A stretch of 64,000 nucleotides of DNA from Escherichia phage vB_EcoM_Schickermooser. The notes beneath the pieces are model-generated. The model saw nothing but the letters and a program-made list of their open reading frames with translations. It had not been told where the DNA came from and made no database searches. Both the position numbers and the translations under genes were made by a program. Shown piece after piece: positions 1 to 64,000 of this stretch (its first letter is position 1; each line of letters begins with the position of its first letter). The stretch lies in the sequence record NC_048196.1; one strand, written 5' to 3'.

Positions 1-165
1 AGCAAGTTCTCTTAAACGTAAATAAAATCAGAAAATTCTTGATTTATTTTAGTTTATATGTTAATAAACGTTTAAATAATAATCATTCTCATATAAATAA
101 TAGTCCGTCTGTCATGAGCGGGATTAGTTGACATTGTTCCGTCATATGATGAAGTTGCCAAACCA

Positions 166-196
166 TTGATAAATAAGTGTTTGTGTGATTTATAAT
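166..196 (+). promoter_or_regulatory. sigma70-like promoter candidate (TTGATA-N19-TATAAT)
   Basis: -35 TTGATA 166-171, -10 TATAAT 191-196; spacer is long (19 nt). Confidence 0.3.
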
Positions 197-613
197 CAAG
201 TGGCCCACCTTGTCGCTACGTTGGCATGAGCCTTGCATAAGTCATTGAATACGAATGATAATTATTCTCATTCGCATGATATTTGGGAATTGTCGCTGCG
301 TGGACCTGACGGCCCGAAAATTCGCGTTAAGCACTTCTTACGTATGCGCCATGATTATTGCCATATCATATTGATTCTATTAGATATTCTTGCCATTATT
401 GCCATTAAACAGGGTGTGTCGAAATAATCTCTCCCCGTAGATATTTTGGGTTACTTTTTATACAAGAGTGGGGTGTCAAAAATAATCGGTATATATGGGA
501 TAATTGATAGGAATCCCCTATGATAATTCGATTGTAATTGCCGAAGATTGATCGTATGATGTTGGTGATTGATGATTGCCATGAAAGATGGCTAACGATG
601 AGAGGAGATTGTC

Positions 614-958
614 ATGCAAGAGAGTAAAAATGTTCCGTTAAGTAGTTTACGTCTAATGAAGTTTTACAAAGCTTGGCTTGCTGGTGAGGTAGAAGGTCAC
701 ACAACGAGTGGTTTGTGCATATGTTTGATTAAGTATGTAGAGGGAACATACCCTGATGAACTGTTACCTCGTCTACAACAAGAGATGAAATCCCAGTTTA
801 TTGGTGCAGGACTAGATTACAATTTCCCGTTTAATGAAGGCGGTTATGAGGAATACACCTTCGAACATAAAAAACATATTTGCCATAAAAACAAACATCG
901 TATACAATGGGTGCTAGATAGAATTCAAGATTATGAAGGAGAGAAAAATGCCAAATAA
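614..958 (+). CDS. early paralog family A, member 1 (hypothetical)
   Basis: SD-like GAGGAG upstream; shares FYKAW / TSGLC.CL / GLDYN.PFN / RIQWV motifs with five other ORFs. Confidence 0.6.
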   Translation: MQESKNVPLSSLRLMKFYKAWLAGEVEGHTTSGLCICLIKYVEGTYPDELLPRLQQEMKSQFIGAGLDYNFPFNEGGYEEYTFEHKKHICHKNKHRIQWVLDRIQDYEGEKNAK

Positions 959-1316
959 TATTCCGTTGAGTAGTGCAACATTGCTTCGCTTCTATAAAGC
1001 ATGGATTGCCAACTATCCTGCAATGAATCGCACAACGAGTGGCTTATGTGGTTGTCTGGTAGACTATGTAGATGATTTTGTTGGTGAGACAACTAGAGAA
1101 GAAGATAGAAGATGGCGTGATCATTTGTTAGACCGTTTGAAATATGAAATGAGGAAACAATTTACATGTGCAGGGCTGGACTACAATCTTCCGTTCAATG
1201 CAGATTGCATGGATTACCTTTCAGAGTGTATAAACTTGGCGTGTCATACCAACGAGTTACGTATTCAGTGGGTGAAAGATCGCATTGAAGATGCAAATAA
1301 TGCTTGCATTGAATAA
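948..1316 (+). CDS. early paralog family A, member 2 (hypothetical)
   Basis: start moved to ATG 948 (AAGGAG upstream); same motif set; overlaps previous stop. Confidence 0.6.
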   Translation: MPNNIPLSSATLLRFYKAWIANYPAMNRTTSGLCGCLVDYVDDFVGETTREEDRRWRDHLLDRLKYEMRKQFTCAGLDYNLPFNADCMDYLSECINLACHTNELRIQWVKDRIEDANNACIE

Positions 1317-1365
1317 AGATGTTTGTATAATGGATGACATAACAGATAGCCAATGAGGAGATGAA

Positions 1366-1575
1366 ATGAAGAATTTGAAAACTGTCACAATGTTCTTGAC
1401 TAATCCTACACGTGTGCAAGCACTGGCTAAAGCCAGCCGTGTAGCTGTAGAATTCCAAAACTTTAAGCCGTCCGTTGTGACAGGCAGTGAAACGTGTGTT
1501 ATCGATTTCATTAACGAATACTTCCGAGGGAATCCGGTTGGTCGTTACTTTATTAAGGGTCTGAAGGATGCATAA
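1366..1575 (+). CDS. hypothetical protein
   Basis: ORF with GAGGAG upstream, co-oriented array. Confidence 0.45.
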   Translation: MKNLKTVTMFLTNPTRVQALAKASRVAVEFQNFKPSVVTGSETCVIDFINEYFRGNPVGRYFIKGLKDA

Positions 1576-1576
1576 C

Positions 1577-1798
1577 ATGAAACGCATGAAAATTCGTATT
1601 GAGAATGATGGTGGTTATAAAGGACTTACCCGTGCAAAATTCCCACTTGTGTTGGAAGCTACGGTGGAATACAGTGGGCTTGCTCATGTGCGATTCTCGA
1701 AGATGATGGAAGTGCAGGAATGGTTTTGGGACGAGATAGATGCACGAGAAGGGGAAGATTATGTTTTCTTTCCTCACGAATATGAAATTGTCTATTAA
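1577..1798 (+). CDS. hypothetical protein
   Basis: ATG 1577 after GAAGGA; co-oriented array. Confidence 0.45.
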   Translation: MKRMKIRIENDGGYKGLTRAKFPLVLEATVEYSGLAHVRFSKMMEVQEWFWDEIDAREGEDYVFFPHEYEIVY

Positions 1799-1810
1799 GG
1801 GTTGTGTGCA

Positions 1811-2050
1811 ATGATCACACCACAACAGAATGAAGCAGCAATGGATCTTCTCGATAGTTTGTATTTCGATAATTGGTACTCTGAATGTGAATGGATGAAT
1901 ATGCAAACTCTGAAAGAGAAGACAGAAGCGTTGATTACAGTAGATCAATTTCTTGCAGAGACGGAAAGAATGAATTATGATATGGCATCTCGCGCACGAC
2001 GCGTTTCCATTTTCAATAAAATGTTAGCATTATGGGGAGGTAGAAAATGA
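1811..2050 (+). CDS. hypothetical protein
   Basis: ORF; ATG 1811 preferred over TTG 1802. Confidence 0.4.
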   Translation: MITPQQNEAAMDLLDSLYFDNWYSECEWMNMQTLKEKTEALITVDQFLAETERMNYDMASRARRVSIFNKMLALWGGRK

Positions 2051-2508
2051 AACAACTATCTATACTGGAAGCGCATGTGCAATGTGTTGTAGATTATGTC
2101 AAAGAACACTCAAGTTTGTTGAATGTAACCTGTGCAGTGCAAAACGATGTAGGTATTGTCTGTGTGCAACATATCTTATCTGAAACTCGTTATGAAGTAT
2201 TTCGTGCCACGTTGTTTGGATGTGATCGAGTGCATGTAAACTTCCTGGACTCCAATTATCGTTATGCTTTAGAAAATATTGATGATTATCTTCCTTGCTC
2301 TCCGACAGGATATGTAATGGTAACAGCAAACGAAGTAACACCAAGCAACAGTGAGCGGGAAGCTTTGTTACGGAAGAAAATACGCCAACTGCAAGTGTTG
2401 AATGAACTGAAAGAAGAGATTGAAAAAGAGCTAAAAGAAGATTTTGGTATGCTTCCAAAAGACGCTTTGAAATGGTATGATGAACTAGGAGGAGAGAGCA
2501 ATGTTTAA
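2047..2508 (+). CDS. hypothetical protein
   Basis: GGGGAGG SD upstream; start overlaps previous stop. Confidence 0.55.
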   Translation: MKQLSILEAHVQCVVDYVKEHSSLLNVTCAVQNDVGIVCVQHILSETRYEVFRATLFGCDRVHVNFLDSNYRYALENIDDYLPCSPTGYVMVTANEVTPSNSEREALLRKKIRQLQVLNELKEEIEKELKEDFGMLPKDALKWYDELGGESNV

Positions 2509-2959
2509 AGAAGGTCATGTCTACCGTTTCCAGGATGAGGATTATATGCGACTATATTCTACCTTTGATAACAGTATTGCGGCTATCATTGGAGAGAATT
2601 TTTTCGAGGTGTTGAGCACTGATGCAAATGGTAATATCTTGTCAATGGTTGTAATAGGTATGAGAGATGGTATTATCACTGCTGGTGATGGGGATCGTTA
2701 CATAATCAATTCTGCTCATATAGATTATTTTGTTGACGGCGGTGTTCGTGGTGGTCGTGGAAAACCCCAAGAAGAACCTGTTGATACAACAAAAGAAGAG
2801 TGGTATGTTGTAATGACTGGTGACACCTGTATTTCTGGATCTCAAAATTATGAAGAAGCTTTGAAAGAAGCAGCGGAGCATAAAATGGCTAATCCTACAG
2901 AAGAGGTTGAAGTTTATAAACGTTTGGTTGTTGCTACCATCGGCGTATCTTTTGTTTAA
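2501..2959 (+). CDS. MFK-family protein 1 (hypothetical)
   Basis: N-terminus MFKEGHVYRF and C-terminal EVYKRLVVATIG shared with the next two ORFs. Confidence 0.55.
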   Translation: MFKEGHVYRFQDEDYMRLYSTFDNSIAAIIGENFFEVLSTDANGNILSMVVIGMRDGIITAGDGDRYIINSAHIDYFVDGGVRGGRGKPQEEPVDTTKEEWYVVMTGDTCISGSQNYEEALKEAAEHKMANPTEEVEVYKRLVVATIGVSFV

Positions 2960-2971
2960 AAGGAGAATGTT

Positions 2972-3757
2972 ATGTTTAAAGTAGGTTTTGTTTACAACTT
3001 CAAATCGGAAGATACCAAAAACAATTTTGGTAAAGCTAGTATTCGTAATGCCTTTTTTGTAGGTTGCATCCAAGATAGTAAATTTAAAGTTTTGGATGTT
3101 GATTTTCTTGGTTCTGTATCCAAGGTGAAGGTATTAGACACAAATAAAATCATCGAAGGTGGTTCTGGGCTTTTCCCTGAAGGTTATAAGCTTGTAAGTT
3201 GTATGGATTATACTCGTTTTGAAGAACATACTCCTGAAGATTATGAAGATTCTCCTACAGGAGGCTGTGTCTTTGTAGAAGGTGGTGTCTATAAGTTTGC
3301 AAGTGAACAAGATCGTAAGCTTTTCGCCAATTATATTGACGGAGGACAAACGACAAACAATGTAAACCGAAAAATTTCCGATCTTATTGGTGATGATCCT
3401 TTCGTGATCACAAAGATGGTTGGACAAGATGTAACAGCAATCCGTAGGCTTGTATGTAATACAAATCATGTAGCAGGTGAAGGTTGGTTCAAGGAAGCTT
3501 GTGCGCTGCTAATCAAAAGCGATAACCCTTATTTTAAAAATATTAAAGATGTTGTTGAGCCTAAACAAGAGGAATCCGCAGCGAATTTTAAACACTATGC
3601 TATTGTTAAAGGTATGAATGTCCAACTGGTGTCACATTCTTACGAAGAGATCGCCACAGAAGCAAAAAAGATGAAAGAAGAATACCCAATTTCTACTGTT
3701 GAGATCTATGAGCGTATTGGTGTTGTTAGTATTGAGCCTACTGCGGTAATAAAATAA
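2972..3757 (+). CDS. MFK-family protein 2 (hypothetical)
   Basis: N-terminus MFKVGFVYNF; AAGGAG SD upstream. Confidence 0.6.
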   Translation: MFKVGFVYNFKSEDTKNNFGKASIRNAFFVGCIQDSKFKVLDVDFLGSVSKVKVLDTNKIIEGGSGLFPEGYKLVSCMDYTRFEEHTPEDYEDSPTGGCVFVEGGVYKFASEQDRKLFANYIDGGQTTNNVNRKISDLIGDDPFVITKMVGQDVTAIRRLVCNTNHVAGEGWFKEACALLIKSDNPYFKNIKDVVEPKQEESAANFKHYAIVKGMNVQLVSHSYEEIATEAKKMKEEYPISTVEIYERIGVVSIEPTAVIK

Positions 3758-3766
3758 GGAGCTATT

Positions 3767-4204
3767 ATGTTCAAAGCTAATGCTGTTTACTGTTTCAAAA
3801 GCAAAGCTGCATGTGAAGCTTTCTCTACAATCTCTGATGAAAATTTCAAAATGGCAGCTTTGATTGAAGGGTCTTGTTTCCGCGTCGAAGATGTTAGTGA
3901 ATCAGGATCTGTTTGCTCGTTGACTTTATTGGACAGCGGAGATATTATTGAAGCTGGACAGTATCCGTTCAGAAGTTGGGAGATATTGTTAGCTCGCGGA
4001 GAGCGTAACTTTTTTATGTGCGTGTCTGCGGGGGAAGTTGTGAAAGAAACTAAGGATGTTTCTGTTTACAATTCTGAATTTATAAGTTATAGTGAGTATC
4101 AACATCTGGAAGGCATTGTTGGTCACTTGTTATCTCTGATTGACATTGAATGTGATTTGCCTGAATCATTGAAAGAAGAGTTGAAAGCATTAGATCTGCT
4201 GTAA
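3767..4204 (+). CDS. MFK-family protein 3 (hypothetical)
   Basis: N-terminus MFKANAVYCF; AAGGAG SD upstream. Confidence 0.55.
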   Translation: MFKANAVYCFKSKAACEAFSTISDENFKMAALIEGSCFRVEDVSESGSVCSLTLLDSGDIIEAGQYPFRSWEILLARGERNFFMCVSAGEVVKETKDVSVYNSEFISYSEYQHLEGIVGHLLSLIDIECDLPESLKEELKALDLL

Positions 4205-4231
4205 TGTTCCGCACAACGAAAGGAGAATAAA

Positions 4232-4531
4232 ATGAATCTGACCGAACAGTTACGCCGTATTGCAAAAGAAGCTTCCTTCAACTTCCCTGTTGAAGAAGTG
4301 ATCGAGACATGTTTTGCTGAAGCACGAGCGGGAAACTCTTCAAGAAATTTCACGCCATCTGATTTTGGTCTGGATAATTCCCCTACCCACCCAGGGGAAA
4401 TCTACAATCAGGTGAAATGGATGGATGAAGCAGTAGCAATTCTTCGTGAGCGTGGGCTTGTTGTTTATAAAGAAATGGATCTGAACGGGGCATACGAGTG
4501 GATCACTATTGATTGGTCGGAGGTGAAATAA
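4232..4531 (+). CDS. hypothetical protein
   Basis: AAGGAG SD upstream. Confidence 0.55.
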   Translation: MNLTEQLRRIAKEASFNFPVEEVIETCFAEARAGNSSRNFTPSDFGLDNSPTHPGEIYNQVKWMDEAVAILRERGLVVYKEMDLNGAYEWITIDWSEVK

Positions 4532-4740
4532 TGGTTACTATTACATTGACAGTTACACAAGAGCAAGCAGAAGAATTACGTGATGCAGTGGCATACATGG
4601 GACGCTCTTATTATATGCCTTATAAATCACAAGATGTTTTTGCTACAGCCATTGAGAAAGCTTTAAACAAATATCGAGAAACTCATGCCGTTCCTAAAGT
4701 AGCAGCAGAAGAGTTTGGCACTTGGCACGAAGTTAACTAA
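4531..4740 (+). CDS. hypothetical protein
   Basis: ATG 4531 overlaps upstream stop (TAATG); GGAGGTGA SD. Confidence 0.5.
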   Translation: MVTITLTVTQEQAEELRDAVAYMGRSYYMPYKSQDVFATAIEKALNKYRETHAVPKVAAEEFGTWHEVN

Positions 4741-4750
4741 GGAGGTATCG

Positions 4751-4984
4751 ATGAAAGGTAACAAGATGAAAGTTAATCAGGTACCGAGTGCATACACTTT
4801 GTGGCTTGCGCGAGCGTTACACCAGACGATCAAAAATCCTAAGAAGCCAATGAAGAGTGGGAAGAAGTTTATGTCTAAGGGCAAAACAACCTTTGGCTTC
4901 ACTCGTATGTCTGTTAAGATGAAAAGACTGGGGTATAAGCCAAACTACGCTCGTTACCCTTCCGAATACAACTGGTTTGACTAA
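4751..4984 (+). CDS. hypothetical basic protein
   Basis: ATG 4751 after AAGGAGG; lysine-rich product. Confidence 0.5.
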   Translation: MKGNKMKVNQVPSAYTLWLARALHQTIKNPKKPMKSGKKFMSKGKTTFGFTRMSVKMKRLGYKPNYARYPSEYNWFD

Positions 4985-4999
4985 AGAGGAGAACAAAAC

Positions 5000-5302
5000 A
5001 TGAAAACATTTATTCGCGTAAAACATGATCCGAACAGCAGTTACCCATACGCGTATGTTGAACGTCATGAAGGAGACTATTACACCATAAAACGTAAAGT
5101 CCCAACTGATACAGGGTTTAACTTCGATGTTATCGCACTGGATGATCAAGGTGTTGATAATCTGGTGAACGCATTACTCGCATTGAAGGAAGCACGATAT
5201 GAAAATCCGACTAATCGAAAAGGGGATACCATCTTCGAAACCCGTAAAGGGGAGATCACAGAGATTCCAGGAGAAAGATTATGGCTACTTTTCAACAACT
5301 GA
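5000..5302 (+). CDS. hypothetical protein
   Basis: AGAGGAG SD upstream. Confidence 0.55.
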   Translation: MKTFIRVKHDPNSSYPYAYVERHEGDYYTIKRKVPTDTGFNFDVIALDDQGVDNLVNALLALKEARYENPTNRKGDTIFETRKGEITEIPGERLWLLFNN

Positions 5303-5458
5303 AAGATGTTTCACGTTTAGTAAGAAAAATCCGAGAAGCAGACGCTGCTGTGCGAAATGCACTAACACCAGCAGAGCGTGAAGATCTTGAAGAGGAGGTG
5401 AAAACAGCCGAGAATGCTTTTGCTGCGTATCTTTCAACACTGCACACAGGAGGTTAAA
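5282..5458 (+). CDS. hypothetical small protein (58 aa)
   Basis: ATG 5282 after GGAGAAAG; stop overlaps next ATG (TAAATG). Confidence 0.4.
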
Positions 5459-5772
5459 TGTCAGAGGAACTTAAAGAATTTTATCAGGCATATCATAACT
5501 GGCTGTTAGCTGGTGCTCCAGATAATAATCCTTTCTGGCATGATAAAGGGTTATGTAGCTGCCTATATCTTTGGTCGGGTGGTTATGATGACCTAAATTA
5601 TGAAATGCAAATGCAATTCCGCGAAGCAGGTTTGTCTGAAGAATACCCGTTTGATGATGGGGATTGGTTTAAATATGATTTTGCACAAAGAAACGGGCTG
5701 CTACATTTGAATGCTGCCCGTATAAAATGGGTAAAAGATCATGCTACACAGGAGGATGTGCAATGCCTATAG
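5458..5772 (+). CDS. early paralog family A, member 3 (hypothetical)
   Basis: motifs FYQAYHNWL / GLCSCL / RIKWVKDH. Confidence 0.6.
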   Translation: MSEELKEFYQAYHNWLLAGAPDNNPFWHDKGLCSCLYLWSGGYDDLNYEMQMQFREAGLSEEYPFDDGDWFKYDFAQRNGLLHLNAARIKWVKDHATQEDVQCL

Positions 5773-5963
5773 TGTTTGTTTTCTTGGCGATTGCTATGGT
5801 AGTTCTTTTCGCTGCATGGCTTTGGGATTTTGACCCAGGAGCCGCGCAGCAAAGAGCTACGGACTTGAAAGAACAATGTATTGTGCTCAAACATGAACGA
5901 AATGCGGAGAAATTTCTTGACCTGGAGTGTGATCGCCTTGTAAGATACAAGCAAGACAAATAA
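5763..5963 (+). CDS. small membrane protein
   Basis: ATG 5763 after CAGGAGG; hydrophobic stretch IVFVFLAIAMVVLFAAWLW. Confidence 0.5.
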   Translation: MPIVFVFLAIAMVVLFAAWLWDFDPGAAQQRATDLKEQCIVLKHERNAEKFLDLECDRLVRYKQDK

Positions 5964-5977
5964 CCTTGAGGTGCAAA

Positions 5978-6166
5978 ATGGTAATTGAGATTAAACTTGA
6001 GTATGCTGGCGCTGTTGCTCTGATCGCACAAATGCTTGGAGCAAAGATTGAAGAAGTGTATATCAACGCTTGGAGCGTAGAGATTGATGTTCCTATGGAC
6101 AACATTGCTAATCGCTTGCTGGTGGCAGAGTGTGAACGCACCAACATAATCTACAAAGGAGCATAA
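5978..6166 (+). CDS. hypothetical protein
   Basis: ATG 5978 after GAGGTG. Confidence 0.45.
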   Translation: MVIEIKLEYAGAVALIAQMLGAKIEEVYINAWSVEIDVPMDNIANRLLVAECERTNIIYKGA

Positions 6167-6167
6167 T

Positions 6168-6389
6168 ATGAAAATTAGAGTTTGTGATGTATTGGGTTAT
6201 GTTGGTTTTGAGAATGTTCAGATTCCTTTTGTTGTTGAAGCACATCTTGTTAGTGAGGATATGACAACATTCTTTGTTACGATAGAAGAAATGTCCAAAG
6301 TCGAGGGATGGGAGTGGTTTGAAGAAGATGTTTGGGAAGGTTGTGATTACGTATTCTTCTCTGACGAAGTGAAGGTTCTTGCGGAGTAG
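6168..6389 (+). CDS. hypothetical protein
   Basis: AAGGAG SD upstream. Confidence 0.5.
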   Translation: MKIRVCDVLGYVGFENVQIPFVVEAHLVSEDMTTFFVTIEEMSKVEGWEWFEEDVWEGCDYVFFSDEVKVLAE

Positions 6390-6391
6390 GC

Positions 6392-6598
6392 ATGTCTTGT
6401 TTTACGAAAGCAGTGTCCATATGTAAGAAACAGTATGAAAGTGATTACGGAATATTTAATATTCCTGCGGATCATACAGAGTATTGTTCATGCGGTGGCA
6501 GAATGAAGAAAACAGTGATTTATGCGGATAATGGAGATGAACTTGTTCCGGTTATTGTTTGCAAAGCTTGTCATTCTGTTAAAACATTAAAAGCGTAA
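6392..6598 (+). CDS. small zinc-ribbon-like protein
   Basis: Cys pairs CSCGG ... CKACH. Confidence 0.45.
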   Translation: MSCFTKAVSICKKQYESDYGIFNIPADHTEYCSCGGRMKKTVIYADNGDELVPVIVCKACHSVKTLKA

Positions 6599-6694
6599 GG
6601 AGTCGGGACACCCGACGATTGGAGCTAAAAATTTTGCGTACAACCCTTTCTGCCCAACAGGGGGCGCATCGGGTAAACAAAGAGGAGAGTTTAT

Positions 6695-7093
6695 ATGAAA
6701 AAGATCATCGTAGGTTTCTTGTTACTCATTGCATCACTTGGAACAGCAAATGCGTCTCAAGTTTATGAGTGTGTGTCAGATGTGGTTGTTAAAAATCTGA
6801 AAGGTGAAGTGATTTCTGGTCCTAAGAAAATGGCTTCTGTTGTCATTAATAAAGATAACTCCTTTATCCTTAAAAATTCAGGTGGTGCTTTGATGAGTGG
6901 CATTCTGCAATACACAGGAGAAAAAAGTAAAGATGGTAGTGCTATGTACGGTTCACAACAATTTATTGGCACTACTGAAGTGGTTATGCTACGCACAGAA
7001 TATCGGGACACTTTAGCTTGGTTTGCATTTCTTAAAAATGATAAAACAATAACAAATGTTCTTACTCTAGAAGCTGATTGTACTCAACACTAA
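6695..7093 (+). CDS. secreted/periplasmic protein (signal peptide)
   Basis: N-terminus MKKIIVGFLLLIASLGTANA with AxA-type cleavage site; AGAGGAG SD. Confidence 0.6.
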   Translation: MKKIIVGFLLLIASLGTANASQVYECVSDVVVKNLKGEVISGPKKMASVVINKDNSFILKNSGGALMSGILQYTGEKSKDGSAMYGSQQFIGTTEVVMLRTEYRDTLAWFAFLKNDKTITNVLTLEADCTQH

Positions 7094-7180
7094 GAGAGTT
7101 CACCGTAAGATGTTCGAAATCATATTTTTCACTGTGTGTATATTTCTTTTAGGTAGCTTAGTTTATGAATAGGAGTTTAA

Positions 7181-7639
7181 ATGTCTAAAGTTAAACATTA
7201 TGGTGTAAATTGGAGTGATGCTTGGCCTCTATGTAAAGATGACCCTACAGAAGGGACATTTGTAAGATACGAGGATTATAAAGAATTATTAGATGCTGTG
7301 ATCGCATTGTTAGACGATATTCGTTCACGTTATCCAGGACAAGACTTCACTTGTCCTCACATTCAACTTCTTGCTTGTCTAGTAGAAGGTTTGCCAAAGG
7401 AGGTAGAAGAAGGGTTTAAGCGTGTGCAATATCAAGGTGAAACTCTAGATGTTCCTGAATTTGTTAATTATATTACAACAGATTCAAGTGGTGATCGTTA
7501 TGGTTACAGTCATAAGCCAGAGATTCCAGATTTCGTTCATGCTTGGCGTATTCCTTATGAAGTAATCAATGTTGCAGATTGTTGGTATTTAGGAGAAGGA
7601 GACAGCCGTAATTGGCGTGACTCTTTGATTCAGGTTTAA
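7181..7639 (+). CDS. hypothetical protein
   Basis: AGGAG SD upstream. Confidence 0.55.
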   Translation: MSKVKHYGVNWSDAWPLCKDDPTEGTFVRYEDYKELLDAVIALLDDIRSRYPGQDFTCPHIQLLACLVEGLPKEVEEGFKRVQYQGETLDVPEFVNYITTDSSGDRYGYSHKPEIPDFVHAWRIPYEVINVADCWYLGEGDSRNWRDSLIQV

Positions 7640-7643
7640 CAAT

Positions 7644-7907
7644 ATGAAAGAAACATTGCCAGCAGCATATCGTTTGAATGATGAACGTATTTGGGAGTGG
7701 ACCGACGTTTCTTGCTTTTACCCCGAAATAGTTCAGTATTGGCGAGCAAAAGGGTGTGTTGTAGTTATCAATCCTTGTGGACCAGTAGATGAAGATTGCT
7801 TGTATCTCGATGGGAAGTGGCACAGTTATTGTCGCTGGCCTTTTGAGTGGATGTGTAAAGAAGATCTCCCAGAGGGCTGGGAGTATCCAAAAGCAAATAG
7901 GAGATAA
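7644..7907 (+). CDS. hypothetical protein
   Basis: ORF in co-oriented array. Confidence 0.45.
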   Translation: MKETLPAAYRLNDERIWEWTDVSCFYPEIVQYWRAKGCVVVINPCGPVDEDCLYLDGKWHSYCRWPFEWMCKEDLPEGWEYPKANRR

Positions 7908-7908
7908 T

Positions 7909-8271
7909 ATGTCTAAAGATTTTGTTGAAGTATTTGTCAAAGATGAAGAAACTGGTTTAGGCACGGGTTTCATTTGTGAAGAAACTTTTAAACGTGAACA
8001 AGAAAAAGCTATCCTTATGCGAAACTATGATCATGCATTAGAACAATGGAAAAATGCAGAACAAAAATGCAAAAACCTTTATGCAGAAAATAGAAAACTA
8101 CAAGATCAAATGGAGTTGTTAGCTATCAGTTTACGATCTCTCATTTTGGCTGTAGAAGACGGTTTTAAAAATCCAGATGGTTTTCCTGTGAGCGATATTG
8201 AACATGATTTGTATCTTGCTCGTGGTGCTTACTTTTATGTTAAACAGAAGTCTGTAGAAGGAGAGAAGTGA
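7909..8271 (+). CDS. hypothetical protein
   Basis: ATG 7909 after TAGGAGA; upstream part of the listed ORF overlaps the previous gene. Confidence 0.5.
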   Translation: MSKDFVEVFVKDEETGLGTGFICEETFKREQEKAILMRNYDHALEQWKNAEQKCKNLYAENRKLQDQMELLAISLRSLILAVEDGFKNPDGFPVSDIEHDLYLARGAYFYVKQKSVEGEK

Positions 8272-8468
8272 TGGAAGAAAAACTGGAACGTATTATCGAG
8301 TTAGCCATGTCTATTGGCTACGACGATTGTTTTCTCCAAACTATTGGAGAAACACAGAACGATTACGACTCTTGGGTGAAAGAGTTGGAAGAACTCAAAA
8401 CTTCCTTGATTGCTGACTTTGCTGAAGCAGAGGATAAAGCGGATCGTTACAACTATCTGTGTCGATAA
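8268..8468 (+). CDS. hypothetical protein
   Basis: start overlaps previous stop (ATGA-type). Confidence 0.45.
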   Translation: MMEEKLERIIELAMSIGYDDCFLQTIGETQNDYDSWVKELEELKTSLIADFAEAEDKADRYNYLCR

Positions 8469-8471
8469 ACC

Positions 8472-8499
8472 TTGACATTTCTTTTATGTATGGTATACA
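8472..8499 (+). promoter_or_regulatory. sigma70-like promoter candidate
   Basis: TTGACA 8472-8477, 16-nt spacer, TATACA. Confidence 0.4.
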
Positions 8500-8529
8500 T
8501 ACATTATCAACACAGATAAGGAGAGAAAA

Positions 8530-8874
8530 ATGATTAAACTTTTATGTGCAGAGTCTTCTGTCGAGTTCCTTAAAGAGGGTAAGCAGTATCTAGCTTCCCA
8601 AGTTATAGATAATCCAGGTTTGTTTTATATTACAGACGAAGAAGGGGATACCCTGTGTATCTCTTTGATTATGGATTGTGGTCGGTTTCATGTAATTGAG
8701 GATGACACTATTCGTCTCTTTGAGGTTTCCTACACAAAAGACAATGGTCCTGTCCGTAAATATCAAATTCCCGCAAAATCCGCCTTTAACGCATGTGTAC
8801 GATTAGGTCAAATCTACGGGGACGATAAAGATTGTCGTGAAGATGTATTTATCAACGTGATCGAGGTAAAATAA
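8530..8874 (+). CDS. hypothetical protein
   Basis: AAGGAGAG SD upstream. Confidence 0.55.
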   Translation: MIKLLCAESSVEFLKEGKQYLASQVIDNPGLFYITDEEGDTLCISLIMDCGRFHVIEDDTIRLFEVSYTKDNGPVRKYQIPAKSAFNACVRLGQIYGDDKDCREDVFINVIEVK

Positions 8875-9200
8875 TGAAAACAAGTAAAGATTTGATGGAG
8901 TTTTATAAAATTTATCTAGCATGGATTGATGTTGGTGCTCCTGATGGTAAACCTTTTCGGCGGGATTGTGGTTTGTGTGCCAACTTGTTCGATTATGTGC
9001 ACAGAGGTAATTACAACCCCATTATAACAACCTTGTCAGATGAAATGCACGCACAGTTTTACCATAAAGGGTTGAATCAAGGACTCCCTTTCAATGAGAA
9101 CTACGATGCATATGTCTTAGAGTCAGATGCAGATGCCTGTCACCTGAACGTGGACAGAATTAATTGGGTAAGAGATCGTATTGCAGAGGAGGATGAATAA
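8874..9200 (+). CDS. early paralog family A, member 4 (hypothetical)
   Basis: motifs FYKIYLAWI / GLCANL / RINWVRDRI. Confidence 0.6.
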   Translation: MKTSKDLMEFYKIYLAWIDVGAPDGKPFRRDCGLCANLFDYVHRGNYNPIITTLSDEMHAQFYHKGLNQGLPFNENYDAYVLESDADACHLNVDRINWVRDRIAEEDE

Positions 9201-9417
9201 TGTCGGATTATAACTGGTATGAACTTGAAGCTGTTTGTCAGTTTTATGACTCAATAGTTCTGCGTGATCCAATCTGTCAAGAATTGAGTCGCCGTGCAAT
9301 GCAGAGGAGGATGAATAATGTCGGATTATAACTGGTATGAACTTGAAGCTGTTTGTCAGTTTTATGACTCAATAGTTCTGCGTGATCCAATCTGTCAAGA
9401 ATTGAGTCGCCGTGCAA
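9182..9417 (+). repeat. perfect tandem duplication, 2 x 118 bp
   Basis: 9182-9299 is identical base-for-base to 9300-9417. Confidence 0.9.
9200..9331 (+). pseudogene. truncated duplicate of the N-terminus of the 9318 gene (43 codons)
   Basis: first repeat copy carries the same ATG and first 33 codons (MSDYNWYELEAVCQFYDSIVLRDPICQELSRRA), then shifts frame and stops. Confidence 0.4.
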
Positions 9418-9545
9418 GTGCATTGGCAATCCGTGTTAAAATAAACGGTTGGAACGCAGATTTGGAAAAAGAGTTGGAATTTCTCTTAGAAAACACGCGG
9501 GTCTTCCGCAAAGTGTTCCCTGAATGGTTTGAGATGGAAGAATGA
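9318..9545 (+). CDS. hypothetical protein
   Basis: ORF starting in the second repeat copy; GAGGAGG upstream. Confidence 0.5.
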   Translation: MSDYNWYELEAVCQFYDSIVLRDPICQELSRRASALAIRVKINGWNADLEKELEFLLENTRVFRKVFPEWFEMEE

Positions 9546-9763
9546 TCATGTGGATTGTGCGTCTTAAGTATGATGGCCCTAATCCTTGGGTGAGAACAGT
9601 TTGCGGATGTGATACTAAAGAGTCAGCAGATAAAGCTGGAAGAATGATAAGTGCCTTTTATAATAGTAAACCTCTTTGTTTAGAAATGTCTGGTGTGGTT
9701 TGTATGAGCATGTTCGAATACTACTCTTATGAGATCAAAGAACACCAAGGGGAATGGAAATAA
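9542..9763 (+). CDS. hypothetical protein
   Basis: ATGA overlap with previous gene. Confidence 0.45.
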   Translation: MIMWIVRLKYDGPNPWVRTVCGCDTKESADKAGRMISAFYNSKPLCLEMSGVVCMSMFEYYSYEIKEHQGEWK

Positions 9764-9777
9764 ATAGTTGACAGAAG

Positions 9778-9806
9778 GATCTGTCTTTGTCATAATCATC
9801 TCATCG
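9778..9806 (+). promoter_or_regulatory. sigma70-like promoter candidate (TTGACA-N17-CATAAT)
   Basis: TTGACA 9778-9783, CATAAT 9801-9806. Confidence 0.5.
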
Positions 9807-9825
9807 AAACAAAGAGGAGAAAATC

Positions 9826-10314
9826 ATGAAAAAATTTATTTGCACCCGTTCCACTAACAGTGATATCCTTGTAGGTAAGGTTATCAAAGGAGAACTCTTC
9901 CATGCAAACGGTAAGAAATATATTCTGCTGAAAGATTCTTTCAACGGGGAATATCCGCGCTGTACTTTCTTCAATTACAACACTCCGTTTGCTTTAGAAG
10001 GAGATGCTTGGGACTGGGCTGAACTTCATCCTTTCTGTGAAGATGGACAGACAGAAGAGCAGGAAGAATCTACGGGAAGTTTACGTGATAAACTGCGTAA
10101 TAAAGCACTGCAAGCAAATTCCCATTTTACTGAAATGGTAGACGCCGTTCTATTAGAGATTGAAGATTGTGCGGAACAAGGGAAGTTTGAAAAATACTTT
10201 GAACCTTCCAGTTTTGGTTTGTGCAATAACCCTTCTTCTTATGAACAGATAAGTGAACAGAAAAGAGGGGCAAATGTTGTAGCTACAATGCTACGTGCAA
10301 AGGTTTGGATGTAA
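9826..10314 (+). CDS. hypothetical protein
   Basis: AGAGGAG SD upstream. Confidence 0.6.
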   Translation: MKKFICTRSTNSDILVGKVIKGELFHANGKKYILLKDSFNGEYPRCTFFNYNTPFALEGDAWDWAELHPFCEDGQTEEQEESTGSLRDKLRNKALQANSHFTEMVDAVLLEIEDCAEQGKFEKYFEPSSFGLCNNPSSYEQISEQKRGANVVATMLRAKVWM

Positions 10315-10389
10315 CATTGGCAACCGCAGAGCACAGTATTTTTGGGATTATCAAACACATCATTATTAGTTGGAACTAAAGGAGAGAAT

Positions 10390-10689
10390 ATGCAAGTTGA
10401 AGACCTGATCCACATTCTGAATAAAGCTAAAGAGAAGGGTGCTATCAAAGACTGGAAACGTGAAACAAGTGAAGATTTATCTCATTGTTGCCGAGAGTTT
10501 TACATCGAAGGTATTGCTGACGATCATTATACTATCGAATGGTATATCAACTTAATGACCCTTAAGCACGGTTCATTTGAGATTTGGTTTGATGCTATTG
10601 ATGTAAATGGTTTTCATCCTGGATATAAGATTGCTATGCAGTTATCTTATCGCAGAGAAGTTGTAGCTCATTTGGGTTTACATAACTAA
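10390..10689 (+). CDS. hypothetical protein
   Basis: ATG 10390 after AAAGGAGAG. Confidence 0.5.
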   Translation: MQVEDLIHILNKAKEKGAIKDWKRETSEDLSHCCREFYIEGIADDHYTIEWYINLMTLKHGSFEIWFDAIDVNGFHPGYKIAMQLSYRREVVAHLGLHN

Positions 10690-10699
10690 GGAGAAAAGA

Positions 10700-11023
10700 A
10701 TGCAAGCAGTTGTTAACGAAGCTATTATGAACTTATCTTTCTTGTTAGCTGGTTTAGGAGGTGTTCTCATAGGTTTGGCTCTTATCTGGTGTATTCGTCG
10801 ATTAATCGGGTACCGACAAAAAGGTGTTTCATGTTTTGTATCTTACAATTTTACAACTGCTTACAGCAATGAGGTTGGATCTGGCAATGCTCAAGCATTT
10901 TTACCAACATATCCTCCTACGGTGGAAGATATTAGAAACTTGGAAGTAGAACTTATGGGACTAGGTGATAACTATACATCTCTAGTTATTCAAAATATTT
11001 TTCGACTAAAACAGGGGGCGTGA
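10700..11023 (+). CDS. membrane protein
   Basis: AAGGAG SD; hydrophobic segment LSFLLAGLGGVLIGLALIWCI. Confidence 0.55.
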   Translation: MQAVVNEAIMNLSFLLAGLGGVLIGLALIWCIRRLIGYRQKGVSCFVSYNFTTAYSNEVGSGNAQAFLPTYPPTVEDIRNLEVELMGLGDNYTSLVIQNIFRLKQGA

Positions 11024-11215
11024 ATGAAGGTACATTACCCTCATCCATTTGATCCTAAAAAAAAAGCCGTAATTCTTCGTCAGTGGCAACGGGTTTGTCG
11101 TACTAAATGTCCAATCAATAGCCCACACAATGTAGACAAGGACTATCTGGGACATTTGTTGAATACACTACATAGAAAAACAAGCGTAAACAACATGTCG
11201 AGGAATACTGCTTAA
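11024..11215 (+). CDS. hypothetical protein
   Basis: ORF abutting previous stop. Confidence 0.4.
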   Translation: MKVHYPHPFDPKKKAVILRQWQRVCRTKCPINSPHNVDKDYLGHLLNTLHRKTSVNNMSRNTA

Positions 11216-11244
11216 GAGTAGAATGGCTGTAAATAATAAATACC

Positions 11245-11273
11245 TTGACAAGTGTTTATTCGTTTTGTAAAGT
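11245..11273 (+). promoter_or_regulatory. sigma70-like promoter candidate (TTGACA-N17-TAAAGT)
   Basis: TTGACA 11245-11250, TAAAGT 11268-11273. Confidence 0.45.
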
Positions 11274-11302
11274 GAGAATACAGCAATGGTTTAGGAGCGG
11301 TT

Positions 11303-11955
11303 ATGAAAAAGTTTGTTGTTTACAGTCGTCTTTCTAACAGAAAAAAGGTGAGGCACACATGGTATGGAGAGCCAAGAGAATGATATCCGTTACTTCTTAG
11401 GTGTGATGCGGAAGTTATTGGTCAATTTTCTGAATACTATTCGGGTAAGGCGATTGGAAGCAACGTAAGGAACTGGTTAAAGGTTGAAATGTGTAAAGCT
11501 ACCGGAGCATTATTGGTAAAGTTGACCGCTTGGGTCGTAACAACGCCTCCGTAGCAACTCTTCTAGAAATGATTGATGTTAAGATAGCCATCATGCCAGA
11601 CGCAGATAAAATGGTTATACAGCTTCTGTCTGTTCTGGCTGAACAAGAAGTTAGAGGTATTGCTGATCGTATTAAAAAGGGTCTTGCTGTAGCAAAAAGC
11701 AAAGGTGTTTTATTAGGCAGTGCTAATCCTAAAACTGCCGCTGCACGTAGAAAAGGAAAAATGGAATACAACTCTGTTAAAGCAGACGCTTTTGCAGAGA
11801 CATTCCGTGAACGCTTGGAGATCCTTAGAGATTTAAATACACCTTACAAAACTATTGCTGAAAAATTCAATAGTAAGAAAATAGCAACAGCACGTGGTGG
11901 TAAATGGGATGCTAAAACTGTTTCTCGTTTGTGTGCCAGACTGAACATTAAATAG
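11303..11955 (+). pseudogene. decayed serine recombinase (resolvase/invertase-like)
   Basis: N-terminus MKKFVVYSRLS (Y.R.S catalytic-like) hits in-frame TGA at 11381-11383; downstream SGKA and, in another frame, KVDRLGRN; one missing base near 11524 would restore VKLDRLGR. Confidence 0.45.
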
Positions 11956-11963
11956 GAGAGGAT

Positions 11964-12371
11964 ATGAAACAAGAAAATGAATCTATAGATCACTTAATCA
12001 TGCTGTCAGCCCTTTTTGCCGGATGGGACGTATTTTTTGAAAATTTGTTCAATTCTGCTACAGATGGTTCCGATTTTATGCGCCAATTTAAACGACGAAC
12101 TGTTGAGGACTATGCTTTCTATTCAGGTCGGATTGAAAAAGGTTACGAAGATACAAATACAACACTCACCATTAAAGTTTTAGATGTGATGTTTAGTGTT
12201 ATAGATGCTATCGACGAAAGTCTTCCGATCCTAGATAATTGTAATACGAAAGCCTATGTTTACAAAATAGCCCGTGCTTATGTGTCTGCAAACAGTTGTC
12301 TTCTTTCCACCCAAATTGCGGTGAACAATCTTGCCAACTTGTCGATGAAGGAAACTTTTTATGACAATTGA
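11964..12371 (+). CDS. hypothetical protein
   Basis: AGGAGAGG SD upstream. Confidence 0.55.
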   Translation: MKQENESIDHLIMLSALFAGWDVFFENLFNSATDGSDFMRQFKRRTVEDYAFYSGRIEKGYEDTNTTLTIKVLDVMFSVIDAIDESLPILDNCNTKAYVYKIARAYVSANSCLLSTQIAVNNLANLSMKETFYDN

Positions 12372-12723
12372 TTTGAAGTGTAAGAGGATTCTTTTAGATT
12401 TCTATAATAATTGGTTAGAACACCTCCGTCTCTTTCCACGAGAAAGTGGTTACGCTGATGTTGGCTTATGCCGAGGTCTACGTATGTATATAAGTGATGA
12501 ATTTCGAGCCGATCATTCTTTATATTCTGTTTATGGTATGCAATTAGCCAGTTTTGAAAATGCTGGTTTAGATACAACTTTCCCGTTTAACACAGCAAAA
12601 TCTTTTGAGCAAGAGTGTAAGGAAAAACGTTGCATGTTTAATGAAAAACGTGTACAGTGGGTTAAGGAGCGAGTTAAACAACTGGAACAAGAGTTGGATT
12701 TCTTCTATGATGAGGCAGAATAA
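12361..12723 (+). CDS. early paralog family A, member 5 (hypothetical)
   Basis: motifs FYNNWL / GLCRGL / RVQWVKERV. Confidence 0.6.
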   Translation: MTIDLKCKRILLDFYNNWLEHLRLFPRESGYADVGLCRGLRMYISDEFRADHSLYSVYGMQLASFENAGLDTTFPFNTAKSFEQECKEKRCMFNEKRVQWVKERVKQLEQELDFFYDEAE

Positions 12724-12995
12724 TGGATAGACAAACCTTAAAAACAATGGCAGATGCCACTAATTCCCCGTACTTTGAAAAAGTAAGTAAATTGGTAGCT
12801 CAAGCCGCAGAGGAAGGATATTATAACATAAACATCCACAACCCAAGTCTTATACTAGAAATGCCAGGTGATAAGAAGATACAAGAGAGTATCTGTGAAG
12901 GTATTGTTAGTTACTGGCGCGAGCGTGGGTGTGGTGCAAACATGGCTTTAGACAGTGCAAACATTGTAAGATATATAAATATTTCTTGGGGGTGA
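12723..12995 (+). CDS. hypothetical protein
   Basis: TAATG overlap with previous gene. Confidence 0.5.
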   Translation: MDRQTLKTMADATNSPYFEKVSKLVAQAAEEGYYNINIHNPSLILEMPGDKKIQESICEGIVSYWRERGCGANMALDSANIVRYINISWG

Positions 12996-12999
12996 TTTT

Positions 13000-13611
13000 A
13001 TGATTCAATGCACTCATATCCAAATTACTTGGAGAGATGAACTTTACCATTTAGGACAATTTACTGTAGGGGAAACATACCCTGTCATTAAACATAATCC
13101 TAACATCGCAAACTTTGACAGGATGGTTCTTGTTGAGGACGATCTAGGTCAAACTTATTCTTTAGATCTAAAATATCCGTTTTCTTACGGCTACGATTGG
13201 ATCGTTACTTTTGAAGACGTGGAGGAAAATAAAACAATGAACGAAAAAAATTCTTGGTATTATCGTTGTGAACTGCCGCCAGTAGGTGAAAAGGTTATCT
13301 TTGTTCCTGATTTGGAAAGATATTCTTGGGACAGTTCTTATTCTGTTCCTAAAGAAGGCACCGAAGTTGAAGTTATTGCACATCGCACAACTTCGCATGG
13401 TAACGATGTAGCAGTTGTTTTCTGGGATGATGAAGGCGCTGCTTGTGCAGGGGGCTTTGTTGCAGGTAATTTTGAACCACTGCCAGATCCTTTGAAGGAG
13501 GCAATTTTAGGCGTAGCTTCTTTTGGACTCTCTTACACATCTGCACAAGAGATCGTAGAAGGTATTTTAAACGGTACCGTTCCAAACGAAATTTTTAAAC
13601 AGATTAAATAA
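13000..13611 (+). CDS. hypothetical protein
   Basis: 203-aa ORF. Confidence 0.55.
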   Translation: MIQCTHIQITWRDELYHLGQFTVGETYPVIKHNPNIANFDRMVLVEDDLGQTYSLDLKYPFSYGYDWIVTFEDVEENKTMNEKNSWYYRCELPPVGEKVIFVPDLERYSWDSSYSVPKEGTEVEVIAHRTTSHGNDVAVVFWDDEGAACAGGFVAGNFEPLPDPLKEAILGVASFGLSYTSAQEIVEGILNGTVPNEIFKQIK

Positions 13612-13618
13612 TAGTTGC

Positions 13619-13645
13619 ACCCCGTTCTGCGGGGTGTTATTGTAT
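13619..13645 (+). terminator. intrinsic terminator candidate
   Basis: 7-bp GC-rich stem CACCCCG/CGGGGTG followed by T-rich tract. Confidence 0.45.
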
Positions 13646-13661
13646 ACGTAAAGGAGCGCTA

Positions 13662-14000
13662 ATGTATTACACTGAAGACTACATATTATATAACTTTTTT
13701 AAAGGCTGGTTGGAATGGGCGGAAAAAGCTCCTGTTGGAGATTGTGTTTTTCCTTGGGACTCTCGTCAAGGTTTGTGTCGTTGTTTGGAAGATTGGCTTA
13801 TAACCACAAGCTACAACTCAGAAACTAAGAAATCTACATCAAACAGATTAAAAATGTTATTTGAAGAAGATGGTTTAGATCCAATTTATCCTTTCGGTGC
13901 TGAAAGCTTCCACAATGGTCTTTTTCTTGGTACTCAACATTATGACAAAGATCGCGTAGATTGGGTAAAAGAAAAGGTAGCACAGTATGAATGGGGTTAA
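13662..14000 (+). CDS. early paralog family A, member 6 (hypothetical)
   Basis: motifs FFKGWLEW / GLCRCL / RVDWVKEKV. Confidence 0.6.
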   Translation: MYYTEDYILYNFFKGWLEWAEKAPVGDCVFPWDSRQGLCRCLEDWLITTSYNSETKKSTSNRLKMLFEEDGLDPIYPFGAESFHNGLFLGTQHYDKDRVDWVKEKVAQYEWG

Positions 14001-14326
14001 GAATTATCACCATTGGTTAGAAAGTTATATTAAGAAATGTGAACTTGGTGTTCCAGGTTATACTTACGACACGGACGAGATTCTTGATGAAATGGAAGTT
14101 TGGTTTAAAGAGCCTCGTGAACTATTGGCAAATATTCTAATGGCTTAGGATGGTACGGCACAAAGGGGAGGTAGAAATGAGTAAGAAATTGTTTAATATT
14201 CGTGAGAACCGTGATGATCGTTCTCTGTAGTCAATGAGTTTAACGTTTCGGTTGGGACTTTTATTACTAAACGTCAAGCAGAACAAGTCAGAGATACTTT
14301 AAACAAGTAAATTTTTAAGGGGACTT

Positions 14327-14746
14327 ATGTTAGGTAAGATCAAAGCTTTTTTCAAACGTATTGTTGAAGGAAGTCCAACAGAAGGTGCATTAGGAAGATC
14401 TCTAACAGGAGAACCACTTGCCATAATTTCTATCAGTCGGCATGGTGGATATTCCATTCGACAAACACCTTTAGGTATAGAAGGTAGTATGCTTTCTTGG
14501 ACAATATCTCAAGTTGGTGATAACAGACTTGCAGCTATAGCGTTACTTCGTGGGGAGTATGACTATTGTTTATCAGCACCTTGTAAAAAGCACCTCATAG
14601 AGCACATTAGAGACAGAGTAGAAAGAGAAGGCGGATACTTCTTCGAAACTAAGAGAAACGAACAAGGAACTCTTGACTTCACTAAGGTTTACTGGGACAA
14701 TCATACTCGTCAAACTGTTGAACAACTTCTGGAGGAAAGATGTTAA
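14327..14746 (+). CDS. hypothetical protein
   Basis: AAGGGGA SD upstream. Confidence 0.55.
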   Translation: MLGKIKAFFKRIVEGSPTEGALGRSLTGEPLAIISISRHGGYSIRQTPLGIEGSMLSWTISQVGDNRLAAIALLRGEYDYCLSAPCKKHLIEHIRDRVEREGGYFFETKRNEQGTLDFTKVYWDNHTRQTVEQLLEERC

Positions 14747-14949
14747 AAGCTTTTGCTGTATACTCTACTGTAGGATTCTTTTATTGGATTATAGTTGTTG
14801 TTGGATGTTGGTTGGGTTCTTCTGTTGTGATGGGAGAATGGTTAACATACAATGTATTTGAATGGGATGTAGTTTGTAGATCATTACTTGTTATATGGAC
14901 TGCTATTGTTTGTTGGATAACTGTTAGTCTAACATTAGATCTATATTGA
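14740..14949 (+). CDS. small membrane protein
   Basis: GGAGGAAAG SD; two hydrophobic segments. Confidence 0.5.
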   Translation: MLKAFAVYSTVGFFYWIIVVVGCWLGSSVVMGEWLTYNVFEWDVVCRSLLVIWTAIVCWITVSLTLDLY

Positions 14950-15117
14950 TTAATAGATGGTAGATAGATGATCATAGTTTATCTACCTTCACTTACGTTT
15001 CATACCTCACTATCGTGAGTAACATGAAACATTATTATATAGAAATCTACTACTCGCTATCGCTCGTAAACATATGTTTAGGGTACCATATTTTTTTGAA
15101 AAAGTCAATGCTGACTC

Positions 15118-15207
15118 ACCTATCAATTATCCGTTTAAGATAAGTCTTACCTATCAATCTAACTCTTAACTAGTATTGCACCTATAGTAAGACTATTCCT
15201 ATAGTTA
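15118..15207 (+). promoter_or_regulatory. direct-repeat cluster in a 360-bp non-coding region
   Basis: ACCTATCAAT at 15118 and 15149; CCTATAGT at 15181 and 15198. Confidence 0.35.
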
Positions 15208-15242
15208 TTAACCCTCTTCTTCTGTAGAATGTAATTAGATCC

Positions 15243-15272
15243 TTGACAAACTCACAAAGCTTGTGTTACATT
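15243..15272 (+). promoter_or_regulatory. sigma70-like promoter candidate
   Basis: TTGACA 15243-15248, N17/18, TTACAT/TACATT. Confidence 0.35.
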
Positions 15273-15309
15273 GTGTCTCACAGGTGAATAATACCGAACA
15301 GGAGGAAGA

Positions 15310-15525
15310 ATGAGTTCCAATTTTCTATACAAAGCAAAAGATTCACGAGATGGAGAGAACCATTGGTGGTTGATCACAGGAGATGGTGTTATCATCCTAC
15401 CGTGGGACGGAGAGACAAAAGTTCAAATACTAGAGAAAGTAAAAGGTGTTAGTTTTAATGTTAGTCATGACATAACAACTTTCAAAGCTTTTGCTATGAA
15501 TCCTAGTCTTGTTGCTGAATGGTAA
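15310..15525 (+). CDS. hypothetical protein
   Basis: CAGGAGGAAG SD upstream. Confidence 0.5.
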   Translation: MSSNFLYKAKDSRDGENHWWLITGDGVIILPWDGETKVQILEKVKGVSFNVSHDITTFKAFAMNPSLVAEW

Positions 15526-15538
15526 TCCAGGAGAAAAT

Positions 15539-15757
15539 ATGACTAAAATGTATGCAGCCGTTGATAAGCTGGATGGGTCTGATTCTGTTTTTATTTTGAA
15601 TAAAATGGGTGTCTTAGTTTATGCCCGAACTTCTCAAAACATAGAACACCAAGTGGAAGCAGCACAAATTTTAGAGCAAATAACCCCTCCATACCTATAC
15701 TCAAATGTTGAGCGTTTTAACGATGCACTTGGTTTGACGTTAATAGCGGAATGGTAG
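15539..15757 (+). CDS. hypothetical protein
   Basis: ATG 15539 after CAGGAGAAAAT. Confidence 0.5.
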   Translation: MTKMYAAVDKLDGSDSVFILNKMGVLVYARTSQNIEHQVEAAQILEQITPPYLYSNVERFNDALGLTLIAEW

Positions 15758-15759
15758 TA

Positions 15760-15957
15760 ATGGCGAAAATGTTGGAAATTGATAATGTCGTAACAATCAC
15801 TACGTCCATACCTTGTCCTCCTATACCTTGCCCCTATTGTGGTGGTGCAGGATATGTTATGGCGGACGTAGGTCAAATTTACGAGTGTAACCCGTGCAAA
15901 ACCACAGGTTATATCCAAATAGAATCAGAGGAGAAACACTATGAGCCAAAACGCTAA
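15760..15957 (+). CDS. small Cys-rich protein
   Basis: CPYCGG ... CNPC motifs. Confidence 0.4.
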   Translation: MAKMLEIDNVVTITTSIPCPPIPCPYCGGAGYVMADVGQIYECNPCKTTGYIQIESEEKHYEPKR

Positions 15958-16390
15958 AGAAAAAGAAGTAATCACGGTAATCCGTCAGATGGAAGGTGCC
16001 GAAAACAATGCTTTTGTTACTAAGATTCTTCTTAATATTTTTGAAGATGTTATTTTAAACAACCCTGGTCATAAAGATTATCAGTATGATGTTATGATGG
16101 GTGCTTTGCTTGAGATTAACAAAAACACTTTTGCTGAATATGAGCAACACATGCTTTTACCAGAGGAAGATCAGGATTATTTGTTATCTGGTGCTTTAAG
16201 TGCACAAGAAAATTTCTACCACGTTCTTAATATGGCTTATGCAGATGAACTTGCTGTTTCCCTTGAAGAGCGTATTCAAATGGTTCGTGATGTGATGAAT
16301 GAACAAATCCAAGAAGTTGAAGACTTGGTAGCAGAACCTTTAGCAGAAATTCGTGCAGCTATTGAAAAACAAAAAGGAACTCAATCATGA
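15941..16390 (+). CDS. hypothetical protein
   Basis: GAGGAGAAA SD upstream. Confidence 0.55.
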   Translation: MSQNAKEKEVITVIRQMEGAENNAFVTKILLNIFEDVILNNPGHKDYQYDVMMGALLEINKNTFAEYEQHMLLPEEDQDYLLSGALSAQENFYHVLNMAYADELAVSLEERIQMVRDVMNEQIQEVEDLVAEPLAEIRAAIEKQKGTQS

Positions 16391-16554
16391 TGCAAGTAGG
16401 TGATGTGGTTTGCCTTAAAGGTGCAAACAAACAAATGACAGTAATAGAAAGTTATGGTGAATCTTGTAAAGTAACTTGGTTCGATGAAAACGGGGAATTG
16501 CAACACGCCATATTCGATCAAAAAGCTTTGAGGAAGGTTGAAGAAAAAGAATGA
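16387..16554 (+). CDS. hypothetical small protein (55 aa)
   Basis: ORF bridging two genes with overlapping start/stop. Confidence 0.4.
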   Translation: MMQVGDVVCLKGANKQMTVIESYGESCKVTWFDENGELQHAIFDQKALRKVEEKE

Positions 16555-16814
16555 GCCATCCGTCAATATTTTTCTGTTTTGTAGATCTTGAAAACGAGTC
16601 TTTAATCGTTGATAGTGAGGGTTACTTCACTTATTGGGAATCCGAGCACGAAACTATAAGTGTAGTGAAAGAAATTATGCAAACCAATCCAAGCCTACCA
16701 GCGCATAAGTACGGTATTGCAAAAGTGTTTGTTACTAAAACAGAGTACACAAAAGAGCGAAGCACTTTGTACCATAATATTGAAGTGATTCACTATTTCA
16801 AAGATGTTATTTAG
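16551..16814 (+). CDS. hypothetical protein
   Basis: ATGA overlap with previous ORF. Confidence 0.5.
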   Translation: MSHPSIFFCFVDLENESLIVDSEGYFTYWESEHETISVVKEIMQTNPSLPAHKYGIAKVFVTKTEYTKERSTLYHNIEVIHYFKDVI

Positions 16815-16822
16815 GAGGTTAT

Positions 16823-17431
16823 ATGGAAGAGAAGATTTGGGATGGTAAAGATCCTTTAGAAGTTGGACATGTAGCGCGTGTCAAAAAATCTACTACAGGT
16901 CCTGGTTTTTCTGGTTTGTATCATATACCAGAAGAAGGTCAGCACGTTACAATTTTGGCTCGTGACAAACAAAACGGAGCAACGCCTGTGTGGATTGTTC
17001 GTTGGTATGACAAAGATCTTAACATTTGCTTGTCACCTATTATGGCTCATTTGCTGGAAGCCCCTTGCTCTGAAGAAGCTCTGATTTTTGTTTCGGCTTT
17101 TCAGAAAGCCACAGGTTTAACATTAGATGCAAAAGATGTGCAAAAAGCATTTGACATTATTCAGGAAGACAACGATACTACATCTAACGACGAACTGGTT
17201 GAAGTTACAATCTTATCTTCAGCAGATATCCGAGAGATTGATAAATGTGATTTTCCAATCACATTTAAAATGTCGCAGAAAGACATGCAGTCATCTGGAA
17301 GTTGTTTTGGTATACCTCGTTGGTTTTTTGATTCTATCAAAAATTCTACTACAGAGGGATCAGACTATGATCAAGATGACATGCTTTGGTTCTTAAAAAA
17401 CCGAGAGATTGTTCTCTCACCACTTAAATAA
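16823..17431 (+). CDS. hypothetical protein
   Basis: TTAGGAGG SD upstream; 202 aa. Confidence 0.6.
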   Translation: MEEKIWDGKDPLEVGHVARVKKSTTGPGFSGLYHIPEEGQHVTILARDKQNGATPVWIVRWYDKDLNICLSPIMAHLLEAPCSEEALIFVSAFQKATGLTLDAKDVQKAFDIIQEDNDTTSNDELVEVTILSSADIREIDKCDFPITFKMSQKDMQSSGSCFGIPRWFFDSIKNSTTEGSDYDQDDMLWFLKNREIVLSPLK

Positions 17432-17440
17432 GGAGAAATA

Positions 17441-17542
17441 ATGGTTTCATTTATCGTAGGTGTAGTTGTAGGCTATCTTATTAACAAATATCAAGACGTT
17501 ATCACGGCAAAAGTAAAAGACATTTTAGACTCATCTAAATAA
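17441..17542 (+). CDS. small membrane peptide (33 aa)
   Basis: AAGGAGAAATA then ATG; product MVSFIVGVVVGYLI... Confidence 0.35.
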   Translation: MVSFIVGVVVGYLINKYQDVITAKVKDILDSSK

Positions 17543-17594
17543 TCTATCAAAGCTGCATCTTCAATAGGTGCAGCCTTTTAAAAGGAGATATGGC

Positions 17595-17768
17595 ATGACT
17601 AAACGCACTGATTTTAAATGTATGCATTGTGGGAAATCTTTTGGGGATCATCAAGCTCGCACATTCAACTGTCCACGTAAAGGTCGCGGAAATTTTAAAG
17701 GTTTTAATCCCGCACATGTTTATTCTCCAGATTACGATAAGCCAGAAGAAGAAAAATTTGTTATTTAA
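17595..17768 (+). CDS. small zinc-finger-like protein
   Basis: ATG 17595 after AAAAGGAGA; CMHCG ... C motif. Confidence 0.45.
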   Translation: MTKRTDFKCMHCGKSFGDHQARTFNCPRKGRGNFKGFNPAHVYSPDYDKPEEEKFVI

Positions 17769-17780
17769 TAAGGAGGTCAT

Positions 17781-18062
17781 ATGGAACTCGTTCAAGAATT
17801 GTATAATGCTTTAGGAGCAAAAGGAAAAGATTGGCCCGAACATGCACTTATTGCTATAAGAGACTCCGATGGTGAGATTAAGTTTTCAAGCGTAAGTAAA
17901 GAGCACATCGTAGAAACAAAACTGGGTATTTACATGCGTGGAACTTATTGCTTATTCAACACCAGAATGGTAGAAGCCCCTGTTATCGAGGATGGAACAA
18001 AAGATTGCCCCACAATCGTAACAAAATCTGAATATGAGAAGTTTTTCTACGCTAAGGCTTGA
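17781..18062 (+). CDS. hypothetical protein
   Basis: TAAGGAGGT SD upstream. Confidence 0.55.
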   Translation: MELVQELYNALGAKGKDWPEHALIAIRDSDGEIKFSSVSKEHIVETKLGIYMRGTYCLFNTRMVEAPVIEDGTKDCPTIVTKSEYEKFFYAKA

Positions 18063-18107
18063 CACAGAAACAATACTATAGGATAGTGATCCTATCGTAG
18101 CAATAGA

Positions 18108-18128
18108 ACCCGCTTCGGCGGGTTTTTT
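18108..18128 (+). terminator. intrinsic terminator
   Basis: ACCCGC-TTCG-GCGGGT hairpin followed by TTTTTT. Confidence 0.6.
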
Positions 18129-18153
18129 CATATCTGTAGCAATAGGAGGTCGT

Positions 18154-18384
18154 GTGTTAAATAAAATCGAAGAAGGTTGTATGGCATTTTTGGTAGATAA
18201 CCCGTTTCCCTTTATGGTTAAGGTCCATGTAGGAGAGTATTTAGGTTATGACGAATGGGATTGTAGTATCAATAGTGAAATGCACCACTACCAACCAACA
18301 ATACTTAAGACGGATCAAATGGCGCGTATTACAGTAGAGGATGAATTGATCATTGAGTTATACGAGAGAGCACTACACAAGTAA
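18154..18384 (+). CDS. hypothetical protein
   Basis: ORF; start at 18154 or ATG 18181 unresolved. Confidence 0.4.
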   Translation: MLNKIEEGCMAFLVDNPFPFMVKVHVGEYLGYDEWDCSINSEMHHYQPTILKTDQMARITVEDELIIELYERALHK

Positions 18385-18428
18385 GCTAGAACCCACCTAA
18401 ATCGAACAGAGACGCTCTAAAATAGAAA

Positions 18429-18450
18429 AGGCACCCACTTGGGTGCCTTT
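18429..18450. terminator. bidirectional terminator between convergent genes
   Basis: 10-bp stem AAGGCACCCA/TGGGTGCCTT with A-run upstream and T-run downstream. Confidence 0.55.
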
Positions 18451-18453
18451 GTT

Positions 18454-18726
18454 TTATTCTTCGTTAGATTGCGTCTCAGACGCGTTAAATTCGGTTTCAG
18501 TACAACTTGCTAGGTAACTTATATTTTGCATCACTACAACTACAGGTGTTTGAAGTTTATCTTCTAGCCCCGCAGCCACTTGAGCCAAGGCATTATCAAT
18601 ATTTGATTTCCTAACGCCTGTTCCATGTCCTGTTGCCAAGTAAAGATTACCTTCCCCTTTTTGTGTAGCATTGGCAAAGTAGTAAACGTAATGTGCAAGG
18701 TAGTAATCACGGATTTCTTCAGTCAT
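18454..18726 (-). CDS. hypothetical protein
   Basis: AGGAGAA SD upstream on minus strand. Confidence 0.5.
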   Translation of the reverse strand: MTEEIRDYYLAHYVYYFANATQKGEGNLYLATGHGTGVRKSNIDNALAQVAAGLEDKLQTPVVVVMQNISYLASCTETEFNASETQSNEE

Positions 18727-18744
18727 TTTATTCTCCTAATAAGA

Positions 18745-18762
18745 AAGGGGCCGAAGCCCCTT
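18745..18762 (-). terminator. recurrent stem-loop AAGGGGC-CGAA-GCCCCTT
   Basis: same hairpin recurs at 30844 and 37013. Confidence 0.4.
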
Positions 18763-18769
18763 GAGTGGT

Positions 18770-19585
18770 TTATTTGTTTAAGTGGTCTTCGACCATTTTA
18801 ATGAAACCTTCATTGCTGAAGGCTGTTGCAGCTTTTTCTCGGTAAACAAAAACTCCACGATCTTCATAGAGAAGTGTTTCTTCGTAATTAACTCCAGGGT
18901 TAACTACAACCATTTTTGTACCCATACTAAGTGCAGGAAATAATTCCCAATTAAAATTGATAACTTGGTTTGAACATCCTACTACTACAACCAAATCTTG
19001 CATGGTCAAAGTATCGAACAAGTGAGCCATATCTGCATACAAAGGTGCAGCCTCACCAAAAAATACAACATTAGGCTTCACCCAGTTATAATCATCTATG
19101 TTTATACTATTGTAACCAATATCTACCAGTGTTTTGTAATCTCCAGGATGCATACGGTAAACTACTTCAGGAAGATATCCGTGTACGTGAATAACAGAAT
19201 CTCTGTCTACACCTGCTCGCTCTAGTAGATCATCAACGTTTGTTGTCAAGTTTACTATTTGGTTAGGATATTCCTTAAACCACTTTGCTATTTGAATATG
19301 TGCAGCATTAGGTTGTACATCTTTAAGCTCAACACGTCTTTTGTTATAAAATTCGTGTGTTTTGGCATACAAATCCATACCGTTCTCGTCTACACCACCG
19401 ACCACTGGAAGATCTGGAGATGTTCTAACACGATAACCTGCTTGGAAAGCTCCAATATCGCAGACCTCTTCTAAATCATATTCTTCCCATAAAGCACGAC
19501 CACTATCTGTGTCTGTTCTAAATGTTCGAATCCCACTGTCTGCACTTAAACCTGCACCGCTTACAAAAATCACTCGTCTTGGCAT
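18770..19585 (-). CDS. Sir2-family NAD-dependent deacylase/ADP-ribosyltransferase
   Basis: GAGLSADSGIRTFR matches the sirtuin GAG(I/L)S..GI..FR signature. Confidence 0.65.
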   Translation of the reverse strand: MPRRVIFVSGAGLSADSGIRTFRTDTDSGRALWEEYDLEEVCDIGAFQAGYRVRTSPDLPVVGGVDENGMDLYAKTHEFYNKRRVELKDVQPNAAHIQIAKWFKEYPNQIVNLTTNVDDLLERAGVDRDSVIHVHGYLPEVVYRMHPGDYKTLVDIGYNSINIDDYNWVKPNVVFFGEAAPLYADMAHLFDTLTMQDLVVVVGCSNQVINFNWELFPALSMGTKMVVVNPGVNYEETLLYEDRGVFVYREKAATAFSNEGFIKMVEDHLNK

Positions 19586-20055
19586 TCTTCCTCCTCAAAT
19601 GGATCATAAGAATTGTACTCGTAAGTATCATCTTCTGAAAATTCTACTTCGAAATAAATATCAAACTCTGCAAACAGACGTAGGATGTTAGCCATGCTGT
19701 AATAATTATCGTAGGCAGATTCAGCTTCATAGTAAACATAAAGCAAATGGTTAGCCTTATCATCTTCCAAATATTTCCCGTCTGCATACGCATAGTCTGC
19801 ATATGCTTTACCTGCATCTTCCACAAGAGAACGATCAAGCAGAGTAGGAAATGGTTTCTCTTTTTCTTTTAGTTTGCTCACTAACCAATGTGCAATATCA
19901 TTCCATTCTGCATCCATACCACTAAAGCAACTTGCTTCTTCTCCAAAAGAAGCTTCTCCTAAATCGCCACTAATACGAATAACATTAGATGAATTATAGC
20001 CACACGTTTCACAATCAGAGTAACTATTATGCACATTGACATTTACTTGAAACAT
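19570..20055 (-). CDS. acidic hypothetical protein
   Basis: 161-aa ORF rich in D/E/Y. Confidence 0.5.
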   Translation of the reverse strand: MFQVNVNVHNSYSDCETCGYNSSNVIRISGDLGEASFGEEASCFSGMDAEWNDIAHWLVSKLKEKEKPFPTLLDRSLVEDAGKAYADYAYADGKYLEDDKANHLLYVYYEAESAYDNYYSMANILRLFAEFDIYFEVEFSEDDTYEYNSYDPFEEEECQDE

Positions 20056-20113
20056 ATTCCCTCCTATAAAAGAAAAGCCCCCTGAAACAGGAGGCTTTGT
20101 TCAGATGCTGGCA

Positions 20114-20767
20114 CTATACCAGACTTTGTAGGTATTTGTCAAGGGCTTCTTGATCGCCTTGACAAACATAGCAACGGAAGTCTTGAGCCGAAGGTTGTTT
20201 ATTTTCATCCCAGTCCCAATAAACATTACCCTTATAACGTGAACCAGGAAACTCAAAAGAGGCTGTATGTGTAATGTATCCTGGGCCACCAATGAAATCA
20301 CAGAATGAGAATTGGGGGTATGCCGCCTTTACTGCCTCAATAAACCAAGCTTTACGATCTAAAGCTTCATTGATGCTATACGCATGTCTCTCCATTTCTT
20401 CCCACGTTTTCCAGACACTTCTCTCATCAGGAGAAAAGACAAGCCATTCTGGAAGGTATAGAGTGTCATAGTAATCATCATATTCGATCTCGGAGGCGCA
20501 CGAAGCTGACTCCTCCAGTTTTGAGTAATCAAAAGCAGAATATACCCACCAACCATCTTCCAGTAACGCTTTGATAGGGACGAAGCCTTTATCAGCATAT
20601 TGATCGAATTGTTTGACACGGTGGCTTGTGCAGTCTTCAAACTCACATTCTAAACGATATGCACCTTTTCGACGAGCCTCAAGACCGTGTGTACTGAAAA
20701 TAACAACACTTCCTTCACCATCATTACGATCTACTTGATAAGCAACCACTGGTTTTGAATTTGACAT
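20114..20767 (-). CDS. hypothetical protein
   Basis: 217-aa ORF. Confidence 0.5.
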   Translation of the reverse strand: MSNSKPVVAYQVDRNDGEGSVVIFSTHGLEARRKGAYRLECEFEDCTSHRVKQFDQYADKGFVPIKALLEDGWWVYSAFDYSKLEESASCASEIEYDDYYDTLYLPEWLVFSPDERSVWKTWEEMERHAYSINEALDRKAWFIEAVKAAYPQFSFCDFIGGPGYITHTASFEFPGSRYKGNVYWDWDENKQPSAQDFRCYVCQGDQEALDKYLQSLV

Positions 20768-21450
20768 TATTTCTCCTTATCTAGAAGATTGTTAGACAAA
20801 AACACTGCACGAGCAAAACCACGTGCGGTTAGTGATCTAAGTTGTTTTGTTTTTGCACTAGCTCCACCTAAGCTTTTCCAACCCCAGAAGCAGCCTATAT
20901 GATCTACTGGTTTCTTCACTGGTTGAACAAAACCATTGCCGTGCCAAATACAAGTTTTCTTTGTATACCCATCACGGGTAGGCATTTTAGGATGAAAGCT
21001 TCCTTCCTCTTCAAACAAATACCCACCATACTCATAAGGATCAAAGTAAAAATCGGGTTTACGCCATAAGGTTGAAAGTTTACCTACTGGGTTCTCAATC
21101 ATCCAAGGAACATTATATTTGTTACCCAAAGCTTCCACTACACGAATATTAGCTAAAGCTTCATCCAATTCCTCTGTGCTGCGTTCGTGTTTGCTGCCAC
21201 TACCTGCTAACATAGTGCAAGGTGGAAATCCAAAAATAATATCGGGTTTAGGTATCCCATGATCTTCAGGGTTGAATGTAGAATCTATCCAGGCATTCAC
21301 ATAGGTTATGTTTGGGTGCTCCATCCTAACCTCGTATTTACCGTGATCCCCTTCATCAGCGTTTACACAAAAACACTTGTGACCTGCTTCGGCATAACGT
21401 AACACCATGATCCCAGATCCGTCAAACATAGACAAAACTGTTTTACTCAT
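20767..21450 (-). CDS. C5-cytosine methyltransferase-like protein (variant motifs)
   Basis: ATG 21450 after GGAGGGG; FDGSG (motif I-like), GFPPCT (PC motif IV-like), ENP (ENV-like). Confidence 0.45.
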   Translation of the reverse strand: MSKTVLSMFDGSGIMVLRYAEAGHKCFCVNADEGDHGKYEVRMEHPNITYVNAWIDSTFNPEDHGIPKPDIIFGFPPCTMLAGSGSKHERSTEELDEALANIRVVEALGNKYNVPWMIENPVGKLSTLWRKPDFYFDPYEYGGYLFEEEGSFHPKMPTRDGYTKKTCIWHGNGFVQPVKKPVDHIGCFWGWKSLGGASAKTKQLRSLTARGFARAVFLSNNLLDKEK

Positions 21451-21856
21451 TACCCCTCCATTCAAGACAAGCCATAACTTTACGCCAATCACTTTCTGTA
21501 AGAAAAATCTCGTTTGCTTTCTTCCACAAATCTAAATCGTGAAGGGTTGGAATACGGTATGTTAGTTCACAGAATCTATGCTCTTCTTCTGTAATATAAC
21601 CAAAATGCAGAGCCACATCGTGAAACCAACACCAACCATGCATCTCTCGAACAACATGGTCATGTTGAGACATTATTTTATGCCGTAAACCTAACCAACA
21701 AGGAACAGATACTTTAGTAGTCTTTAATCTGTGATCAACAGTATTAGAGTATTCAATAATAGCTGTCAGTTTCAATCGTGCTTTTTCTAAATCCTCATGC
21801 GTCACTTTGAAATAACTTTCTGAAAGATATCCACACATATTAATAACCTCCTTCAA
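21443..21856 (-). CDS. hypothetical protein
   Basis: 137-aa ORF overlapping neighbours by a few bases. Confidence 0.5.
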   Translation of the reverse strand: MKEVINMCGYLSESYFKVTHEDLEKARLKLTAIIEYSNTVDHRLKTTKVSVPCWLGLRHKIMSQHDHVVREMHGWCWFHDVALHFGYITEEEHRFCELTYRIPTLHDLDLWKKANEIFLTESDWRKVMACLEWRGNE

Positions 21857-22781
21857 AAGGCTTTACTACATGTTGATTAGCTTTAAAACGTTCAACATAG
21901 TCGTTTTCGCCCATGTTTTCATATAGCTTAATAACAACATAAAAGTTTTCCCAAGCATATTCCCTAAACCAACCACTAGTGATGGATGTGCAGACTTTAG
22001 ATAAAGCCATTATAAAACTTTGCTTAGGGGTTGGACCTCCGATCTCTCCACCGAAAGGAATTTGTGAACGTTCCAAAGCCAAAACACACGCTTCTTCATA
22101 AACACCTAACAGGCGCACATGTTTTGGTTGAGCAAAAAACTTTTCTTTGCTGGTCATAACTTCACTTCCATCTTTCATATAAGATTTATATGCCGGAGCA
22201 TCCATTACCGCGATTGCTTCATGGATAGAATCATGATCATAAACATACGGAACCTCATCACCTTTAAAAAAGTCTTTACTTTTTACGTTTAAGTTCGGAT
22301 GAGAGTAAGTGTATGTTTCTTTCTCACGCAACTCATAAATACTCTTAAGATTTTCTGGGATCTTTGCGCCCAGTGACCGCATGAAATGAATATCTTTCAT
22401 AGTTTTAAAGAAGTGAGGACTATCCTTTTTAAAACGATGACTCATTTTAAGAAGGTAGAGCACATCTAAAGGAGCAACAACATGTCCCGCGTAAGTTCGA
22501 CGAACATCATCAGAATCTTCACAATAACTAATCAAAGCTTCTGTGCTATCTCCTTGAGAAGCAATATCGTATTCCAAATGTGCACCAGCTATCATTTTGA
22601 CATGGCCTTTGTTTCCTTTACGTTCTACAAGTTCAACAAACTCCTCTTGAGAGAACATTTTTGATAATTCTTCCCACTCTTGTTCTGTACACAGGTAATC
22701 TAAATCTACACAAGGGCGATACAAGTCTTTTCCCATGTCCATAGCATGAATTTGCAATGCACGGCTACCAATTAACACCAT
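21840..22781 (-). CDS. hypothetical protein, possible nucleotidyltransferase fold
   Basis: N-terminal LIGSRALQ...DLDYL resembles GS...D.D of minimal NTase folds; GAGGAG SD. Confidence 0.45.
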   Translation of the reverse strand: MVLIGSRALQIHAMDMGKDLYRPCVDLDYLCTEQEWEELSKMFSQEEFVELVERKGNKGHVKMIAGAHLEYDIASQGDSTEALISYCEDSDDVRRTYAGHVVAPLDVLYLLKMSHRFKKDSPHFFKTMKDIHFMRSLGAKIPENLKSIYELREKETYTYSHPNLNVKSKDFFKGDEVPYVYDHDSIHEAIAVMDAPAYKSYMKDGSEVMTSKEKFFAQPKHVRLLGVYEEACVLALERSQIPFGGEIGGPTPKQSFIMALSKVCTSITSGWFREYAWENFYVVIKLYENMGENDYVERFKANQHVVKPFEGGY

Positions 22782-22811
22782 AATATTTCTCCTCTATTGG
22801 TTGATAGGTTA

Positions 22812-22840
22812 AGTTTATCAAGCTTCCAGATTCCTGTCAA
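22812..22840 (-). promoter_or_regulatory. sigma70-like promoter, minus strand (TTGACA-N17-TAAACT)
   Basis: immediately downstream of terminator hairpin, upstream of the 22781 start. Confidence 0.5.
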
Positions 22841-22845
22841 TAAAA

Positions 22846-22863
22846 AACCCGCCGAAGCGGGTT
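22846..22863 (-). terminator. intrinsic terminator, minus strand
   Basis: AACCCGC-CGAA-GCGGGTT hairpin followed on minus strand by TTTTTTA. Confidence 0.55.
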
Positions 22864-22871
22864 ATTATTTA

Positions 22872-23144
22872 CTAACACATTGAGGAAGAAGAGATCCAAA
22901 CACCTCTTGTGGTTAAACCGTTTTCATCCAACTCTACACCATAATCTTCACAAATGAAATCAATATAGTGATCTGCGGCTGGCGTTCCTGTAGGGTAATA
23001 AGTTTCTCCGTTACCGTAGTCACCTATCCAAGCTTGTTCCTGAAACTGTTCACAAAGTTCTTCAATCTCCTTACGAAACTTTCTTTGTGCTTGTTCCATC
23101 TCTTTAACTTTCTTTTTTATCAGCAGTTCGCCTTCAGACTCCAC
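22872..23144 (-). CDS. small acidic protein, 'SS-C tail' family member
   Basis: C-terminus GVWISSSSMC; two paralogs downstream. Confidence 0.5.
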   Translation of the reverse strand: MESEGELLIKKKVKEMEQAQRKFRKEIEELCEQFQEQAWIGDYGNGETYYPTGTPAADHYIDFICEDYGVELDENGLTTRGVWISSSSMC

Positions 23145-23153
23145 AATCTCTCC

Positions 23154-23414
23154 TTAACAGCTACTACTGTGCCAAACGCCTTGAGAATTAACGACGAAAC
23201 CATCATCACCTTCACCATAACAAGAAGAGGATTGCCAATCTTCAAAACAGATTGCGTCATTTTCTAAACTAAGACCAAAACCAGCATCTTCAGCTTCTTT
23301 TGTAAGTTCGTCCACTAAAGCCATAATAGCTTGGGCTTTTTCAGTTAATTCTTCAACATTACGATCACTCATTAGTATTTCTCCTCCGGTTGGAAAACTG
23401 AACGACAAGCCCAC
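23154..23414 (-). CDS. small acidic protein, 'SS-C tail' family member
   Basis: C-terminus GVWHSSSC. Confidence 0.5.
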   Translation of the reverse strand: MGLSFSFPTGGEILMSDRNVEELTEKAQAIMALVDELTKEAEDAGFGLSLENDAICFEDWQSSSCYGEGDDGFVVNSQGVWHSSSC

Positions 23415-23686
23415 ATACTAGCTTCTTTTAAATGTTTAATAGCACAACGGATTTGATCAATACGCTCGTATGCAACATCTAATTCTTTTTCTGTGCCGTC
23501 AAAAGACCCATGATATGCTTCACAATACTCTTCCTCTAAAGCTTTGAAGATTAAACCTAAACGCTCTTCTGCATCTTTAATAGCGTTAACCTTGCCAATC
23601 TTATCGTCAGTATGCGCCTTATAACCTTTGATATCTTCGATTCCCACTTTACCTCCTATTAACAACTTAAAGAAGATGGATGCCAA
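23372..23686 (-). CDS. hypothetical protein
   Basis: 104-aa ORF. Confidence 0.45.
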   Translation of the reverse strand: MASIFFKLLIGGKVGIEDIKGYKAHTDDKIGKVNAIKDAEERLGLIFKALEEEYCEAYHGSFDGTEKELDVAYERIDQIRCAIKHLKEASMWACRSVFQPEEKY

Positions 23687-23856
23687 TTTGTCCCAGTATT
23701 CTCATTTTCATCTTCTGGATCATAATAACCCCCCATCCCATATTCAGGGGAGAAACGGAAACCTTCTCCAGTCTCGTCTGCTAACTGCTCTGCTTCCGCT
23801 AAAGCATCATAAGCTGCTTTTACGGCTTCTTCTACTGTTTTAAACTTGGTCGTCAT
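23659..23856 (-). CDS. small acidic protein, 'SS-C tail' family member
   Basis: C-terminus TNWHPSSLSC. Confidence 0.5.
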   Translation of the reverse strand: MTTKFKTVEEAVKAAYDALAEAEQLADETGEGFRFSPEYGMGGYYDPEDENENTGTNWHPSSLSC

Positions 23857-24130
23857 AAAATTTCTCCTCTCCTAAAGACATGGTGACATGAAATGCACGA
23901 TATGTAAATTCGTTGTCCGTTGTGTTTGAATAAAACTCAAATTGAACAACACCGTCTTGAGAAGACAAATACATGCCAATTTGAACTGTACCTTCTGGTA
24001 CCAGGTAAGCATACTCTGGGCGTAGTGTTACATTGTAAAAATAAAGTTCCCCAACACCCATTTCATCCCAAGCTTCCCAAGCGGTAACGAAGTTACTTTC
24101 AAAACTTGTTACTGATCCGAACTCTGCCAT
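23840..24130 (-). CDS. hypothetical protein
   Basis: 96-aa ORF. Confidence 0.5.
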   Translation of the reverse strand: MAEFGSVTSFESNFVTAWEAWDEMGVGELYFYNVTLRPEYAYLVPEGTVQIGMYLSSQDGVVQFEFYSNTTDNEFTYRAFHVTMSLGEEKFYDDQV

Positions 24131-24621
24131 AAAACCTCCTCAATCTTGTAGTTTGACTCCATCTCCAACACATTTCCACGAACGTCTCTCCGAAGAAAGG
24201 CATAAGCTTTATTAGGTATTGTAGACTCATATTTAACCATATCTGGCACAGCAAAAGATACTACTACTCCTGCTGGACTTCTGTCAAGAGCCTTATTAAT
24301 ATTTCTAAGGATATCATTAGCCAAGATCTCTGCCAATTCTCCAAGAACAGTTTCGGTTATATCTTTATATCCCATTAAGTATTTGTTGATATCTTTCATC
24401 TCTGTATTGTTCAGAGTATAATCTAAAGGATAGAAATTCAAAGCGGAGTCACTTTTATGTGTCCACATGAAATGTACCCGATCCGAGCAGAATCGTAACC
24501 CTCTACGAAGAATATCTTCTACAACAGGGAGAATTTCTTTTGTCACATCATTAACCATGTTGTAATCTAAGATTTCTGCCAAATTTGTTCTTTGTTCACC
24601 ACGTTTACGTTTAGGAATCAC
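24109..24621 (-). CDS. hypothetical protein
   Basis: 170-aa ORF. Confidence 0.5.
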   Translation of the reverse strand: MIPKRKRGEQRTNLAEILDYNMVNDVTKEILPVVEDILRRGLRFCSDRVHFMWTHKSDSALNFYPLDYTLNNTEMKDINKYLMGYKDITETVLGELAEILANDILRNINKALDRSPAGVVVSFAVPDMVKYESTIPNKAYAFLRRDVRGNVLEMESNYKIEEVLWQSSDQ

Positions 24622-25192
24622 TTGTTATTGCCCTCATTACCAAAGGTCGTAGAAAATCGTAAATCTCTTGTTTTGTTTTCCCACGAATGTTTAAACAAGG
24701 AACATTATTGGCTTTAGCTATCTTCCAAGCCGTAGCTGTTCCACCTTTTGCATCTCCATGTTTATCAGTATTAGCACAAGCCAACAAGAAACATGATGGA
24801 GCAGGATTCTCCAAATCTCTACCTAACACTTGATGCACATTACGTTGGTGCAATTTTCTAGCACCCTGCTTAAGCTTTTCATAGGCTGGGTGAACATCTT
24901 TGATCCATTGCACAGAGATAGCATAGTTCATTGTATCTGGTTTTGCAAGAACAATAACATCCCCTGGAATCTGATTACCTTTGAAATTTTCCCAAGGAAC
25001 ATAAATCTCCTTGTTAGTAGGATTTTCAGACTCTTGGACACCTGTTTCAAAAGCAGAATCACTACCCTCTGCCTTCCCAGACCTTAATTTAAACCCAAGG
25101 TTTGAAAGCCATTTCCCTATACCTACCATCAAAGCCCACTCTTCTTCGGATATGTCTCTACTTCCAACTCCCGTATAGAACAGTTCTGCCAT
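24611..25192 (-). CDS. DprA/Smf-like (SLOG-type Rossmann) protein
   Basis: ATG 25192 after GAGGTGA; YTGVGSRD and SGKAEGSD motifs. Confidence 0.45.
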   Translation of the reverse strand: MAELFYTGVGSRDISEEEWALMVGIGKWLSNLGFKLRSGKAEGSDSAFETGVQESENPTNKEIYVPWENFKGNQIPGDVIVLAKPDTMNYAISVQWIKDVHPAYEKLKQGARKLHQRNVHQVLGRDLENPAPSCFLLACANTDKHGDAKGGTATAWKIAKANNVPCLNIRGKTKQEIYDFLRPLVMRAITSDS

Positions 25193-25199
25193 AATCACC

Positions 25200-25508
25200 T
25201 CAACAAGTAATTTCAAAAGGTGTATACGGTTCCGTATTTCTCATGATCCAAGGACTGCTAGGATTGCTCGGATCATAAGGACCAAAAGGTTTTATGGTCG
25301 GTTGTGTTTCTTTCTTCTGAATCTCTTCAAAAATACGACGAAGTTCAGAATATTCTTGATCCACCATAAGATTCGGTGCATCTGATTCTACAGCTTGCAG
25401 GTTATCTTCCTTAAGAACAATCTCACGAACAAGATTAACATCTTCTGTTTCTAAGATAACTTCTTTACGGATATTACCTACACTTTGAATAATTGTAATC
25501 TTATACAT
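25200..25508 (-). CDS. hypothetical protein
   Basis: 102-aa ORF. Confidence 0.5.
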   Translation of the reverse strand: MYKITIIQSVGNIRKEVILETEDVNLVREIVLKEDNLQAVESDAPNLMVDQEYSELRRIFEEIQKKETQPTIKPFGPYDPSNPSSPWIMRNTEPYTPFEITC

Positions 25509-26251
25509 TAATCCTCCTCAAGAGTTGAATAAAATTGAAGACCACCGTCCATATCGAAATAAGCAAATGTTAAGTTATTATTGAACACAGATCCAGTATC
25601 CATATAAACACGATTCGCATTGATAATAGGTGTTTTTACATAAGAGTGTCCATGAAACACATAATCCACACCCATCACAACAGGAAGTTTCATTCCCTCT
25701 TTAGCACAGTCTACCATATCTCTGTCCCACATAAGTGCTTCAGCAAAACGGTTTTCCTGTGTTTTTGTCATCTTCGAAATGTATTCTGGAATATCTGTTA
25801 CAGGGAGATATTCCAAAGAAGATGGATACCCACCATGAATAAACGCAAGTTTCATGCCTCTGTAGTTAACAATGAGAACAACAGGTAAATCTTCTGTCAT
25901 CATTGCTAAGGCTGTAGCTCCTTCTTCACCACATTCTTCAAAGACCGTATATCCTCCATTTTGATACCAACACTCGTAGTAGCTACGATCTCCTTCCAGC
26001 ATACCTTTAATCATCATGTCTTCATGATTGCCACGAATAGCGTAGCGATTGTGTTTACGAGTAAATTCTAAAACACAACGAAAGTTTTGCTTTCCACGGT
26101 CAGTAAGATCTCCTAGAGATACAACCACATCTGTATCTCGGATACCTAACTTTGCCTTTCCTTTTTCATACAAATTATAACAACCGTGTAGATCTCCAAT
26201 TATAAAAAGATCTTGATCGCTTTTAACAGTAATTTCTCTGTGTATGATCAC
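25508..26251 (-). CDS. Ser/Thr protein phosphatase (lambda-phosphatase-like metallophosphoesterase)
   Basis: GDLHG, GDLTDRG and GNHE motifs. Confidence 0.7.
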   Translation of the reverse strand: MIIHREITVKSDQDLFIIGDLHGCYNLYEKGKAKLGIRDTDVVVSLGDLTDRGKQNFRCVLEFTRKHNRYAIRGNHEDMMIKGMLEGDRSYYECWYQNGGYTVFEECGEEGATALAMMTEDLPVVLIVNYRGMKLAFIHGGYPSSLEYLPVTDIPEYISKMTKTQENRFAEALMWDRDMVDCAKEGMKLPVVMGVDYVFHGHSYVKTPIINANRVYMDTGSVFNNNLTFAYFDMDGGLQFYSTLEED

Positions 26252-26577
26252 TTATCCTCCTCAAAATCTAAGAAAATAAAAATATTCACCTTTCCTTCAA
26301 TCTCTTGTTCTAAAACAAGATCGGCAAATTCTGCATAAGCTTTCTCTTCAACTTTTTCAATATGTTCTGCGGCATCTTTAAAAGGTGTATCCCCATCCAC
26401 CTTTACTAATAAGAAAAGAGATCGCATTTCGACGCTTTTACTGTTACGAGGAAGGAAATCTACAGCTTCAACAATTCTCCAACCCAAATAGCCAGGGGTT
26501 TTATGAATCTCCCCTAAATACTTTTCTAAGATTTTACGACCCTCGTCGATAAGGGCTTGTTCTGTAGTAATTTCCAT
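26248..26577 (-). CDS. hypothetical protein
   Basis: 109-aa ORF. Confidence 0.5.
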   Translation of the reverse strand: MEITTEQALIDEGRKILEKYLGEIHKTPGYLGWRIVEAVDFLPRNSKSVEMRSLFLLVKVDGDTPFKDAAEHIEKVEEKAYAEFADLVLEQEIEGKVNIFIFLDFEEDK

Positions 26578-26587
26578 TCCTTCCTCC

Positions 26588-27178
26588 TCAAATTATTAAC
26601 GAAACCGCATGACTAAATCTTGGTTCAGATATAACCTCTGCTACAGTCACATATGTATCGTGCAGCCAAAAAGATTCTACTCTACAAACACAAATACCGT
26701 TGATAATGAAATCTACACAGGATTTATTATTTTCGCACACCTGTTGACTATAAACAACCCCTAAAGAGTCATAAAGTGATCTCACTGTTGCTACCATTTC
26801 ATCTGTTTCGTCTTCCTGTGAAACAAAGAAAACGAATACAGACAAGTTATTAGCGAAAGTATTGCTATTCTCTACTTCAACCGACTTACAAGGTAAAAAG
26901 GAGTAATATTTACCGTTAGGTATCAATTTCGCCTCAACCTGGTTAAGTATGCTTTGAGATGGTTTTGTTACATAAAAAAGATTTTCTGTTGGGTTTTCAA
27001 CATTACTCCTTACTATGCAACGAGTGGGGTTCGAAGGATCAAAAACATGATCGAAATCGACACACACAGGTAAGTTAACAACTTTAAACTTTTTGCTAAG
27101 AATGCTTACTGCTGTAAAAATCAAACCAGCATTTATTTTGCCAGTGAAAGTTGAACGCATAACTACTCCTCGGATCAT
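26588..27178 (-). CDS. hypothetical protein
   Basis: 196-aa ORF. Confidence 0.5.
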   Translation of the reverse strand: MIRGVVMRSTFTGKINAGLIFTAVSILSKKFKVVNLPVCVDFDHVFDPSNPTRCIVRSNVENPTENLFYVTKPSQSILNQVEAKLIPNGKYYSFLPCKSVEVENSNTFANNLSVFVFFVSQEDETDEMVATVRSLYDSLGVVYSQQVCENNKSCVDFIINGICVCRVESFWLHDTYVTVAEVISEPRFSHAVSLII

Positions 27179-27369
27179 TCTACCAAAGAGAATTCCGCCT
27201 CTTCCAGGTAGATTACAGACCTTGTTGCATGATATTTAACGCTCCAGAAATTACCTTCGCGCCGTAAAAGTATCTCATTCACATCAAGATTGCTTAGAAA
27301 AACCATATAACTTAAAGCTTGTTGACGCGTTGAGAATTGTTTCTCTAAAAGTTCTTCTCCGCTCTGCAT
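27175..27369 (-). CDS. hypothetical protein
   Basis: 64-aa ORF, ATGA overlap. Confidence 0.45.
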   Translation of the reverse strand: MQSGEELLEKQFSTRQQALSYMVFLSNLDVNEILLRREGNFWSVKYHATRSVIYLEEAEFSLVE

Positions 27370-27414
27370 AATCCCTCCTTAAAATACTCCCTCCGAAAAG
27401 GGAGTATAAGTATA

Positions 27415-27618
27415 TCACGTAGTTGTTATGTTGTCTTCTTGGATACTAGAATCCACTTCTGCAAACATATCTTCTGCACTGTAATTATTTCCAGTCCAGC
27501 GTGATAAAAGGATAGCACCAATCTCTTTTGCATGAGATTCGGACTCTGCATAAACGTTAGTCCCAGTGTCACCTTTTTTCTTTTCATGTGCATAAATGCA
27601 GTAATAATTGTAAGCCAT
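27415..27618 (-). CDS. hypothetical protein
   Basis: 67-aa ORF. Confidence 0.45.
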   Translation of the reverse strand: MAYNYYCIYAHEKKKGDTGTNVYAESESHAKEIGAILLSRWTGNNYSAEDMFAEVDSSIQEDNITTT

Positions 27619-27854
27619 TAATCTTCCCAGTCATTGCCCTCGGTAGAGTGAACTAAAGCTCGCACGATACCACCGTAATCTACTGCCTGATTTGCAGCAT
27701 GTTCGGCATAAACTTCAATGGCTTTTTTGAAGAAAAGAGCAGTAGCTGCTTCAATATTATCCATTTCGCCATCTACGTCAGTAGAAAGTGAAAGGTTGAG
27801 GCTTTCATCTACTTCATCAAAATCAATAGCCACTGTCATAATTAGTTTACCCAT
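27618..27854 (-). CDS. hypothetical protein
   Basis: 78-aa ORF. Confidence 0.45.
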   Translation of the reverse strand: MGKLIMTVAIDFDEVDESLNLSLSTDVDGEMDNIEAATALFFKKAIEVYAEHAANQAVDYGGIVRALVHSTEGNDWED

Positions 27855-27866
27855 AGTTCACACTCC

Positions 27867-28376
27867 TTAAACAAAATAAAATGGTTGAGAGAGGCCCAAA
27901 CGATTCTTTGGGTCGTATACATACCAAGCGTATGCTGTCTTATCTGTTCCACCTGCAACAAACGAAGGACGTTCTGAAAGGACTATAAGGTTTGTTGGTG
28001 GATTCTTTTGATGGAACTCTCGTCGTTTCTTTGACTCCAAGAAGCCCAACCGAAGAAGATAAATACAAACATCCGCCTCTTTTAAGCTCTTTTCCAAGAA
28101 CTCCATTGCTAACTTAAATGGAGGATTTGTGATTATAATGTCGGGACGATTTTCCCATTCATGACTAAAATAATCTTTACCTTCTTCAAGTTCGCAATAT
28201 TCTGAACCTTCAGGAAAATGGCGATAAATCGCTTCAGCTTCACCTCTGCAAGGTTCTGCAAAAACCCAACCTTCTTCCTTTAGATTTTTGAAATCTATAA
28301 CACTAAACAAACTATTGATTGCTTTTTGCGGTGTCGGATAATAATCGCTCGTTGGGCGATCATAATCTAATGCCAT
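27867..28376 (-). CDS. small Dam-like N6-adenine DNA methyltransferase (putative)
   Basis: DIIITNPPF resembles catalytic motif IV (D/N)PP(Y/F); 169 aa. Confidence 0.45.
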   Translation of the reverse strand: MALDYDRPTSDYYPTPQKAINSLFSVIDFKNLKEEGWVFAEPCRGEAEAIYRHFPEGSEYCELEEGKDYFSHEWENRPDIIITNPPFKLAMEFLEKSLKEADVCIYLLRLGFLESKKRREFHQKNPPTNLIVLSERPSFVAGGTDKTAYAWYVYDPKNRLGLSQPFYFV

Positions 28377-28794
28377 CTAAAATCTCCTCTTTTGTAATAT
28401 TATCCAACTCTTTAAAGGATGAAATCTCGTTTAATAATCCTATTTGATCAGCCTCTAGAGGATAAGTGTTTTTATCTGTTTTTCTAGACAGAATATCTTC
28501 AACAAACTTATCAATAGCCAAAGAAGAATCATAAAATTTTAAAAGTTGGTAATCCATAGGAGATATTTTGTCATCTCTTAGAAATATTTCTAACATGTTT
28601 TCAGGAGTATCGTGGTTTAGTTTATGTTCACCAAAAATATTAACTTCGTAAACATCTTTGCCAAACCAACGTTTCTTCTTTTCAACAGTATAGGTTTTTG
28701 CCACCAGACCATCTAAACAGTTTCTTGCCCTCTTACATGTTTGACGGTAAGAGTGGATAGCGCCTTCAACAAACTTAGCAGGAACTTGTAACAT
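28360..28794 (-). CDS. hypothetical protein
   Basis: 144-aa ORF. Confidence 0.5.
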   Translation of the reverse strand: MLQVPAKFVEGAIHSYRQTCKRARNCLDGLVAKTYTVEKKKRWFGKDVYEVNIFGEHKLNHDTPENMLEIFLRDDKISPMDYQLLKFYDSSLAIDKFVEDILSRKTDKNTYPLEADQIGLLNEISSFKELDNITKEEILDGIRL

Positions 28795-28818
28795 TATTAA
28801 TCTCCTATGTTTAAGAAA

Positions 28819-28834
28819 TGCCCCCGAAGGGGCA
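28819..28834. terminator. intergenic stem-loop TGCCCC-CGAA-GGGGCA
   Basis: GC-rich hairpin flanked by T-rich sequence on both strands. Confidence 0.4.
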
Positions 28835-28839
28835 GTTTG

Positions 28840-29532
28840 TTAAATAGCGGTTCCTTCGAAATCCGCCACATTTACGAGATTAATATTTTCAGATTTAGAA
28901 GTCAAGTTGTTTTCTGCAACAGATTTTTCTTCAGTATCCGCCTCGTTACCTGCCACGTTACGAGGTTCTTCTTCACCGTAGGGATTACCGAATTTCAAAA
29001 GATTGATCAATTCTTCTTTGGAGAAGTTTTCTAAATCATCATCTGTTAATTCAATAATCTCGTCTTGTTCTTCAATAAATGTTTCACCACCAGAAAAAGC
29101 ATCTCGCTTTTTAGCTACTTCCATAGCCTGTTCTGGTGTTGCCCCTGCATCAAGAGCAGCTAAAGCAAAGTCTGACCCGCTTCCTACCGCATAATATTCT
29201 TCATCAATCGGATATGCACGTGTTGGGTTATTACCTTCGTGCAGGAAAATACGTCCGTCTGGATGAACAACAAGTGCAATAAACTCTTCATCTTCTTTAT
29301 CTGGATCAGAGTGAATCATCAAACCAGGGACAGCATCACGTGCTGCTTCGCACTGTAGATTTTGTTCAAACCATTGAAAGAAAGAAAGCACGGAGGTCAG
29401 ACGACCAGCACCACCTACAAGGTAATCTCCAATTTTTCGGACCTTTTTGAAATTAATAGAATCTACACGTCCACCAAAAGTTACCTTACCGTCACTCAAA
29501 ATCTTATTTTTGGTTGCAATAATTGTCGTCAC
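28840..29532 (-). CDS. HslV/proteasome-beta-like Ntn-hydrolase peptidase
   Basis: N-terminus MTTIIATKN (Thr right after Met), GGAGR and AVGSGSDFALAA resemble HslV; acidic C-terminal extension. Confidence 0.55.
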   Translation of the reverse strand: MTTIIATKNKILSDGKVTFGGRVDSINFKKVRKIGDYLVGGAGRLTSVLSFFQWFEQNLQCEAARDAVPGLMIHSDPDKEDEEFIALVVHPDGRIFLHEGNNPTRAYPIDEEYYAVGSGSDFALAALDAGATPEQAMEVAKKRDAFSGGETFIEEQDEIIELTDDDLENFSKEELINLLKFGNPYGEEEPRNVAGNEADTEEKSVAENNLTSKSENINLVNVADFEGTAI

Positions 29533-30035
29533 TATTCTTCCTCCTCTGTTAATGTTTTAAGAACCGCTTTCCCGCCATTCACATATTTGCAGATGTATTC
29601 TATCGCACGTAGTGTCTCTTTGTCAACAAAAATTTGATCAGACGTTGCGAGCGGGTTATTAAGAAGATCACTACAATCACGAACAAGCAGTGCTTTCTTA
29701 TTAAACAAATTACTTAAGAACAGTAACTTCGCCTCTTCTTCTGTTATGTGCAGAAGGCTAGGATCGGAGCCAGCTATTCCTATTATACAATCAAACAAGC
29801 TTTCTTTACTATCAGAAAGTTCTTGAAAATGGTTTAAAAGCCAATCTTCTCCTAGACACCAACATTTAAACATTTCCAGTTTATCTCGGAGGGTCATATT
29901 CTCTAAAGTAAGAGCAATCTCTTTTTCAATATGGTTTACACAAATTTGACGAAATTCGTTAGGTTTTACGAGTCCCGTTTGATAGCACTCATCTATACCG
30001 CTTCTTCCGATAGCTATTGTTGCTACACCCATCAA
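29532..30035 (-). CDS. hypothetical protein
   Basis: 167-aa ORF. Confidence 0.5.
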   Translation of the reverse strand: MMGVATIAIGRSGIDECYQTGLVKPNEFRQICVNHIEKEIALTLENMTLRDKLEMFKCWCLGEDWLLNHFQELSDSKESLFDCIIGIAGSDPSLLHITEEEAKLLFLSNLFNKKALLVRDCSDLLNNPLATSDQIFVDKETLRAIEYICKYVNGGKAVLKTLTEEEE

Positions 30036-30067
30036 TCCTCCTTATAAATGGCTTCCCTGCCACATTA

Positions 30068-30826
30068 TTAAATAAACACTTCAGTAATCAGTTTAGACAA
30101 ACGTCCACGTTTATTATCGTCCGTTGTCAGTTCAACGTATCCAATAAAATCTACAATTGGCTCACGAACACCTTCTTCATTTTCTGGATATAAAAGTTCC
30201 AAAATTTGATGCAGACCATTGCTACGTTTTTTAATTGCATATGTCTGGCGAACATCGCCTAATACAATAACATGCGTATTAATACCTGCACGTTCAATAA
30301 GAAGTTTAAGTGTTTCTGTTGACATAAGTTGTGCTTCGTCAATAATGACGATTGTATTATCCAGGGTAGCCCCCAACAAATAGTTAGGAATATTCAATTC
30401 GATCTTACCTGATCCAATATCGTTTTCCAATTTGTTGGCTGTCATGAATTGCTGGAAAATACGTTTTGTAGATTCATAGTGTGCTGCTAGTTTATCTGTT
30501 TTATCCCCAGACAAGAAACCAATCTGGTCATCTCCGACTTCAGTAGGGTTCTTGATAAAAAGTAGTTTACGGAAGTCTCCTGAACGAAGCATCTGCAAAG
30601 CTTTCCATAAAGCAACAGAGGTTTTACCAGTCCCTGCCGGAGCATTTACAACAGTCAGATCATTCCAAATCATGCTTTGAACAATCTTATTTTGGTCCCC
30701 TTCAGGCATAAATTCATCTAAACGGTAATCGTCATTACCTACCGCTTTTGCTGCATAACGGCTTTCAATCTTTGCTGAATTAGCCAGTTTCTGCCGTTGT
30801 GTTTTAGCTGCGGTTTTATTTCCCAT
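30068..30826 (-). CDS. phoH: PhoH-like ATPase
   Basis: Walker A NAPAGTGKT; start set to ATG 30826 (AAGGAG upstream) because the listed N-terminal extension covers the terminator hairpin. Confidence 0.75.
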   Translation of the reverse strand: MGNKTAAKTQRQKLANSAKIESRYAAKAVGNDDYRLDEFMPEGDQNKIVQSMIWNDLTVVNAPAGTGKTSVALWKALQMLRSGDFRKLLFIKNPTEVGDDQIGFLSGDKTDKLAAHYESTKRIFQQFMTANKLENDIGSGKIELNIPNYLLGATLDNTIVIIDEAQLMSTETLKLLIERAGINTHVIVLGDVRQTYAIKKRSNGLHQILELLYPENEEGVREPIVDFIGYVELTTDDNKRGRLSKLITEVFI

Positions 30827-30843
30827 AGTAGCACTCCTTTTAG

Positions 30844-30861
30844 AAGGGGCCGAAGCCCCTT
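30844..30861 (-). terminator. recurrent stem-loop AAGGGGC-CGAA-GCCCCTT
   Basis: between lysozyme stop and phoH SD. Confidence 0.45.
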
Positions 30862-30863
30862 TA

Positions 30864-31364
30864 TTAGTTGTAAGCATCTAAAGTTCCAGAAGTCAGAACT
30901 TTAATTACTCGTTCAGCACGGTTTGGCGTCTGGCTATACCATCGGCTTTTACGCATGTTTTTACCTGCTTGAGTATAATATGCATTGCTGATTAAAGTCA
31001 AGCTATTTTGAAACCCTTCAGCACCTTTTAACCCCAACTGGAAAACCATGTTGATTATTCCCAATTTACGAGTATCACTCACCTTATCATAGATTGGTGA
31101 TAAGATAGCACTGTTTTTTATGTCTCTCTTCACTTTTGCAACATCGTCAGCAAAGATTTGACGGGCTTCTTTTTCTGTGATAACTCCATTGGTCTTACGA
31201 CCAAGGAGATTATCTAAGATTTGAATAGCCTTTGCTTTATCTTTTATTTTAGTCAGAAGGTGTCCTATGCCGACTGTCCAATAACCAAGATGGTCTTGAT
31301 AAACAGTAAGCTTCAGTCCTTCATCGACTCGTAGCATATCAAACTCATCTACTACTTTAGCCAT
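30864..31364 (-). CDS. T4-type lysozyme (endolysin, muramidase)
   Basis: DEGLKLTVYQDHLGYWTVGIGHLL and SRWYSQTPNRAERVI closely match T4 lysozyme E as recalled. Confidence 0.8.
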   Translation of the reverse strand: MAKVVDEFDMLRVDEGLKLTVYQDHLGYWTVGIGHLLTKIKDKAKAIQILDNLLGRKTNGVITEKEARQIFADDVAKVKRDIKNSAILSPIYDKVSDTRKLGIINMVFQLGLKGAEGFQNSLTLISNAYYTQAGKNMRKSRWYSQTPNRAERVIKVLTSGTLDAYN

Positions 31365-31371
31365 TTACTTC

Positions 31372-31521
31372 CTATTCGTCGTCTCCTACTCCGTGATCCA
31401 ACTCATTAAACAACAGATGTTCTGGAGAAGTTTCACGTTTTGGTTTCGTTTTCTTTATGTTGGACTTCAGCTCATTTGCCAAAGCACGAGAAAAGATCTT
31501 ACGTTTCTGTTTACTTTTCAT
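31372..31521 (-). CDS. small basic protein (49 aa)
   Basis: GGAG SD upstream; K/R-rich N-terminus. Confidence 0.3.
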   Translation of the reverse strand: MKSKQKRKIFSRALANELKSNIKKTKPKRETSPEHLLFNELDHGVGDDE

Positions 31522-31526
31522 AATTG

Positions 31527-31787
31527 TTACTCCGCAATTTGAGCCATGAGATCACGCAGTTCGGTAAAACCGCCTACGTATGTTACCTCCCCGTTCACTT
31601 CAGACAAAATTTGTGGAAATGTGCGTGGAGGAACTCCGGTAAGATCAACAACTGTTTTAGTCATTGATTCTAAATCGTAGTCTTGGTCAAGACTTAAATA
31701 TTCAAACTGTTTATTGCGCATGGTTAATAGTTGTTTTGACATTTCGCAAAATTGACAGTTAGGTTTACCAAAAATTACAAATTCCAT
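31527..31787 (-). CDS. glutaredoxin (NrdH/Grx-like)
   Basis: CQFC redox motif in GKPNCQFCEMSK; 86 aa. Confidence 0.65.
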   Translation of the reverse strand: MEFVIFGKPNCQFCEMSKQLLTMRNKQFEYLSLDQDYDLESMTKTVVDLTGVPPRTFPQILSEVNGEVTYVGGFTELRDLMAQIAE

Positions 31788-32629
31788 TACCTCTCCTTAT
31801 TAAGTAATACTGCTAAAGACCGTTCAATACCTTTATTTAAATCTGATTTTGTAAGATAGTGACTGGTTACTAGTTGTGACTTCACCGGACGTGCTGCTGG
31901 AGCATTATAGGTTGAAGCTGATACCGCCGATATCTTAACAGGTTCTGGCATCTGTGTCAAGATCTTTTCCGCAAACTCCGCCCAAGAAATAAGATGGCTT
32001 CCTGCAAAATGGTAAGTCTTTACAGATCTTGACCAACCTGTTTTTAATACTTCAAAAATAGCTTCTGCTAAATCTGGGGCATATGTTGGACAAGAGAACT
32101 GATCTGCAACGATAGTAAAATCACGTTGTCCATCATTATAGCGAGACAACATAGTTTTTAGAAAGTTATTTCCAAATTCACTATATACAGACGCTGTTCG
32201 AATAATATATGCGTTCGGGTTAACTCCTCGCACCATTTTTTCACCGAGTTCTTTCGTATACCCATAATTGTTTATCGGGTTAGGTGTAGTATCTTCAAAA
32301 ATAGGATGAGAATAATTAAAAATATAGTCTGTAGAAATATGCACAAAATCAATTTTAAGTTTGCTGCACACTGCCGCAATATTTGCAGGGCCATAGGCAT
32401 TAACAGCCAAAGCAGTAGCAAAATCATGTTCTGCTTTATCTACAGCCGTATAAGCAGCGCAATTAATAACACCATCTACATAATCTTCAATAATAGCGTT
32501 TCGCACAGCTTCAAAATTTGTAATATCTACACGTTCTTTAGGATAAATTAAAGACACATTTGAAGGAGCCACTTTACGTAAAGCTTGTCCCAGTTGTCCA
32601 TTACCACCCAATACCAGATATGTTAGCAT
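31787..32629 (-). CDS. rmlD: dTDP-4-dehydrorhamnose reductase
   Basis: N-terminal GGNGQLG Rossmann motif; about 280 aa; last gene of rml operon. Confidence 0.7.
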   Translation of the reverse strand: MLTYLVLGGNGQLGQALRKVAPSNVSLIYPKERVDITNFEAVRNAIIEDYVDGVINCAAYTAVDKAEHDFATALAVNAYGPANIAAVCSKLKIDFVHISTDYIFNYSHPIFEDTTPNPINNYGYTKELGEKMVRGVNPNAYIIRTASVYSEFGNNFLKTMLSRYNDGQRDFTIVADQFSCPTYAPDLAEAIFEVLKTGWSRSVKTYHFAGSHLISWAEFAEKILTQMPEPVKISAVSASTYNAPAARPVKSQLVTSHYLTKSDLNKGIERSLAVLLNKER

Positions 32630-33189
32630 ACACCCTCGCTACGTAGCTGTTGAAAAGACTTAGCCATTGCATCTTTTGTTGATAAGATAGGTTTAAAATC
32701 TTCGTCAAAAATCATATCGAAGCCCCAATCAATCCCTATATCAGGATCATCCCAACGTAAACTTTGTTCGCTGGAAGGGTCGTATGGAGTTGTGCATTTG
32801 TATTCGAAGATAGCATCCATACTCAACACTATAAAACCATGTGCCAAACCAGGTGGAAGCCAGAACTGTGTATGGTGTCGTGCACGAAGAACAACACCGT
32901 CCCAAGCACCGTAAGTAGGACTATCTTTACGTAGGTCTACAGCGAAATCCAATACTTCCCCACTTACACAACGAACAAGCTTACCTTGCGGATTATTTGT
33001 TTGAAAGTGCATTCCTCGCAAAACACCGAAGTTTGATTTAGACATGTTATCTTGAACGAAAGTTTGTCTACCAATGATATCTTCATATTTTTGTTCATTA
33101 TATGTTTCTAAAAAGAAACCACGGTCATCTTTATAAACGTCTGGTTTGATAATTACCGCACCTTCAATTTTTGTTTTTTCTACTTTCAT
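32623..33189 (-). CDS. rmlC: dTDP-4-dehydrorhamnose 3,5-epimerase
   Basis: start set to ATG 33189 (GGAGG upstream, ATGA overlap with rmlA stop); DDRGFFLE cupin motif. Confidence 0.7.
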
Positions 33190-34064
33190 TTTCCCTCCGC
33201 TAATTTGAGTAGGTATTGCCCGTACTCTGTTTTCTTCAGTGAGTTTCCATGGTAGACCAAAGTCTCTAAAGAAATCCACCCTTTTTTGAAAGCAATTTCT
33301 TCCAGGCACGCAATCTTCAATCCTTGACAGTTCTCAATAGTCTGCACGAATTGACCAGCTTCCATCAGACTGGCGTGTGTTCCTGTGTCAAGCCAAGTAA
33401 ATCCTCGTCCGAGAACTTCTACTTGTAACTTCCTGTCTTCGAGGTAGCTGCGATTGATATCGGTGATCTCCAGTTCTCCACGCGCGGAAGGGGTTACTTC
33501 TAATGCACGTTGAATAACAGAGTTATCATAGAAATATAAACCTGTGACAGCATAATCTGATTTAGGATTTTCAGGTTTCTCTTCAATAGAAATAACTTGA
33601 CGATTACTCCCAAATTCAACCACACCGAATCGTTCAGGATCTTTCACCAAACACCCGAAGATACAAGCTCCGCCCCAAACATCTACCATCTCACTAGCGT
33701 TAATCAGTAGTTTACCAAAGCTTTGTCCGAAGAATAGGTTGTCACCTAAAATAAGAGCAACAGAGTCTTCTCCGATAAAATCTTTACCGATGATGAAAGC
33801 GTCCGCAAGACCTCGTGGCTCGGATTGGATTGCGTAAGTGAGTTTTATCCCAAACATAGACCCATCTCCAAGAAGATGCTCAAAGTCTTCCTGATCGCCT
33901 GGTGTGGTGATGATTAAGATATCCTTAATGTCAGCCAACATCAATACCGATAAGGGGTAGTAGATCATAGGTTTGTCATACACAGGGAGCAATTGCTTGC
34001 TCACACTGCGTGTTACCGGATGAAGGCGGGTTCCACTTCCTCCCGCCAAAATAATACCTTTCAT
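33186..34064 (-). CDS. rmlA: glucose-1-phosphate thymidylyltransferase
   Basis: N-terminus [18 protein letters not shown]. Confidence 0.8.
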
Positions 34065-34072
34065 AACCCTCC

Positions 34073-35065
34073 TTAAATCTTCTTACTCCACCATTGAGGG
34101 TTGTTTAAGTACCATTCAATCGTTGAGTAGAGATCTTGTTCAAATGTAGAGTTTGCACTCCAACCCAGTTCAGACTCTATTTTAGAAGGATTGATTTCAT
34201 AACGCAAGTCATGTCCTTTACGATCTTCAACAAAAGTTATCAAGTTGGAAGAAGGGTAGGTTCCTGCTTCTGGATGTACAGCATCCATGTAGTCACAAAC
34301 CATATAGATGATCTCCATATTGGTTTTGGGATTACGTGTTCCAACATTATACGTTTGACCTGGTTCTCCACCTGTTGCCACTTGAAGAATAGCTCGCGCA
34401 TGATCCTCAACAAAAAGCCAGTCTCGCACCTGATCGCCTTTACCATACACCGGAATCTCTTTATTCGTCAAGATACTTGTGATGATTTTTGGGATCAGCT
34501 TTTCTGGATGTTGATAAGGTCCAAAGTTATTGGAGCAGTTGGTTATCACAACAGGTAAACCGTAGGTACGGTACCAAGCTTTCACAAGATGGTCAGATGC
34601 TGCCTTAGACGCACTGTACGGGCTTGAAGGCGCATAAGCTGTCTCTTCGGTAAAGGGAACGCCAGAGTCTGCCATATCGCCGTACACTTCGTCTGTGGAG
34701 ACATGTACGAACATCTTAAGTTTATTTTTTGGGAGGAGCCTTGCAGCTTCCAATAAATTGTATGTACCAATAATATTGGAGTCGATGAAAACTCGTGGAT
34801 TCTTGATAGAATTATCCACATGACTCTCTGCCGCTAAGTGAATGATGAAATCGGGATTGCACTCTACTACTAAACTTTTGACCTGGGTTTCGTTTGCCAA
34901 ATCTGTTATGCTTAGTTTAACGTGAGTGATATCGCCTACATTCTCAATATCTGCTGCATAGCCCATCTTATCAACGACAAAAACTTCGTTATTGGGATCT
35001 TGACAAAGAGAGCGCACCACGGCACTCCCAATAAAACCAAGACCACCTGTTACCAGATAGCGCAT
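34073..35065 (-). CDS. rmlB: dTDP-glucose 4,6-dehydratase
   Basis: GGLGFIGS Rossmann motif and YSASK catalytic motif; first of rmlB-A-C-D. Confidence 0.75.
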
Positions 35066-35074
35066 CAGTTCTCC

Positions 35075-35401
35075 TTACCAGACATGTTGAGAAATAATAG
35101 TTTCCGTTTTAATGTTATATTTTTCAAGTAGCTTTGCATAGGCTTCTTTTGCATTCTCATTCAATTGCTCAAGATCTACAGCTATGCTTCCTTCTCCGCC
35201 TTCTAAATCAAGGCCATATATGCAATAAGACTCATCCGCATCGTAGAAAGGAGAGATGCGGCTTAAGTCAAGACCTTCTTGTAAGAACCAGTTAAAATCT
35301 CCGTCAAATTCTTCTTCAATTCTAGGATCTTCTCCTACAGCCTCTTCCCACTTATTAAAAGGTGCACCCTGTAACATACGCCATTCGATATCAATACCCA
35401 T
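35075..35401 (-). CDS. hypothetical acidic protein
   Basis: 108-aa ORF. Confidence 0.5.
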   Translation of the reverse strand: MGIDIEWRMLQGAPFNKWEEAVGEDPRIEEEFDGDFNWFLQEGLDLSRISPFYDADESYCIYGLDLEGGEGSIAVDLEQLNENAKEAYAKLLEKYNIKTETIISQHVW

Positions 35402-35553
35402 TTTTCATCTCCTCCTCTTCTTGAGCAGCTTTAATAATTGCTTCATAAATATCGTAAGCAATGCCTCCACAACATCTAGCTTCGAAAGCTATTGCTTCTG
35501 CAATGTGATCTGTTAATTCTCGTGGAATGCGAACATACTCTTTTTCACTCTCC
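35389..35553 (-). CDS. small hypothetical protein (54 aa)
   Basis: GGAGGTAGAAG SD then ATG. Confidence 0.35.
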
Positions 35554-35697
35554 ATCTTCTACCTCCAACCCTTCTTTTTCAAAGACTACTACTCGTCCCT
35601 CACCATGACAATTCAGGCAAGGAAATGTTACCATAATTTCCACTTCCATCTGTCCCGTCCCACCGCACACAGGACAAAAAATAAGTTTTTCAGCCAC
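35545..35697 (-). CDS. small zinc-ribbon protein (50 aa)
   Basis: GTG start 5 nt after AAGGAGG; CPVCGG ... CLNCHG. Confidence 0.4.
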   Translation of the reverse strand: MAEKLIFCPVCGGTGQMEVEIMVTFPCLNCHGEGRVVVFEKEGLEVEDGE

Positions 35698-35906
35698 TAT
35701 TCCTCCTTAATTATTTCAAATTTGGCAACACCATTTACAATAATATGACCACAAGACATAACTCCTAGCCAAGGATCGCCGTTTTTCTTCAGGCGTTTAC
35801 CGAATACATCACAAAAACCATTCTTCATTTCAGAGGCTTCATAAGAAGCCCCTTTATCAAAAACGTCTTTGAATGTGTCGATTATACCAACACATTTCAA
35901 AATCAT
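35697..35906 (-). CDS. hypothetical protein
   Basis: 69-aa ORF, ATGA overlap with nrdB. Confidence 0.45.
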   Translation of the reverse strand: MILKCVGIIDTFKDVFDKGASYEASEMKNGFCDVFGKRLKKNGDPWLGVMSCGHIIVNGVAKFEIIKEE

Positions 35907-36991
35907 TCGAAGTCAAGCTCCTCATCATCAGAGAGATCTTTGTTAGCTGAATTCAATTTGTAGTTAGTTAACTGAATCTCTTGGGCTGCTGACTGAATCA
36001 AATCAGGATTCAACCATTTTTCCATCCAAGCTAAAGGGCTATGTTTAGGTGCTTTAAACTTGGCTTTCATTTTCAATCGACGATAAATAGGAGCAGCATT
36101 GAAATAAACCCACTGTTTAGACAATTCGGCGTTAAGACCTACAATAAAACGACCTTCACTAAACAGGTAGTCACACCACTGTTCCTCTTGTTCAACAACA
36201 GTGTCGAGGATCAAAGTCAACTCTTCAATATTGTCTTCGTAAATTTTACGCCAAATTGGGTCATGCATCAATGCATCAATTACAGCATAATCCATCTTAA
36301 CATGCAAGATTTCATCTAGCATAATTTTCTGGATCAGTTTACAAGCTCCAACAAACAGTTGTTGTTCTGCCATAGCAAAAGTAGCAGAGAAGGAAGATAT
36401 AAACTGAATACCTTCTAATCCAATCAGGGCTACCATCCCTTTAAGAATCAGCAATCGAAGTTCATCGTTAGCTTCAATCAATCCTAGAGCATACTTATGA
36501 CCAGCTTCTTCCAACTGACCCATGATATCAGCAATGATACCCATACGATTGAAAATTTTATCATTAATCATAATCTGATTGATGACTTCAATTGGATCTG
36601 GAGTACATTGACGGATTATTTCAGAATACGTTAACGCATGGAGAACTTCCATTTCACTCTGCTTCATCATCATAGCACAGGCTTCATTATTACTCAAGAA
36701 TGGAGAGAACAAAGTGATGATTGATTTTGCAAGAGAATCATTTTCCCATTGGAACGATAAGTTTTTAATCATAACATCATAATTGTTTTTAGAACAAGCT
36801 ACGAAATCTTTACGTGTCTGATCCAGATTGACTTCATTCTCATCCCAATCTTGTGCTTTTTGAAGTTTGTAGAGTTTGTGCATCTCTGGATAAGTTACGT
36901 TAACAGAATCAAAGATCCCTAATTGTTCCCCTAAAAATACTGGATATTTTCCTGTTTTGTAAACTTCATTGTGTAAATTAATTGCTGCCAT
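35903..36991 (-). CDS. nrdB: ribonucleotide reductase class Ia beta subunit
   Basis: 362 aa; ferritin-like helical protein adjacent to nrdA. Confidence 0.75.
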   Translation of the reverse strand: MAAINLHNEVYKTGKYPVFLGEQLGIFDSVNVTYPEMHKLYKLQKAQDWDENEVNLDQTRKDFVACSKNNYDVMIKNLSFQWENDSLAKSIITLFSPFLSNNEACAMMMKQSEMEVLHALTYSEIIRQCTPDPIEVINQIMINDKIFNRMGIIADIMGQLEEAGHKYALGLIEANDELRLLILKGMVALIGLEGIQFISSFSATFAMAEQQLFVGACKLIQKIMLDEILHVKMDYAVIDALMHDPIWRKIYEDNIEELTLILDTVVEQEEQWCDYLFSEGRFIVGLNAELSKQWVYFNAAPIYRRLKMKAKFKAPKHSPLAWMEKWLNPDLIQSAAQEIQLTNYKLNSANKDLSDDEELDFE

Positions 36992-37012
36992 TTAAAATTC
37001 TCCTCAATAAAA

Positions 37013-37028
37013 AGGGGCCGAAGCCCCT
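37013..37028 (-). terminator. recurrent stem-loop AGGGGC-CGAA-GCCCCT
   Basis: between nrdA stop and nrdB start. Confidence 0.4.
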
Positions 37029-37035
37029 AGTTTCA

Positions 37036-39276
37036 TCACATCTTGCAAGCTTCACAACCACCATCAGAATCTTCTTGTGCTAAAGAGTCTGCTGATTTTG
37101 TTCTACTATTAAGGTAATACAATGATTTGCCACCCAGTCTAGCAAAATTCAGAATAAACTGCATCTCAGCTTTCACGGATAAACGTCCACCTACCAATTT
37201 AGAATAATCTAGCCAAGAATCACAAGAAATTCCTTGGTCAGTAAACTTGGTAAAGATACCATACATTTCTGCAAGGTCTTTAGCCGGAGTATCCCAGGCA
37301 GATTGGTAGAACATTTTCAGTTTTTCGTAGTCTGGAACAATAAATAATACACTACCTTTCTGACTTTGTTTATACATAATGGTATCACGAACAGGATACA
37401 GAGAGTTAGTAGTATTGCTTACCAAACTGCTGGACTCATTAGGTGCAATAGCAGCCAATACACTGTTACGGATACCACCTTGTTCAATGATTTCAGCACG
37501 TAAACCTTCCCAGTCCATTTTAAGATCAAAATTACCGATACTATCTACTGTTTTAGCATAGGTGTCAATTGGTAGCCAACCTTGAGGCCATTTGGTCTTA
37601 TCGATCCATTCCGCATTACCTTTTTCCTTAGCCAGACGCAGAGAGGCTTTTGCCAACCAAAAGTAATGACGTTCTGCAAGTTCATGCATTAATTTTTTAG
37701 CATAAGCATCTGAATAATTTACAAAATTACTTGCCAAGTAATGCGCTAAGTTTGTAATACCTACACCAATAGATCTACGTGCTTTAGCAGTTATTTCGTT
37801 ATGTTTAAATGGATAATCCATTGTTTCAATAACGTTGTCAATTGTCAATACAGTGTAGTATGCAACATCCTCATATTCTTCAGGTAATACACGACCAGCA
37901 ACAATAGAAGATAAGAAGCATAAAGCCAATTCTTGATCTTCTGTATTCTCACCAGTAAAGAGATCCGGCATACTGTGGAAAGCTTTAGTTGGCAAGAAGA
38001 TCTCTTGACACAGGTTTGATTGATACACCGTATCCAGGAAAGGTGTATGGTTGTTAACGTTGTCAGCAAAGAACATGTAAATACGTCCTGTTTCTGCACG
38101 TTGAACAATAATCTCTGTCAGAAGATCACGAGCCTTAACAAATTTTTTCTTAATGCGACGACGACTTACTTTGTCATAAACTGCATCAAACTCTTCTTCA
38201 CTTTTATATAAAGCTTCATAAAGTTCAGGAGCATCATCACAACTAACTAACATCCAGTCTTCGTTTTTTGCTGCTCGACGCAAGAACGAACGGTTAACAA
38301 CAATAGAATAATCTAGTTTATCCACTCGTTTATCTATAGGTGTTGTTGGATTCTTCAGTCGAATCAGATCGTCGAAGTCTGGTTCAAGTATGGTAAAGGT
38401 AACTGTAGCACTACCTCCACGGCTTGCTTGCTTTGAAGCTCCAACACTATCTTCCATCCATTTCAGATACGGAAGAAGACCACCGTGAATAATACGATTA
38501 TTCTTAACACCTTGACCTGTGGCACGAGTTTGAAGATTAACACCAATACCTGCGTTATTCAACGTATACTCATGAGCTAAGTAATTAGCAATGGCTAAAG
38601 ACTCTGCCGTATCGTCTGCACGGAATAAACAACAAGACGCACTTCCTTTGATTGGAGTTCGTAGAGTTGTCAGATATGGCGATGGCAGATTAATCTTAAG
38701 ATCGCTGACATAAGTATAAAGTTTTTTAATATCTTCTATACGGCGTTCTTTTGGTTGGATCTCCATAACCTTCATTGCGATACCAATGAAAAGGAACTGT
38801 GGAGACTCATGCACCACATCGTTTACTGCATCTCGAATAAGATATTTATCCACCATTTGACGTAAAACAGAATAACCATAAGTTAGATTTTTATTATGCT
38901 TTACAATCTTACCGATTTCTTTGATCTCTTCATCAGTATAATCCATTTTAGCCCAATGACCACGTTCTACCATATCATGATAAAAGGTATTCAGTGAAGG
39001 GATACTGTGGTATCCCCCATGAGCCTGTTTGTAAATCATACCCAGAAGAAGTCTTCCTGCCATATCACTGTAAGCTTGTGTTTTCTTGTCAATACACGCT
39101 GCAATCATTGCTTTATGCAGATCACGTGTAGACACACCGTCATAACACCGCTTCACAGCTTCTAATTCAATTTCAGACCAGTTTAGTTTACCTGCTGCAA
39201 ATTCAGACCACTTGCGAAGTTTTTCTGGATTAAACTCCTCTGTCTTACCGTTAGATTTAGTTACAAAACGAATCAA
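37036..39276 (-). CDS. nrdA: ribonucleotide reductase class Ia alpha subunit
   Basis: 746 aa; ATP-cone-like N-terminus; C-terminal Cys pair (CEACKM); TTG start after GGAGGAGAAG. Confidence 0.85.
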   Translation of the reverse strand: MIRFVTKSNGKTEEFNPEKLRKWSEFAAGKLNWSEIELEAVKRCYDGVSTRDLHKAMIAACIDKKTQAYSDMAGRLLLGMIYKQAHGGYHSIPSLNTFYHDMVERGHWAKMDYTDEEIKEIGKIVKHNKNLTYGYSVLRQMVDKYLIRDAVNDVVHESPQFLFIGIAMKVMEIQPKERRIEDIKKLYTYVSDLKINLPSPYLTTLRTPIKGSASCCLFRADDTAESLAIANYLAHEYTLNNAGIGVNLQTRATGQGVKNNRIIHGGLLPYLKWMEDSVGASKQASRGGSATVTFTILEPDFDDLIRLKNPTTPIDKRVDKLDYSIVVNRSFLRRAAKNEDWMLVSCDDAPELYEALYKSEEEFDAVYDKVSRRRIKKKFVKARDLLTEIIVQRAETGRIYMFFADNVNNHTPFLDTVYQSNLCQEIFLPTKAFHSMPDLFTGENTEDQELALCFLSSIVAGRVLPEEYEDVAYYTVLTIDNVIETMDYPFKHNEITAKARRSIGVGITNLAHYLASNFVNYSDAYAKKLMHELAERHYFWLAKASLRLAKEKGNAEWIDKTKWPQGWLPIDTYAKTVDSIGNFDLKMDWEGLRAEIIEQGGIRNSVLAAIAPNESSSLVSNTTNSLYPVRDTIMYKQSQKGSVLFIVPDYEKLKMFYQSAWDTPAKDLAEMYGIFTKFTDQGISCDSWLDYSKLVGGRLSVKAEMQFILNFARLGGKSLYYLNSRTKSADSLAQEDSDGGCEACKM

Positions 39277-39292
39277 CTTCTCCTCCCTATTA

Positions 39293-39547
39293 TTAATGCA
39301 TATTCAAAACATCTACATCATAACCGAACTTCATTTCATTAAAAAGTCCATTAGCATATAGAAAACCTTCAAAATGAGTTATGTCATCAAACCCTTTTGC
39401 TTTTGCTCGACGGTCTGCTTCTTGTCTTTTAGGAGATAAACGTTTTGAAGTGTCTAGAATTACAGTTACATTACAACCAACAGTTTCATCAAAATAGACT
39501 TCGATTTCACAGCCTTCATATTTATTATCAGTCATTGTCCCTCTCAT
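39293..39547 (-). CDS. hypothetical protein
   Basis: 84-aa ORF. Confidence 0.45.
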   Translation of the reverse strand: MRGTMTDNKYEGCEIEVYFDETVGCNVTVILDTSKRLSPKRQEADRRAKAKGFDDITHFEGFLYANGLFNEMKFGYDVDVLNMH

Positions 39548-39954
39548 TGATTAGTATCATCTGCTTTCGCAGGATCATAAGAGTTACCGAAATCATCCAT
39601 CTTAATATGTGACGCACCCCAACCTGTAAATTCTTCATCACCAAAATGAAAAATATCATTTTCTTGGTAGATTCGTTTAAAACCACAATTAGGTGAAACA
39701 GGGAAAGTGAAAAGCGTTGTATTTGCAAACACTACTCGCTTATCGTTATTGCTTCGGATATTCACATTACGCTCAACAGAATAGTGTGAATCTTCAGCCA
39801 TACCCAGCATTACAAGCGACGCTCTAATAACAGCATTTTGTTTCTCGTGTGGGATATTACCATTGTGTTTATTTGATTCTAGTTTCCAGATAGGGGTAGA
39901 CATTACAGTAGACATGCTTACGGTAGCCCAAGTTGTAGTATTTACTAATGACAT
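39544..39954 (-). CDS. hypothetical protein
   Basis: ATG 39954 after AAGGAGAAAAT. Confidence 0.5.
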   Translation of the reverse strand: MSLVNTTTWATVSMSTVMSTPIWKLESNKHNGNIPHEKQNAVIRASLVMLGMAEDSHYSVERNVNIRSNNDKRVVFANTTLFTFPVSPNCGFKRIYQENDIFHFGDEEFTGWGASHIKMDDFGNSYDPAKADDTNQ

Positions 39955-40052
39955 ATTTTCTCCTTCATTTTGAATGGGAGGACTCACCTCCTCCCAGTAT
40001 TGTGCTATATTATACTAAAACTAATACTAAAGTCAATAACTATTTAAACAGA

Positions 40053-41051
40053 TCACCATTTAGTATGATTTGTTAAAAGTTGACGATGTTGAATCCAGCC
40101 TTTGAAATTGCCAGACCAAAACTTACCATTACGATCTACATGGGTAATACCTGGTTCCCAAGAGTTAAAATCCCAAGGAGCATTGATAAACAAATCTTCA
40201 AAACAGTTCTCTCCGTATTGTTCGCATGTTTCTTGCATTGGGGTGGCTTGATGTTCAAACGGAGAAGCATGAACCTTGCGCCCAGTTAGCAAACGACCAT
40301 AGATATCTAAAGCTTTATCTTTAGTTGCATTCAAACGACGATAGCTAACCTGTGCACAACACGAAGCTGAAATAGCTTTGGCTTCTTCCAAAGTAAGCAC
40401 AACAACTTCTCCAGATTCATCTTGAACATAGTATCCACCAAAAACAAAATGATCGTCACCTTCTGTGCCAATACTATCATAGAAATGGTCTACATAAGGT
40501 GTGTGCCATTGCCCTGGTTTCAGCACTTCTGGTGTAGATTCTTCATACTCTTTGTGCATCTCTTTAGCCAAAGCCTCGATAGTAGGATCGGCTTCTTTGT
40601 CATCACGTAGCCACCAGAAATTTTCATATTCTGTTGCTGTCAGAACTGTTTTAATTCGTTGGAAAGGTTCCAGAAGACGGTTTGCAACTTGTTTGTGGTA
40701 CCCTGCCAAAGAGAATTCTTCTGCAAAACGTGCTGCACTAAGCGCGGCAAGATCCCACCACTCTTGAGCAGTATAACCTGCATCAATAAGAGCATCATGG
40801 TCAACACCTTTATCCTGCATACCAGGTTGGTTAGCCCCAAAACGATAAGGACGAGCAGGTTGACTTCGCACCATTTCAATCAGTGTTTTAACAGGTATAG
40901 CACGGCTAGAAGCAGCATTACGACTGAACAGGCGGTGAGTCATCAATTCTGAATGAATAATACGTGGATACTCTAGTTCAAAAGTTACAATCTCTTTTCC
41001 GTCTTCAGTGATGGAATGCGCAATAATACTAGCCGAAATCTGTTTTGTCAT
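40053..41051 (-). CDS. thyX: ThyX-like flavin-dependent thymidylate synthase (variant motif)
   Basis: THRLFSRNAASSRA aligns to the ThyX RHR-x7-S-x-R signature, with Thr in place of the first Arg. Confidence 0.55.
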   Translation of the reverse strand: MTKQISASIIAHSITEDGKEIVTFELEYPRIIHSELMTHRLFSRNAASSRAIPVKTLIEMVRSQPARPYRFGANQPGMQDKGVDHDALIDAGYTAQEWWDLAALSAARFAEEFSLAGYHKQVANRLLEPFQRIKTVLTATEYENFWWLRDDKEADPTIEALAKEMHKEYEESTPEVLKPGQWHTPYVDHFYDSIGTEGDDHFVFGGYYVQDESGEVVVLTLEEAKAISASCCAQVSYRRLNATKDKALDIYGRLLTGRKVHASPFEHQATPMQETCEQYGENCFEDLFINAPWDFNSWEPGITHVDRNGKFWSGNFKGWIQHRQLLTNHTKW

Positions 41052-41060
41052 TTTTTCTCC

Positions 41061-41669
41061 TTAGTTTTTAAAATTGTTCAAAGTGTTAAAAACATCCAAA
41101 CATGTTAACCACTGATCTTCTAAACCTGTGATCACAACATTTGGTTTTTTCTTTAGTTCTTCTAGATGGTTATCTTTATAAGGCGTATTAAAATATATTT
41201 TAACCACTTCATCTGGAAAATATAGTAGGTTATCAGCCCTGTCATCTATTGCTATATCACAAGGCAATAAGTATTTTTCTTTCGTAGCAAAAAAGCCGTT
41301 ACCAGATCCTTTGCTAAAATCAATCGTATCTAACGTTCTTAAAACATGCTTATGTTTAGAACTTAAGTGACCACCTTTTGTCACACTTGCGATCAAAAGA
41401 TTGCTACCTTTCCTTGAAACATACTTTAAGAAATCTGGCATACCTGGAACAAAACCCATTGTATCATAGAGATGAGGATTATCCAGAAATCCGTAAGGAT
41501 CTATATTGAACTCCTCCCTGAAACCAGGAAAGTAGTTGGTAAGATCATAGTCTGCATTTTTTGTGAATGTGTCTATCTTAACACCAAGTCCACTAATCTT
41601 ATTCAACCATTCTAACCAAGCAACATCTAATGGAGCCACAACTAAATCCCAATCACATACTATCTGCAT
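41061..41669 (-). CDS. HAD-superfamily nucleotidase (putative 5'-deoxynucleotidase)
   Basis: N-terminal CDWDLVV matches HAD motif I DxDx(V/T). Confidence 0.45.
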   Translation of the reverse strand: MQIVCDWDLVVAPLDVAWLEWLNKISGLGVKIDTFTKNADYDLTNYFPGFREEFNIDPYGFLDNPHLYDTMGFVPGMPDFLKYVSRKGSNLLIASVTKGGHLSSKHKHVLRTLDTIDFSKGSGNGFFATKEKYLLPCDIAIDDRADNLLYFPDEVVKIYFNTPYKDNHLEELKKKPNVVITGLEDQWLTCLDVFNTLNNFKN

Positions 41670-41705
41670 AAAACCTCCTCTCTCTTTTAGTATAGTTATC
41701 TTATA

Positions 41706-42260
41706 CTAACTTTCAATTTCCTGCAATAGGATTTTGACTATTTGTTTGCGGCGTTTCGCTACTGTGCTTTCAGGTTCTATTTTACGCTTCTTCAACCAAG
41801 CTTTATCTTTCTTAGCTCTACACAAAGCTATTGCTTCTTTTTCAGCTTTCGCTTCTTCAAAAGATATGCCTTGCTTGTCTGCATAAGCAAGAATAGAGTT
41901 GCACAATTTACAAACCATTCGCAAATCTTCTTCTTTCACATAGATTAAACGGAAAACAAAAAGAGGAATATCATCAAAACATTGAAGTTGTTTTGCTGCG
42001 TGAATATGATCCACTTGGAAGTCTTTCATTCCTCCTCTATGTCCACATATTTCGCACTCACAATTCCAAACTTGTTTTGGTTTTCCAGTTTTCTTGTCTA
42101 TCATCACATTGCCGTCTTTATCTACGCGATCAACTTTAAAACGCCTTGCATTGATAACCTTAATTTTATTAGGGTGTCTCATCCATGCTTTTCTAAAACA
42201 TCCTCTAAGATAAGTATAAAATTCCGCTTGTGTTTTCCAGGGTGTTCCTTCACCCCACAT
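41706..42260 (-). CDS. HNH endonuclease
   Basis: CECEICGH ... DHIH ... CKLCN; ATG 42260 preferred over TTG 42281. Confidence 0.55.
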   Translation of the reverse strand: MWGEGTPWKTQAEFYTYLRGCFRKAWMRHPNKIKVINARRFKVDRVDKDGNVMIDKKTGKPKQVWNCECEICGHRGGMKDFQVDHIHAAKQLQCFDDIPLFVFRLIYVKEEDLRMVCKLCNSILAYADKQGISFEEAKAEKEAIALCRAKKDKAWLKKRKIEPESTVAKRRKQIVKILLQEIES

Positions 42261-42448
42261 TATTTTTGGTTCACCTGCCAATATTGCTCACCTTTTTAGC
42301 TGTATATTCCCCTGGTGGGATATTGTGTTTAAAAAACAAAAGGCGGTCTAACCCCGCCTTGCACATTGTTTCTGGAATAGTCAAAGTTAGTAAAAGTTTA
42401 TCACCTTTTCGGTTGAATATTTTATAAACTTCTCCTGCTCCATATTGT

Positions 42449-42850
42449 TTAGTATTGCTCGCCACTAATACGTTCCTTAAGTTGTTTAATAGCTTCAACT
42501 GCATCTACATAAGAAGAGTTATACATGTGTTTCAGTGCCACTCGGATTAAAGGATCTTTTGTGAAGAAATCAATAAGAAGCATAGCTTGATCATGTTTAG
42601 CTGCATTTGTCATAGATGGATAATTTTCACGAACCATATACGTGTTATTTTGCATAAGGGTTCTTTCTAGTTCGATACAATGAATAGCTTTATCTAGGTT
42701 AATCTGACGTTCACCTTTAATACGTGTTGCGTATTTTGCCAATTTGCAAAAACAAGGTGTGCCACCAACCAAATAAGTTAGTTCGATAGGTTGCATTGCC
42801 ATTTTTGTGTAGTGATCACCGTCAACCTGATTATCAAAAGCATTAGACAT
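42449..42850 (-). CDS. hypothetical protein
   Basis: 133-aa ORF. Confidence 0.5.
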   Translation of the reverse strand: MSNAFDNQVDGDHYTKMAMQPIELTYLVGGTPCFCKLAKYATRIKGERQINLDKAIHCIELERTLMQNNTYMVRENYPSMTNAAKHDQAMLLIDFFTKDPLIRVALKHMYNSSYVDAVEAIKQLKERISGEQY

Positions 42851-43115
42851 AATTTTCCTCCTGAATTCCTACTGCGCCTTCTTCTGGGTAATCTGTATAA
42901 TAAGCTACCCTACCTTGATAGATAACATCACCATCATCATTGTAGATTGCTGTATCTTCTTGAATTGTTATTTTAACGTCAAGTAAATCTGGGTCTTTCT
43001 CGATGGTGTAGTTTAAACCTAACATTTCAAACAGTTCGAAAATTTCGTTACCTGTTAATGTAATGCTCATATTTCCTCCTTTTATTGTGGTTAGCAGAGT
43101 ATACACTAATATCAA
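42843..43115 (-). CDS. hypothetical protein
   Basis: AAGGAGGAAAT SD then ATG. Confidence 0.5.
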   Translation of the reverse strand: MILVYTLLTTIKGGNMSITLTGNEIFELFEMLGLNYTIEKDPDLLDVKITIQEDTAIYNDDGDVIYQGRVAYYTDYPEEGAVGIQEENYV

Positions 43116-43125
43116 ATTTTTGTCA
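43097..43125 (-). promoter_or_regulatory. sigma70-like promoter, minus strand (TTGACA-N17-TATACT)
   Basis: directly downstream of terminator hairpin 43132-43150. Confidence 0.5.
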
Positions 43126-43131
43126 ATAAAA

Positions 43132-43150
43132 AAGGGAGCAATAAGCTCCC
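43132..43150 (-). terminator. intrinsic terminator, minus strand
   Basis: AGGGAGC-AATAA-GCTCCCT hairpin followed by TTTTTTA. Confidence 0.5.
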
Positions 43151-43156
43151 TGATTA

Positions 43157-44116
43157 TTAGATTCCAATAATAGTTGCTGCTCGTTTATCTTTGGATCTGG
43201 TGTTTGCTCTACTACGTGACAAACCTCCACAAGATTCACAACGAATGATATCGAAAGAACTTACCGCAGTGTGGTATTGTTTACCAGTAACAACGTGAAC
43301 GTGATCACTGCCACAACGAGAACAACGGACCTTCTCATCTGGGTAATAAGCGGATAAGTTAGGATGCTGTGGAATCCACGGAAGGATTTTCATATACAAA
43401 TCACGGAGCGAAACAACATCACCATCATTGTAAATCTGCATACGTTCAAAAGCATCACGATCACCTTCACAACATGCTTTCCATAAAGGGAACCCCTCGT
43501 TATCCAGTTTTTCACTTTCTGTTTCGAAATATGCTCCCATTTCTTTAAGGGAGTTGGAAGGAAGTGCAAATTGTTTCTTAGCTGCCTTCAATGTATCAAC
43601 AACTACATAATTAGAAGGAGGAGCCATATCGTGATATGCAAATCGTTGGTTAATGTATGCACGGTCAAACTTATATCCGTTGTGTGCCACAACTACATCT
43701 GCCTCATTCAGAAGGTTCCAAAGATCTTGGCAAAGCTCCCAATCATCTGTATGATCAATATCAAAAAGAGGATAAGAAGACAAGTTCTTACCTTCCACTT
43801 CACCAGTATACAGGTCGGCAGAAGAGTAAGATAACAAATAACCCCTACGAATTACTTGATCTGGAGAAATGAAGGCTTTGAATCGACGGAAAGTATATGC
43901 AATCTCTGGTGCAGTTTCAACATCAATAATTTTAATAACTGGTTGTTTCTTTTTAACTGGCTCTTGTTTACTTGCTCCGAATCGTGCAAGGAAATCGTTC
44001 ACTGTGCTTTTTCTTGTTGGACTACCTAAAACAATTGCTGCAATATTGCGAGAAGACATACCCTCTGCACTCATACTAAGGATATCTGCTTTCTGCTCTT
44101 CTGTTAATCTGCTCAC
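43157..44116 (-). CDS. DEDD-type 3'-5' exonuclease with N-terminal HTH and C-terminal zinc ribbon
   Basis: IIDVETA (Exo I), VVAHNGYKFD (Exo II), YNDGD (Exo III-like); CSRCG ... CESCGG. Confidence 0.55.
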   Translation of the reverse strand: MSRLTEEQKADILSMSAEGMSSRNIAAIVLGSPTRKSTVNDFLARFGASKQEPVKKKQPVIKIIDVETAPEIAYTFRRFKAFISPDQVIRRGYLLSYSSADLYTGEVEGKNLSSYPLFDIDHTDDWELCQDLWNLLNEADVVVAHNGYKFDRAYINQRFAYHDMAPPSNYVVVDTLKAAKKQFALPSNSLKEMGAYFETESEKLDNEGFPLWKACCEGDRDAFERMQIYNDGDVVSLRDLYMKILPWIPQHPNLSAYYPDEKVRCSRCGSDHVHVVTGKQYHTAVSSFDIIRCESCGGLSRSRANTRSKDKRAATIIGI

Positions 44117-45243
44117 TCTGCCTCCTGTTGCGAGATGTATGACTGAAGCATACTCTCAAATGTTGTATCGTCATTATCCCAGCGTTTCATGTATACCAAC
44201 TGGAAAATTGTTTCTATCCATTCATCTGTTGTCATATGGACTTCTTCTCCATCCCAAGAAGTAAAATTAACACCATCTGGGAACCATGAGTAGTAAGTAT
44301 CTTTAACTGTTTGGAAAAGTTCTGCTTGAGTTTTACAAGCTGAAAGAAGATTAAAACAAGTAATATCTCCGAACTTAATATCAAAATCTTGATAAGGTCG
44401 GATACTATCTGTTTTATCTCCCATTAGCATCTGATATGCTAACCAGTAACTGCCCCAACCTTTAACTTCTTTCTTTTTACCTTTATCTACGATCCATATG
44501 TCGCCAATAGACTCGTCAATAAGAATTATATCTGGATTTTTAAATACTCCATCCTCTTTGTAGAAATTAAAAAGGATACTAGGAGTATGTAAACTATCTT
44601 TATCTATAGATACAACGATATAAGAAAATTTACCCGTCCTTTTATAATCTTTATAACCTTGGAAACCATACTTCTCTAACTCATCATCAGCTTCTATTAC
44701 AGTAACAACATCACCATTGTGGAACTCCACAAGATAATCTTTGGTTTCTGAAAGCTGGAGTGGTTTGATATCTAATCGTTCAGATTTATATTCTACAGGC
44801 ATTTTGAAGGCGTGTCTGAAAGTTTTTCCTACGCCAATAACTCCGCAATATTTTTCTAAACGTAGATGTTTTAGAATACCTAAGACTTTTGTTTTAGCTG
44901 CTTGGAAGGTGTGTCCGATATCTTCTGGCGGATATTGCTTATCAATGATTTCGAACTCTTCCTTTGTGAAGGGACGTTTGTTTTTGGAGGCTCTTTCTGC
45001 ATTTGTATCTCCTAGCCAACCTCCAATTTTAGTCTTGCTTTTACCCCAAAACTCTGTCTTATTTTTAAATTCCTTTTGAGCACCTGAAGGGATGTGCTTC
45101 GCAATGATTGTTCTTTTCTCTAATGCAGACGCTGCTTGGAAAGCGATCTGATCATAATCAATTGCAGCTATTGTTTCTTCGTTGACATATAAATGAAGAT
45201 CTTCAGGTTTAATTAAAATATAACCGCTAATATTTCCCCCTAA
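44113..45243 (-). CDS. FEN-family 5'-3' exonuclease/flap endonuclease-like protein; start unresolved
   Basis: EADD, SIDKD and GDKTDSIRP motifs; frame is open from first ATG (44802) up to 45243 with no ATG/GTG/TTG. Confidence 0.45.
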   Translation of the reverse strand, partial: LGGNISGYILIKPEDLHLYVNEETIAAIDYDQIAFQAASALEKRTIIAKHIPSGAQKEFKNKTEFWGKSKTKIGGWLGDTNAERASKNKRPFTKEEFEIIDKQYPPEDIGHTFQAAKTKVLGILKHLRLEKYCGVIGVGKTFRHAFKMPVEYKSERLDIKPLQLSETKDYLVEFHNGDVVTVIEADDELEKYGFQGYKDYKRTGKFSYIVVSIDKDSLHTPSILFNFYKEDGVFKNPDIILIDESIGDIWIVDKGKKKEVKGWGSYWLAYQMLMGDKTDSIRPYQDFDIKFGDITCFNLLSACKTQAELFQTVKDTYYSWFPDGVNFTSWDGEEVHMTTDEWIETIFQLVYMKRWDNDDTTFESMLQSYISQQEAE

Positions 45244-45453
45244 TTATTCATCGTCATCCTCTGTTGAGAATGTTTTAGTATACGGACATTGACGACTTTT
45301 CGGGATTGCTATAACTTCATCTTGGTTAGCGTTAGAATAGTAGCAATATTTTGTGTTGCCATTAACTTCAGAATCAGACAAGATTAAAGTAATTTGACCT
45401 GCTGCTACTGTGAAACTAAAAGCTAAAAGAACGACTGTCAGAATCTTTTTCAT
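45244..45453 (-). CDS. small secreted protein
   Basis: signal-peptide-like MKKILTVVLLAFSFTVAAG; AGGAGG SD. Confidence 0.5.
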   Translation of the reverse strand: MKKILTVVLLAFSFTVAAGQITLILSDSEVNGNTKYCYYSNANQDEVIAIPKSRQCPYTKTFSTEDDDE

Positions 45454-45468
45454 AACGCCTCCTAAAAA

Positions 45469-45492
45469 GCCTACCTCATTAAGTAGGTAGGC
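45469..45492 (-). terminator. stem-loop GCCTACCT...AGGTAGGC
   Basis: perfect 8-bp inverted repeat followed on minus strand by TTTTT, then the SD. Confidence 0.4.
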
Positions 45493-45521
45493 ATAATATC
45501 ATAACTAATCCCGCAAGTCAA
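45493..45521 (-). promoter_or_regulatory. sigma70-like promoter, minus strand (TTGACT-N17-TATTAT)
   Basis: -35 is the reverse complement of 45516-45521, -10 of 45493-45498. Confidence 0.5.
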
Positions 45522-45525
45522 GAAC

Positions 45526-46404
45526 TTATTTAAGGATTGTTGCTTTGGTTAAATCTTCCATCAGACCTCGAATCTCATTGAAGCACAGAAGGACTGAAGC
45601 TTCAATACTACCTTCTTCGTCTGCAAAATATTTCGGAAAACGTAGTTTAGAAAGTTTAAACTCTTTATCCACTACAAAATCTACAACACCGTCATATTCA
45701 AGACCGATTGCAACAACATCTTTACCATCTTCTTTTAGTTCGACAGCTTTAGACTCGTATAGAGATTCTTTACTCCAAACAACAACGCCCTCGCTATCCT
45801 CCATTTTGATATAATTTCCGAGAGTAATACGATCTGCTTCGTGATTCTCCAGCAATTCACCAAAACCTTTTACAATAGCTTCTTCGTGCACACTAAAACC
45901 TACCGAAGGGAAAGTCCCCAGGACGGAACGGAGGAAAGAAGTAATCTCTTCTGCAACCTTTTTACTTCCATTAAGAACATAAAGAAGATTCGTAGTTTTA
46001 TCCAAGACAACATAGTTAAAGAAATCTTCAGGTTCTGTTTCAGGCAATAGTGCAAATTCAATATCTTCTTTCATTGCTTTGACTACTTCTTTATCGACAT
46101 AAAACTCTTTACCTTCGCTCTCCATGTCCTGACGCATTTCTTCTAGACGTTCATTCAGAATACGTTTAACTTTCTTTTTATCTACCTTCTTCACAGATTG
46201 ACCTACATTAAGCAGTTCAAGATCTGAAAACTCTTTTACAAATTTAGAGTCATCTTCGAAACGAACAAGACCGATAGTGTGTGACTGGGAGCCTTCTGCT
46301 GTTACAAATTCCAGAGGAATATCTGTAATGCTGTTAAGGGATGCTACAGAAGCATTGTCACCAACAACCATAGGCAGAGCGGATTTAAAAGATTTTACAA
46401 ACAT
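45526..46404 (-). CDS. hypothetical protein, possibly RdgC-like
   Basis: 292 aa; LNGSKKVAEEITSFLRSVLGTFPSV loosely resembles RdgC as recalled. Confidence 0.35.
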   Translation of the reverse strand: MFVKSFKSALPMVVGDNASVASLNSITDIPLEFVTAEGSQSHTIGLVRFEDDSKFVKEFSDLELLNVGQSVKKVDKKKVKRILNERLEEMRQDMESEGKEFYVDKEVVKAMKEDIEFALLPETEPEDFFNYVVLDKTTNLLYVLNGSKKVAEEITSFLRSVLGTFPSVGFSVHEEAIVKGFGELLENHEADRITLGNYIKMEDSEGVVVWSKESLYESKAVELKEDGKDVVAIGLEYDGVVDFVVDKEFKLSKLRFPKYFADEEGSIEASVLLCFNEIRGLMEDLTKATILK

Positions 46405-46460
46405 GTTTCCTCCTATTTAATACATCTCACATTACCGCCCATAAAGGGCGGCTTACAACA

Positions 46461-47186
46461 TTACTTATTAATAATACCTGCAATATTAGGTTTGACAAAG
46501 GTCGATGGTTTCATGATCTTACCTTTATCATCAAAGAACACATACACTTTCTGTTTTTCATTATAAACAGCATGAACACCAGTGTATGCCCCTTCTGGAC
46601 GATTGGCATTTCGTTCTTCAATTGCAGCGCATTCTTGTGCAATGGCTGAATCGATATCCGAAGTTTTCCAAGTTTTCAGCAACTGTTGTTTAGTTGGATA
46701 CTTGGAATCATTACTTTTCAATACCTCTTTAATAACTTTCTTTTCTGGATATTTTGAACGGATTAGAGTGTCACGAGACATACGCATAATACCAGCAGCC
46801 ATTAGTGCCATTTGAACTGGCTCTGTAAATGTTTGTTCCAAAGCATCAAAATCAGTATACACAGTTGGAGTAAAAACATCGCCTACAGCATAGTCCAAGA
46901 AATTCATCGTATGTTCTTCACCAAAGAACATGTAGGTCAGATAACTGGATACTACAAAAATATCCGCTGCTGCATCCAAGAGTTCTACATGATCGTTTAC
47001 TTTCGCGGCTGTTTCATACTCTTTAAGCTCTTCACGAACGAATCCGATTTGGGACATAAATAGCTCTTGAGTGAATTCAGGTTGTTCACCACCTCGTGCT
47101 TTAGCATTCCAATCAATCACGTGCTTCGCTGCATTTTTGAAAAATTCAGTATCGAACTTAATATCTTTAAAAAAATTCTCGATCAT
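46461..47186 (-). CDS. hypothetical protein, possibly MazG-like NTP pyrophosphohydrolase
   Basis: all-alpha E-rich segment EELKEYETAAK...ELLDAAADI. Confidence 0.35.
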   Translation of the reverse strand: MIENFFKDIKFDTEFFKNAAKHVIDWNAKARGGEQPEFTQELFMSQIGFVREELKEYETAAKVNDHVELLDAAADIFVVSSYLTYMFFGEEHTMNFLDYAVGDVFTPTVYTDFDALEQTFTEPVQMALMAAGIMRMSRDTLIRSKYPEKKVIKEVLKSNDSKYPTKQQLLKTWKTSDIDSAIAQECAAIEERNANRPEGAYTGVHAVYNEKQKVYVFFDDKGKIMKPSTFVKPNIAGIINK

Positions 47187-47195
47187 TATAACTCC

Positions 47196-47378
47196 TTATT
47201 TAAAATAGCTTTCTAGAAAGTTGCTAATATTTACTACAGTCTCACCCATGTAAATTCCTGCGAAACCGAAAACAAGCATACGTGGAATATTGAAATACCA
47301 TTTATCCGCTGGAAAAGATGCCAGAATTACAATAGCAATTGCTATCAGCATCATAAGAATTGTTGCTAAAATTATCAT
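47196..47378 (-). CDS. small membrane protein (60 aa)
   Basis: ATG 47378 after GGAGG; single TM; ATGA overlap with upstream ORF. Confidence 0.4.
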   Translation of the reverse strand: MIILATILMMLIAIAIVILASFPADKWYFNIPRMLVFGFAGIYMGETVVNISNFLESYFK

Positions 47379-47569
47379 AAAAATGCCTCCAGGTATTTTG
47401 AACAATGATAAGCTAAGAAACAAGAAACTACCGCATACCCAACTCCAGACATACATGAATCAATCACAACACATACGGTTCTTTTCTTTGAATTCTTAGG
47501 AAAGTTTTCCGAAGCATTCATACAATAAAAAGAAAGTACACTGAAAACGATTAAAATGGCTAAGAACAT
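47375..47569 (-). CDS. small membrane protein (64 aa)
   Basis: AAGGAGG SD; hydrophobic N-terminus MFLAILIVFSVLSF. Confidence 0.45.
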   Translation of the reverse strand: MFLAILIVFSVLSFYCMNASENFPKNSKKRTVCVVIDSCMSGVGYAVVSCFLAYHCSKYLEAFL

Positions 47570-47578
47570 TTTTCCTCC

Positions 47579-48706
47579 TTACTCTGCTGGTTCCCAAGTG
47601 CCTGGGATCATTTCTCGAATACGAACACCAACAGGTTTTGTTGGAATACCTTCATCTGAAAATTCTTCATACTCTATTTCAACGAACTGATTAATCAAGG
47701 TAGAAGCATTCTCTGCTTTACGATAATTGATAGTCTCATGAGCATCTTTACGCATTAAGAATTCGACTACTTTACCATTTTCCATCTCACCTGTCAACAC
47801 TCCATCGCCATTTTTATCGCTTTTTGAATTTGTTACTTTAACTTCAAGGGTGTGGCGAGGCTTACGTTTAATAACGTCATAAGAACGTTTATCAAATTCG
47901 TAAACTCCGTGAGCATTACGATATACTACACCTTCAGCTTTCTCAAGTAAAGCTTTTTCATAGAAAGCGTCAAACTGCTCTTGGTTTTCAATATACTCTG
48001 TATGAACTACACAAATAAGCTCGTCAAGACCATAATCTTCAACTACTGCCTTAAGAGCAGCAAGAGCATCAACACGTTTTTCAAACGGTAGACCTGGAAC
48101 TGGAATATCGTATACGTAATAATTCAGCAAAGGTGTATTTGCATTATGCTTCTTCCAAGCACTGTTAATTTGTTGCAGACTAAGGACACCTAACCCAGCA
48201 AACACTTCACCATCAAGAGGATGACCAACAACTTCACTAATAAAGTTTGGAATACCTTTCCAATGAGGTGGCAGGTTATACACTTCCCCAGCTTTTGATA
48301 AACACTCCCCTTTCATGTTAATCATAGAACGTAACCCGTTCAGTTTGTATTGTGCATAACCAGGGAACACAACCCTTTCAGGATAATCTTTATAATCCTG
48401 GCATTTCATTGGTGTGGAAGGAACATGGTTTTCAGCTTCTTCTTTTGTTTTATAATAGCCATTCTTTAACTGTTTTGTCCATTTGGCAAAAGCTTCAAGT
48501 TCAGCTTGTTCTTCCGGTGTTGTTTCATTGGAACGACCAATGTTTTTTGCTTCTGCTGTATAAGATTTTTCTGTGATCTTTCCACCTACTCTTCCATGAG
48601 CTACAGTAACAACTGCACCATCTGTATATACTGTCCACTGTTTAAGTTTTCCTTTTGAATCTTTACCATACAGCGTTTGATTTGTTTGTTGCATTAGTCC
48701 TCCCAT
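47579..48706 (-). CDS. ATP-dependent ligase (nucleotidyltransferase family; DNA-ligase-like)
   Basis: motif I KLNGLR (KxDG variant), motif III LDGEVF, motif IV EGVVYR, motif V-like VIKRK. Confidence 0.5.
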   Translation of the reverse strand: MGGLMQQTNQTLYGKDSKGKLKQWTVYTDGAVVTVAHGRVGGKITEKSYTAEAKNIGRSNETTPEEQAELEAFAKWTKQLKNGYYKTKEEAENHVPSTPMKCQDYKDYPERVVFPGYAQYKLNGLRSMINMKGECLSKAGEVYNLPPHWKGIPNFISEVVGHPLDGEVFAGLGVLSLQQINSAWKKHNANTPLLNYYVYDIPVPGLPFEKRVDALAALKAVVEDYGLDELICVVHTEYIENQEQFDAFYEKALLEKAEGVVYRNAHGVYEFDKRSYDVIKRKPRHTLEVKVTNSKSDKNGDGVLTGEMENGKVVEFLMRKDAHETINYRKAENASTLINQFVEIEYEEFSDEGIPTKPVGVRIREMIPGTWEPAE

Positions 48707-48915
48707 TTAAAAACTGAAATTTTCAATCTGTTACACACTTCATCCAAATCTGCGTCGAGTAACGTTGTAGATGTTGCCAACATATAATCAATGCTTGTGA
48801 AACCTTGCCCTTTGGCATAGTCAAGCATATCTTCATACATATCTTCAAGATCACCGTCATCAAAAGTAGCTAGAAAATCCTCTTCTCCGCTACGAACATA
48901 AAATGCAGTACTCAT
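48694..48915 (-). CDS. hypothetical protein
   Basis: 73-aa ORF. Confidence 0.4.
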   Translation of the reverse strand: MSTAFYVRSGEEDFLATFDDGDLEDMYEDMLDYAKGQGFTSIDYMLATSTTLLDADLDEVCNRLKISVFKWED

Positions 48916-49103
48916 TCTTCTTCATCCCAAGATTCAAAAGCACAACAATCATCGGTTTCTATAATACCAACACGTCCGCAGGTATTGCAAGTGATTTTAT
49001 CCCCGTAGAATAAATAATTTTTATCACCCTCTGTGTTTACAGTTATGTCATTACTACCACAAGGGCAAGTCAGCCAACCAACAACAACGATATCTTTTTT
49101 CAT
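48912..49103 (-). CDS. small zinc-ribbon protein
   Basis: CPCG ... CNTCG. Confidence 0.45.
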   Translation of the reverse strand: MKKDIVVVGWLTCPCGSNDITVNTEGDKNYLFYGDKITCNTCGRVGIIETDDCCAFESWDEEE

Positions 49104-49112
49104 AATCCCTCC

Positions 49113-49439
49113 TTAAGCGTTCAGTTCGTTGTTGAGTTCGTAAATCTCTTCTTGAAGAGCATCAATCTCTTCCTCCAAACGGGAGATCTCTTCTTTTAGA
49201 TATACCATTTCGGATTCTTTCTCTTCTAATTCATTTTCAAATTTTACTTTATTAGCCTCATTTTCATAATGCAGTTCAGCGTAATCATCACGCATTTGTT
49301 CAATAAGATGAATCAGAGACAAGATATAATTGTCTCCCGTTTCATCACGCCACTCTTCACCGTGACGGAGAACGGTAATTCGTCCAGTATCTTCATCTAA
49401 AATTGTCTCATATTTACGATCATCTGTATAAATCTGCAT
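49113..49439 (-). CDS. coiled-coil protein
   Basis: C-terminal repetitive EE..E..L heptad-like sequence. Confidence 0.5.
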   Translation of the reverse strand: MQIYTDDRKYETILDEDTGRITVLRHGEEWRDETGDNYILSLIHLIEQMRDDYAELHYENEANKVKFENELEEKESEMVYLKEEISRLEEEIDALQEEIYELNNELNA

Positions 49440-49448
49440 TATTTCTCC

Positions 49449-49853
49449 TTATTGAAGTTTAAGTGAACCACGAAGACGTTTCTCTTGCTGATCACGGATA
49501 TATTGTGGAACCTCGTGAATTGAATCATTACCGTGCCTATTTTCAACAATTAAAGAGATAACTTGATAACCAAACTCTTCAGCAAGAGCTAGATAAGGTT
49601 TAAGTTCTTTCTCTGTGGTTGAAGTATTAGAAACAATAATCTTGTTAAGATTAGATGCCATAGCATCACGAACAATACCCTGACACCATGCGTGTGCTTT
49701 ACCTACATTTTCTGGCTTCCAATCGTAAACACCACTCTCTGTGTAATGATATTGATCTGCCTCACAGATAGGCCAATAACCTTCAGAAATAATTTCTGCT
49801 ACTGTAGATTTACCAGCACCTGAAACGCCACGTAAAATGATAAGTTGTTTCAT
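49449..49853 (-). CDS. P-loop kinase (polynucleotide-kinase-like)
   Basis: Walker A GVSGAGKST; 134 aa; adjacent to ligase and phosphoesterase. Confidence 0.55.
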   Translation of the reverse strand: MKQLIILRGVSGAGKSTVAEIISEGYWPICEADQYHYTESGVYDWKPENVGKAHAWCQGIVRDAMASNLNKIIVSNTSTTEKELKPYLALAEEFGYQVISLIVENRHGNDSIHEVPQYIRDQQEKRLRGSLKLQ

Positions 49854-50786
49854 TTATCCTCCAAAAAAGTTTTCGATTTTTTCACGTCGCTCTTGCTGAT
49901 TTAAAGCAGCCCATTGAGTCTTCGTAAAATTATTTCGAATCCATTCTAACAAAGCGTAATATTCTTCGTCAACCATTTGTTTGGCATTTTTTGGATTATC
50001 CCAAATCAGATCCCACTTTTTATCTCCACCGCGCATAAGAAACTTCTTAGTAAGATAGTGTGGTGATTTAATTTTTAAAAGTAAGTTGAACGGATAGTTT
50101 GTTTCACGAACTACAAACCCTTCGTGTTTACAATGTTTAGACATTTCAACAACATCTGAAAACTTAACCATTGGATGAACTTCAGGACGCTTAAATTTGG
50201 TGACAGAAGCAATTCCATCAAGAGCACCTTCAGGTAACATAAAACTTGTCCCATCAGGATTTTGAATTCTGGCACCAATTAAGTATGCACCTGGTTCTTC
50301 TTCGACAATATGCGGATCAGAAGGATCACAGATTTCAAAAAGGAAAGTTGCTTTTGCACTCTCTGTCCATTTGATGAAATGTTCTATGTCATCACACTCT
50401 GAAACAATACGATTCTTTGCAATACTTGCAAAATCTGATTCAAGGCTTCCTGTTGTCGATACAATAAGTTGACCTTTATATACACCTACAGAGGCCATAA
50501 AACCATTTACTTTACGAACCACATCTACAAGTTCATCCAATGGTAGATCTGTGCCATTCTCAAAACGATTAAAAATCTTAGTGAAAGGCCAAATAACAAC
50601 ATTGTCATCAGCATCAACAACGATTCCGCGACATTCTAGAAGACGAGAATCAATGCTCCATAAGTTATCCCAGAAAACTTTGTTCTTATACTTAAGAACA
50701 GATAGACCAGAATACTCTCCTTCTTTATATGTTTTCTTATGAACTAAACCTTTTTCAACCAAATCGTCGCAATTAAATTTAGTCAC
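49854..50786 (-). CDS. RNA-ligase-like nucleotidyltransferase
   Basis: motif I KVNGFM, motif IV EGFVVRE, motif V LLKIK. Confidence 0.5.
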   Translation of the reverse strand: MTKFNCDDLVEKGLVHKKTYKEGEYSGLSVLKYKNKVFWDNLWSIDSRLLECRGIVVDADDNVVIWPFTKIFNRFENGTDLPLDELVDVVRKVNGFMASVGVYKGQLIVSTTGSLESDFASIAKNRIVSECDDIEHFIKWTESAKATFLFEICDPSDPHIVEEEPGAYLIGARIQNPDGTSFMLPEGALDGIASVTKFKRPEVHPMVKFSDVVEMSKHCKHEGFVVRETNYPFNLLLKIKSPHYLTKKFLMRGGDKKWDLIWDNPKNAKQMVDEEYYALLEWIRNNFTKTQWAALNQQERREKIENFFGG

Positions 50787-50787
50787 A

Positions 50788-51339
50788 TTACTCTCCTTTG
50801 ATTATTTTGTGATGGTCTACAGTCACGATATCTCGTTTACTCATCATAGAAATTATCTCATCAAAATGCAAGATTTTTCCGTGTGCATCCCAACCCACAT
50901 CTAACATTTTACCATAAGCTTCATCAGGGAAAGATCCGTGGGAATGCCCGTGTAGCATGATTGATCCACGACCTTGTTTATTCCAGGAGGCCATAGGGTA
51001 ATGACTTAAGACGAAGAACAGCTTCTGATATTTCACTTCGTCATAATACACCACTTCCCCATACTCTGCAAGCACTTCTCGGTGTTTGCTGTAGTCATGG
51101 TTCCCAACACAGTAGGTGATATCTCCTTGGAGACGAGAAGCAATTTTACGGGTATCTTCTTCAGTTCCGAAACAGAAGTCGCCCAAATGCCACATCTTAA
51201 CACCAGGAGTAGTAGCACATTTGTTCCATGCTTCGATCAAGGCTTCTGTCATGTGGTCCATATCTTCCCACGGACGATATTCAGGAGCAAACTCTCGAAT
51301 ACGTTTATGCATAAAATGCAAATCGCTTGTAATAAACAT
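50788..51339 (-). CDS. calcineurin-like metallophosphoesterase
   Basis: SDLHF, LGDFCFG, GNHD and HGHSH motifs. Confidence 0.65.
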   Translation of the reverse strand: MFITSDLHFMHKRIREFAPEYRPWEDMDHMTEALIEAWNKCATTPGVKMWHLGDFCFGTEEDTRKIASRLQGDITYCVGNHDYSKHREVLAEYGEVVYYDEVKYQKLFFVLSHYPMASWNKQGRGSIMLHGHSHGSFPDEAYGKMLDVGWDAHGKILHFDEIISMMSKRDIVTVDHHKIIKGE

Positions 51340-51695
51340 TAGTATAATCCCTCGCTAAATAATTCATGGTCGTGACCATTACGCTCATGGTCGATCTGGT
51401 CAGCATTTTCCGCGATGATGTAAGCATCCGCACGACTCCACCAATTGTAATACTGATCGATAAAGCCTTGATTATCTGGTGTGCACAAAGTTTTGTTGAT
51501 TACACCTGCTTCTTTCAACACGTTTAACTGTGCATATAGTACAGGATTTGCATGTCGAACACAAGGAATAATTAACTCTTCACCATTATTCAAAATATAC
51601 TTATTTGCAGCACAGACGATAACACGTTGCGCATAATGACCCTCACCCATCCAGGTAAGAGGTTGGTAACAAATATTGTTTTCAATACCACTCAT
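51339..51695 (-). CDS. hypothetical protein
   Basis: 118-aa ORF. Confidence 0.5.
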   Translation of the reverse strand: MSGIENNICYQPLTWMGEGHYAQRVIVCAANKYILNNGEELIIPCVRHANPVLYAQLNVLKEAGVINKTLCTPDNQGFIDQYYNWWSRADAYIIAENADQIDHERNGHDHELFSEGLY

Positions 51696-51701
51696 TGTTT
51701 C

Positions 51702-51845
51702 CTAATCCTCCTCTCTTAAGTTATCCTCGAAAAAACTAGTGTCTGGAAGTAAAAGATCATTACTTGTGTCGGGCCAATCCTCTTCTTCTCGGTAGATAAA
51801 GTAACCTTCGTCCTCTTCTTGTTCCGACCAAACCGAATGATGCAT
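51702..51845 (-). CDS. small acidic protein (47 aa)
   Basis: AAGGAGAG SD then ATG. Confidence 0.3.
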   Translation of the reverse strand: MHHSVWSEQEEDEGYFIYREEEDWPDTSNDLLLPDTSFFEDNLREED

Positions 51846-51854
51846 GTTCTCTCC

Positions 51855-52199
51855 TTAGTAGTGCACACGAATCATTTTAATACCATAACGCAGCATAGAT
51901 TCTTTTGCAAGCATGAATTTATCCCCAGCGGCGGGATTAGAAGTATGCACGAAAATGGTGGGTGAACCAAAGCAAGGTTTACCAAACGCCAGAAGTTCTT
52001 CCAGGTACAGGAAAACATCATACCCATCTTGGTCTGACTCCATACCTAAATCATTGTCAAAAGACCACTCGGTTACTCTTCGATACAGTTTAGCAGGATC
52101 GTTGAGAAAGGCCATAGCTTCTTGTGACGTTTTAAACCAAATTGCATCCTCCTGTCCATAGTCGGCTGGGTTCCGCATATCATCTATCCAAACTTTCAT
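51855..52199 (-). CDS. hypothetical protein
   Basis: 114-aa ORF. Confidence 0.5.
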   Translation of the reverse strand: MKVWIDDMRNPADYGQEDAIWFKTSQEAMAFLNDPAKLYRRVTEWSFDNDLGMESDQDGYDVFLYLEELLAFGKPCFGSPTIFVHTSNPAAGDKFMLAKESMLRYGIKMIRVHY

Positions 52200-52209
52200 A
52201 TAACCTCCT

Positions 52210-52680
52210 TTAAGCTGGCATGATTAAAAAAGAACTTTCCACTTCAAAATGCCAATCATCAACAAGCCCTGATTCCCAATCCTTCTCTTCATGGAAAGAG
52301 CAAATCCAACGGTACATACCTGGCGGTGTATTCTCAACATCTTCTGGCAACCCATAATCCAAAGCTGTCTTACCGTTCTCTGTAAAACTAGGATGGAGAT
52401 TAGGAGCCTTCAGTACAGAAACCATACCTCCAACATCCACAGCTACGATCCACTCTGTCATGTATGGGCTGTCATATTGAGGCTCATCAGAACCTACCTC
52501 AACAGCCTCTGTGCGTAAGATGATAATAGCCTGCTCTGTGATTGGGGCTTTGACAATATAACCGTGGTCCTCAAAAAGATCGATAACCTCGAACTCATCG
52601 CCGTTTTCGACACCATAACTCTTATTCAAAGAGATAAACTTCGGGTTATCATCGTAAGCTTTAGTTACTTTAATTCTCAT
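52210..52680 (-). CDS. hypothetical protein
   Basis: 156-aa ORF. Confidence 0.5.
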   Translation of the reverse strand: MRIKVTKAYDDNPKFISLNKSYGVENGDEFEVIDLFEDHGYIVKAPITEQAIIILRTEAVEVGSDEPQYDSPYMTEWIVAVDVGGMVSVLKAPNLHPSFTENGKTALDYGLPEDVENTPPGMYRWICSFHEEKDWESGLVDDWHFEVESSFLIMPA

Positions 52681-52898
52681 TTTTCCTCCTTCACTTTAAC
52701 CTCAAATTCTACAGGATTACCCTCAATGTAAAAACACTGATACTCTGCCTTATCATCATCACGAGGCCAAGTTACCAAGGAGTTATAGCAATCTTCTGGT
52801 GCTTTGAAGATGGTTTTAGTCTCCACAGTAACATTCCCATTAAGTGTTGCCAATACCACCCACCCAGCTACAGGGATCATAGTGCCTCCACTTTCCAC
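52677..52898 (-). CDS. hypothetical protein
   Basis: 73-aa ORF. Confidence 0.45.
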   Translation of the reverse strand: MESGGTMIPVAGWVVLATLNGNVTVETKTIFKAPEDCYNSLVTWPRDDDKAEYQCFYIEGNPVEFEVKVKEEK

Positions 52899-53059
52899 GT
52901 TTTACCCTTATCAACCAAGGTCTTTGCTACAGCATACTCCTTCCCATTAACAATGAAATAATAAACTATAAAAGATTTTCCGATTGTTACTGTCTTAGTA
53001 ACCTCTACGCGTTTAACACCTTGCATGTATTTTGCCTTACCGGAATAGAGTAAAATCAT
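52877..53059 (-). CDS. hypothetical protein
   Basis: 60-aa ORF. Confidence 0.4.
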   Translation of the reverse strand: MILLYSGKAKYMQGVKRVEVTKTVTIGKSFIVYYFIVNGKEYAVAKTLVDKGKTWKVEAL

Positions 53060-53337
53060 TTTGCATTCCTCTTGTTGTTGATAACATCCATAGTAGTATA
53101 TGGTTTATTAGTGCCATGATACTCCAGAATCATTGGAGATCCTTCTTGCACTACTTCAAAGATACCATAAACAGAACTTTCAGCAAATACCATTTGCTTC
53201 GTACCTTCATCGTTTACAACGAGAGAAAACTTCTTGCCTGTCCCGTTGAGGATCTCGTATTTCTTGCCAGCAGTGAATAATCCAGAGTACCACTCATTAT
53301 CTGTTGCTTTTACACACTTCAGGAAAGTCTTGATCAT
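53056..53337 (-). CDS. hypothetical protein
   Basis: 93-aa ORF. Confidence 0.45.
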   Translation of the reverse strand: MIKTFLKCVKATDNEWYSGLFTAGKKYEILNGTGKKFSLVVNDEGTKQMVFAESSVYGIFEVVQEGSPMILEYHGTNKPYTTMDVINNKRNAK

Positions 53338-53687
53338 TTCTTTTTGCTCCTCTTTTTAGATTTCTCATACAAACCTAACACAGCCGCTTCTTTTGCACAA
53401 GTAGGAACTGAAGTCATTCCTCTTCGTTTTGCTTCTGGTAGTTGCAAAGTCCATATTCCCCACCAATAAATTTGGTCTGCCGTGAGTGGTTCAGCCATTG
53501 GATCTGCCTCCTGCTCCTCAAGACGTTGCAACGCTTCTTCAATCTTCTCGATTGGTGTGTCAAAGACGAATGCCTCCGTATCAAATTTATCTTTCTTAGG
53601 AACTGATTTGGCTACTTTGAGAACCTCGTTTTTCTGTTTCTTAGTAACGTTCTTTGGCTTTGATAACTTCTTCGGTGTTTTCGCCAC
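53334..53687 (-). CDS. hypothetical protein with lysine-rich N-terminus
   Basis: MAKTPKKLSKPKNVTKKQKN; 117 aa. Confidence 0.5.
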   Translation of the reverse strand: MAKTPKKLSKPKNVTKKQKNEVLKVAKSVPKKDKFDTEAFVFDTPIEKIEEALQRLEEQEADPMAEPLTADQIYWWGIWTLQLPEAKRRGMTSVPTCAKEAAVLGLYEKSKKRSKKK

Positions 53688-53880
53688 TTACTACCTCCAT
53701 ACGATCTAAAAAGTCATTCACAAATCTCCAGTAACGTTGACCTGTTCTAAGATCTTCATAGATAACCACAGGATCAAACACTTTAGATATTCCGGCAGGT
53801 TTTGGAAATTCCACTACCGTATATAAACCACCTTTTGCTACACAAGAATAGGTTACGCCTGTAATTGGATAGTTGCTCAT
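53641..53880 (-). CDS. hypothetical protein
   Basis: 79-aa ORF. Confidence 0.45.
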   Translation of the reverse strand: MSNYPITGVTYSCVAKGGLYTVVEFPKPAGISKVFDPVVIYEDLRTGQRYWRFVNDFLDRMEVVSGENTEEVIKAKERY

Positions 53881-54071
53881 TTCTTTACGTACTCCATGAT
53901 TGGAGTATGGTCGCCAGTAAGCGTAACACGGCTGTAGGACACATCTTGTGTCTTCAATGTATCAATCCACTCTAAGAAGTGTTCTTTCGCTTCTGTGTAG
54001 TTCTGTGTGCCTTTAACAACGTGTATACCATCTAGCGTTACACGGAATACCATTTGAATAACGTCTTTCAT
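53877..54071 (-). CDS. hypothetical protein
   Basis: 64-aa ORF. Confidence 0.45.
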   Translation of the reverse strand: MKDVIQMVFRVTLDGIHVVKGTQNYTEAKEHFLEWIDTLKTQDVSYSRVTLTGDHTPIMEYVKK

Positions 54072-54184
54072 TTCTTACCTCCTTTGTTGTCAAAGTAGCT
54101 TACCAGAACATCGTGAACCACACACATGGCAAAAATCAGAACAATTGTTGCCAGGATTGGGTTCTCACTAATTAGTGCTATCAT
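54068..54184 (-). CDS. small membrane peptide (38 aa)
   Basis: ATG 54184 after GGAGGTGG; hydrophobic core. Confidence 0.3.
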   Translation of the reverse strand: MIALISENPILATIVLIFAMCVVHDVLVSYFDNKGGKK

Positions 54185-54491
54185 CTTTAACCACCTCCAA
54201 TTGCCTTTCGAGTTTGACTTTGTTTGAGAACTGATAATGACACAACTTACATTGCATGTCAACAATCTGATCGTGATTTAACCCTACAATTTTAACTTCC
54301 TTTGCACCATCCCACTCCAAATACTCAAAGCCATCCAAATGATTACTCTTGTCCAACAGGAATGCTATCTGCTGCCATTCAATCTGAATATCATTTAAAT
54401 GATATGCTGCACAGAAGATATCCTCGTAGTAAAAGACGATCATTGTCATTGCTTCGTCCAGCACAACTACCTCTTGTCTTGTAAATCTCAT
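54168..54491 (-). CDS. hypothetical protein (first gene of minus-strand block)
   Basis: TAGGAGG SD upstream. Confidence 0.5.
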   Translation of the reverse strand: MRFTRQEVVVLDEAMTMIVFYYEDIFCAAYHLNDIQIEWQQIAFLLDKSNHLDGFEYLEWDGAKEVKIVGLNHDQIVDMQCKLCHYQFSNKVKLERQLEVVKDDSTN

Positions 54492-54756
54492 TCTAGCCTC
54501 CTAAACGCGTCTCTGACGCACTTTTTATATATAAGATGATAAATCACCTTACCTAGTAAGTGAACTTTCTCTACGAGCCTCTTATGAAGCTTATGTTATA
54601 GGCTATACTATTGCTACCTATTTAAGCAAGGTTTTTTGCACAAAGAAAATAATTTTTAATAAAACTCTTGACTTTTGTGTTCGAAGTGTGCTACCCTAGA
54701 AATCTATTAACGAGCGCAGCGAGTTAAGGTTTTAGGTTGTTGATGTAGTACTCTGT

Positions 54757-54941
54757 ACTCAAGTACTGTACTCCGTACTAGATTAATAATTATTAAATAT
54801 TAATAATAAATAATTATTAGATCTAACAAACAGGTACAGTGTATCAGAACTGGTACGTACAGATCAACTTCTATCAATTAAAAATAATAAATTATTATAA
54901 ATAATACTTGATCTATAGATTAGTATGAAGTACAGTACGGA
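54757..54941. promoter_or_regulatory. divergent control region with GTAC-rich repeats flanking an AT-rich palindromic core
   Basis: five GTACT units at 54757-54778, AT-only near-palindrome 54781-54819, AGTACAGTAC inverted copies at 54833 and 54929. Confidence 0.45.
54908..54936 (+). promoter_or_regulatory. sigma70-like promoter candidate (TTGATC-N17-TACAGT)
   Basis: upstream of first plus-strand gene at 54969. Confidence 0.35.
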
Positions 54942-54968
54942 ACATCTTAACAAGAATGGAGGTGTGCA

Positions 54969-55154
54969 ATGATTAGTGAGAATCCGTGCAAATGGCATCA
55001 TGTGCCTATTAAAGATTGTATGTCTTGTAATCCACGTTCTATTTATAACATTGCATCTTATGACGATGACAATGTGTTAGACGATGATGAAGGCTGGGAG
55101 GATTTAGATTGGACTGGTTATGAAACCAAAAAGGATAAAATTATTCCTAGTTGA
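54969..55154 (+). CDS. hypothetical protein
   Basis: GGAGGTG SD upstream. Confidence 0.5.
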   Translation: MISENPCKWHHVPIKDCMSCNPRSIYNIASYDDDNVLDDDEGWEDLDWTGYETKKDKIIPS

Positions 55155-55191
55155 CTTAAGATATCCTTCGTGCTAAACTAGAAGTGAGGAG

Positions 55192-55443
55192 ATGCCGATC
55201 ACTCCCCATTTGGGGTTCGAAGGATATATGCAAAATAGTTTTTATTTTAGGTGCCGTGCTTGTAATAGGCATTTGACAAACCACTCCAGACGTGATAAAA
55301 ATGGAGTCATCAAGGAATCAGACCTCTGTTCTATTTGCACAGGTTTGGCTTTTGATGATAGTCCCGAAAGGGTTTATCAGCATCAATGTATAACAGACGT
55401 TCTCGTGTCAAACTTGGTAGAGGACGAACAACTAACAGATTAG
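55192..55443 (+). CDS. Cys-rich hypothetical protein
   Basis: GTGAGGAG SD; CRACN ... CSICTG. Confidence 0.5.
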   Translation: MPITPHLGFEGYMQNSFYFRCRACNRHLTNHSRRDKNGVIKESDLCSICTGLAFDDSPERVYQHQCITDVLVSNLVEDEQLTD

Positions 55444-55451
55444 GAGGAACA

Positions 55452-55700
55452 ATGTCTCTATTAGAAAAACACGTGTTTGAAGATGGTAACGGCAATGCAG
55501 TTTTTCTTTTCCATCCAGAAAAATACACATCTGAAAACAATGGTACAACTTCTATTGTAATCACTAAAGATGTTAAAGTTATTGATTTCTTGGCTCTGAT
55601 GCGAGAGATGGATCTTGAAATTAATACTTTTAACGCAGAAGCTTTGGTTGTTGCTCTTCTGGAAAAGAAAGATAGTGAAGAAGTAGCAGAATATGCTTAA
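55452..55700 (+). CDS. hypothetical protein
   Basis: ATG 55452 after TTAGGAGG. Confidence 0.5.
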   Translation: MSLLEKHVFEDGNGNAVFLFHPEKYTSENNGTTSIVITKDVKVIDFLALMREMDLEINTFNAEALVVALLEKKDSEEVAEYA

Positions 55701-55707
55701 ATAACTA

Positions 55708-55737
55708 TTGACAAACGTATCCTTCATATGTTAGGAT
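55708..55737 (+). promoter_or_regulatory. sigma70-like promoter candidate (TTGACA-N18-TAGGAT)
   Basis: shares the cTATTGACA ... TAG..T architecture seen at 56295, 57264 and 63426. Confidence 0.45.
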
Positions 55738-55750
55738 ACGTTCATCAAGT

Positions 55751-55940
55751 GTGGTAACAGGGTCGTTGACTTTTGTTAAGAGGGGCTTGCACTGCGGTAG
55801 TGTTAGAGACTACTTCTTCAGAGGTTAGCTACCAAAGAGGAAAAGGAATAGTCTCGGCTCAAGAACTTTTACGCTGAAAGTTGGGCTTGGTCTTAGAGAA
55901 TGTAGCGGTTCTCTACAATCGTCAGCGTCTCTGTTACCAC
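55751..55940 (+). ncRNA. candidate structured RNA flanked by 10-bp inverted repeat
   Basis: GTGGTAACAG at 55751 pairs with CTGTTACCAC at 55931; internal stems GAGACTA/TAGTCTC and TGTAG/CTACA; no ORF. Confidence 0.3.
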
Positions 55941-55946
55941 ATTTAT

Positions 55947-56021
55947 GGCCCTGTAGCTCAATGGGAGAGCTGTCGGCTCATAACCGATAGGTAGCTGGAT
56001 CGAAACCAGCCAGGGCCACCA
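55947..56021 (+). tRNA. tRNA-Met (anticodon CAT; could be Ile2/lysidine type)
   Basis: manual cloverleaf: acceptor GGCCCTG/CAGGGCC, anticodon loop CTCATAA, encoded CCA. Confidence 0.6.
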
Positions 56022-56023
56022 AA

Positions 56024-56098
56024 GTCTTTATGGTGTAATGGATAGCACAGGAGTCTTCTAAACTCTTAGTCAAGGTTCGATTCCTTGTAAAGACACCA
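56024..56098 (+). tRNA. tRNA-Arg (anticodon TCT)
   Basis: acceptor GTCTTTA/TAAAGAC, anticodon loop CTTCTAA, T-loop TTCGATT, CCA. Confidence 0.6.
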
Positions 56099-56100
56099 GA

Positions 56101-56286
56101 ACATTTTAACATGAATTAGCTCAAGTGATTTGAACCCACTACTGATCATGGTGGCAGAGAATGAGGCAAGTATGTCAGACATTATAAACAAAGGCCACGG
56201 TTATATTAGAAGACATAAATGCTCGAAGAGCACCGTTCGTGGAGAACGGGGGTTGGTGGAGTCACCATTCATGGTAAAATGTTTTA
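56101..56286 (+). ncRNA. candidate structured RNA flanked by 17-bp near-perfect inverted repeat
   Basis: AACATTTTAACATGAAT at 56101 pairs with ATTCATGGTAAAATGTT at 56270 (one mismatch). Confidence 0.3.
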
Positions 56287-56294
56287 AAAAACTA

Positions 56295-56324
56295 TTGACA
56301 ACAAGTATTATTTTATGTTAGATT
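56295..56324 (+). promoter_or_regulatory. sigma70-like promoter candidate (TTGACA-N18-TAGATT)
   Basis: TTGACA 56295-56300; immediately upstream of tRNA-Ser. Confidence 0.45.
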
Positions 56325-56332
56325 ATAAGTAT

Positions 56333-56423
56333 GGAAGGGCAAATCGACGTGGCGACGAAAACGGTCTTGAAAACCGCCGAGCTTTAAAGAGCCTTGGGAG
56401 TTCGACTCTCCCTCCTTCCGCCA
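56333..56423 (+). tRNA. tRNA-Ser (anticodon TGA), type II
   Basis: acceptor GGAAGGG/TCCTTCC, loop CTTGAAA, long variable arm, CCA. Confidence 0.55.
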
Positions 56424-56428
56424 GGTTA

Positions 56429-56514
56429 GGTAGATTGGTGAAATGGTAGCCACGACAGTTTGCTAAACTGTAGTCGGAAACGGCGTGTAGGTTCGAGTCC
56501 TACATCTACCGCCA
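56429..56514 (+). tRNA. tRNA-Ser (anticodon GCT), type II
   Basis: acceptor GGTAGAT/ATCTACC, loop TTGCTAA, long variable arm, CCA. Confidence 0.6.
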
Positions 56515-56516
56515 AG

Positions 56517-56625
56517 TTCTTTTTAATGTAGCTTACTTTAATAGAGTAAACTTTCGGCAAATGGCCCCCACCATCTTACCGATAACTCATAGTTAGTGGT
56601 GCGAACACTGGCTATTTTAAAAAGA
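56517..56625 (+). ncRNA. candidate structured element between tRNAs
   Basis: TTCTTTTTAA at 56517 versus TTAAAAAGAA at 56616 inverted repeat; internal hairpins. Confidence 0.2.
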
Positions 56626-56643
56626 ATTTAAATACTAGCATTT

Positions 56644-56731
56644 AGGTGAGTTAATTCCGTAGGGGTAGCGGGGCAGACTGTAAATCTGTTATCATTGCGA
56701 TTCGGGTGGTTCGACTCCATCACTCACCACC
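56644..56731 (+). tRNA. tRNA-Tyr (anticodon GTA), type II
   Basis: acceptor GGTGAGT/ACTCACC, loop CTGTAAA, long variable arm, CCA. Confidence 0.55.
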
Positions 56732-56737
56732 AAATTA

Positions 56738-56823
56738 AGATGAGTTGGCTGAATGGTTTAAGCGGCGGACTGTTAATCCGTGTTCGAAAGAACGATATAG
56801 GTTCAAATCCTATACTCATCGCC
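56738..56823 (+). tRNA. type II tRNA with apparent anticodon GTT (Asn anticodon on long-variable-arm body)
   Basis: acceptor GATGAGT/ACTCATC, anticodon stem GCGGA/TCCGT, loop CTGTTAA, variable hairpin GTTC-GAAA-GAAC, CCA. Confidence 0.45.
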
Positions 56824-56830
56824 AGAATTA

Positions 56831-56908
56831 TGGACTTGTAGAGTTAAGGTAAACCCCCCAGTCGCCAAGAGGCTTCTGGAATTGCAGGTATCGAATCCTG
56901 CCGAGTCC
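56831..56908 (+). tRNA. tRNA-like element, atypical (anticodon not assignable)
   Basis: 7-bp acceptor pairing GGACTTG/CGAGTCC and T-arm GCAGG/CCTGC with 8-nt loop; no canonical anticodon arm. Confidence 0.3.
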
Positions 56909-56914
56909 CAGCTT

Positions 56915-56989
56915 TGCTCCTATAGTATAATGGCTATTACAACGGTTTTGTAATCCGTGGATCTCTGTTCGATTCAGAGTGGGAGCACC
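56915..56989 (+). tRNA. tRNA-Thr (anticodon TGT)
   Basis: acceptor GCTCCTA/TGGGAGC, loop TTTGTAA, T-arm CTCTG-TTCGATT-CAGAG, CCA. Confidence 0.55.
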
Positions 56990-57263
56990 AACACAACATT
57001 AAGGGCACTGTGATTGATCGTCGTATCCTGTGCACAAGGTCTGTTCGAAAGACAGTGTTCTTAGTATTGTGTTGATCACAAAAAGAGTTACCTGAAACTT
57101 GACCGGAGTAGGGTTGGATGGGGCAAAAGAAGAAGCGGCTCTCCCATCGACAGCAACGAAGAATAATATTTGACTTTGGTTTTGTATTATTTTAAGTTAG
57201 CTTACCGAACGTAGGGCTAGTCACCCAATGGGATACTCGTCACTGTCCCACTCAATAAAACTA

Positions 57264-57293
57264 TTGACAACCAATAGTAAAATGTAGTATAGT
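57264..57293 (+). promoter_or_regulatory. sigma70-like promoter candidate (TTGACA-N18-TATAGT)
   Basis: TTGACA 57264-57269, TATAGT 57288-57293; upstream of tRNA-Gly. Confidence 0.5.
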
Positions 57294-57304
57294 AAAGATG
57301 TAGG

Positions 57305-57378
57305 GCGTTCTTGGTGTAGCGGTAGCATTCCGTCCTTCCAAGTCGGCGGCACGAGTTCGATCCTCGTAGAACGCTCCA
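57305..57378 (+). tRNA. tRNA-Gly (anticodon TCC)
   Basis: acceptor GCGTTCT/AGAACGC, loop CTTCCAA, T-arm ACGAG-TTCGATC-CTCGT, CCA. Confidence 0.55.
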
Positions 57379-57476
57379 AATTATTTAATAAAGGGTTGCC
57401 AGAAAACTTTCTCTTTTACTCATGGTTTTCTCCTTCTCTCACACCTCTTCTGGTTGCCCTTCATTAAATGATTTAT

Positions 57477-57552
57477 TGGTTTGTAGTGTAGTCAGGTAGC
57501 ACACGACACTTTGACTGTCGTAGGTTTGGTTCAAATCCAGACAGACCAGCCA
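57477..57552 (+). tRNA. tRNA-Gln (anticodon TTG)
   Basis: U1-A72 acceptor TGGTTTG/CAGACCA, anticodon stem CGACA/TGTCG, loop CTTTGAC, CCA. Confidence 0.55.
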
Positions 57553-57557
57553 TATAA

Positions 57558-57634
57558 CGGAATTTAGCTCAGTTTGGTAGAGCATACGCTTTGGGAGCGT
57601 AGGGTCGCAGGTTCGAATCCTGCAATTCCGACCA
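57558..57634 (+). tRNA. tRNA-Pro (anticodon TGG)
   Basis: acceptor CGGAATT/AATTCCG, loop TTTGGGA, T-arm GCAGG-TTCGAAT-CCTGC, CCA. Confidence 0.65.
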
Positions 57635-57640
57635 ATTTAA

Positions 57641-57714
57641 TGTTTCGTAGTTCAATGGTAGAACCCACGACTGATAATCGTGAGACACAAGTTCGATTCT
57701 TGTCGAAACAACCA
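57641..57714 (+). tRNA. tRNA-Ile (anticodon GAT)
   Basis: acceptor TGTTTCG/CGAAACA, anticodon stem CACGA/TCGTG, loop CTGATAA, CCA. Confidence 0.55.
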
Positions 57715-57717
57715 ATT

Positions 57718-57786
57718 TCCCGTTAGACTTACAGGATAAGAGTTCCACAGCTTATTGTGATGCTGGTTCGAATCCAGCACGGGATA
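57718..57786 (+). tRNA. tRNA-like element with non-canonical anticodon arm
   Basis: T-arm GCTGG-TTCGAAT-CCAGC and 6/7 acceptor pairing; best anticodon stem CACA/TGTG encloses a 6-nt loop; no CCA. Confidence 0.3.
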
Positions 57787-57792
57787 CATAAT

Positions 57793-57871
57793 AGCGGGAT
57801 AGAGGAGTCTGGTCGTCCTCGCCAGTTTCATATGCTGGAGATCATCGGTTCAAATCCGATTCCCGCCTCCA
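57793..57871 (+). tRNA. tRNA-Met (anticodon CAT), 1-72 mismatch (initiator-like?)
   Basis: acceptor AGCGGGA/TCCCGCC with A1-C72 mismatch, anticodon stem CCAGT/GCTGG, loop TTCATAT, T-loop TTCAAAT, CCA. Confidence 0.5.
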
Positions 57872-57984
57872 AATATCGCTTGCCAGCGGTATCTTTGAAG
57901 ACCTTGCCTGGTTCCTTCTAAGATGGAGGGGTGCGACTCCTTAACGCACAACATACTACTACTAAATACTTATCAGGAGATATC

Positions 57985-58254
57985 ATGTATACTTTAAAAG
58001 TAATTCGCAAGTTTCCTCAAGAAGAGGAAGTAAGAATTTATAACACTGTACCATTCGTAGTAAATGAAGAAGAATTCTTTTATTGCTTAGAAGATGAAGT
58101 AATTATTCAATATCATTGGGAAGGTTACGACAGACAAGATGGTGTTGTAGCTTCTGTGCTTGCTGGTGATAGAGTGTTATTCATTCACAAAACTGAATCA
58201 GCATATCTAATGAATGATAAAGGACAAACTGTTAAAGTAATTAACAGACCATAA
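57985..58254 (+). CDS. hypothetical protein
   Basis: ATG 57985 after AGGAGA; listed upstream extension runs into the tRNA region. Confidence 0.5.
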   Translation: MYTLKVIRKFPQEEEVRIYNTVPFVVNEEEFFYCLEDEVIIQYHWEGYDRQDGVVASVLAGDRVLFIHKTESAYLMNDKGQTVKVINRP

Positions 58255-58264
58255 AGAATTTTAT

Positions 58265-58292
58265 AAAAGCCTCCTTATTGGAGGCTTTTTGC
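58265..58292 (+). terminator. intrinsic terminator
   Basis: AAAGCCTCC-TTATT-GGAGGCTTT hairpin followed by T-run. Confidence 0.55.
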
Positions 58293-58309
58293 TATCTATT
58301 GAATAAAAC

Positions 58310-58338
58310 TTGACTTATTATTTTTTATATGTTAAGAT
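58310..58338 (+). promoter_or_regulatory. sigma70-like promoter candidate (TTGACT-N17-TAAGAT)
   Basis: TTGACT 58310-58315, TAAGAT 58333-58338. Confidence 0.45.
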
Positions 58339-58359
58339 AAGGTTTAGGAGGATTTTATT

Positions 58360-58656
58360 ATGCCTAAACTAAAACGTGGTCGTGGAAGACCAACAGCCGA
58401 AATGCAACAGATTTACGCAATGGATGCGGCGCAAGCAAGTGTAAAAGAATTATTTGCAGAGCATTATTTAGAAGCTATGCGATATATTGTTGAACTTGTT
58501 AATGATAAGGATGCAGCAAAACCTCTCCGCTTCCAAGCAGCTAAAGCTATTAAAGAGCAAGTAGAAGAATGGTTAGAAGAACATTATGAAGCTATGGAAG
58601 AAGAAACCCCTGCCGTGCAGAATACAGATGACGTTCCTAAAAAGATCGTAATCTAA
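58360..58656 (+). CDS. hypothetical protein
   Basis: TTTAGGAGG SD upstream. Confidence 0.55.
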   Translation: MPKLKRGRGRPTAEMQQIYAMDAAQASVKELFAEHYLEAMRYIVELVNDKDAAKPLRFQAAKAIKEQVEEWLEEHYEAMEEETPAVQNTDDVPKKIVI

Positions 58657-58705
58657 TCCCTCTCCTCTCTTGGGGCTTTGCCCCTCCTCCTTGTTATTTT
58701 TAACA

Positions 58706-58740
58706 CCCCTCTCCGAAAGGTTAGGGGCTTTTTTATTTTT
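58706..58740 (+). terminator. terminator candidate
   Basis: CCCCT ... AGGGG stem followed by TTTTTTATTTTT; a second small hairpin GGGGC-TTT-GCCCC lies at 58672-58684. Confidence 0.45.
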
Positions 58741-58796
58741 AATGCTTGCAATTGTATATCATTTTGTGATAAGATCAGATATGAGGAGGATAAAAT

Positions 58797-58967
58797 ATGC
58801 GCAATTTTGTAGTTAAAAATGACTTTAACCGCTCTTCTTATCATAAAGATAAAAAGAATGATTACACACGTGTTTGGAATTTGGAGGAAGAACTCTATGA
58901 CGATAGAGAAGACGTGGGAAGAGATCCTAGCGGAATCTCAACCAATGGAAGTGAAGAAGATAGTTAA
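58797..58967 (+). CDS. small hypothetical protein (56 aa)
   Basis: GAGGAGGATAAAAT then ATG; overlaps alternative ORF 58897-59034 in another frame. Confidence 0.4.
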   Translation: MRNFVVKNDFNRSSYHKDKKNDYTRVWNLEEELYDDREDVGRDPSGISTNGSEEDS

Positions 58968-59017
58968 TAATGCCCCTTCTCTTCCTAAAATAAAATTTTA
59001 TGAGGAAGCAGAAGATA

Positions 59018-59410
59018 ATGAATCTAAAGACTAAAACTGTATTAGGTTTTGTTTTAATTGTCGTTCTTATTCTTGCTGGAATGTTTGCTTATAACAAGAT
59101 ACATGAGTCTGGCTACAAAGATGGTGTTGTCTATCAAACGCAATTGTATCAAGCAGCCCAAGCAAAAGCAAAACAAGATTTTGATGTTCTTCAAAAAAGA
59201 GCAGATGAAGAAAGAGCATTATTAAATACTCAAATAAACAACTTGTCTAAAAACAATGCACAATTAAAAGCAGATTTAGAGAAGAAGAAACAAACGATCA
59301 ATGAGGATACAACGAATTATGCAAAAACTAATTCTGGCAGTATGTCTTGCTTTGCCCCTAATGATGACGGGTTGTTCATCATCAACAAAAGCTTCCCCAG
59401 TTCTTATTGA
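59018..59410 (+). CDS. membrane-anchored coiled-coil protein (possible i-spanin-like)
   Basis: ATG 59018 after GAGGAAG; N-terminal TM LGFVLIVVLILAGMFAY then coiled-coil-like region. Confidence 0.45.
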   Translation: MNLKTKTVLGFVLIVVLILAGMFAYNKIHESGYKDGVVYQTQLYQAAQAKAKQDFDVLQKRADEERALLNTQINNLSKNNAQLKADLEKKKQTINEDTTNYAKTNSGSMSCFAPNDDGLFIINKSFPSSY

Positions 59411-59645
59411 TGAGTGTAAGGCCGTAGCAATAGAAAAGGTTAAAGGTCCAGATTCGGACTTGATGGATAAAGTATCGACACCTGTGCCATACACTAAAAA
59501 TCAAATTGCAAAAGGGGTTAGTAGATCTGAAGTTGTCAACAACCAAACTCAAAACAATGCTCTTTGGGAGCAAGATAGACGAAAGGTTTTAGGTTTACAA
59601 GCATATATTAAAACACTGCAAGAAAAAGGTATTATTGCTGAATAA
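59319..59645 (+). CDS. lipoprotein (possible o-spanin or superinfection-exclusion lipoprotein)
   Basis: signal peptide with lipobox LMMTGC; starts inside the preceding ORF in another frame. Confidence 0.45.
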   Translation: MQKLILAVCLALPLMMTGCSSSTKASPVLIDECKAVAIEKVKGPDSDLMDKVSTPVPYTKNQIAKGVSRSEVVNNQTQNNALWEQDRRKVLGLQAYIKTLQEKGIIAE

Positions 59646-59654
59646 GGAGGGAAT

Positions 59655-61730
59655 GTGGCAAAGAAAAAGGCAGCAGGTAGTTTAGCTGGAGTAGATATTG
59701 AAGTAAAGGCTCAACCAGGTAAACAGACTCTTGCAATGGATTTAATGCCAGAAGTTATGATTTATGGTGGTGCCGCTGGATGTGTTTCTGCTGAAACGGA
59801 ATATCTTACAAAAGACGGTTGGAGACAGATTAGTAAATATTCGGGAGAAGATATTTACCAATACAACCCTAAGAATAAGCGTTTAGAATTGGTAACACCT
59901 TACTTTGTAGAATACGATTTAAATGGAGATAATCTATACAGAATAACAAATGGTGTAGGATTGTTCCAAGAACTTAGTATGGAACACCGTTTTGTATTCT
60001 ATAAGAAAAAGAAATCAAAGAAACATTTCGAGATTCTTGTAGGAGATCTTATTGCATTACAGCAAATAGGAAAACCCCTGCAAGGTTATGTAGAAAATCC
60101 ATTCGGTAAACGTGTTCCTTTTAACATACCTGGTAAAAAGAGCACTTACTTAAAAATACACGAGGTTATTTCAACAGATGATAAGAAATATTGTTTTGAG
60201 ACTCCAAGCAGCTATATTGTCTTTAGACGTGGCGATCACTGCTTCGTTACTGGGAATAGCGGCAAGTCTCGTCTGCTATTGCTGAAAGCTTTAAAATACG
60301 CCTACAAAGATCCTTTGTTTGGTGGAATACTTTTCCGTAAGAACACCACTGCTCACCGTAAACCAGGTGGTCTGTTTACAGAAGCAAAACGTTTGTATCT
60401 TCCTTTACAACCGCACGTAAAAGAAAGTACAATGGATATCATTTTTGAAGCCACTGGTGGTGGAACCCTCAAATTTGACCATTTGGAAAATGACAACGTA
60501 ACAGCAGAAACAAACCATCAGGGTACACAGTATTCAATGGTAGGTTTTGACGAGTTAACCCACTTCACGCAATATGAAATGCTCTATCTTCTGGGACGTA
60601 TGCGTTCAGAATCAGAAACAAGCTTCATGTTGTGCACATGTAACCCCGATGCAGATAGTTGGGTTTTGAATTGGGTATTACCTTATCTCGATGAGGGCGG
60701 TTATCCTAGAGAAGATATGTGTGGTAAACAAAAATATTTCATCATTGTTAACGATGAACCTGTTTTTGCTGACACACCTGAAGAACTGAAAGAAAAATAT
60801 CCAGAAAACTGTTTCATGGAAAACCCTAATACAGGGGAGACAGTTGTTATTGAACCACAAACTTTCGTATTTATCGGTGGGACAATATTTGATAACCCAG
60901 AATTGATTAGGCTTAACCCTAATTATTTAGCACAGCTTAAATCACAAACAGCAATCAAAAGAGCACAACTCTTGGACGGCTGTTGGTTTGCACGTATACA
61001 GAAAGAGTCTTTCTTCCAACGTGAATGGTTGCATAAGATATCTTATAAAGATGTTCCTAATAATCTTAAACTAATGCGAGCATGGGATAAAGCTGTTTCA
61101 GTTCCTACAGAAACTTATCGTTATCCAGACTATACAACATCTGTCAAAATGGGTAAAGACCAAGATGGTAATATCTACATCTTTGGTGACTATGATTATG
61201 ATGCTGTGGATGAGAAAAGTAAAATTTTCGGAAGGTTTCGAAGATTACCTGGGGAAAGGGATAACCTGATTCTAAATCAATGTAAGATTGATGGACCAGA
61301 AGTTACAGTAGTTCTTCCTAAAGACCCATCTGGTGCTGGGACAATAGAATATACAGAGTCTGCAAAGAAACTTATTCTAGAGGGTTTTGTTGTTAAACCA
61401 GATGCTATGCCAGGCAACAAGAAAAAGCTTCAGCGTTTTATGCCTTTTAGTAGTGCGTGTCAAAACGGTTTTGTTTATATTGTTGAAGATTCTTTCCCTA
61501 ATGTGGAAACTTTAACCCACTTTTATAAAGAATTGGAATCTTTCAATGGTGAAAGATCTACAGCCACTATTAAAGATGACATTCCCGATGCTGCTGCTTC
61601 TTGTTTCAATACTCTGTCAAAAGAGAATACTTTCAAAGCAGTAGCTATCCCTGCAACAACAAATGCTCCTACAGGATACAGTAGAATGAACAGCGGATTT
61701 CACCAACCGTATAGTGTCCGTAAAAGATAA
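59655..61730 (+). CDS. terL: terminase large subunit, interrupted by a mini-intein in the Walker A motif
   Basis: GTG start after AGGAGGG; P-loop GGAAG | intein | SGKS; nuclease-like C-terminal half; 691 aa (about 532 aa without the insert). Confidence 0.75.
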   Translation: MAKKKAAGSLAGVDIEVKAQPGKQTLAMDLMPEVMIYGGAAGCVSAETEYLTKDGWRQISKYSGEDIYQYNPKNKRLELVTPYFVEYDLNGDNLYRITNGVGLFQELSMEHRFVFYKKKKSKKHFEILVGDLIALQQIGKPLQGYVENPFGKRVPFNIPGKKSTYLKIHEVISTDDKKYCFETPSSYIVFRRGDHCFVTGNSGKSRLLLLKALKYAYKDPLFGGILFRKNTTAHRKPGGLFTEAKRLYLPLQPHVKESTMDIIFEATGGGTLKFDHLENDNVTAETNHQGTQYSMVGFDELTHFTQYEMLYLLGRMRSESETSFMLCTCNPDADSWVLNWVLPYLDEGGYPREDMCGKQKYFIIVNDEPVFADTPEELKEKYPENCFMENPNTGETVVIEPQTFVFIGGTIFDNPELIRLNPNYLAQLKSQTAIKRAQLLDGCWFARIQKESFFQREWLHKISYKDVPNNLKLMRAWDKAVSVPTETYRYPDYTTSVKMGKDQDGNIYIFGDYDYDAVDEKSKIFGRFRRLPGERDNLILNQCKIDGPEVTVVLPKDPSGAGTIEYTESAKKLILEGFVVKPDAMPGNKKKLQRFMPFSSACQNGFVYIVEDSFPNVETLTHFYKELESFNGERSTATIKDDIPDAAASCFNTLSKENTFKAVAIPATTNAPTGYSRMNSGFHQPYSVRKR
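59781..60257 (+). mobile_element. mini-intein (159 aa, no homing-endonuclease domain) in terL
   Basis: begins with Cys (CVSAETEYLTKDGW) right after GGAAG, ends ...HCFVTGN followed by Ser; excision restores GGAAGSGKS. Confidence 0.65.
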
Positions 61731-61733
61731 TTG

Positions 61734-61762
61734 TTGACAAAAGTCACTTTAAAGTGTATTAT
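61734..61762 (+). promoter_or_regulatory. sigma70-like promoter candidate (TTGACA-N17-TATTAT)
   Basis: TTGACA 61734-61739, TATTAT 61757-61762; upstream of putative portal gene. Confidence 0.5.
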
Positions 61763-61831
61763 AACTAGATAGGTGAGGTTGTATATAATACAGCCTTGCC
61801 TTAACGATTTTATACCTGACTGGAGGAACAA

Positions 61832-63397
61832 GTGTCAACAGGAAAAAGAACGTACACTAAAAAGTCAGAATACTGGGACAAAGGTGCTGCAAATAAAGCT
61901 GCTCTCTCTCCAACAAAAGAGGCAGAGAAAGAGAAAACGTTACTCCTGTCACCTGAAATAGGAACGATCGGATTAAACTCAATCAAAGCATTTACGAATT
62001 TCATGCAACCTTATGAGACTCGTTTCCCAGAATGTATTCGCACTTTTAAAGAGATGGGTGAAGACCCTGATGTAGCTACTGCTCTTGACGCTACATATAT
62101 CTTTGTAGATAGAGCATTCTTTGATTTCAAGATAAAATACAATGTAAACTCGGCAAAGTCAAGAAAAGCTGCTAAGTTTATTGATTACATGTTACGCAAT
62201 ATGCAAGCCCCTCTACGTCAATATGTTAGATCACTTTTGACATATAAGCAATACGGGTTTGCATTCGCAGAAAAAGTTTATGAGTTGGATGAAGATCCTA
62301 AGAGTCCTTACTTTGGGTATTGGCGATTGACCAAACTGGCTTTTAGACCACAAGACACTCTTCACATGGCTCAACCTTTTACATATTCGGCAGACGGACG
62401 TTCTATTCTATCTGTTAACCAGAATATCACCAATACGATGTTAGCTCCAGGTAATACAACTTTAGAAACTGGTATTAAAGAAATTCCTTTCAGTAAAGTT
62501 TTATTTGTTGGTAGTAACATTACAGAGAATAACCCACTAGGAGTTAGTCCGCTTTTAGCTGTATATCGTAGCTGGCGTGAAAAATCTCTTATTCAGGAAT
62601 TTGAGGTTATTGGGGTATCTAAAGATTTAGGCGGTATGCCAGTTCTTAAGGTTCCAAGTGACATTCTAAACAGGGCATCTTTAGATCCTGCTGGGGATGA
62701 AGCACAATCTCTTCGAGTTCTCCAAGCCAATATCGCTAACCTGCACTCTGGTGAGCAAGCCTATATGGTATTGCCTTCAGACGTTTATGAAGGCACAGTG
62801 ATGCGTCAATACGATCTTGTATTCCAAGGTGTTGATGGCACGGGTAAACAGTTTGACACTCAAGCACTAATCAAACAACGCAAACTGGATATTTATAACC
62901 GCTTTGGTGCGGGTGTGTTGATTATGGGTGATGGTGATGCAGGAAGTTTTGCGCTTTCTGACAACAAACAAACACTATTGTCTCATTTTATTGAGCGAGA
63001 TGTAGATATTGTTGTAGAAGCTATAAACTCTCAACTGATCCCTCAAACACTACGACTAAACAATATCTTCCTTTCTGATGAAGATATGCCTAAGTTTGTC
63101 AGTGGTGAAATGGGTGATCCTGATATTGAAGTAAATGCTAAAGCTATTCAGCAGTTGGTAGCCTCTGGTGCAATACCTTTAACCCCAGAAGTTATTAACG
63201 AGTTCCTTGAAAAAATTGGTTTTGAATATCGTATCCCTGACGATATTGTTGCCAATAAAGAGAAATTCTTTGAATTCATGGATAACTATATGCCTGACAA
63301 AACTTCACGATCAGGAGATGGTTTAGCTACAGCGGGAACTGGAACGTCTGATACTGTTTCTGCTTTAGATCCTTCGGCACAAAACCTGTCGAATTAA
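61832..63397 (+). CDS. putative portal protein
   Basis: 521-aa ORF directly downstream of terL; GTG start after TGGAGGAACAA; assignment from position and size only. Confidence 0.5.
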   Translation: MSTGKRTYTKKSEYWDKGAANKAALSPTKEAEKEKTLLLSPEIGTIGLNSIKAFTNFMQPYETRFPECIRTFKEMGEDPDVATALDATYIFVDRAFFDFKIKYNVNSAKSRKAAKFIDYMLRNMQAPLRQYVRSLLTYKQYGFAFAEKVYELDEDPKSPYFGYWRLTKLAFRPQDTLHMAQPFTYSADGRSILSVNQNITNTMLAPGNTTLETGIKEIPFSKVLFVGSNITENNPLGVSPLLAVYRSWREKSLIQEFEVIGVSKDLGGMPVLKVPSDILNRASLDPAGDEAQSLRVLQANIANLHSGEQAYMVLPSDVYEGTVMRQYDLVFQGVDGTGKQFDTQALIKQRKLDIYNRFGAGVLIMGDGDAGSFALSDNKQTLLSHFIERDVDIVVEAINSQLIPQTLRLNNIFLSDEDMPKFVSGEMGDPDIEVNAKAIQQLVASGAIPLTPEVINEFLEKIGFEYRIPDDIVANKEKFFEFMDNYMPDKTSRSGDGLATAGTGTSDTVSALDPSAQNLSN

Positions 63398-63425
63398 AAA
63401 TATTTAATATTTTTTAATTTTTCTA

Positions 63426-63454
63426 TTGACAAAACAACAAATATCCTGTAGACT
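63426..63454 (+). promoter_or_regulatory. sigma70-like promoter candidate (TTGACA-N17-TAGACT)
   Basis: TTGACA 63426-63431. Confidence 0.4.
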
Positions 63455-63490
63455 AAGATTTATGGGATATCTGTTTTTAAGAGGTTTCAA

Positions 63491-63970
63491 ATGGAACTCA
63501 ATAAAGATACACTGTGGGAACTCTTCAAAACCTTCGCTGGTTTTAAAGAGAATTCTGAATCCCAACAAGATTCTATACCATCTCAAAAACCTGAAACTCT
63601 AGTCAAACAAAATAAATTTGATGAAGAAAAGATGCAGGTTATTGAGGTCTTGTATTGTCCACCTGAAGAAGACGATCTCCACGGAGAGCGCATGTCTGAT
63701 TTGGAAATCAGGAAGATGGTTGACAACTTCAATGAGAATATTACCAACATTAGTGGTAATCTTGGTCACATGAAGAACACCGATAAGTTTTCTCCAATTA
63801 AAGCTTGGGTAAATGAAGTCGATTGTTACATTGGTGACGAACTCGTTGTGGAAGGAACTCCCCTCGTTAAAATCCAATTCAACGACCCTGAATTATATCA
63901 AGCTCGTAAAGACGGCGTTCTTAAAGGTTTGAGTATAGGCGCAATGGGCGTTAAAGTCAAGAAGGACTAA
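63491..63970 (+). CDS. hypothetical head-morphogenesis-region protein
   Basis: 159-aa ORF following the putative portal. Confidence 0.45.
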   Translation: MELNKDTLWELFKTFAGFKENSESQQDSIPSQKPETLVKQNKFDEEKMQVIEVLYCPPEEDDLHGERMSDLEIRKMVDNFNENITNISGNLGHMKNTDKFSPIKAWVNEVDCYIGDELVVEGTPLVKIQFNDPELYQARKDGVLKGLSIGAMGVKVKKD

Positions 63971-64000
63971 TCGTGGCAAATACATATTTAACTAACGTAG

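Follow-up and report, generated by a model that had tools for sequence, protein, structure and literature searches.

A putative T7 gp6-like 5'-3' exonuclease gene of Escherichia phage vB_EcoM_Schickermooser that probably initiates at a weak AUU codon

The window analysed in this study is a stretch of 64,000 nucleotides from Escherichia phage vB_EcoM_Schickermooser (NC_048196.1), a phAPEC8-like Phapecoctavirus. The exonuclease gene described here is carried on the minus strand within a replication and recombination module, where its neighbours are a 3'-5' exonuclease gene to one side and RdgC with a small ORF to the other. Translation of the minus strand from 45453 to 44113 revealed an upstream ORF of 69 aa with a signal-peptide-like N-terminus (45244..45453), terminated by a TAA at 45246-45244, and then an unbroken frame extending to a TGA at 44115-44113. 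The letters directly 3' of the upstream TAA are TTAGGGGGAAATATT. A SignalP signal peptide is annotated on the phi92 orthologue of the upstream ORF. The downstream gene (43157..44116, minus strand), a 3'-5' exonuclease or 'DNA polymerase exonuclease subunit' on whose orthologues PF13482 (RNase_H_2) is recorded, begins with a GTG that overlaps the exonuclease TGA as GTGA.

The exonuclease frame is open from 45243 to 44116, and its first canonical start is the ATG at 44802. ATG, GTG and TTG are absent from all 147 codons between 45243 and 44803, and translation thus bore out the sequence-only reading, which had described a start-less frame in this interval preceded by an upstream TAA in the same frame. 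The 441-nt extension proposed there holds as a description of the open stretch, but only 429 nt (143 codons, counted from an ATT at 45231) are truly coding, and the four codons following the TAA (TTA GGG GGA AAT) constitute a ribosome-binding site. Using the codon usage of 23 long window ORFs, in which ATG, GTG and TTG together account for 4.95% of codons, the chance that all three would be missing from a run of 143-147 sense codons was calculated as ~6e-4, and within the window the exonuclease is the only real gene with such a run. Three other window ORFs with start-less leaders of 44-55 codons were rejected as shadows of genes on the opposite strand.

The best-supported N-terminus, as inferred from the sequence, is at the ATT codon 45231-45229, which gives a full-length coding sequence of 372 codons plus TGA (44113..45231, minus strand). 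This codon aligns with the initiator Met of relatives and is preceded by the Shine-Dalgarno sequence AGGGGG (45236..45241), from which it is separated by 4 nt (AAAT). GGRGG followed by 4 nt is the most frequent ribosome-binding geometry of the window genes (19/32), and a 4-nt spacer falls at the short end of the E. coli optimum. Counting both strands, the window has just 10 occurrences of the pattern GGRGGNNNNATH, and ATT 45231-45229 is the sole codon located 4-5 nt past a GGRGG that also opens a long ORF; the remaining window sites combining GGRGG with a near-cognate codon were discarded, each being adjoined by a canonical start. A mechanical rule based on GGRGG, spacing and a long ORF selected exactly one site per locus, except in L026, a canonical-start relative with two adjacent candidate sites. 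The strong Shine-Dalgarno sequence 4 nt upstream would place the ribosome on the AUU, which the initiator tRNA would read as a near-cognate codon for fMet; a protein initiated at AUC has been reported to carry an N-terminal Met (bioRxiv 10.1101/063800). Another non-canonical codon slightly downstream, for example the ATT at codon 9 or 11, could conceivably serve as the start in the window; however, this alternative lies at least 15 nt away from the Shine-Dalgarno sequence and is ATA in L019.

Comparison of 34 distinct orthologous sequences (21 clusters at 90% identity, with a minimum pairwise identity of 45%) showed that the start codon is ATT in 15, ATC in 13, ATA in five and CTG in one, and canonical in none. 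These counts do not represent independent events because the lineages are related; by Fitch parsimony, at least eight switches have taken place among the weak start codons. A GGAGG or GGGGG core is present 4-5 nt before the near-cognate codon in 21/21 lineages. In all lineages the upstream in-frame stop is separated from the near-cognate codon by 0-8 codons, none of them canonical, and in four (L019, L111, L112 and L114) an in-frame TAA stands directly 5' of the ATC start. The sister lineage and outgroups start with TTG, GTG or ATG. In rV5 (TTG-AGT...), PBES02 (ATG-GGT-TAT) and other relatives of ~40% identity, the start is aligned with ATT 45231 and the N-terminus reads M-(S/G)-Y. Homologues beginning at the equivalent of 44802, which the sequence-only reading had named as evidence against a longer gene, were looked for, and the start was found to align with the ATT.

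The 142 codons that follow the ATT (44803..45228, minus strand), missing from most database annotations and devoid of a canonical start, are under purifying selection, with pN of 0.16-0.25 against a saturated pS of ~0.75. On its own, the extension matches PHROG_107 'exonuclease' with an E value of 5.2e-7, and hundreds of phages gave full-length tblastn matches to it in which the alignment begins at residue 1-20. Many residues between positions 25 and 140 are invariant, and the invariant or near-invariant residues of the extension include D25, D27, Q28, A34, E38, H46, S49, G50, F55, F61, G63, W72 and L73. The predicted structure has pLDDT values of 84-96 over residues 1-143. These sequence comparisons and the structural model show the extension to be coding and a predicted part of the nuclease fold, as its appearance had suggested on first inspection; poor conservation, which would have spoken against it, was sought, and purifying selection was found.

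The output of gene callers, a 229-aa protein from ATG 44802, could be taken to mean that only this protein is made and that the N-terminal part is a decaying remnant. This is highly improbable in view of the purifying selection and of the conservation of the extension with intact frames in 21 lineages. Moreover, ATG 44802 has no Shine-Dalgarno sequence, and the first canonical codon is found anywhere from codon 7 to codon 144 among relatives. A start at ATG 44802 would also cost the protein strand 1, helix 1 and both D25 and D27, together with about 65 positions at the beginning of the 164-position N-terminal domain of 5' nucleases. Loss of a canonical start through a sequencing or assembly error, for which nothing speaks beyond the oddity itself, can be dismissed almost entirely: the sequence is identical in 63 independently sequenced GenBank phapecoctavirus genomes, among which no ATG variant of the start was found, and the architecture is also present in independent metagenome lineages.

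The internal ATG (Met144; 44800..44802) is the start given in most GenBank records. The 229-aa version was found on 385 contigs and the 372-aa version on one, and nearly all of the 63 GenBank genomes either call the 229-aa protein or leave the 5' part unannotated, a spurious 40-aa ORF sometimes being called within the gap. The annotated versions of phi92-like and phiWec179-like phages are truncated as well. Judged from the alignments and the predicted fold, the 229-aa ORF is a gene-caller artefact without the first third of the catalytic domain. The true gene would thus be 143 codons longer than most databases state because its start is the rare, weak codon ATT. The ATT start is already known from one record, phage ESCO13, where it is given without comparative or experimental support: the 'putative exonuclease' of ESCO13 (YP_009786567.1 / AQM50955.1) is an identical 372-aa protein with an identical ATT start and an annotated RBS feature. 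There the start is an annotation only; it was not carried over to the other records examined, and the ESCO13 genome announcement does not mention it (PMC5374246). The literature on phAPEC8, phi92 and ESCO13 was searched in connection with start codons and AUU, and neither a treatment of the exonuclease gene nor proteomic or ribosome-profiling data on its initiation site turned up. ESCO13 is alone in annotating the gene correctly, the other records lacking the catalytic N-terminus, and gene finders limited to ATG, GTG and TTG systematically break genes with near-cognate starts.

The 372-aa protein is predicted to fold as a FEN-family 5' nuclease with a PIN-like alpha/beta fold, in agreement with the FEN-like nuclease and the EADD, SIDKD and GDKTD motifs reported from the sequence alone, and the whole protein matches PHROG_107 over residues 14-371 (E 9.9e-56). 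Its first beta-strand and helix (modelled as strand E21-25 and helix H26-37) carry the acidic residues D25 and D27 within IDYDQIAFQAASA (45124..45162, minus strand), and the same motif, matched by eye, is present at residues 23-36 of T7 gp6, VMDGDWLVFQAMSA. Three further acidic motifs on the minus strand, EADD (E180, D182 and D183; 44683..44694), SIDKD (D210 and D212; 44596..44610) and GDKTD (D272 and D275; 44407..44421), were aligned with EGDD, SCDKD and GDITD of T7 gp6. In the 21-sequence alignment all seven of these carboxylates, and G271, are invariant, D25 and D27 are near-invariant, and the GDxTD motif is conserved. The metal ligands of T5 FEN are D26, E128, D130, D153, D155, D201 and D204; the carboxylates of the window protein are their putative counterparts, an assignment that rests on motif order and not on residue-level superposition. 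The conserved clusters of carboxylates for predicted metal binding, one of which closes strand 1, are those by which the FEN superfamily is recognised.

Sequence searches of Pfam and PDB, using both the protein and the 21-sequence profile, yielded nothing useful and no sequence-level PDB match, so that a fold search was needed for placement in a family. The window protein did not match PF02739 (5_3_exonuc_N) at E <= 1. Its relatives P0035 and P0073-P0084 match this family with E values of 2e-6 to 4e-5 and scores of 24-28 bits, below the gathering score of 34.3, which is a detection criterion and not a biochemical feature. The H3TH or SAM-fold module was represented by a weak PF01367 match in one distant relative only (P0080, E 0.0087). 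An hhalign comparison with the single T7 gp6 sequence gave an E value of 0.0018 and a probability of only 15% over 117 columns, covering the central motifs only. T7 gp6 and the window protein have in common DxDxhxFQAxSA at the N-terminus, FRxxhxxPxYKxxR, E(A/G)DD, S(I/C)DKD and GDxTD, and each is encoded in a phage replication and recombination module. T7 gene 6, however, has an ATG start and encodes 300 aa, whereas the window protein is longer, at 372 aa, and contains additional elements, residues 39-100 among them. Other members of the FEN superfamily, namely T5 D15, T4 RNase H, E. coli ExoIX and the bacterial and plastid 5'-3' exonucleases, share 10-21% identity with it.

Rare-codon initiation, reinitiation and readthrough had all been put forward for this gene by the sequence-only reading. 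Initiation at the ATT is favoured by the N-termini of homologues, the Shine-Dalgarno geometry and the in-frame stops of relatives; reinitiation may contribute, and readthrough did not stand. Readthrough of the TAA, or a programmed frameshift, would fuse the 69-aa signal-peptide protein to the nuclease, and the in-frame TAA of the window and a database protein of 444 aa resembling such a fusion (P0005) might suggest this. P0005 was rejected as a natural fusion, since the gene call had read as Gln a TAG that is present in the DNA. The upstream stop is in another frame in phi92, phiWec179, L100 and L116, and two stops lie in frame before the start in L019, L111, L112 and L114 (TAG and TAA) and in L020 (TAA and TAG). 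Furthermore, a slippery site is absent and a DNA nuclease would have no plausible use for a secretion signal. Because the upstream frame varies among relatives and some have two stops, readthrough is considered refuted for practical purposes.

Termination-reinitiation, by which ribosomes ending the 69-aa ORF would restart at the AUU 12 nt downstream and expression would depend mainly on upstream translation, is a serious possibility at appreciably less than even odds. The upstream ORF ends 1-18 nt before the near-cognate codon in every lineage examined, its stop often lies inside the Shine-Dalgarno sequence (TAGGAGG), and the layout is kept even though the upstream gene differs, being a methyltransferase in L103, an HNH gene in L104 and a 34-aa hydrophobic ORF in L101. 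At the E. coli infC junction (UAA GGU AUU), the shares of reinitiation and of de novo initiation are about equal (PMC3592434). On the other hand, a strong Shine-Dalgarno sequence at the standard spacing of the phage is what de novo initiation requires, and the proximity of stop and start is not specific to reinitiation because tight gene packing is the rule in the phage. Coupled reinitiation is not distinguishable here from de novo initiation at this codon. As reinitiation would use the same AUU and yield the same protein, it is a variant of AUU initiation and not an alternative to it; translation from the AUU would then depend in part on ribosomes terminating 12 nt upstream.

Near-cognate starts of this kind have precedents in E. 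coli, where AUA, AUC, AUU and CUG form a class initiating at 1-2% of AUG and only two non-canonical starts, those of infC and pcnB, both AUU, are regarded as confirmed (10.1101/063800). Reporter output from AUU was 6-8 times below that from AUG or GUG (PMC3592434). Like the window gene, infC (encoding IF3) starts at an AUU that has a Shine-Dalgarno sequence and follows the stop of its upstream neighbour, thrS, by only a few nucleotides; infC translation is coupled in part, and IF3 discriminates against it (PMC3592434). Stop and start lie 12 nt apart in the window gene and 3 in infC, and the infC AUU acts as the sensor in an autoregulatory loop of IF3, whereas nothing in this analysis ties the window nuclease to IF3. 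In pcnB, which encodes poly(A) polymerase I, the near-cognate AUU has been described as limiting translation of an enzyme that does harm when too abundant (Binns & Masters 2002, as cited in PMC3592434). Expression of the nuclease would be limited in a similar way; pcnB is an E. coli gene, whereas the phage gene has a start codon that moves among AUU, AUC, AUA and CUG in relatives.

By analogy with pcnB, an AUU start would keep nuclease translation at a few percent of the AUG level and would also make it sensitive to IF3. Selection may maintain the weak start because a putatively toxic nuclease would thereby be kept this low. At least eight changes from one weak codon to another, with no change to AUG, GUG or UUG, down to 45% identity, make selection for weak initiation an explanation that is hard to avoid. 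Taken together, we consider it about 85% probable that 45231..44113 on the minus strand is a full-length 372-aa gene for a FEN-family, T7 gp6-like putative 5'-3' exonuclease, initiated at AUU, whose weakness is under selection. In coliphages, the gene family is a natural source of candidate AUU, AUC, AUA and CUG starts, and the phage nuclease gene is a simple system for asking what purpose near-cognate starts serve.

Beyond throttling translation, the weak start might be a regulatory device gated by the fidelity state of host initiation (the availability of IF3) during infection, perhaps aided by a phage initiator-like tRNA, that times synthesis of the nuclease to a particular stage of infection; we regard this as unlikely. 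Folding of the RNA from -70 to +50 around the start gave no structure (z = 0.38), and therefore no RNA structure able to gate the start site. Average synonymous-site conservation in codons 2-11 ranked 219 of 361 windows, which with the folding result leaves no independent regulatory signature. The initiator-like tRNA (window 57793-57871) shares the 1:72 mismatch and A11:U24 with tRNA-fMet but not the three G:C pairs of the anticodon stem inspected by IF3; it gave no blastn match in E. coli genomes. A tie between the tRNA and the near-cognate-start clade could not be established: its anticodon arm is present in phi92-like and phiWec179-like contigs and in many unrelated viral contigs, but the L018 and L022 contigs gave no exact match. 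The N-terminal part of the gene shows no depletion of GTG within Val codons or of TTG within Leu codons. In-frame ATG is depleted four-fold in the first third of the gene in the near-cognate-start clade and, if the start is indeed regulatory, this depletion would be a second trace of selection on ribosome start sites.

The region 44000-45500 was 100% identical to Escherichia phage vB_EcoM_3A1_SA_NWU, and 63 GenBank members of Phapecoctavirus, a genus of phAPEC8-like phages (Stephanstirmvirinae), shared 95% identity or more with it. On the minus strand, an upstream 69-aa ORF (45453-45244) ends in TAA at 45246-45244, and the same frame then stays open until the TGA at 44115-44113. The exonuclease gene contained in this frame has an RdgC-like gene as its upstream neighbour and, downstream, a 3'-5' exonuclease gene ('DNA polymerase exonuclease subunit', PF13482), with which it shares a GTGA overlap. 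Translation of the minus strand confirmed the sequence-only reading that no ATG, GTG or TTG occurs in the 147 codons spanning 45243-44803, the earliest of these canonical codons being the ATG at 44802. Given the codon usage of the long ORFs of the window, the probability of such a run is about 6e-4, and among the window ORFs surveyed no other real gene had a comparable one.

The extension upstream of ATG 44802 (Met144) had also been proposed to be coding, and five lines of evidence established that it is. The 147-aa extension by itself matched the phage exonuclease family PHROG_107 (E 5e-7), and the whole frame matched it from residue 14 (E 1e-55). When the 376-aa frame was used as a tblastn query, 1211 phage records were retrieved, 899 of them at 80% coverage or more, with alignments starting at residues 1-20 and identities of 78% (phi92), 42% (PBES02), 37% (rV5) and 29% (ICP1). 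In the five relatives compared, pN in the extension was 0.16-0.25 against saturated synonymous sites (pS 0.71-0.81). An alignment of 21 homologues showed D25, D27, Q28, A34, E38, H46, S49, G50, F55, F61, G63, W72 and L73, among others spread along the whole extension, to be invariant or nearly so. Finally, the AlphaFold model of the 372-aa protein had a pLDDT of 93.6, with 84-96 for the first 143 residues. Such purifying selection and conservation exclude a decayed N-terminus, in which the extension would be poorly conserved, and the many independently sequenced genomes rule out a sequencing error. The window protein itself did not reach the Pfam family PF02739 (5_3_exonuc_N), which distant relatives matched only below threshold; there, profile positions ~30-145 map to the equivalents of window residues ~108-225, so that the 229-aa ORF beginning at Met144 would be without about the first 65 of 164 catalytic-domain positions, strand 1 and D25/D27 among them.

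The start of the gene was located by comparison with relatives using canonical starts, which share one aligned start position: TTG-AGT-AGA-GAA-TAT (MSREY) in rV5, ATG-GGT-TAT (MGY) in PBES02, and GTG-GGA-TAT or TTG-GGT-TAT in others. Rather than beginning at the equivalent of 44802, these homologues align at the ATT at 45231-45229, which opens the sequence ATT-AGC-GGT-TAT (45231-45220) and follows AGGGGG at a spacing of 4 nt. A GGAGG/GGGGG core lies 4 nt (in some cases 5 nt) 5' of the aligned start codon in 21 of 21 clade lineages, and GGRGG with a 4-nt spacer is the commonest ribosome-site geometry among canonical-start genes of the window (19/32). A mechanical rule (GGRGG, 4-5 nt, and a codon opening an ORF that is 300 or more codons long and contains DxDQ) returned one site per locus, the exception being a canonical-start relative, L026, with two adjacent candidates; GGRGGNNNNATH occurs only 10 times in 128 kb (both strands of the window). 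The position of the first downstream canonical codon, which has no Shine-Dalgarno (SD) sequence, varies between codons 7 and 144 depending on the lineage. In four lineages (L019, L111, L112 and L114) an in-frame TAA immediately precedes the start codon, making a protein start further upstream impossible. The relatives' start position, the GGRGG spacing and these stops back the earlier suggestion of initiation at a rare ATT codon, and the gene is a real, full-length gene for a predicted FEN-family exonuclease, very probably starting at AUU.

Readthrough of the upstream TAA, or fusion with the upstream ORF, which had been raised as another way of translating the extension, is excluded, since the upstream stop is out of frame in phi92, phiWec179, L100 and L116 and several lineages carry two in-frame stops. 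One apparent fusion of small ORF and exonuclease, the 444-aa protein P0005 (contig L096, 1501-2835), was rejected as an artefact of gene calling: its Q corresponds to TAG in the contig, presumably because a recoded genetic code was applied. Termination-reinitiation uses the same start codon as de novo initiation and cannot be separated from it: in all lineages the stop of some upstream ORF precedes the start by 1-18 nt, often lying inside the SD, and at the analogous infC junction the two routes contribute about equally (PMC3592434). In one relative (L101), a 34-aa hydrophobic ORF (197-301), whose GTG start overlaps the preceding stop, replaces the 69-aa signal-peptide ORF and terminates 15 nt upstream of the exonuclease ATT.

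Start codons were compared in 34 distinct orthologous proteins, which form 21 clusters when grouped at 90% identity and whose lowest pairwise identity is 45%; their loci were taken from GenBank, IMG/VR, metagenomes and Logan assemblies. ATT was found in 15, ATC in 13, ATA in 5 and CTG in 1, and ATG, GTG or TTG in none; a query carrying ATG at the start was matched by 0 of the 63 GenBank phapecoctaviruses, and even a relative at 86% identity (L097/L098) has ATC in place of the window's ATT. Outgroups (Vequintavirinae-like, ~40% identity) start with TTG, GTG or ATG. In a neighbour-joining tree the near-cognate clade was monophyletic, with at least 8 start-codon changes (9 including the TTG sister L125). 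A weak start is conserved throughout this deep phage clade. The four codons seen there, AUA, AUC, AUU and CUG, are precisely the near-cognates whose initiation in E. coli reaches 1-2% of that at AUG, and N-terminal Met was present on a protein started from AUC (10.1101/063800); in a separate reporter study AUU was weaker than AUG or GUG by a factor of 6-8 (PMC3592434). Start triplets all specify fMet, and are 'synonymous' in that sense, in a gene with saturated synonymous sites; that the three efficient codons nevertheless stay absent, in lineages that are not independent, points to selection against efficient initiation. The exonuclease start would then be of a known kind, that of pcnB and infC, in which a near-cognate start limits expression.

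In-frame ATG in the N-terminal third (window 44803-45231 and its orthologues) was about fourfold scarcer in the near-cognate clade (0.49%, 14/2846 codons) than in canonical-start relatives (1.95%, 27/1387; odds ratio 0.25, p 1.5e-5, uncorrected for relatedness), against 2.8% and 3.7% in the remainder of the gene. L096, L112 and L113 likewise have no canonical codon ahead of the conserved Met (codon 143/144). This scarcity is a suggestive additional trace, and could reflect either common descent or selection that disfavours strong internal starts downstream of a weak one. GTG among Val codons and TTG among Leu codons were not depleted, and neither RNA structure at the start site nor excess synonymous conservation in codons 2-11 was found.

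Ten tRNA genes are present in the window. A plus-strand tRNA(CAT) at 57793-57871 has an A1xC72 mismatch, A11:U24, a TTCAAAT T-loop and the anticodon stem CCAGT/GCTGG; it looks like an initiator tRNA, but lacks the three anticodon-stem G:C pairs that bacterial tRNA-fMet typically has. Phi92-like phages carry a 100% identical copy over 79 nt, and PaulScherrer annotates it 'tRNA-fMet'; blastn against E. coli genomes gave no match, and its anticodon arm is present in 26 diverse IMG/VR contigs. Any tie between this tRNA and the near-cognate start is speculative. A second plus-strand tRNA(CAT) (55947-56021), with a paired G1:C72 and acceptor stem GGCCC.../...GGGCC, presumably resembles tRNA-Ile2 (lysidine, AUA-reading) more than tRNA-Met, as judged by eye. 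At 52142 on the minus strand, GGAGGATGCAATT is followed by an in-frame 95-codon ORF whose first canonical start lies 9 codons on; this may be another near-cognate start or a gene simply starting at the later codon. At 45469-45521 on the minus strand, a promoter-like site (TTGACT, 17 nt, TG-TATTAT, 10/12 matches) is directly followed by a terminator-like hairpin, GCCTACCT...AGGTAGGC TTTTT, annotated as a rho-independent terminator in ASO2A, after which come the 69-aa ORF's SD and ATG.

The practical consequence of the AUU start is annotation, and the gene offers a good experimental system for why weak starts persist. All inspected records but one annotate a truncated gene: from ATG 44802 in phAPEC8 RefSeq, Ro121lw, ASO2A, EF1-1 and vB_Ec-G1, from a GTG 28 codons downstream of the ATT in phi92 and Antha (the phi92 record noting 'No RBS identified; weak Prodigal statistics'), and from a TTG 11 codons downstream of the aligned ATC in phiWec179. 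The exception is ESCO13 (KX552041.2 / NC_047770.1), with a 1119-nt CDS from this ATT and an RBS feature; its 372-aa protein, YP_009786567.1, is listed by NCBI on one contig, and the 229-aa version on 385. The ATT start of this phage species has thus been annotated once before. The ESCO13 paper makes no mention of it, and no paper discussing it was found; within the literature searched, the pattern across the clade, with its ATC, ATA and CTG starts, appears not to have been described. Inside the unannotated 5' part, phAPEC8, Ro121lw and vB_Ec-G1 carry a 40-aa ATG ORF (44880-45002, minus strand) as a 'hypothetical protein', which is almost certainly spurious and occupies the space that the truncated gene call leaves empty.

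Follow-up and report, generated by a model that had tools for sequence, protein, structure and literature searches.

We found that three contiguous genes in the window analysed here (the whole 64,000-nucleotide stretch of Escherichia phage vB_EcoM_Schickermooser, NC_048196.1) probably form a phage module for RNA end healing and end sealing, composed of a metallophosphoesterase, an RNA ligase and a kinase, with a cREC domain protein as accessory member (Table 1). [quoted passage not shown] Neighbourhoods of this type were already predicted by computation to serve RNA repair in 2022 (PMC9503650), and the window, a Phapecoctavirus sequence 99.9% identical to Escherichia phage ESCO13, carries a variant of them.

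Table 1. Genes of the candidate RNA repair cassette and surrounding features of the window.
Feature	Length	Coordinates	Strand	Basis or position
SIR2-family protein	271 aa	18770..19585	-	Pfam SIR2, E 1.9e-22
MazG-like nucleotide pyrophosphohydrolase		46461..47186	-	Pfam PRA-PH, E 2.7e-6; phrog_671
ATP-dependent DNA ligase	371 aa	47579..48694	-	PF01068, phrog_114, clade profile
phrog_16431 small ORF		48694..48915	-	between kinase and DNA ligase
Zn-ribbon (Lar-like) protein, small ORF		48912..49103	-	between kinase and DNA ligase
Coiled-coil protein, small ORF		49113..49439	-	between kinase and DNA ligase
Stand-alone P-loop kinase, polynucleotide 5'-kinase-like	134 aa	49449..49853	-	Pfam, PHROG, profile
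ATP-dependent RNA ligase, Rnl1/Trl1 family	310 aa	49854..50786	-	motifs, Pfam
Binuclear metallophosphoesterase, AQ_1665 subfamily	183 aa	50788..51339	-	Pfam, PHROG, profile
T4_Y16D family protein	118 aa	51339..51695	-	PF26092, phrog_839; between cREC and phosphoesterase
cREC (cyclic-phosphate-processing receiver-like) domain protein (cREC_REC)	114 aa	51855..52199	-	PF20274, E 3.9e-17
Phage tRNA array		55947..57871	+	ten ARAGORN tRNAs, eleventh Rfam tRNA match

The trio is packed without gaps, in the reading order phosphoesterase, RNA ligase, kinase: position 51339 is common to two genes, 50788 and 50786 are one base apart, and 49854 and 49853 adjoin. A promoter scan of the window returned no more sites than expected by chance, so that it is gene packing that argues for an operon. 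An earlier note, made from the letters of the sequence, had proposed a healing-and-sealing cassette with a second ligase nearby. The motifs it quoted for the kinase, the RNA ligase, the phosphoesterase and the larger ligase all lie where it had placed them, on the minus strand, and HMM searches above the curated Pfam cut-offs bear out the domain identities of all four proteins. Profile, structural and synteny comparisons support the cassette, gene fusions strengthen the case, and the second ligase is a DNA ligase encoded 0.75 kb downstream. However, the extent given (47579-51339) was too narrow: the trio is contiguous, but the cassette is larger, with cREC upstream, MazG downstream and a SIR2 gene displaced by 30 kb. 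The T4_Y16D family protein is probably not a repair component.

The RNA ligase scores 56.2 bits against Pfam RNA_lig_T4_1 (curated cut-off 28.3) and displays motif I K92-V-N94-G95 (KVNG, residues 92-95), motif III E151, motif IV E222-G-F-V-V-R227 (EGFVVR, 222-227) and motif V K238/K240 (LLKIK, 236-240), followed by a short, helical C-terminal region (242-310). All residues common to T4 Rnl1 and its relatives are kept (R53, K70, F72, K92, G95, E151, E222, G223, K238 and K240). Asn in motif I, which the earlier note had pointed out in both ligases and called unusual for DNA ligases, is indeed present but is no anomaly: it occurs in 200/200 and 147/147 of the family members examined, and KxNG is the published motif I form of fungal Trl1-LIG. 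By these alignments it is the normal state of the RNA ligase clade, not a defect.

The enzyme is as similar to the tRNA-splicing ligase of fungi as it is to the T4 archetype. It is only 20% identical to T4 Rnl1, has KxNG and Thr where the latter has KEDG and the motif Ia Lys119 (Thr112 in 200/200 clade members), has a basic insertion of 8 residues behind motif V, and is missing most of the C-terminal tRNA-specificity domain; without this domain and the motif Ia Lys, a tRNA substrate stays a proposal. Residues N94, H159, K248 and R252 are invariant in the clade (200/200 in one set, 146-147/147 in the other) and all four are jointly missing from the KxDG (T4-type) subfamilies, T4 Rnl1 included. 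They seem to have counterparts in the site where Trl1 binds the 2'-phosphate, a correspondence that is new in this analysis. In CthTrl1, a sulfate mimicking the 2'-phosphate is held by Asn150 of motif I, His227, Arg334 and Arg337 (PMC6379707, PMC11404444). H159 and the Trl1 histidine pair in the HMMER alignment (EICDPS-DPHIV vs ELCDDSFEEHIL/EYCDDTFEEHIL), and K248 and R252 follow motif V at a distance of 8 and 12 residues, whereas the RxxR arginines of Trl1 lie at +9 and +12.

The kinase contains a P-loop, GVSGAGKST, at residues 9-17 (G9-T17), and matches Pfam AAA_33 (40.8 bits vs cut-off 27, E 3.5e-10), phrog_2071 and phrog_505 'polynucleotide kinase' (E 1.2e-7). Compared with solved structures, its family profile finds Pnkp1 (4xrp, 6e-8), T4 Pnk (1ltq, 5.6e-7) and the CthPnkp kinase (4gp7, 1.3e-6), and its putative catalytic Asp33 aligns with an Asp of T4 Pnk INRDDY.

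The phosphoesterase scores 24.9 bits against Pfam Metallophos (cut-off 21.5, E 3.1e-5), matches phrog_547 (E 6.5e-56), and has the motifs SDLH (5-8), GDF (53-55), GNHD (79-82) and GHSH (131-134). Its metal-binding residues D6, H8, G53-D54, G79-N80-H81, H113, G131-H132 and H134 are invariant in 18 homologues. It had been described as calcineurin-type; it is a metallophosphoesterase, but of the AQ_1665 subfamily and not of the CthPnkp/lambda type. Its profile matches PDB 1xm7 (aq_1665, E 4.6e-23), a structural-genomics protein and its sole solved relative, and finds no Pnkp or lambda phosphatase in the PDB. We presume that it is the 3'-end healing enzyme, acting as 2',3'-cyclic phosphodiesterase and/or phosphatase; given its subfamily, its product (2'-OH or 2'-PO4) is not readable from sequence.

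The association of these genes is conserved. Among 80 IMG/VR viral loci with a homologue of the RNA ligase (38-87% identity), an iterative search within 7 kb of the ligase recovered a kinase in 72 and a phosphoesterase in 63, the remaining 17 having no phosphoesterase there. Such co-occurrence far exceeds chance; the linked genes come in two different orders, and 11 loci encode a single kinase-ligase polypeptide. Ligase-kinase and metallophosphoesterase-ligase fusions are also present among the 150 representatives listed from a 50%-identity protein library; 23 of these 150 exceed 650 aa, and the four scanned with Pfam all combine kinase, metallophosphoesterase and ligase. Trifunctional proteins of this kind, in which the RNA ligase clade of the window is joined to a PPP-type phosphoesterase domain differing from the AQ_1665-type enzyme of the window, recall the bacterial Pnkp-Hen1 and Pnkp1-Rnl-Hen1 systems (Clostridium thermocellum, Capnocytophaga). 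These have the same trio of kinase, calcineurin-type phosphoesterase and ligase, and their Pnkp1 and CthPnkp kinases are the best repair-enzyme matches of the window kinase profile. In CthPnkp, the calcineurin-type phosphoesterase and the kinase can heal broken tRNA that an Rnl1 ligase then seals (PMC1920235).

Concerning the wider cassette, the window cREC protein has the motifs WxDDxR, FDNDLG, HTSNP and KFML, which most or all of its 10 homologues share (HSSNP in one, KYML in two). A cREC gene lies near the RNA ligase in 10/80 loci; its role is known as a prediction (PMC7824862, PMC9503650), and the window protein may be an accessory member. MazG recurs beside cassettes of this type (13/80 loci) and is part of the neighbourhood described by Iyer et al. 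(2022, PMC9503650). For phages V5 and Mydo, these authors predicted an NAD+-dependent RNA repair neighbourhood centred on a sirtuin, which has the same components as the window: T4-like ligase, cREC, nucleotide kinase, MazG and calcineurin-like phosphoesterase. SIR2 is close to the RNA ligase in 11/80 loci (L005-L013, L015 and L017), and in L007, the locus in which the flanking genes were assigned, its place is between kinase and DNA ligase. In the window, this slot is taken by three small unrelated ORFs (48694..49439; phrog_18076, a weak TIGR03655 match and phrog_16431) kept beside the ligase in at most 2/80 loci. A jackhmmer search from the L007 protein retrieved the window SIR2 (E 1.9e-130), which by this match is the orthologue of the sirtuin found between kinase and DNA ligase in relatives; its displacement by about 30 kb is a new observation.

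Phage T4 uses Pnkp and Rnl1 for tRNA repair against the anticodon nuclease PrrC. By analogy, the module of the window probably protects translation from host tRNA-cleaving defences. Unlike in T4, its kinase is a separate protein and its phosphatase a calcineurin-type metalloenzyme instead of a HAD domain. Use against anticodon nucleases, which the earlier note had also put forward, draws on this T4 precedent, and we infer substrate, end chemistry and timing as follows. A metal-independent ribonuclease would cut RNA, most plausibly in a tRNA anticodon loop, leaving a 2',3'-cyclic phosphate and a 5'-OH. The kinase would transfer a phosphate from NTP to the 5'-OH, and the phosphoesterase, possibly helped by cREC, would open and remove the cyclic phosphate to give a 3'-OH. 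The RNA ligase would then adenylylate itself on Lys92 and transfer AMP to the 5'-phosphate, after which the ends would be joined.

The ligase might instead need a 3'-OH/2'-phosphate end, as fungal and plant tRNA ligases do, with cREC and/or the metallophosphoesterase stopping at the 2'-phosphate and the phage SIR2 or the host KptA removing the phosphate from the 2'-phosphate junction with NAD+. We consider this unlikely, although the Trl1-like motif I, the four invariant residues, the likeness of motif IV (EGFVVR vs EGFVIR in Trl1) and the sirtuin, which has been suggested as a KptA analogue (PMC9503650), all speak for it, as does the fact that T4 Rnl1 does not seal 2'-phosphate ends (PMC12440814). 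Against it, Asp-x-His-Gly is present in 22 of the 23 long fusions with this RNA ligase clade (GDxHG in 20, another first residue in two), P0483 being the only one with Asp in place of His; the His form of CthPnkp yields 2'-OH ends that T4 Rnl1 seals, and its H189D mutant yields 2'-phosphate (PMC1920235). D6-x-H8 of the phosphoesterase in the window is likewise canonical. In plant Trl1, which nevertheless depends on the 2'-phosphate, both arginines are missing, so that these residues are not diagnostic, and the profile of the C-terminal region of the phage ligase (a region of about 69 aa vs about 79 aa in Trl1) matches nothing in the PDB. Moreover, SIR2 is missing from the neighbourhood in 69/80 loci, and no 2H cyclic phosphodiesterase is present. 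The phage ligase also differs from Trl1 ligase domains (Rnl6 clade) in being fused neither to a GTP-dependent kinase nor to such a phosphodiesterase, its partners being the metallophosphoesterase and cREC.

Kinase and phosphoesterase could also heal DNA ends (3'-phosphate, 5'-OH) for the DNA ligase, like PNKP, the RNA ligase being incidental. DNA is a substrate of both T4 Pnkp and mammalian PNKP, the kinase profile also matches mammalian PNKP (E 3e-5), the NCBIfam model for ligase-associated PdeM matches the phosphoesterase weakly (E 0.0034, far under its cut-off), and in 40/80 loci a DNA ligase is found no more than 7 kb from the RNA ligase. However, the other 40 have none nearby, kinase and phosphoesterase lie closer to the RNA ligase (0.4-1.5 kb) than does the DNA ligase (2-5 kb, either side), and the fusions seen join them to the RNA ligase, never to a DNA ligase, making this improbable. 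Least probable of all is that the RNA ligase acts mainly in tail-fibre attachment or that the cassette, in place of counter-defence, has a housekeeping task in maturing tRNAs of the phage itself. In PHROG and RefSeq the protein is called 'RNA ligase and tail fiber protein attachment catalyst', a label that goes back to T4 gp63, but this was carried over from a 20%-identical protein, and the NCBIfam T4 RnlA equivalog model fails (25 bits vs cut-off 242); all adenylyltransferase residues are invariant, fusions to kinases and phosphoesterases would be pointless for tail assembly, and the gene is surrounded by DNA/RNA metabolism genes. The tRNA array lies about 4 kb away and includes an eleventh tRNA at 56645-56729 (Rfam, anticodon GUA, Tyr), but tRNA and Rfam scans of it flagged no intron or split gene.

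Returning to the second ligase, its matches to DNA_ligase_A_M (PF01068; 36.3 bits vs cut-off 26.2, E 6e-9) and phrog_114 (E 2.4e-74) and its ASFV-ligase-like arrangement of N-terminal DNA-binding, adenylation and OB domains indicate that it is a true ATP-dependent DNA ligase, of the same type as the ASFV enzyme; it probably serves phage DNA replication or repair and not RNA repair. Read from the upstream ATG at 48706 it has 375 aa, the ESCO13 start being annotated at the second Met (48694); in this longer ORF (47579-48706) the motifs are KLNG (121-124), LDGEV (164-168) and EGVVYR (258-263). The best solved relative of the clade profile is AsfvLIG of African swine fever virus (6imj, E 1.8e-22, profile positions 37-364), the match covering part of the N-terminal DNA-binding, adenylation and OB domains at low identity, and the relative coming from a eukaryotic virus and not a bacteriophage. 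Both share the motif I form K-x-N-G-x-R, and the ASFV enzyme, with Lys151-Arg-Asn153-Gly (KRNG), is biochemically active. Among the 120 closest homologues of the window DNA ligase, 107 have KLNG and 13 KLDG, so that Asn appears normal in this clade too, alternating with Asp.

The minus-strand genes encoding a metallophosphoesterase, an RNA ligase and a 134-aa P-loop kinase constitute a predicted phage RNA healing-and-sealing set, and the finding is real. Cassettes of this type have already been recognised by comparative genomics, and the functions given here are predicted from sequence. The earlier note had proposed such a set, together with a nearby second ligase, and each of the motifs it quoted is present where it was placed. 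All four domain families (RNA_lig_T4_1, AAA_33, Metallophos and DNA_ligase_A_M) score above the Pfam curated cut-offs, in agreement with the PHROG assignments (phosphoesterase phrog_547, RNA ligase phrog_562, ATPase phrog_2071, DNA ligase phrog_114). We found that the cassette reaches further upstream than the span then indicated and takes in a gene for a protein with a cREC_REC domain (PF20274, E 4e-17).

The window comes from a Phapecoctavirus (Stephanstirmvirinae). Across 47579-52199 it shares 99.9% identity with Escherichia phage ESCO13, and this stretch matches 125 phage records. All genes of interest lie on the minus strand, within a long leftward block that runs from ~54.5 kb to ~18.5 kb as judged from GC skew and ORFs. 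The overlap or abutment of the phosphoesterase, ligase and kinase genes fits co-translation. A scan of 45-56 kb for sigma-70 promoters was uninformative (36 sites against 31 +/- 5.5 expected by chance), and the promoter/terminator scan of the same region gave a sole strong terminator-like site on the minus strand.

Features of the window, with the cassette and its neighbours in transcription order followed by the other features discussed
Feature	Position	Strand	Remark
cREC	52199-51855	-	first in transcription order
47-codon ORF		-	between cREC and T4_Y16D-family gene
T4_Y16D-family gene	51695-51339	-	
Metallophosphoesterase	51339-50788	-	
RNA ligase	50786-49854	-	
Kinase	49853-49449	-	
Three small ORFs	49439-48694	-	between kinase and DNA ligase
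DNA ligase	48694-47579	-	
Two small ORFs		-	between DNA ligase and MazG-like gene
MazG-like gene	47186-46461	-	
RdgC-like gene		-	last in order, after MazG-like gene
Terminator-like site	45492-45469	-	
Putative exonuclease	44113-45231	-	
dTDP-rhamnose genes	31787-35065	-	
313-aa ORF	21840-22781		
241-aa ORF	20767-21492	-	
SIR2	18770-19585	-	
tRNA-Tyr candidate	56645-56729	+	

The healing-and-sealing reading proved largely right, as judged from conserved linkage and from fusions of the activities. We retrieved 80 IMG/VR loci whose ligase homologues share 38-87% identity, and ran iterative searches of their ORFs with the proteins of the window as queries. The kinase lies no more than 7 kb from the ligase in 72 of the 80 loci and the phosphoesterase in 63, followed by a DNA ligase (40), MazG (13), SIR2 (11), cREC (10) and the T4_Y16D gene (3). 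Two gene orders occur, phosphoesterase-ligase-kinase and kinase-ligase-phosphoesterase. Moreover, 11 of the 80 loci encode a single polypeptide of ~430 aa made of an N-terminal kinase followed by the ligase (AAA_33 plus RNA_lig_T4_1 in Pfam). When 1.84 billion cluster representatives were searched with a profile, 7,377 ligase relatives were obtained at E <= 0.001, and the best 150 of these include ligase-kinase and metallophosphoesterase-ligase fusions as well as 23 proteins longer than 650 aa. All four of the long proteins scanned with Pfam have the architecture kinase-metallophosphoesterase-ligase. One such trifunctional protein (P0474) is encoded on a 110-kb phage-like contig beside a NUDIX gene, and no Hen1 or methyltransferase family was found next to it. 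That a single chain can carry all three activities is the best evidence we have for joint action of the three genes of the window. No 2H cyclic phosphodiesterase or other phosphatase was found beside the kinase-ligase fusions that do not contain a metallophosphoesterase, nor was a 2H domain seen in the window ORFs scanned.

On two marine/metagenomic viral contigs, the kinase-ligase fusion genes are flanked by ORFs (L048 3703-4536 and 8178-9128; L081 3665-4384) that resemble GIY-YIG/HNH homing endonucleases on inspection of their sequence, a family search giving no match. This suggests that the fusion locus is a hotspot for mobile endonuclease insertion.

The RNA ligase matches Pfam RNA_lig_T4_1 (PF09511) with 56.2 bits (cut-off 28.3), its residues 51-244 covering positions 1-227 of the 227 of the profile, i.e. 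the entire adenylyltransferase domain, and its AlphaFold model is confident (pLDDT 93.2). Although it is only 20% identical to T4 Rnl1, the features of the Rnl1 family are present (motif I Lys, motif III Glu, motif IV Glu-Gly, motif V Lys-x-Lys and the N-terminal Arg/Lys/Phe), and K92, G95, E151, E222, G223, K238, K240, R53, K70 and F72 show no variation in alignments with the T4 enzyme included, where K92, G95, E151, E222, G223 and K238/K240 correspond to K99, G102, E159, E227, G228 and K240/K242. Identity with the T4 RnlA equivalog (NCBIfam TIGR02308) was rejected, at 25.3 bits against a cut-off of 242. The phage ligase also differs from the T4 enzyme in having Thr112 (200/200 clade members) where T4 Rnl1 has the motif Ia Lys119, and Asn in place of the Asp of the T4 RnlA motif I KEDG; furthermore, it stops ~66 residues past motif V and is without most of the T4 C-terminal domain, which is linked to tRNA specificity. 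A search of 50,697 sequenced phage records found the cassette in 678, whose hosts include Escherichia, Pseudomonas, Vibrio, Klebsiella and Acinetobacter, among others. Our literature search found no experiments on the RNA ligases of Phapecoctavirus, Stephanstirmvirinae or Vequintavirinae.

The motif I Asn had been regarded as unusual for DNA ligases in the earlier note, a view that does not hold, as this residue is ordinary in both ligase clades. In the RNA ligase, N94 is the norm of its clade, being conserved in all 200 family members drawn from the 80 loci and a first homology search, and in all 147 representatives at 50% identity. A broad alignment separates two groups cleanly. Ligases of the window-type clade combine KxNG with DPH-I-V past motif III and K...R past motif V, whereas the T4-type, Streptomyces, Stenotrophomonas and Bacillus phage ligases have KxDG and lack all three of the others. 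N94 and H159 are invariant in the phage ligase clade. So are K248 and R252, which follow the second lysine of motif V by 8 and 12 residues and lie in the first helix past that strand.

These residues recall Trl1, the fungal and plant tRNA ligase, whose motif I has been described as “KxNG in Trl1-LIG” and in which Asn150, His227, Arg334 and Arg337 hold a sulfate thought to mimic the RNA 2'-phosphate (PMC6379707; PMC11404444). Mutations of the His and the two Arg slow RNA adenylylation 60- to 580-fold (PMC6379707; PMC11404444). The His, located after the motif III Glu, is the presumed 2'-phosphate binder. Trl1-LIG needs a 3'-OH/2'-phosphate end and is fused to a GTP-dependent kinase and a 2H cyclic phosphodiesterase. 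As in Trl1-LIG/Rnl6, the phage ligase combines KxNG in motif I (KVNG) with a His ~9 residues past the motif III Glu. In PDB searches, Trl1 was reached only with a broad profile mixing both subfamilies (E 7.6e-12 for C. glabrata and ~1e-6 for Chaetomium), and neither single-sequence nor narrow-profile searches retrieved it. In two Trl1 structures, HMMER brings H159 into register with the Trl1 His, EICDPS-DPHIV being aligned with ELCDDSFEEHIL. The two Trl1 arginines stand at +9/+12 (RxxR, in a five-helix C-domain) as against +8/+12 for K248/R252, an equivalence that is positional only, and a profile of the 99 C-terminal residues of the ligase had no match in the PDB. The Asn of the RNA ligase is part of a four-residue signature (N94, H159, K248, R252) that is invariant in its clade and would be in common with Trl1.

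In the kinase, a profile built on 21 homologues shows that R8, G9, G12, G14, K15, T17, D33 and H113 are invariant, with a P-loop of the form GxxGxGKS/T. Against the PDB, this profile retrieves Pnkp1 of the Pnkp1-Rnl-Hen1 complex (4xrp, 6e-8), T4 Pnk (1ltq, 5.6e-7, with D33 aligned to the T4 Pnk Asp), the kinase domain of CthPnkp (4gp7, 1.3e-6) and mammalian PNKP (3e-5). An adenylate kinase 9 chain ranks slightly above these repair kinases through repeated P-loop matches, and an uncharacterised P-loop NTPase (1.8e-7), a Rhizopus kinase (5.6e-7) and L-seryl-tRNA(Sec) kinase (1.2e-6) fall in the same range. The Walker A motif, a putative catalytic Asp ~20 residues downstream and the profile similarity are those of the polynucleotide 5'-kinase clade, and the 134-aa protein is a predicted polynucleotide 5'-end kinase, an assignment that fusions to the RNA ligase in several architectures support indirectly. 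At this length it is a minimal version. A bifunctional kinase-HAD phosphatase of the T4 Pnkp type was rejected, as the protein consists of AAA_33 only and matches positions 1-107 of the 295 of phrog_505.

The phosphoesterase matches Metallophos (PF00149) with 24.9 bits (cut-off 21.5), and D6, H8, G53, D54, G79, N80, H81, H113, G131, H132 and H134 are invariant, which includes all the binuclear-metal ligands. Its sole solved relative is the uncharacterised Aquifex protein aq_1665 (1xm7, E 4.6e-23). The CthPnkp/lambda-phosphatase (PPP) type was rejected, since the protein has SDLHF, GDFCFG and GNHD against GDxHG, GDxxDRG and GNHE, and its profile detected none of the PPP-type domains of the trifunctional fusions. 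It represents a subfamily apart from both the Pnkp/lambda type and the domain of the fusions.

The neighbouring cREC protein (63.1 bits against PF20274, cut-off 27) keeps the receiver-like DD, D, T/S-N-P and K motifs in 11 sequences, and a cyclic-phosphate-opening activity is a published prediction for this family (PMC7824862; PMC9503650). Neighbourhoods combining a sirtuin, a T4-like tRNA ligase, cREC, a nucleotide kinase, MazG and sometimes a calcineurin-like phosphoesterase have been described in phages V5/Mydo, with the proposal that the sirtuin acts on 2'-phosphates like KptA/Tpt1 (PMC9503650). In the type 2 neighbourhood of that study the sirtuin is adjacent, whereas in the window the other components are adjacent and the sirtuin lies ~30 kb away. 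One related locus (L007) has the order phosphoesterase, ligase, cREC, kinase, SIR2, DNA ligase and MazG, and the slot matching the SIR2 position holds three small unrelated ORFs in the window. A sirtuin is absent from the cassette itself, and the orthologous SIR2 (jackhmmer E 1.9e-130; Pfam SIR2 E 1.9e-22) is found elsewhere in the window, at the end of the leftward gene block; it does not have the usual zinc-ribbon cysteines. Membership in the bacterial Pnkp-Hen1 systems was likewise rejected, as the Hen1 2'-O-methyltransferase partner was not found: no methyltransferase family appeared in a scan of 48 window ORFs, which covered only 16.8-54.5 kb of the phage genome. The composition of the cassette is distinct from both T4 Pnkp/Rnl1 and bacterial Pnkp-Hen1. 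Compared with T4 Pnkp/Rnl1, to our knowledge the sole repair pair studied in depth, it has a split kinase, an AQ_1665-type metallophosphoesterase and a ligase standing between T4 Rnl1 and fungal Trl1, with cREC, MazG and SIR2 as satellites.

The signature shared with Trl1 raises the question of whether sealing follows the chemistry of T4 or a Trl1-like route, in which the ligase would require a 2'-phosphate and the junction phosphate would then be removed. The CthPnkp phosphatase is informative here, as its His form leaves 2'-OH ends that T4 Rnl1 seals, whereas its H189D mutant leaves 2'-phosphate ends that yeast Trl1 seals (PMC1920235). The PPP-type domain of most of the 23 long fusions has the canonical Asp-x-His-Gly (20 with GDxHG and two with another first residue), and the phosphoesterase of the window is likewise D-x-H. 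For these reasons we keep T4-like chemistry as the default and consider a 2'-phosphate-requiring ligase unlikely. In its full form, the Trl1-like reading would make the phage ligase clade a prokaryotic-virus counterpart of eukaryotic Trl1, with N94, H159, K248 and R252 forming a 2'-phosphate pocket and the sirtuin or host KptA removing the junction 2'-phosphate with NAD+; we give this scheme a low probability too. We know of no substrate for host KptA in E. coli. Were the Trl1-like reading true, bacteriophages would have a full Trl1/Tpt1-like pathway and a sirtuin would act on nucleic acids; a function would also be provided for phage sirtuins and perhaps for bacterial KptA. The four clade-specific invariant residues offer a direct and cheap handle on how RNA ligases choose 3' ends.

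Only one of the 23 long fusions, P0483 (>650 aa), has Asp for His, with GDTDG in what its motifs indicate to be the phosphoesterase domain. It would be a natural equivalent of CthPnkp H189D, the change that redirects healing to a 2'-phosphate product.

The second ligase matches PF01068 with 36.3 bits (cut-off 26.2), and the best match of its clade profile is the African swine fever virus (ASFV) ligase (6imj, E 1.8e-22), ahead of LigE-type and Chlorella virus ligases. The alignment covers AsfvLIG residues 74-411 of 419, spanning the adenylation and OB domains and only the last part of the N-terminal DNA-binding domain. By family, the 371-aa product is a true ATP-dependent DNA ligase, similar to that of ASFV. 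AsfvLIG is active with Lys151-Arg-Asn153-Gly, its Asn153 has been counted among four “unique” nick-site residues, and its N-terminal domain has been presented as a new fold with no relatives (PMC6344480). Of the 120 homologues closest to the window protein, 107 have KLNG and 13 KLDG, which indicates that this position tolerates both Asn and Asp. Two supposedly “unique” features of AsfvLIG, its N-terminal domain and its motif I Asn, have relatives in phages, the N-terminal domain being shared in part. A weak profile match to PDB 2ra8 was also seen in the N-terminal region of the phage protein. There is no evidence that the DNA ligase belongs to the RNA repair module: it occurs in no fusion with healing enzymes, and the RNA ligase is their closer neighbour.

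Cleavage of tRNA is a widespread bacterial anti-phage defence, and we infer an anti-defence role for the cassette. Many phages carrying it are considered for therapy, and the defences that it neutralises, once known, would help predict host range. The window also holds a tRNA array, as well as a further Rfam tRNA match (39 bits, E 1e-4) in which ARAGORN calls no tRNA and ESCO13 has no annotation. It folds with an acceptor stem GGUGAGU/ACUCACC, reads CUGUAAA in the anticodon loop (GUA, Tyr), has a long variable arm and carries ACCA at its 3' side, and is probably an eleventh phage tRNA, a tRNA-Tyr with an atypical D-arm. This candidate is relevant to the repair cassette because tRNA-Tyr is a known target of host defence nucleases, and the array and the extra gene fit a phage that invests in the protection of translation.

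Elsewhere in the leftward block, the putative exonuclease gene comprises 372 open codons, all of them annotated as such in ESCO13. Its first codon is Ile and only 229 aa remain from the first ATG/GTG/TTG, indicating either a non-canonical start or an overlong annotation. The 241-aa ORF, for which Pfam gave no match, contains FGFPPCT, which recalls motif IV of cytosine-5 methyltransferases, and the adjoining 313-aa ORF matches DUF7275 and DUF7277. Finally, we identified a full four-gene dTDP-rhamnose set (RmlD-, RmlC-, RmlA- and RmlB-like; Pfam E 1e-66 to 1e-80), which adjoins the genes for ribonucleotide reductase, a ThyX-like protein and a 5'-nucleotidase in the phage genome.

What the first reader, a model, noticed from the sequence alone, without database searches (positions are those of the whole stretch)
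54492..54968. Divergent switch region with GTAC repeats around an AT-only palindromic core
This 477-bp ORF-free interval separates the minus-strand block from the plus-strand block. It contains five tandem GTACT units (54757-54778), a 39-bp stretch of only A/T with near-palindromic symmetry (54781-54819), and AGTACAGTAC-type motifs in inverted orientation on either side. It could be a replication origin, a bidirectional promoter/operator array for a phage regulator, or a packaging site.
Basis: seen in the sequence. Interest (0 to 1): 0.55.

Follow-up and report, generated by a model that had tools for sequence, protein, structure and literature searches.

The report
Phage divergent early-promoter region with GTAC repeats
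This gap between two oppositely transcribed gene blocks of a phAPEC8-like E. coli phage is most likely its main early-promoter control region, into which one phage lineage has inserted a cluster of an otherwise avoided GTAC motif next to the easiest-to-melt DNA in the genome; whether that insert also starts DNA replication is untested.

Summary
The window is a Phapecoctavirus (phAPEC8-like) genome. GTAC is about 3-fold depleted (64 seen, 184-224 expected), yet 10 sites lie in 54748-54938. The two longest A/T-only runs of the genome also lie here.

Five other lineages of the subfamily share a skeleton at this strand switch:
- leftward sigma70-type promoters;
- a rightward promoter P1 (TTGACT-18-TACCCT) followed by an invariant box, CGAGCG-N1-2-AGCGAG;
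- a GATCTAAC block;
- an A/T-only tract that abuts the -35 of a second rightward promoter P2.

The five GTACT units plus the 38-bp A/T palindrome are an insertion of about 70 bp, private to the phAPEC8 clade.

Best reading: a divergent early-promoter region with tandem rightward promoters, carrying a lineage-specific cis element of unknown role. A transcription-activated origin remains possible (about 0.25). The skew minimum coincides with the strand switch, so it does not discriminate, and no DnaA boxes or initiator gene were found. A packaging site has no support. No transcription, replication or terminus data exist. Interest is moderate to low.

The parts
54489..54502 (-). Ribosome-binding site (AGGAGG) and ATG of the first leftward gene (107 aa, PHROG 14390, unknown function)
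54536..54564 (-). Candidate leftward promoter PL1: TTCACT-17-TATCAT. The block GGTGATTTATCAT is partly conserved in relatives.
   Evidence: consensus match plus conservation; no start-site data
54602..54629 (-). Candidate leftward promoter PL2: TTGCTT-16-TATAGC. The homologous TTGTGT-16-TATAGT in phiWec188 precedes an extra leftward ORF.
   Evidence: read from the sequence
54646..54664 (.). 19-nt A/T-only spacer between the back-to-back promoters. It ends 3 nt before the -35 of P1. One relaxed DnaA-box match (54634-54642) lies just to its left.
54668..54697 (+). Rightward promoter P1: TTGACT-18-TACCCT with a TGC extended -10. Predicted start about 54702-54706. It is conserved in six lineages and is one of three such promoters in the genome.
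54707..54727 (+). Promoter-proximal box. The invariant core is CGAGCGCAGCGAG (54711-54723). It fits the mini-hairpin consensus GCGNAGC, with tandem G.A pairs and flanking stem TTAAC/GTTAA.
   Evidence: core invariant in 10 copies; flanking pair AU:5/CG:4; the next-but-one pair out is paired in all 10; the pair between them is paired in only 6 of 10. One search gives the consensus from the review. Predicted energies are weak.
54724..54744 (+). Short TTAAGGTTT/TAGGTT repeat. Its copy number varies between relatives (UP17, anhysbys).
54747..54779 (.). GTACT array: five units with a 5-8-nt period, including two AGTACT palindromes. It appears as a 37-column insertion private to the phAPEC8 clade.
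54780..54824 (.). A/T palindrome: AGATTAATAATTATT, 14 nt, AATAATTATTAGATCT. The A/T-only run is 54782-54819. It is the least stable 40-bp duplex in the genome.
54820..54831 (+). GATCTAACAAAC block. It is conserved as GATCTAAC(A/G)AC in muut, Tr1 and an IMG/VR relative, and as GATCTAAAAGAC in phiWec188.
54833..54862 (.). Middle GTACAG-type motifs (GGTACAG, GGTACGTACAG). The segment 54838-54899 is missing from the nieznany record, close to that record's start.
54876..54906 (+). A/T-only run 2 (31 nt). It ends 1 nt before the -35 of P2, so it is in the position of an UP element. Counterparts of 23-47 nt occur in all five other lineages.
   Evidence: UP elements in related Certrevirus early promoters
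54908..54936 (+). Rightward promoter P2: TTGATC-17-TACAGT. Predicted start about 54941-54944. It is homologous to TTGACT/TTGACC-17/18-TAGAGT/TACACT in relatives, and TAGAT(C)T in the spacer is conserved.
54930..54938 (.). It overlaps the -10 hexamer of P2.
54958..54971 (+). Ribosome-binding site (GGAGG) and ATG of the first rightward gene (61 aa, PHROG 26411, unknown function)
14940..15108 (-). Second member of the P1 family in the window: TTGACT-17-TACCCT plus the box ACGAGCGATAGCGAG (15067-15053). It is followed by about 125 nt of conserved three-hairpin non-coding sequence.

Best explanation
The interval is the main divergent early-transcription control region of a phAPEC8-like myophage.

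Host sigma70 RNA polymerase starts leftward from one or two promoters (PL1, PL2) into the early and nucleotide-metabolism block. It starts rightward from two tandem promoters:
- P1 (TTGACT-18-TACCCT, extended -10). Its transcript, or the non-template DNA strand, begins with a conserved hairpin box.
- P2 (TTGATC-17-TACAGT), about 240 nt downstream, boosted by an A/T-only UP-like tract. P2 drives the 61-aa gene and the tRNA cluster.

This skeleton is inherited across the subfamily.

The five GTACT units plus the 38-bp A/T palindrome are an insertion of about 70 bp into the P1 leader, found only in the phAPEC8 clade. I infer that the insert is a cis element that binds a protein or melts easily, and that it modulates rightward early transcription as a roadblock, an architectural site or an unwinding site.

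Shown: the sequence anatomy, the statistics and the conservation. Inferred: promoter activity, the UP function and any role of the insert.
For: Identity: 97-99% identical to about 60 Phapecoctavirus genomes.

Promoters:
- Consensus matches are oriented with their genes across the window.
- P1, the box, the GATCTAAC block, the A/T run and P2 recur in the same order, at similar offsets, in phiWec188, muut, Klebsiella phi1_175008, Citrobacter Tr1 and an IMG/VR contig. This holds although the intervening sequence has diverged.
- Another long A/T-only run (63392-63422) also directly abuts a -35.
- Related Certrevirus and rV5 phages are described as using sigma70-like early promoters with UP elements and four transcription units.

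The box: invariant core, with compensatory flanking pairs, in 10 copies.

The insert:
- It is private to the clade.
- It holds 10 of the 64 GTAC sites in a window where GTAC observed/expected (O/E) is 0.35; in the closest full genome (O/E 0.31) the same region holds 10 of 134.
- It is conserved in the clade's non-Nanopore records and in two metagenome contigs.
Against: - There are no transcription start-site data for any relative.
- The -35 of P2 (TTGATC) and the leftward hexamers are imperfect. The generic scan finds promoter-like sites at the chance rate here: 9 against 7.2 expected.
- The GTACT units overlap no predicted promoter (about +44 to +76 from P1, about -195 to -160 from P2). A classical operator role therefore does not fit well.
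- No cognate DNA-binding protein was found. The flanking genes have no Pfam hit and fall in PHROGs of unknown function.
- Parts look dispensable: dw-ec lacks two units, nieznany lacks 54838-54899 and EP57 lacks the right end. These may be assembly artefacts.
- Predicted hairpin energies are no better than those of shuffled sequence.
Confidence: 0.5

Rival explanations
1. Transcription-activated origin of replication. P1 transcription opens, or forms an R-loop in, the downstream A/T tracts. The displaced strand carries the mini-hairpin box as a single-strand initiation signal. The GTACT array acts like short iterons next to the unwinding element. The phage's T7-type primase-helicase and PolA then take over.
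For: - A promoter followed about 85 nt later by the least stable duplex in the whole genome, ranked first at 40, 100 and 200 bp.
- The two longest A/T-only runs lie here.
- The global minimum of cumulative GC skew falls at the box.
- Repeats directly abut the A/T tract.
- The box fits the GCGNAGC/GCGNNAGC consensus, which a review places at the G4 and St-1 primase origins and at RSF1010 ssiA.
- One of the three P1-type promoters has no gene downstream.
- rV5-type phages have a gp4-like primase-helicase and PolA, and their origin is unknown.
Against: - The skew follows the four transcription blocks, with slopes of 31, 58, 51 and 57 per kb, and has a second minimum at the other divergent switch. 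It adds nothing independent (the same conclusion was reached for rV5).
- The repeat units are 5-8 nt, not the 17-22 nt of classical iterons.
- There is no DnaA-box enrichment.
- The one O-like initiator tested, from Seunavirus KE23, has no homolog here. No broader search for an initiator gene was made.
- The GTACT/palindrome module is missing from sister clades that share the replication genes.
- The A/T run 2 is equally well explained as the UP element of P2.
Confidence: 0.25
2. The repeats have no function of their own. The GTACT array and the A/T palindrome arose by slippage and inverted duplication of the P2 upstream region in a permissive leader, and they are simply tolerated.
For: - The module is private to one clade.
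- A/T run 1 resembles A/T run 2: direct repeats at 71-74% identity and 56-nt inverted arms at 71%.
- A neighbouring short repeat varies in copy number.
- Several records carry deletions within the region.
- Identity here (about 97%) is no higher than in the flanking genes.
Against: - GTAC is depleted about 3-fold genome-wide in exactly this clade (observed/expected (O/E) 0.31-0.35, against 0.5-1.0 in relatives). A neutral cluster of 10 sites would be expected to erode.
- The sites are intact in every non-Nanopore record aligned, except for one site in phAPEC8 and the sites removed by the deletions in the nieznany and EP57 records, and in two metagenome contigs.
Confidence: 0.15
3. Packaging (pac) or other cleavage site gated by base modification, in the manner of the phage P1 pac site. 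Short repeats that carry a modifiable palindrome flank a bendable A/T centre where terminase or another nuclease cuts.
For: - GTAC-bearing repeats lie on both sides of an A/T core in inverted orientation.
- GTAC sites are probably modified in at least one relative. The Nanopore-only BI-EHEC assembly miscalls 24 of 38 GTAC sites, against 1.6% overall mismatch.
- rV5 relatives are circularly permuted, so a pac site should exist somewhere.
- The P1 comparison itself comes from my own knowledge and was not tested.
Against: - In the EF1-1 annotation no terminase gene is listed through window ~51 kb, and none lies within a few kb of the region in nepoznato or ESCO13.
- No public record starts inside the core. 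nieznany starts 27 nt into the 61-aa gene, which is probably arbitrary.
- The only terminal-repeat claim in the subfamily (BME3) maps elsewhere and looks contaminated.
- The module is absent from sister clades.
Confidence: 0.05
4. RNA-level leader element. The P1 transcript folds and controls its own stability, termination or downstream translation, as put/nut sites or 5' stabiliser hairpins do. The fold consists of the box hairpin, the A-U hairpin, and long-range pairing of GUACUGUACU with AGUACAGUAC.
For: - The box sits at about +3 to +25 of the P1 transcript and shows compensatory flanking pairs.
- The long-range 10-bp pairing and the A-U hairpin appear in the minimum-energy fold (z = -2.25).
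- The sister promoter at 15108 drives a conserved three-hairpin non-coding RNA candidate.
Against: - No Rfam family matches.
- Beyond the box, the leader sequence and its fold are not conserved between clades.
- The single-strand DNA fold is more unusual than the RNA fold (z = -4.05 against -2.25).
- No U-tract follows any hairpin.
Confidence: 0.1

Closest known systems
sigma70-type early promoters with UP elements in rV5-like and Certrevirus myophages (rV5, CB7, CR3)
   Same: Host-polymerase -35/-10 promoters with A/T-rich upstream tracts. They are concentrated in early regions of genomes that have four transcription blocks, and GC skew tracks gene orientation.
   Different: P1 has the unusual, strictly conserved -10 TACCCT plus a downstream box, and occurs only three times per genome. 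In this clade the leader also carries a GTAC-dense insert. Neither feature appears in the papers I read.
Phage lambda PL/PR divergent early control region with nut sites (HK022 put sites)
   Same: Back-to-back early promoters with a conserved hairpin-type element shortly downstream of the start site (from my own knowledge).
   Different: No repressor or operator organisation was found, and no boxA/boxB-like sequence. The hairpin core is a GNA/GNNA mini-hairpin with tandem G.A pairs. Antitermination was not tested.
T7 primary origin and T4 oriF/oriG (a promoter followed by an A/T-rich unwinding element)
   Same: A strong promoter is followed within about 85-185 nt by the most easily melted DNA in the genome. 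rV5, a related phage, has a T7-like primase-helicase and PolA.
   Different: No replication data exist. The A/T tract also serves as the upstream element of a second promoter. The extra GTACT array has no counterpart in T7 or T4.
Mini-hairpin DNA (GCGNAGC / GCGNNAGC) at G4 and St-1 primase origins, RSF1010 ssiA and N4 virion-polymerase promoters
   Same: All ten copies of the box core fit the consensus exactly (GCGCAGC, GCGAAGC, GCGATAGC), and they vary only at the N positions.
   Different: Here the motif lies in double-stranded DNA just downstream of a sigma70 promoter. Formation of the hairpin and any role in priming are unproven.
Phage P1 pac site (TGATCA/G hexamers flanking the cut site, regulated by Dam methylation)
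   Same: Short repeats that contain a modifiable 4-bp palindrome lie on both sides of a central A/T-rich segment (comparison from my own knowledge).
   Different: The site is not in or near a terminase gene. There are no terminus data. The motif is GTAC rather than GATC, and GATC shows no significant clustering here.
Tandem short-repeat operators of ribbon-helix-helix repressors (MetJ 8-bp metboxes, omega-protein heptads)
   Same: Two to ten contiguous 7-8-bp units, some of them palindromic. The GTACT units have a 5-8-nt period and are followed by a 7-nt periodic A/T tract. The comparison is from my own knowledge.
   Different: The array overlaps no promoter, and no RHH-like protein was identified next to it.

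Membership tests
sigma70-type bacterial/phage promoter | -35 and -10 hexamers close to TTGACA/TATAAT, 16-18 bp apart, pointing toward a downstream gene | tested here: met
   P1 is TTGACT-18-TACCCT with TGC upstream. P2 is TTGATC-17-TACAGT. PL1 is TTCACT-17-TATCAT and PL2 is TTGCTT-16-TATAGC.
sigma70-type bacterial/phage promoter | Conservation of the hexamers and their spacing in diverged relatives | tested here: met
   P1 and P2 are found in six lineages at corresponding positions, despite divergent flanks.
sigma70-type bacterial/phage promoter | A/T-rich UP element at about -40 to -60 | tested here: met
   A/T-only run 54876-54906 ends 1 nt before the -35 of P2. The same arrangement is seen in five relatives and at 63392-63422.
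sigma70-type bacterial/phage promoter | A mapped transcription start | not testable with these tools
   The literature searches found no transcriptome or 5'-end data for Stephanstirmvirinae.
Iteron-type origin (lambda ori, theta plasmids) | Three or more direct repeats of about 17-22 bp | tested here: not met
   The units are a 5-bp core with a 5-8-nt period. TRF finds only a 17-bp x2.2 repeat inside the A/T run.
Iteron-type origin (lambda ori, theta plasmids) | An adjacent A/T-rich unwinding element | tested here: met
   A 38-bp A/T-only run starts 2 nt after the last unit. It is the least stable 40-bp duplex in the genome.
Iteron-type origin (lambda ori, theta plasmids) | A cognate initiator gene (O/Rep-like) in or beside the origin | tested here: not met
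   The flanking genes have no Pfam match and fall in PHROGs of unknown function. The O-like protein of Seunavirus KE23 has no homolog in the window or in the DIJ07P1 genome.
DnaA-dependent origin | A cluster of DnaA boxes (TTWTNCACA) | tested here: not met
   One relaxed match in the region (54634-54642). The window total is 218 against 203 expected.
Transcription-activated origin (T7 primary origin, T4 oriF/oriG) | A promoter followed closely by an A/T-rich unwinding element | tested here: met
   The A/T runs start 90 and 184 nt downstream of the start of the P1 -10 hexamer; in relatives the run starts at +149 to +158.
Transcription-activated origin (T7 primary origin, T4 oriF/oriG) | Replication initiates there (copy-number peak, nascent-strand starts) | not testable with these tools
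   The GC-skew minimum at the site coincides with the strand switch and cannot be separated from it.
pac site of a headful-packaging phage | Located in or next to the small-terminase gene | tested here: not met
   The neighbours are small genes of unknown function and the tRNA cluster. The EF1-1 annotation lists no terminase through window ~51 kb.
pac site of a headful-packaging phage | Virion DNA ends map to it | not testable with these tools
   No read data are available. Record start points are not informative.
Mini-hairpin DNA motif | Sequence GCGNAGC or GCGNNAGC | tested here: met
   All ten aligned copies fit the consensus; the consensus is taken from PMC13037366.
Mini-hairpin DNA motif | The hairpin actually forms and is unusually stable | tested here: inconclusive
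   The nearest-neighbour folds recover the hairpin, but with z-scores of 0 to -1.9. These models do not capture mini-hairpin stability.
Known RNA families (Rfam 15) | A covariance-model match | tested here: not met
   Only sub-threshold snoRNA noise in 54300-55300 and in 14700-15300.
LexA (SOS) operator | CTGT-N8-ACAG | tested here: not met
   Only a one-mismatch match at 54753-54768. The window count is at the chance level.

The most novel reading that the evidence does not exclude
The TACCCT promoters with the mini-hairpin box (three per genome, conserved across Stephanstirmvirinae) are primer or R-loop-type replication initiation signals. At the main copy, the phAPEC8 clade has added a modification-sensitive module. 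In that module, a cluster of GTAC sits beside the genome's most meltable DNA. GTAC is avoided elsewhere in the genome and is probably modified. The cluster would gate origin firing or cleavage, much as GATC clusters do at oriC or at the P1 pac site.
Probability: 0.12. Interest if true: 0.65.

Novelty: new variant of a known kind. Interest (0 to 1): 0.35.

Why it matters
phAPEC8-like and rV5-like phages are widely isolated for therapy and biocontrol, yet their early transcription programme and replication origin are unmapped.

This analysis gives precise, testable coordinates for:
- the main divergent early promoters;
- a conserved promoter-proximal box that recurs three times per genome;
- a lineage-specific GTAC-dense module.

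If the module or the box proves to be an origin or a modification-gated site, it would be a handle for engineering these phages. It would also be an example of a restriction-avoided motif retained for the phage's own use. If not, the region is an ordinary, if elaborate, promoter region.

Tried and rejected
Searches that found nothing:
- Rfam on the region and on the sister element.
- Pfam on the flanking genes and on two methyltransferase-like genes.
- A PDB sequence search with the C5-methyltransferase-like protein.
- E. coli genomes searched with 54700-54945, so no host or prophage source for the insert.
- An IMG/VR scan for the GTACT array.
- A metagenome scan for the leader: only two identical clade members, so no extra natural variation to measure constraint.

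Motif tests that failed:
- A second GTAC cluster at 34566-34765 lies inside a sugar-nucleotide gene and is unrelated.
- GATC clustering is not significant: 3 sites, and genome observed/expected (O/E) is 0.93.
- AGATCT is common in the genome.
- DnaA, LexA and IHF consensus scans are at the chance level or absent.

Comparative leads that led nowhere:
- The Seunavirus homolog of the 61-aa gene is not at a strand switch, so it gives no synteny.
- The O-like initiator of Seunavirus KE23 has no homolog here.
- The box pattern in IMG/VR also hit about 25 small contigs of an unrelated virus group. By my rough estimate (about 18 matches, assuming about 9e10 bases in the collection), that is roughly the number expected by chance for a 19-nt gapped pattern. 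In that group the match lies inside a large inverted repeat upstream of a long ORF, so I treated it as coincidence.
- The BME3 '342-bp direct terminal repeat' maps far from this region. It contains Ns and sequences that look like Fur boxes to my eye, so it is not usable.
- I looked for a clade-specific methyltransferase to explain GTAC modification. Both candidates have close homologs in more records than the ~63 of the phAPEC8 clade, and one is also found at 85% identity in a separate group of ~145-149-kb coliphages. I did not confirm which clades these are, so no clade-specific link emerged.
- GC skew cannot separate replication from transcription.

Not attempted: structure prediction of the neighbouring small proteins. 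The link to the repeats would have been too indirect.
Full report
**What the window is.** The region and its flanks are 97-99% identical to about 60 Escherichia phages of the genus Phapecoctavirus (phAPEC8-like, subfamily Stephanstirmvirinae). The closest is DIJ07P1.
- The interval 54492-54968 separates the minus-strand gene 54168..54491 from the plus-strand gene 54969..55154.
- The minus-strand gene is the first of a 36-kb block. That block encodes small early proteins, a ligase, exonucleases, ribonucleotide reductase, thymidylate synthase and methyltransferases.
- The plus-strand gene is followed by ten tRNA genes at 55947-57871.
- No record annotates the interval, apart from a bare 'repeat_region' in three records from one study.

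**Checking the observation.**
- GTACT starts at 54748, 54755, 54763, 54768 and 54775.
- The A/T-only run is 54782-54819 (38 bp). Its arms are AGATTAATAATTATT and AATAATTATTAGATCT.
- GTACTGTAC (54763-54771) is mirrored by GTACAGTAC (54930-54938).
- GTAC is the second most depleted 4-bp palindrome in the window, with 64 observed against 184 expected.
- Ten of those 64 sites lie in 200 bp, with Poisson P of about 2e-14 per window.
- The only other dense spot, six sites at 34566-34765, lies inside a sugar-nucleotide gene.
- In the whole genome of DIJ07P1 there are 134 GTAC sites against 434 expected, and this region is the top cluster.
- In that genome the region also holds the two longest A/T-only runs. 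It is the least stable duplex at the 40, 100 and 200 bp scales.

**What the relatives show.** The 107-aa leftward gene has homologs at 33-58% identity in a second Phapecoctavirus clade (phiWec), in Justusliebigvirus (muut), in Klebsiella phage phi1_175008 and in Citrobacter phage Tr1. In all of them it sits at a divergent switch. Read in the window's orientation, all share one skeleton:
1. A rightward promoter P1, TTGAC(A/T)-17/18-TACCCT, with a conserved (A)GTATGC just upstream of the -10.
2. An invariant box, CGAGCG-N1-2-AGCGAG, starting 19-22 nt after the start of the -10.
3. A GATCTAAC-type block at +62 to +67 in four of the five relatives (it is absent from phi1_175008), and at +128 in the window.
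4. An A/T-only run of 23-47 nt at +149 to +158.
5. Directly abutting that run, a second promoter P2: TTGACT or TTGACC, 17-18 nt, then TAGAGT or TACACT. TAGAT(C)T is conserved in the spacer.
6. A ribosome-binding site and the first rightward gene.

In the window, P2 is TTGATC (54908-54913), 17 nt, TACAGT (54931-54936). This has two consequences:
- The second A/T run (54876-54906) sits exactly where an UP element would be.

Another long A/T-only run (63392-63422) likewise ends at the -35 of a TTGACA promoter. Related Certrevirus phages are reported to use sigma70-like early promoters with UP elements. rV5 is reported to have bidirectional promoters at such switches. Leftward, TTCACT-17-TATCAT and TTGCTT-16-TATAGC are candidate promoters.

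**What is special to this clade.** In the six-lineage alignment, the five GTACT units are a 37-column insertion found only in the window's clade. The GATCTAAC block is displaced by 66 nt compared with relatives. The insert therefore comprises the GTACT array plus A/T run 1, placed between the box and the GATCTAAC block.
- Strong GTAC depletion is also specific to this clade. Observed/expected (O/E) is 0.31-0.35 in the window, DIJ07P1 and EF1-1. In the pieces available for comparison it is 0.5-0.64 in phiWec, 0.67-0.75 in Justusliebigvirus, and 0.8-1.0 in Tr1, phi1 and a Seunavirus.
- Within the clade the array is stable in non-Nanopore records and in two metagenome contigs.
- phAPEC8 has lost one site, dw-ec lacks two units, nieznany lacks 54838-54899 and EP57 lacks the right end. 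Some of these differences may be assembly artefacts.
- BI-EHEC seemed at first to have mutated nine of the ten sites. The same pattern holds over the 42 kb of its genome that I compared: 24 of 38 aligned GTAC sites are altered, against 1.6% overall mismatch.
- That record is a Nanopore-only assembly made with Guppy 4, Flye and Medaka. I read the changes as systematic miscalls at a modified motif. This hints that GTAC was modified in that virion DNA, and it says nothing about whether the sites are dispensable.

**The promoter-proximal box.** The P1-plus-box arrangement occurs exactly three times in the DIJ07P1 genome:
- here (copy A);
- at window 15108, on the minus strand (copy B);
- at the other divergent switch near 69 kb, outside the window (copy C).

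It also occurs in diverged IMG/VR relatives. Across ten copies the core is invariant. Its centre reads GCGCAGC, GCGAAGC or GCGATAGC. These fit the mini-hairpin DNA consensus GCGNAGC/GCGNNAGC, which a review places at the G4 and St-1 primase origins, RSF1010 ssiA and N4 early promoters.
- The flanking pair alternates A-U (5) and C-G (4).
- The next-but-one pair out is paired in all ten copies. The pair between them is paired in only six.
- The covariation score is 0.37 against 0.19 in shuffles, with 0 of 500 shuffles reaching it.
- Nearest-neighbour folding recovers the hairpin, but no better than for shuffled sequence.

Its role is open. It could be a 5' RNA hairpin, a pause or antitermination signal, an operator, or a single-strand initiation signal.

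**Origin of replication?**

For:
- A promoter is followed by the most meltable DNA in the genome.
- Repeats abut the A/T tract.
- The global minimum of cumulative GC skew lies at the box.
- The box has mini-hairpin character.
- One P1-type promoter (copy B) has no gene downstream.

Against:
- The skew has four arms that match the four transcription blocks, with slopes of 31, 58, 51 and 57 per kb. This fits no single-origin pattern, and the authors of the rV5 paper reached the same conclusion.
- There is no DnaA-box enrichment.
- The one O-like initiator tested has no homolog here, and the flanking genes show no initiator domains.
- The units are far shorter than iterons.
- The module is absent from clades that share the replication genes.
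- A/T run 2 has a simpler explanation as an UP element.

I put this reading at about 0.25. It is compatible with the promoter reading rather than exclusive of it.

**Packaging site?** The layout loosely recalls the P1 pac site; that comparison is from my own knowledge. In the EF1-1 annotation no terminase gene is listed through window ~51 kb, and none lies in the flanks of the region in nepoznato or ESCO13. No record starts in the core. The only terminal-repeat claim in the subfamily maps elsewhere and looks contaminated. I put this reading at about 0.05.

**Verdict.** The interval is a conserved divergent early-promoter region with tandem rightward promoters. Its eye-catching GTACT/A-T palindrome is a lineage-specific insert whose function is unknown. 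Its retention in a GTAC-avoiding genome argues that it is used. How it is used needs wet-lab data: transcription start sites, marker frequency, end mapping and modification calling. It is a new variant of a known kind and of moderate-to-low interest.

Noticed in passing
window 14940-15108 (minus strand): This is a second copy of the TTGACT-17-TACCCT promoter with the box ACGAGCGATAGCGAG. It lies in the intergenic gap 14950-15310 and points against the surrounding plus-strand genes. About 125 nt downstream is conserved in a phiWec-like IMG/VR contig and folds into three hairpins, with two compensatory pairs. The overlapping 64-aa ORF is not conserved, and no Rfam family matches. It is a candidate structured non-coding RNA.
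   Followed up: partly
L017:19030-19290 (DIJ07P1 about 69.0-69.3 kb, minus strand; outside the window): A third copy of the same promoter and box sits at the genome's other divergent strand switch, where cumulative GC skew has its second minimum. It is followed by a gene about 130 nt downstream.
   Followed up: partly
DIJ07P1 139558, 99357 and 69032 (window 54818 and 14944 for the first two): TAGATCTAA occurs at only six loci in the 143-kb genome. Three of them lie 126-226 nt downstream of the three TACCCT-box promoters, in the transcribed orientation. This was noticed after the fact, so its significance is uncertain.
   Followed up: partly
L019 (BI-EHEC, OL505078.1 20000-62000) against window 19711-61761: In this Nanopore-only public assembly, 24 of 38 aligned GTAC sites are changed, mostly to ATAC, GTGC or GCAC and sometimes with small insertions. 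Overall mismatch is 1.6%, and 4 of the 14 coding changes alter an amino acid. The record probably carries systematic errors at a modified motif, which suggests that GTAC was modified in that virion DNA.
   Followed up: partly
whole window: Four-base palindromes CCGG (observed/expected (O/E) 0.31), GTAC (0.35), GGCC (0.46) and CTAG (0.58) are depleted, while GATC is not (0.93). The strong GTAC depletion is specific to the phAPEC8 clade among the relatives sampled.
   Followed up: partly
window 33186-36000, especially 34566-34765: The sugar-nucleotide (dTDP-rhamnose-type) gene cluster contains the only other GTAC-dense spot, six sites in 200 bp. This may reflect more recent acquisition of the cluster from bacteria.
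   Followed up: no
window 20767-21492 and 27867-28376 (minus strand): Two small methyltransferase-like genes have no Pfam hit. One carries C5-type motifs (FGFPPC, ENP), and its relatives are annotated as Dcm-like. The other carries an NPPF motif, and its relatives are annotated as N6-adenine methyltransferases. Both have close homologs beyond the ~63 phAPEC8-clade records. Their target sequences are unknown.
   Followed up: partly
window 54724-54744: A short TTAAGGTTT/TAGGTT repeat just after the box varies in copy number between relatives: UP17 and anhysbys each carry extra TTAAGGTTT-type copies.
   Followed up: no
window 55700-57900: The tRNA cluster is interspersed with several strong sigma70-like promoters (55708, 56295, 57170, 57264). 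It differs between relatives, which have an HNH endonuclease gene inserted or different tRNA sets.
   Followed up: no
L058:2086-2427 (BME3, PP239276.1 146957-147298): The annotated 342-bp 'DTR-L' of this Justusliebigvirus record contains Ns and, to my eye, sequences resembling Fur boxes (GATAATGATTATCATT). It is not repeated within the 2.5 kb at either end of the record that I fetched. It looks like host DNA or a misassembly, so the published terminal-repeat claim is doubtful.
   Followed up: partly
L013:87-404 (Salmonella phage KE23, Seunavirus): A 105-aa protein matching the N-terminal DNA-binding part of lambda-O-like replication initiators sits just upstream of the PRPP-synthase/NAMPT genes. 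In Justusliebigvirus, the Klebsiella phage and Tr1, those genes border the homologous divergent region. It has no counterpart in the phAPEC8-type genome.
   Followed up: partly
L003:2573-2785 (phiWec188; same in L004 and L012): The phiWec clade carries an extra 70-aa leftward ORF inside the homologous intergenic region. Where the window has the GTACT array and A/T palindrome, this clade has three AGATCT sites within 115 bp.
   Followed up: no
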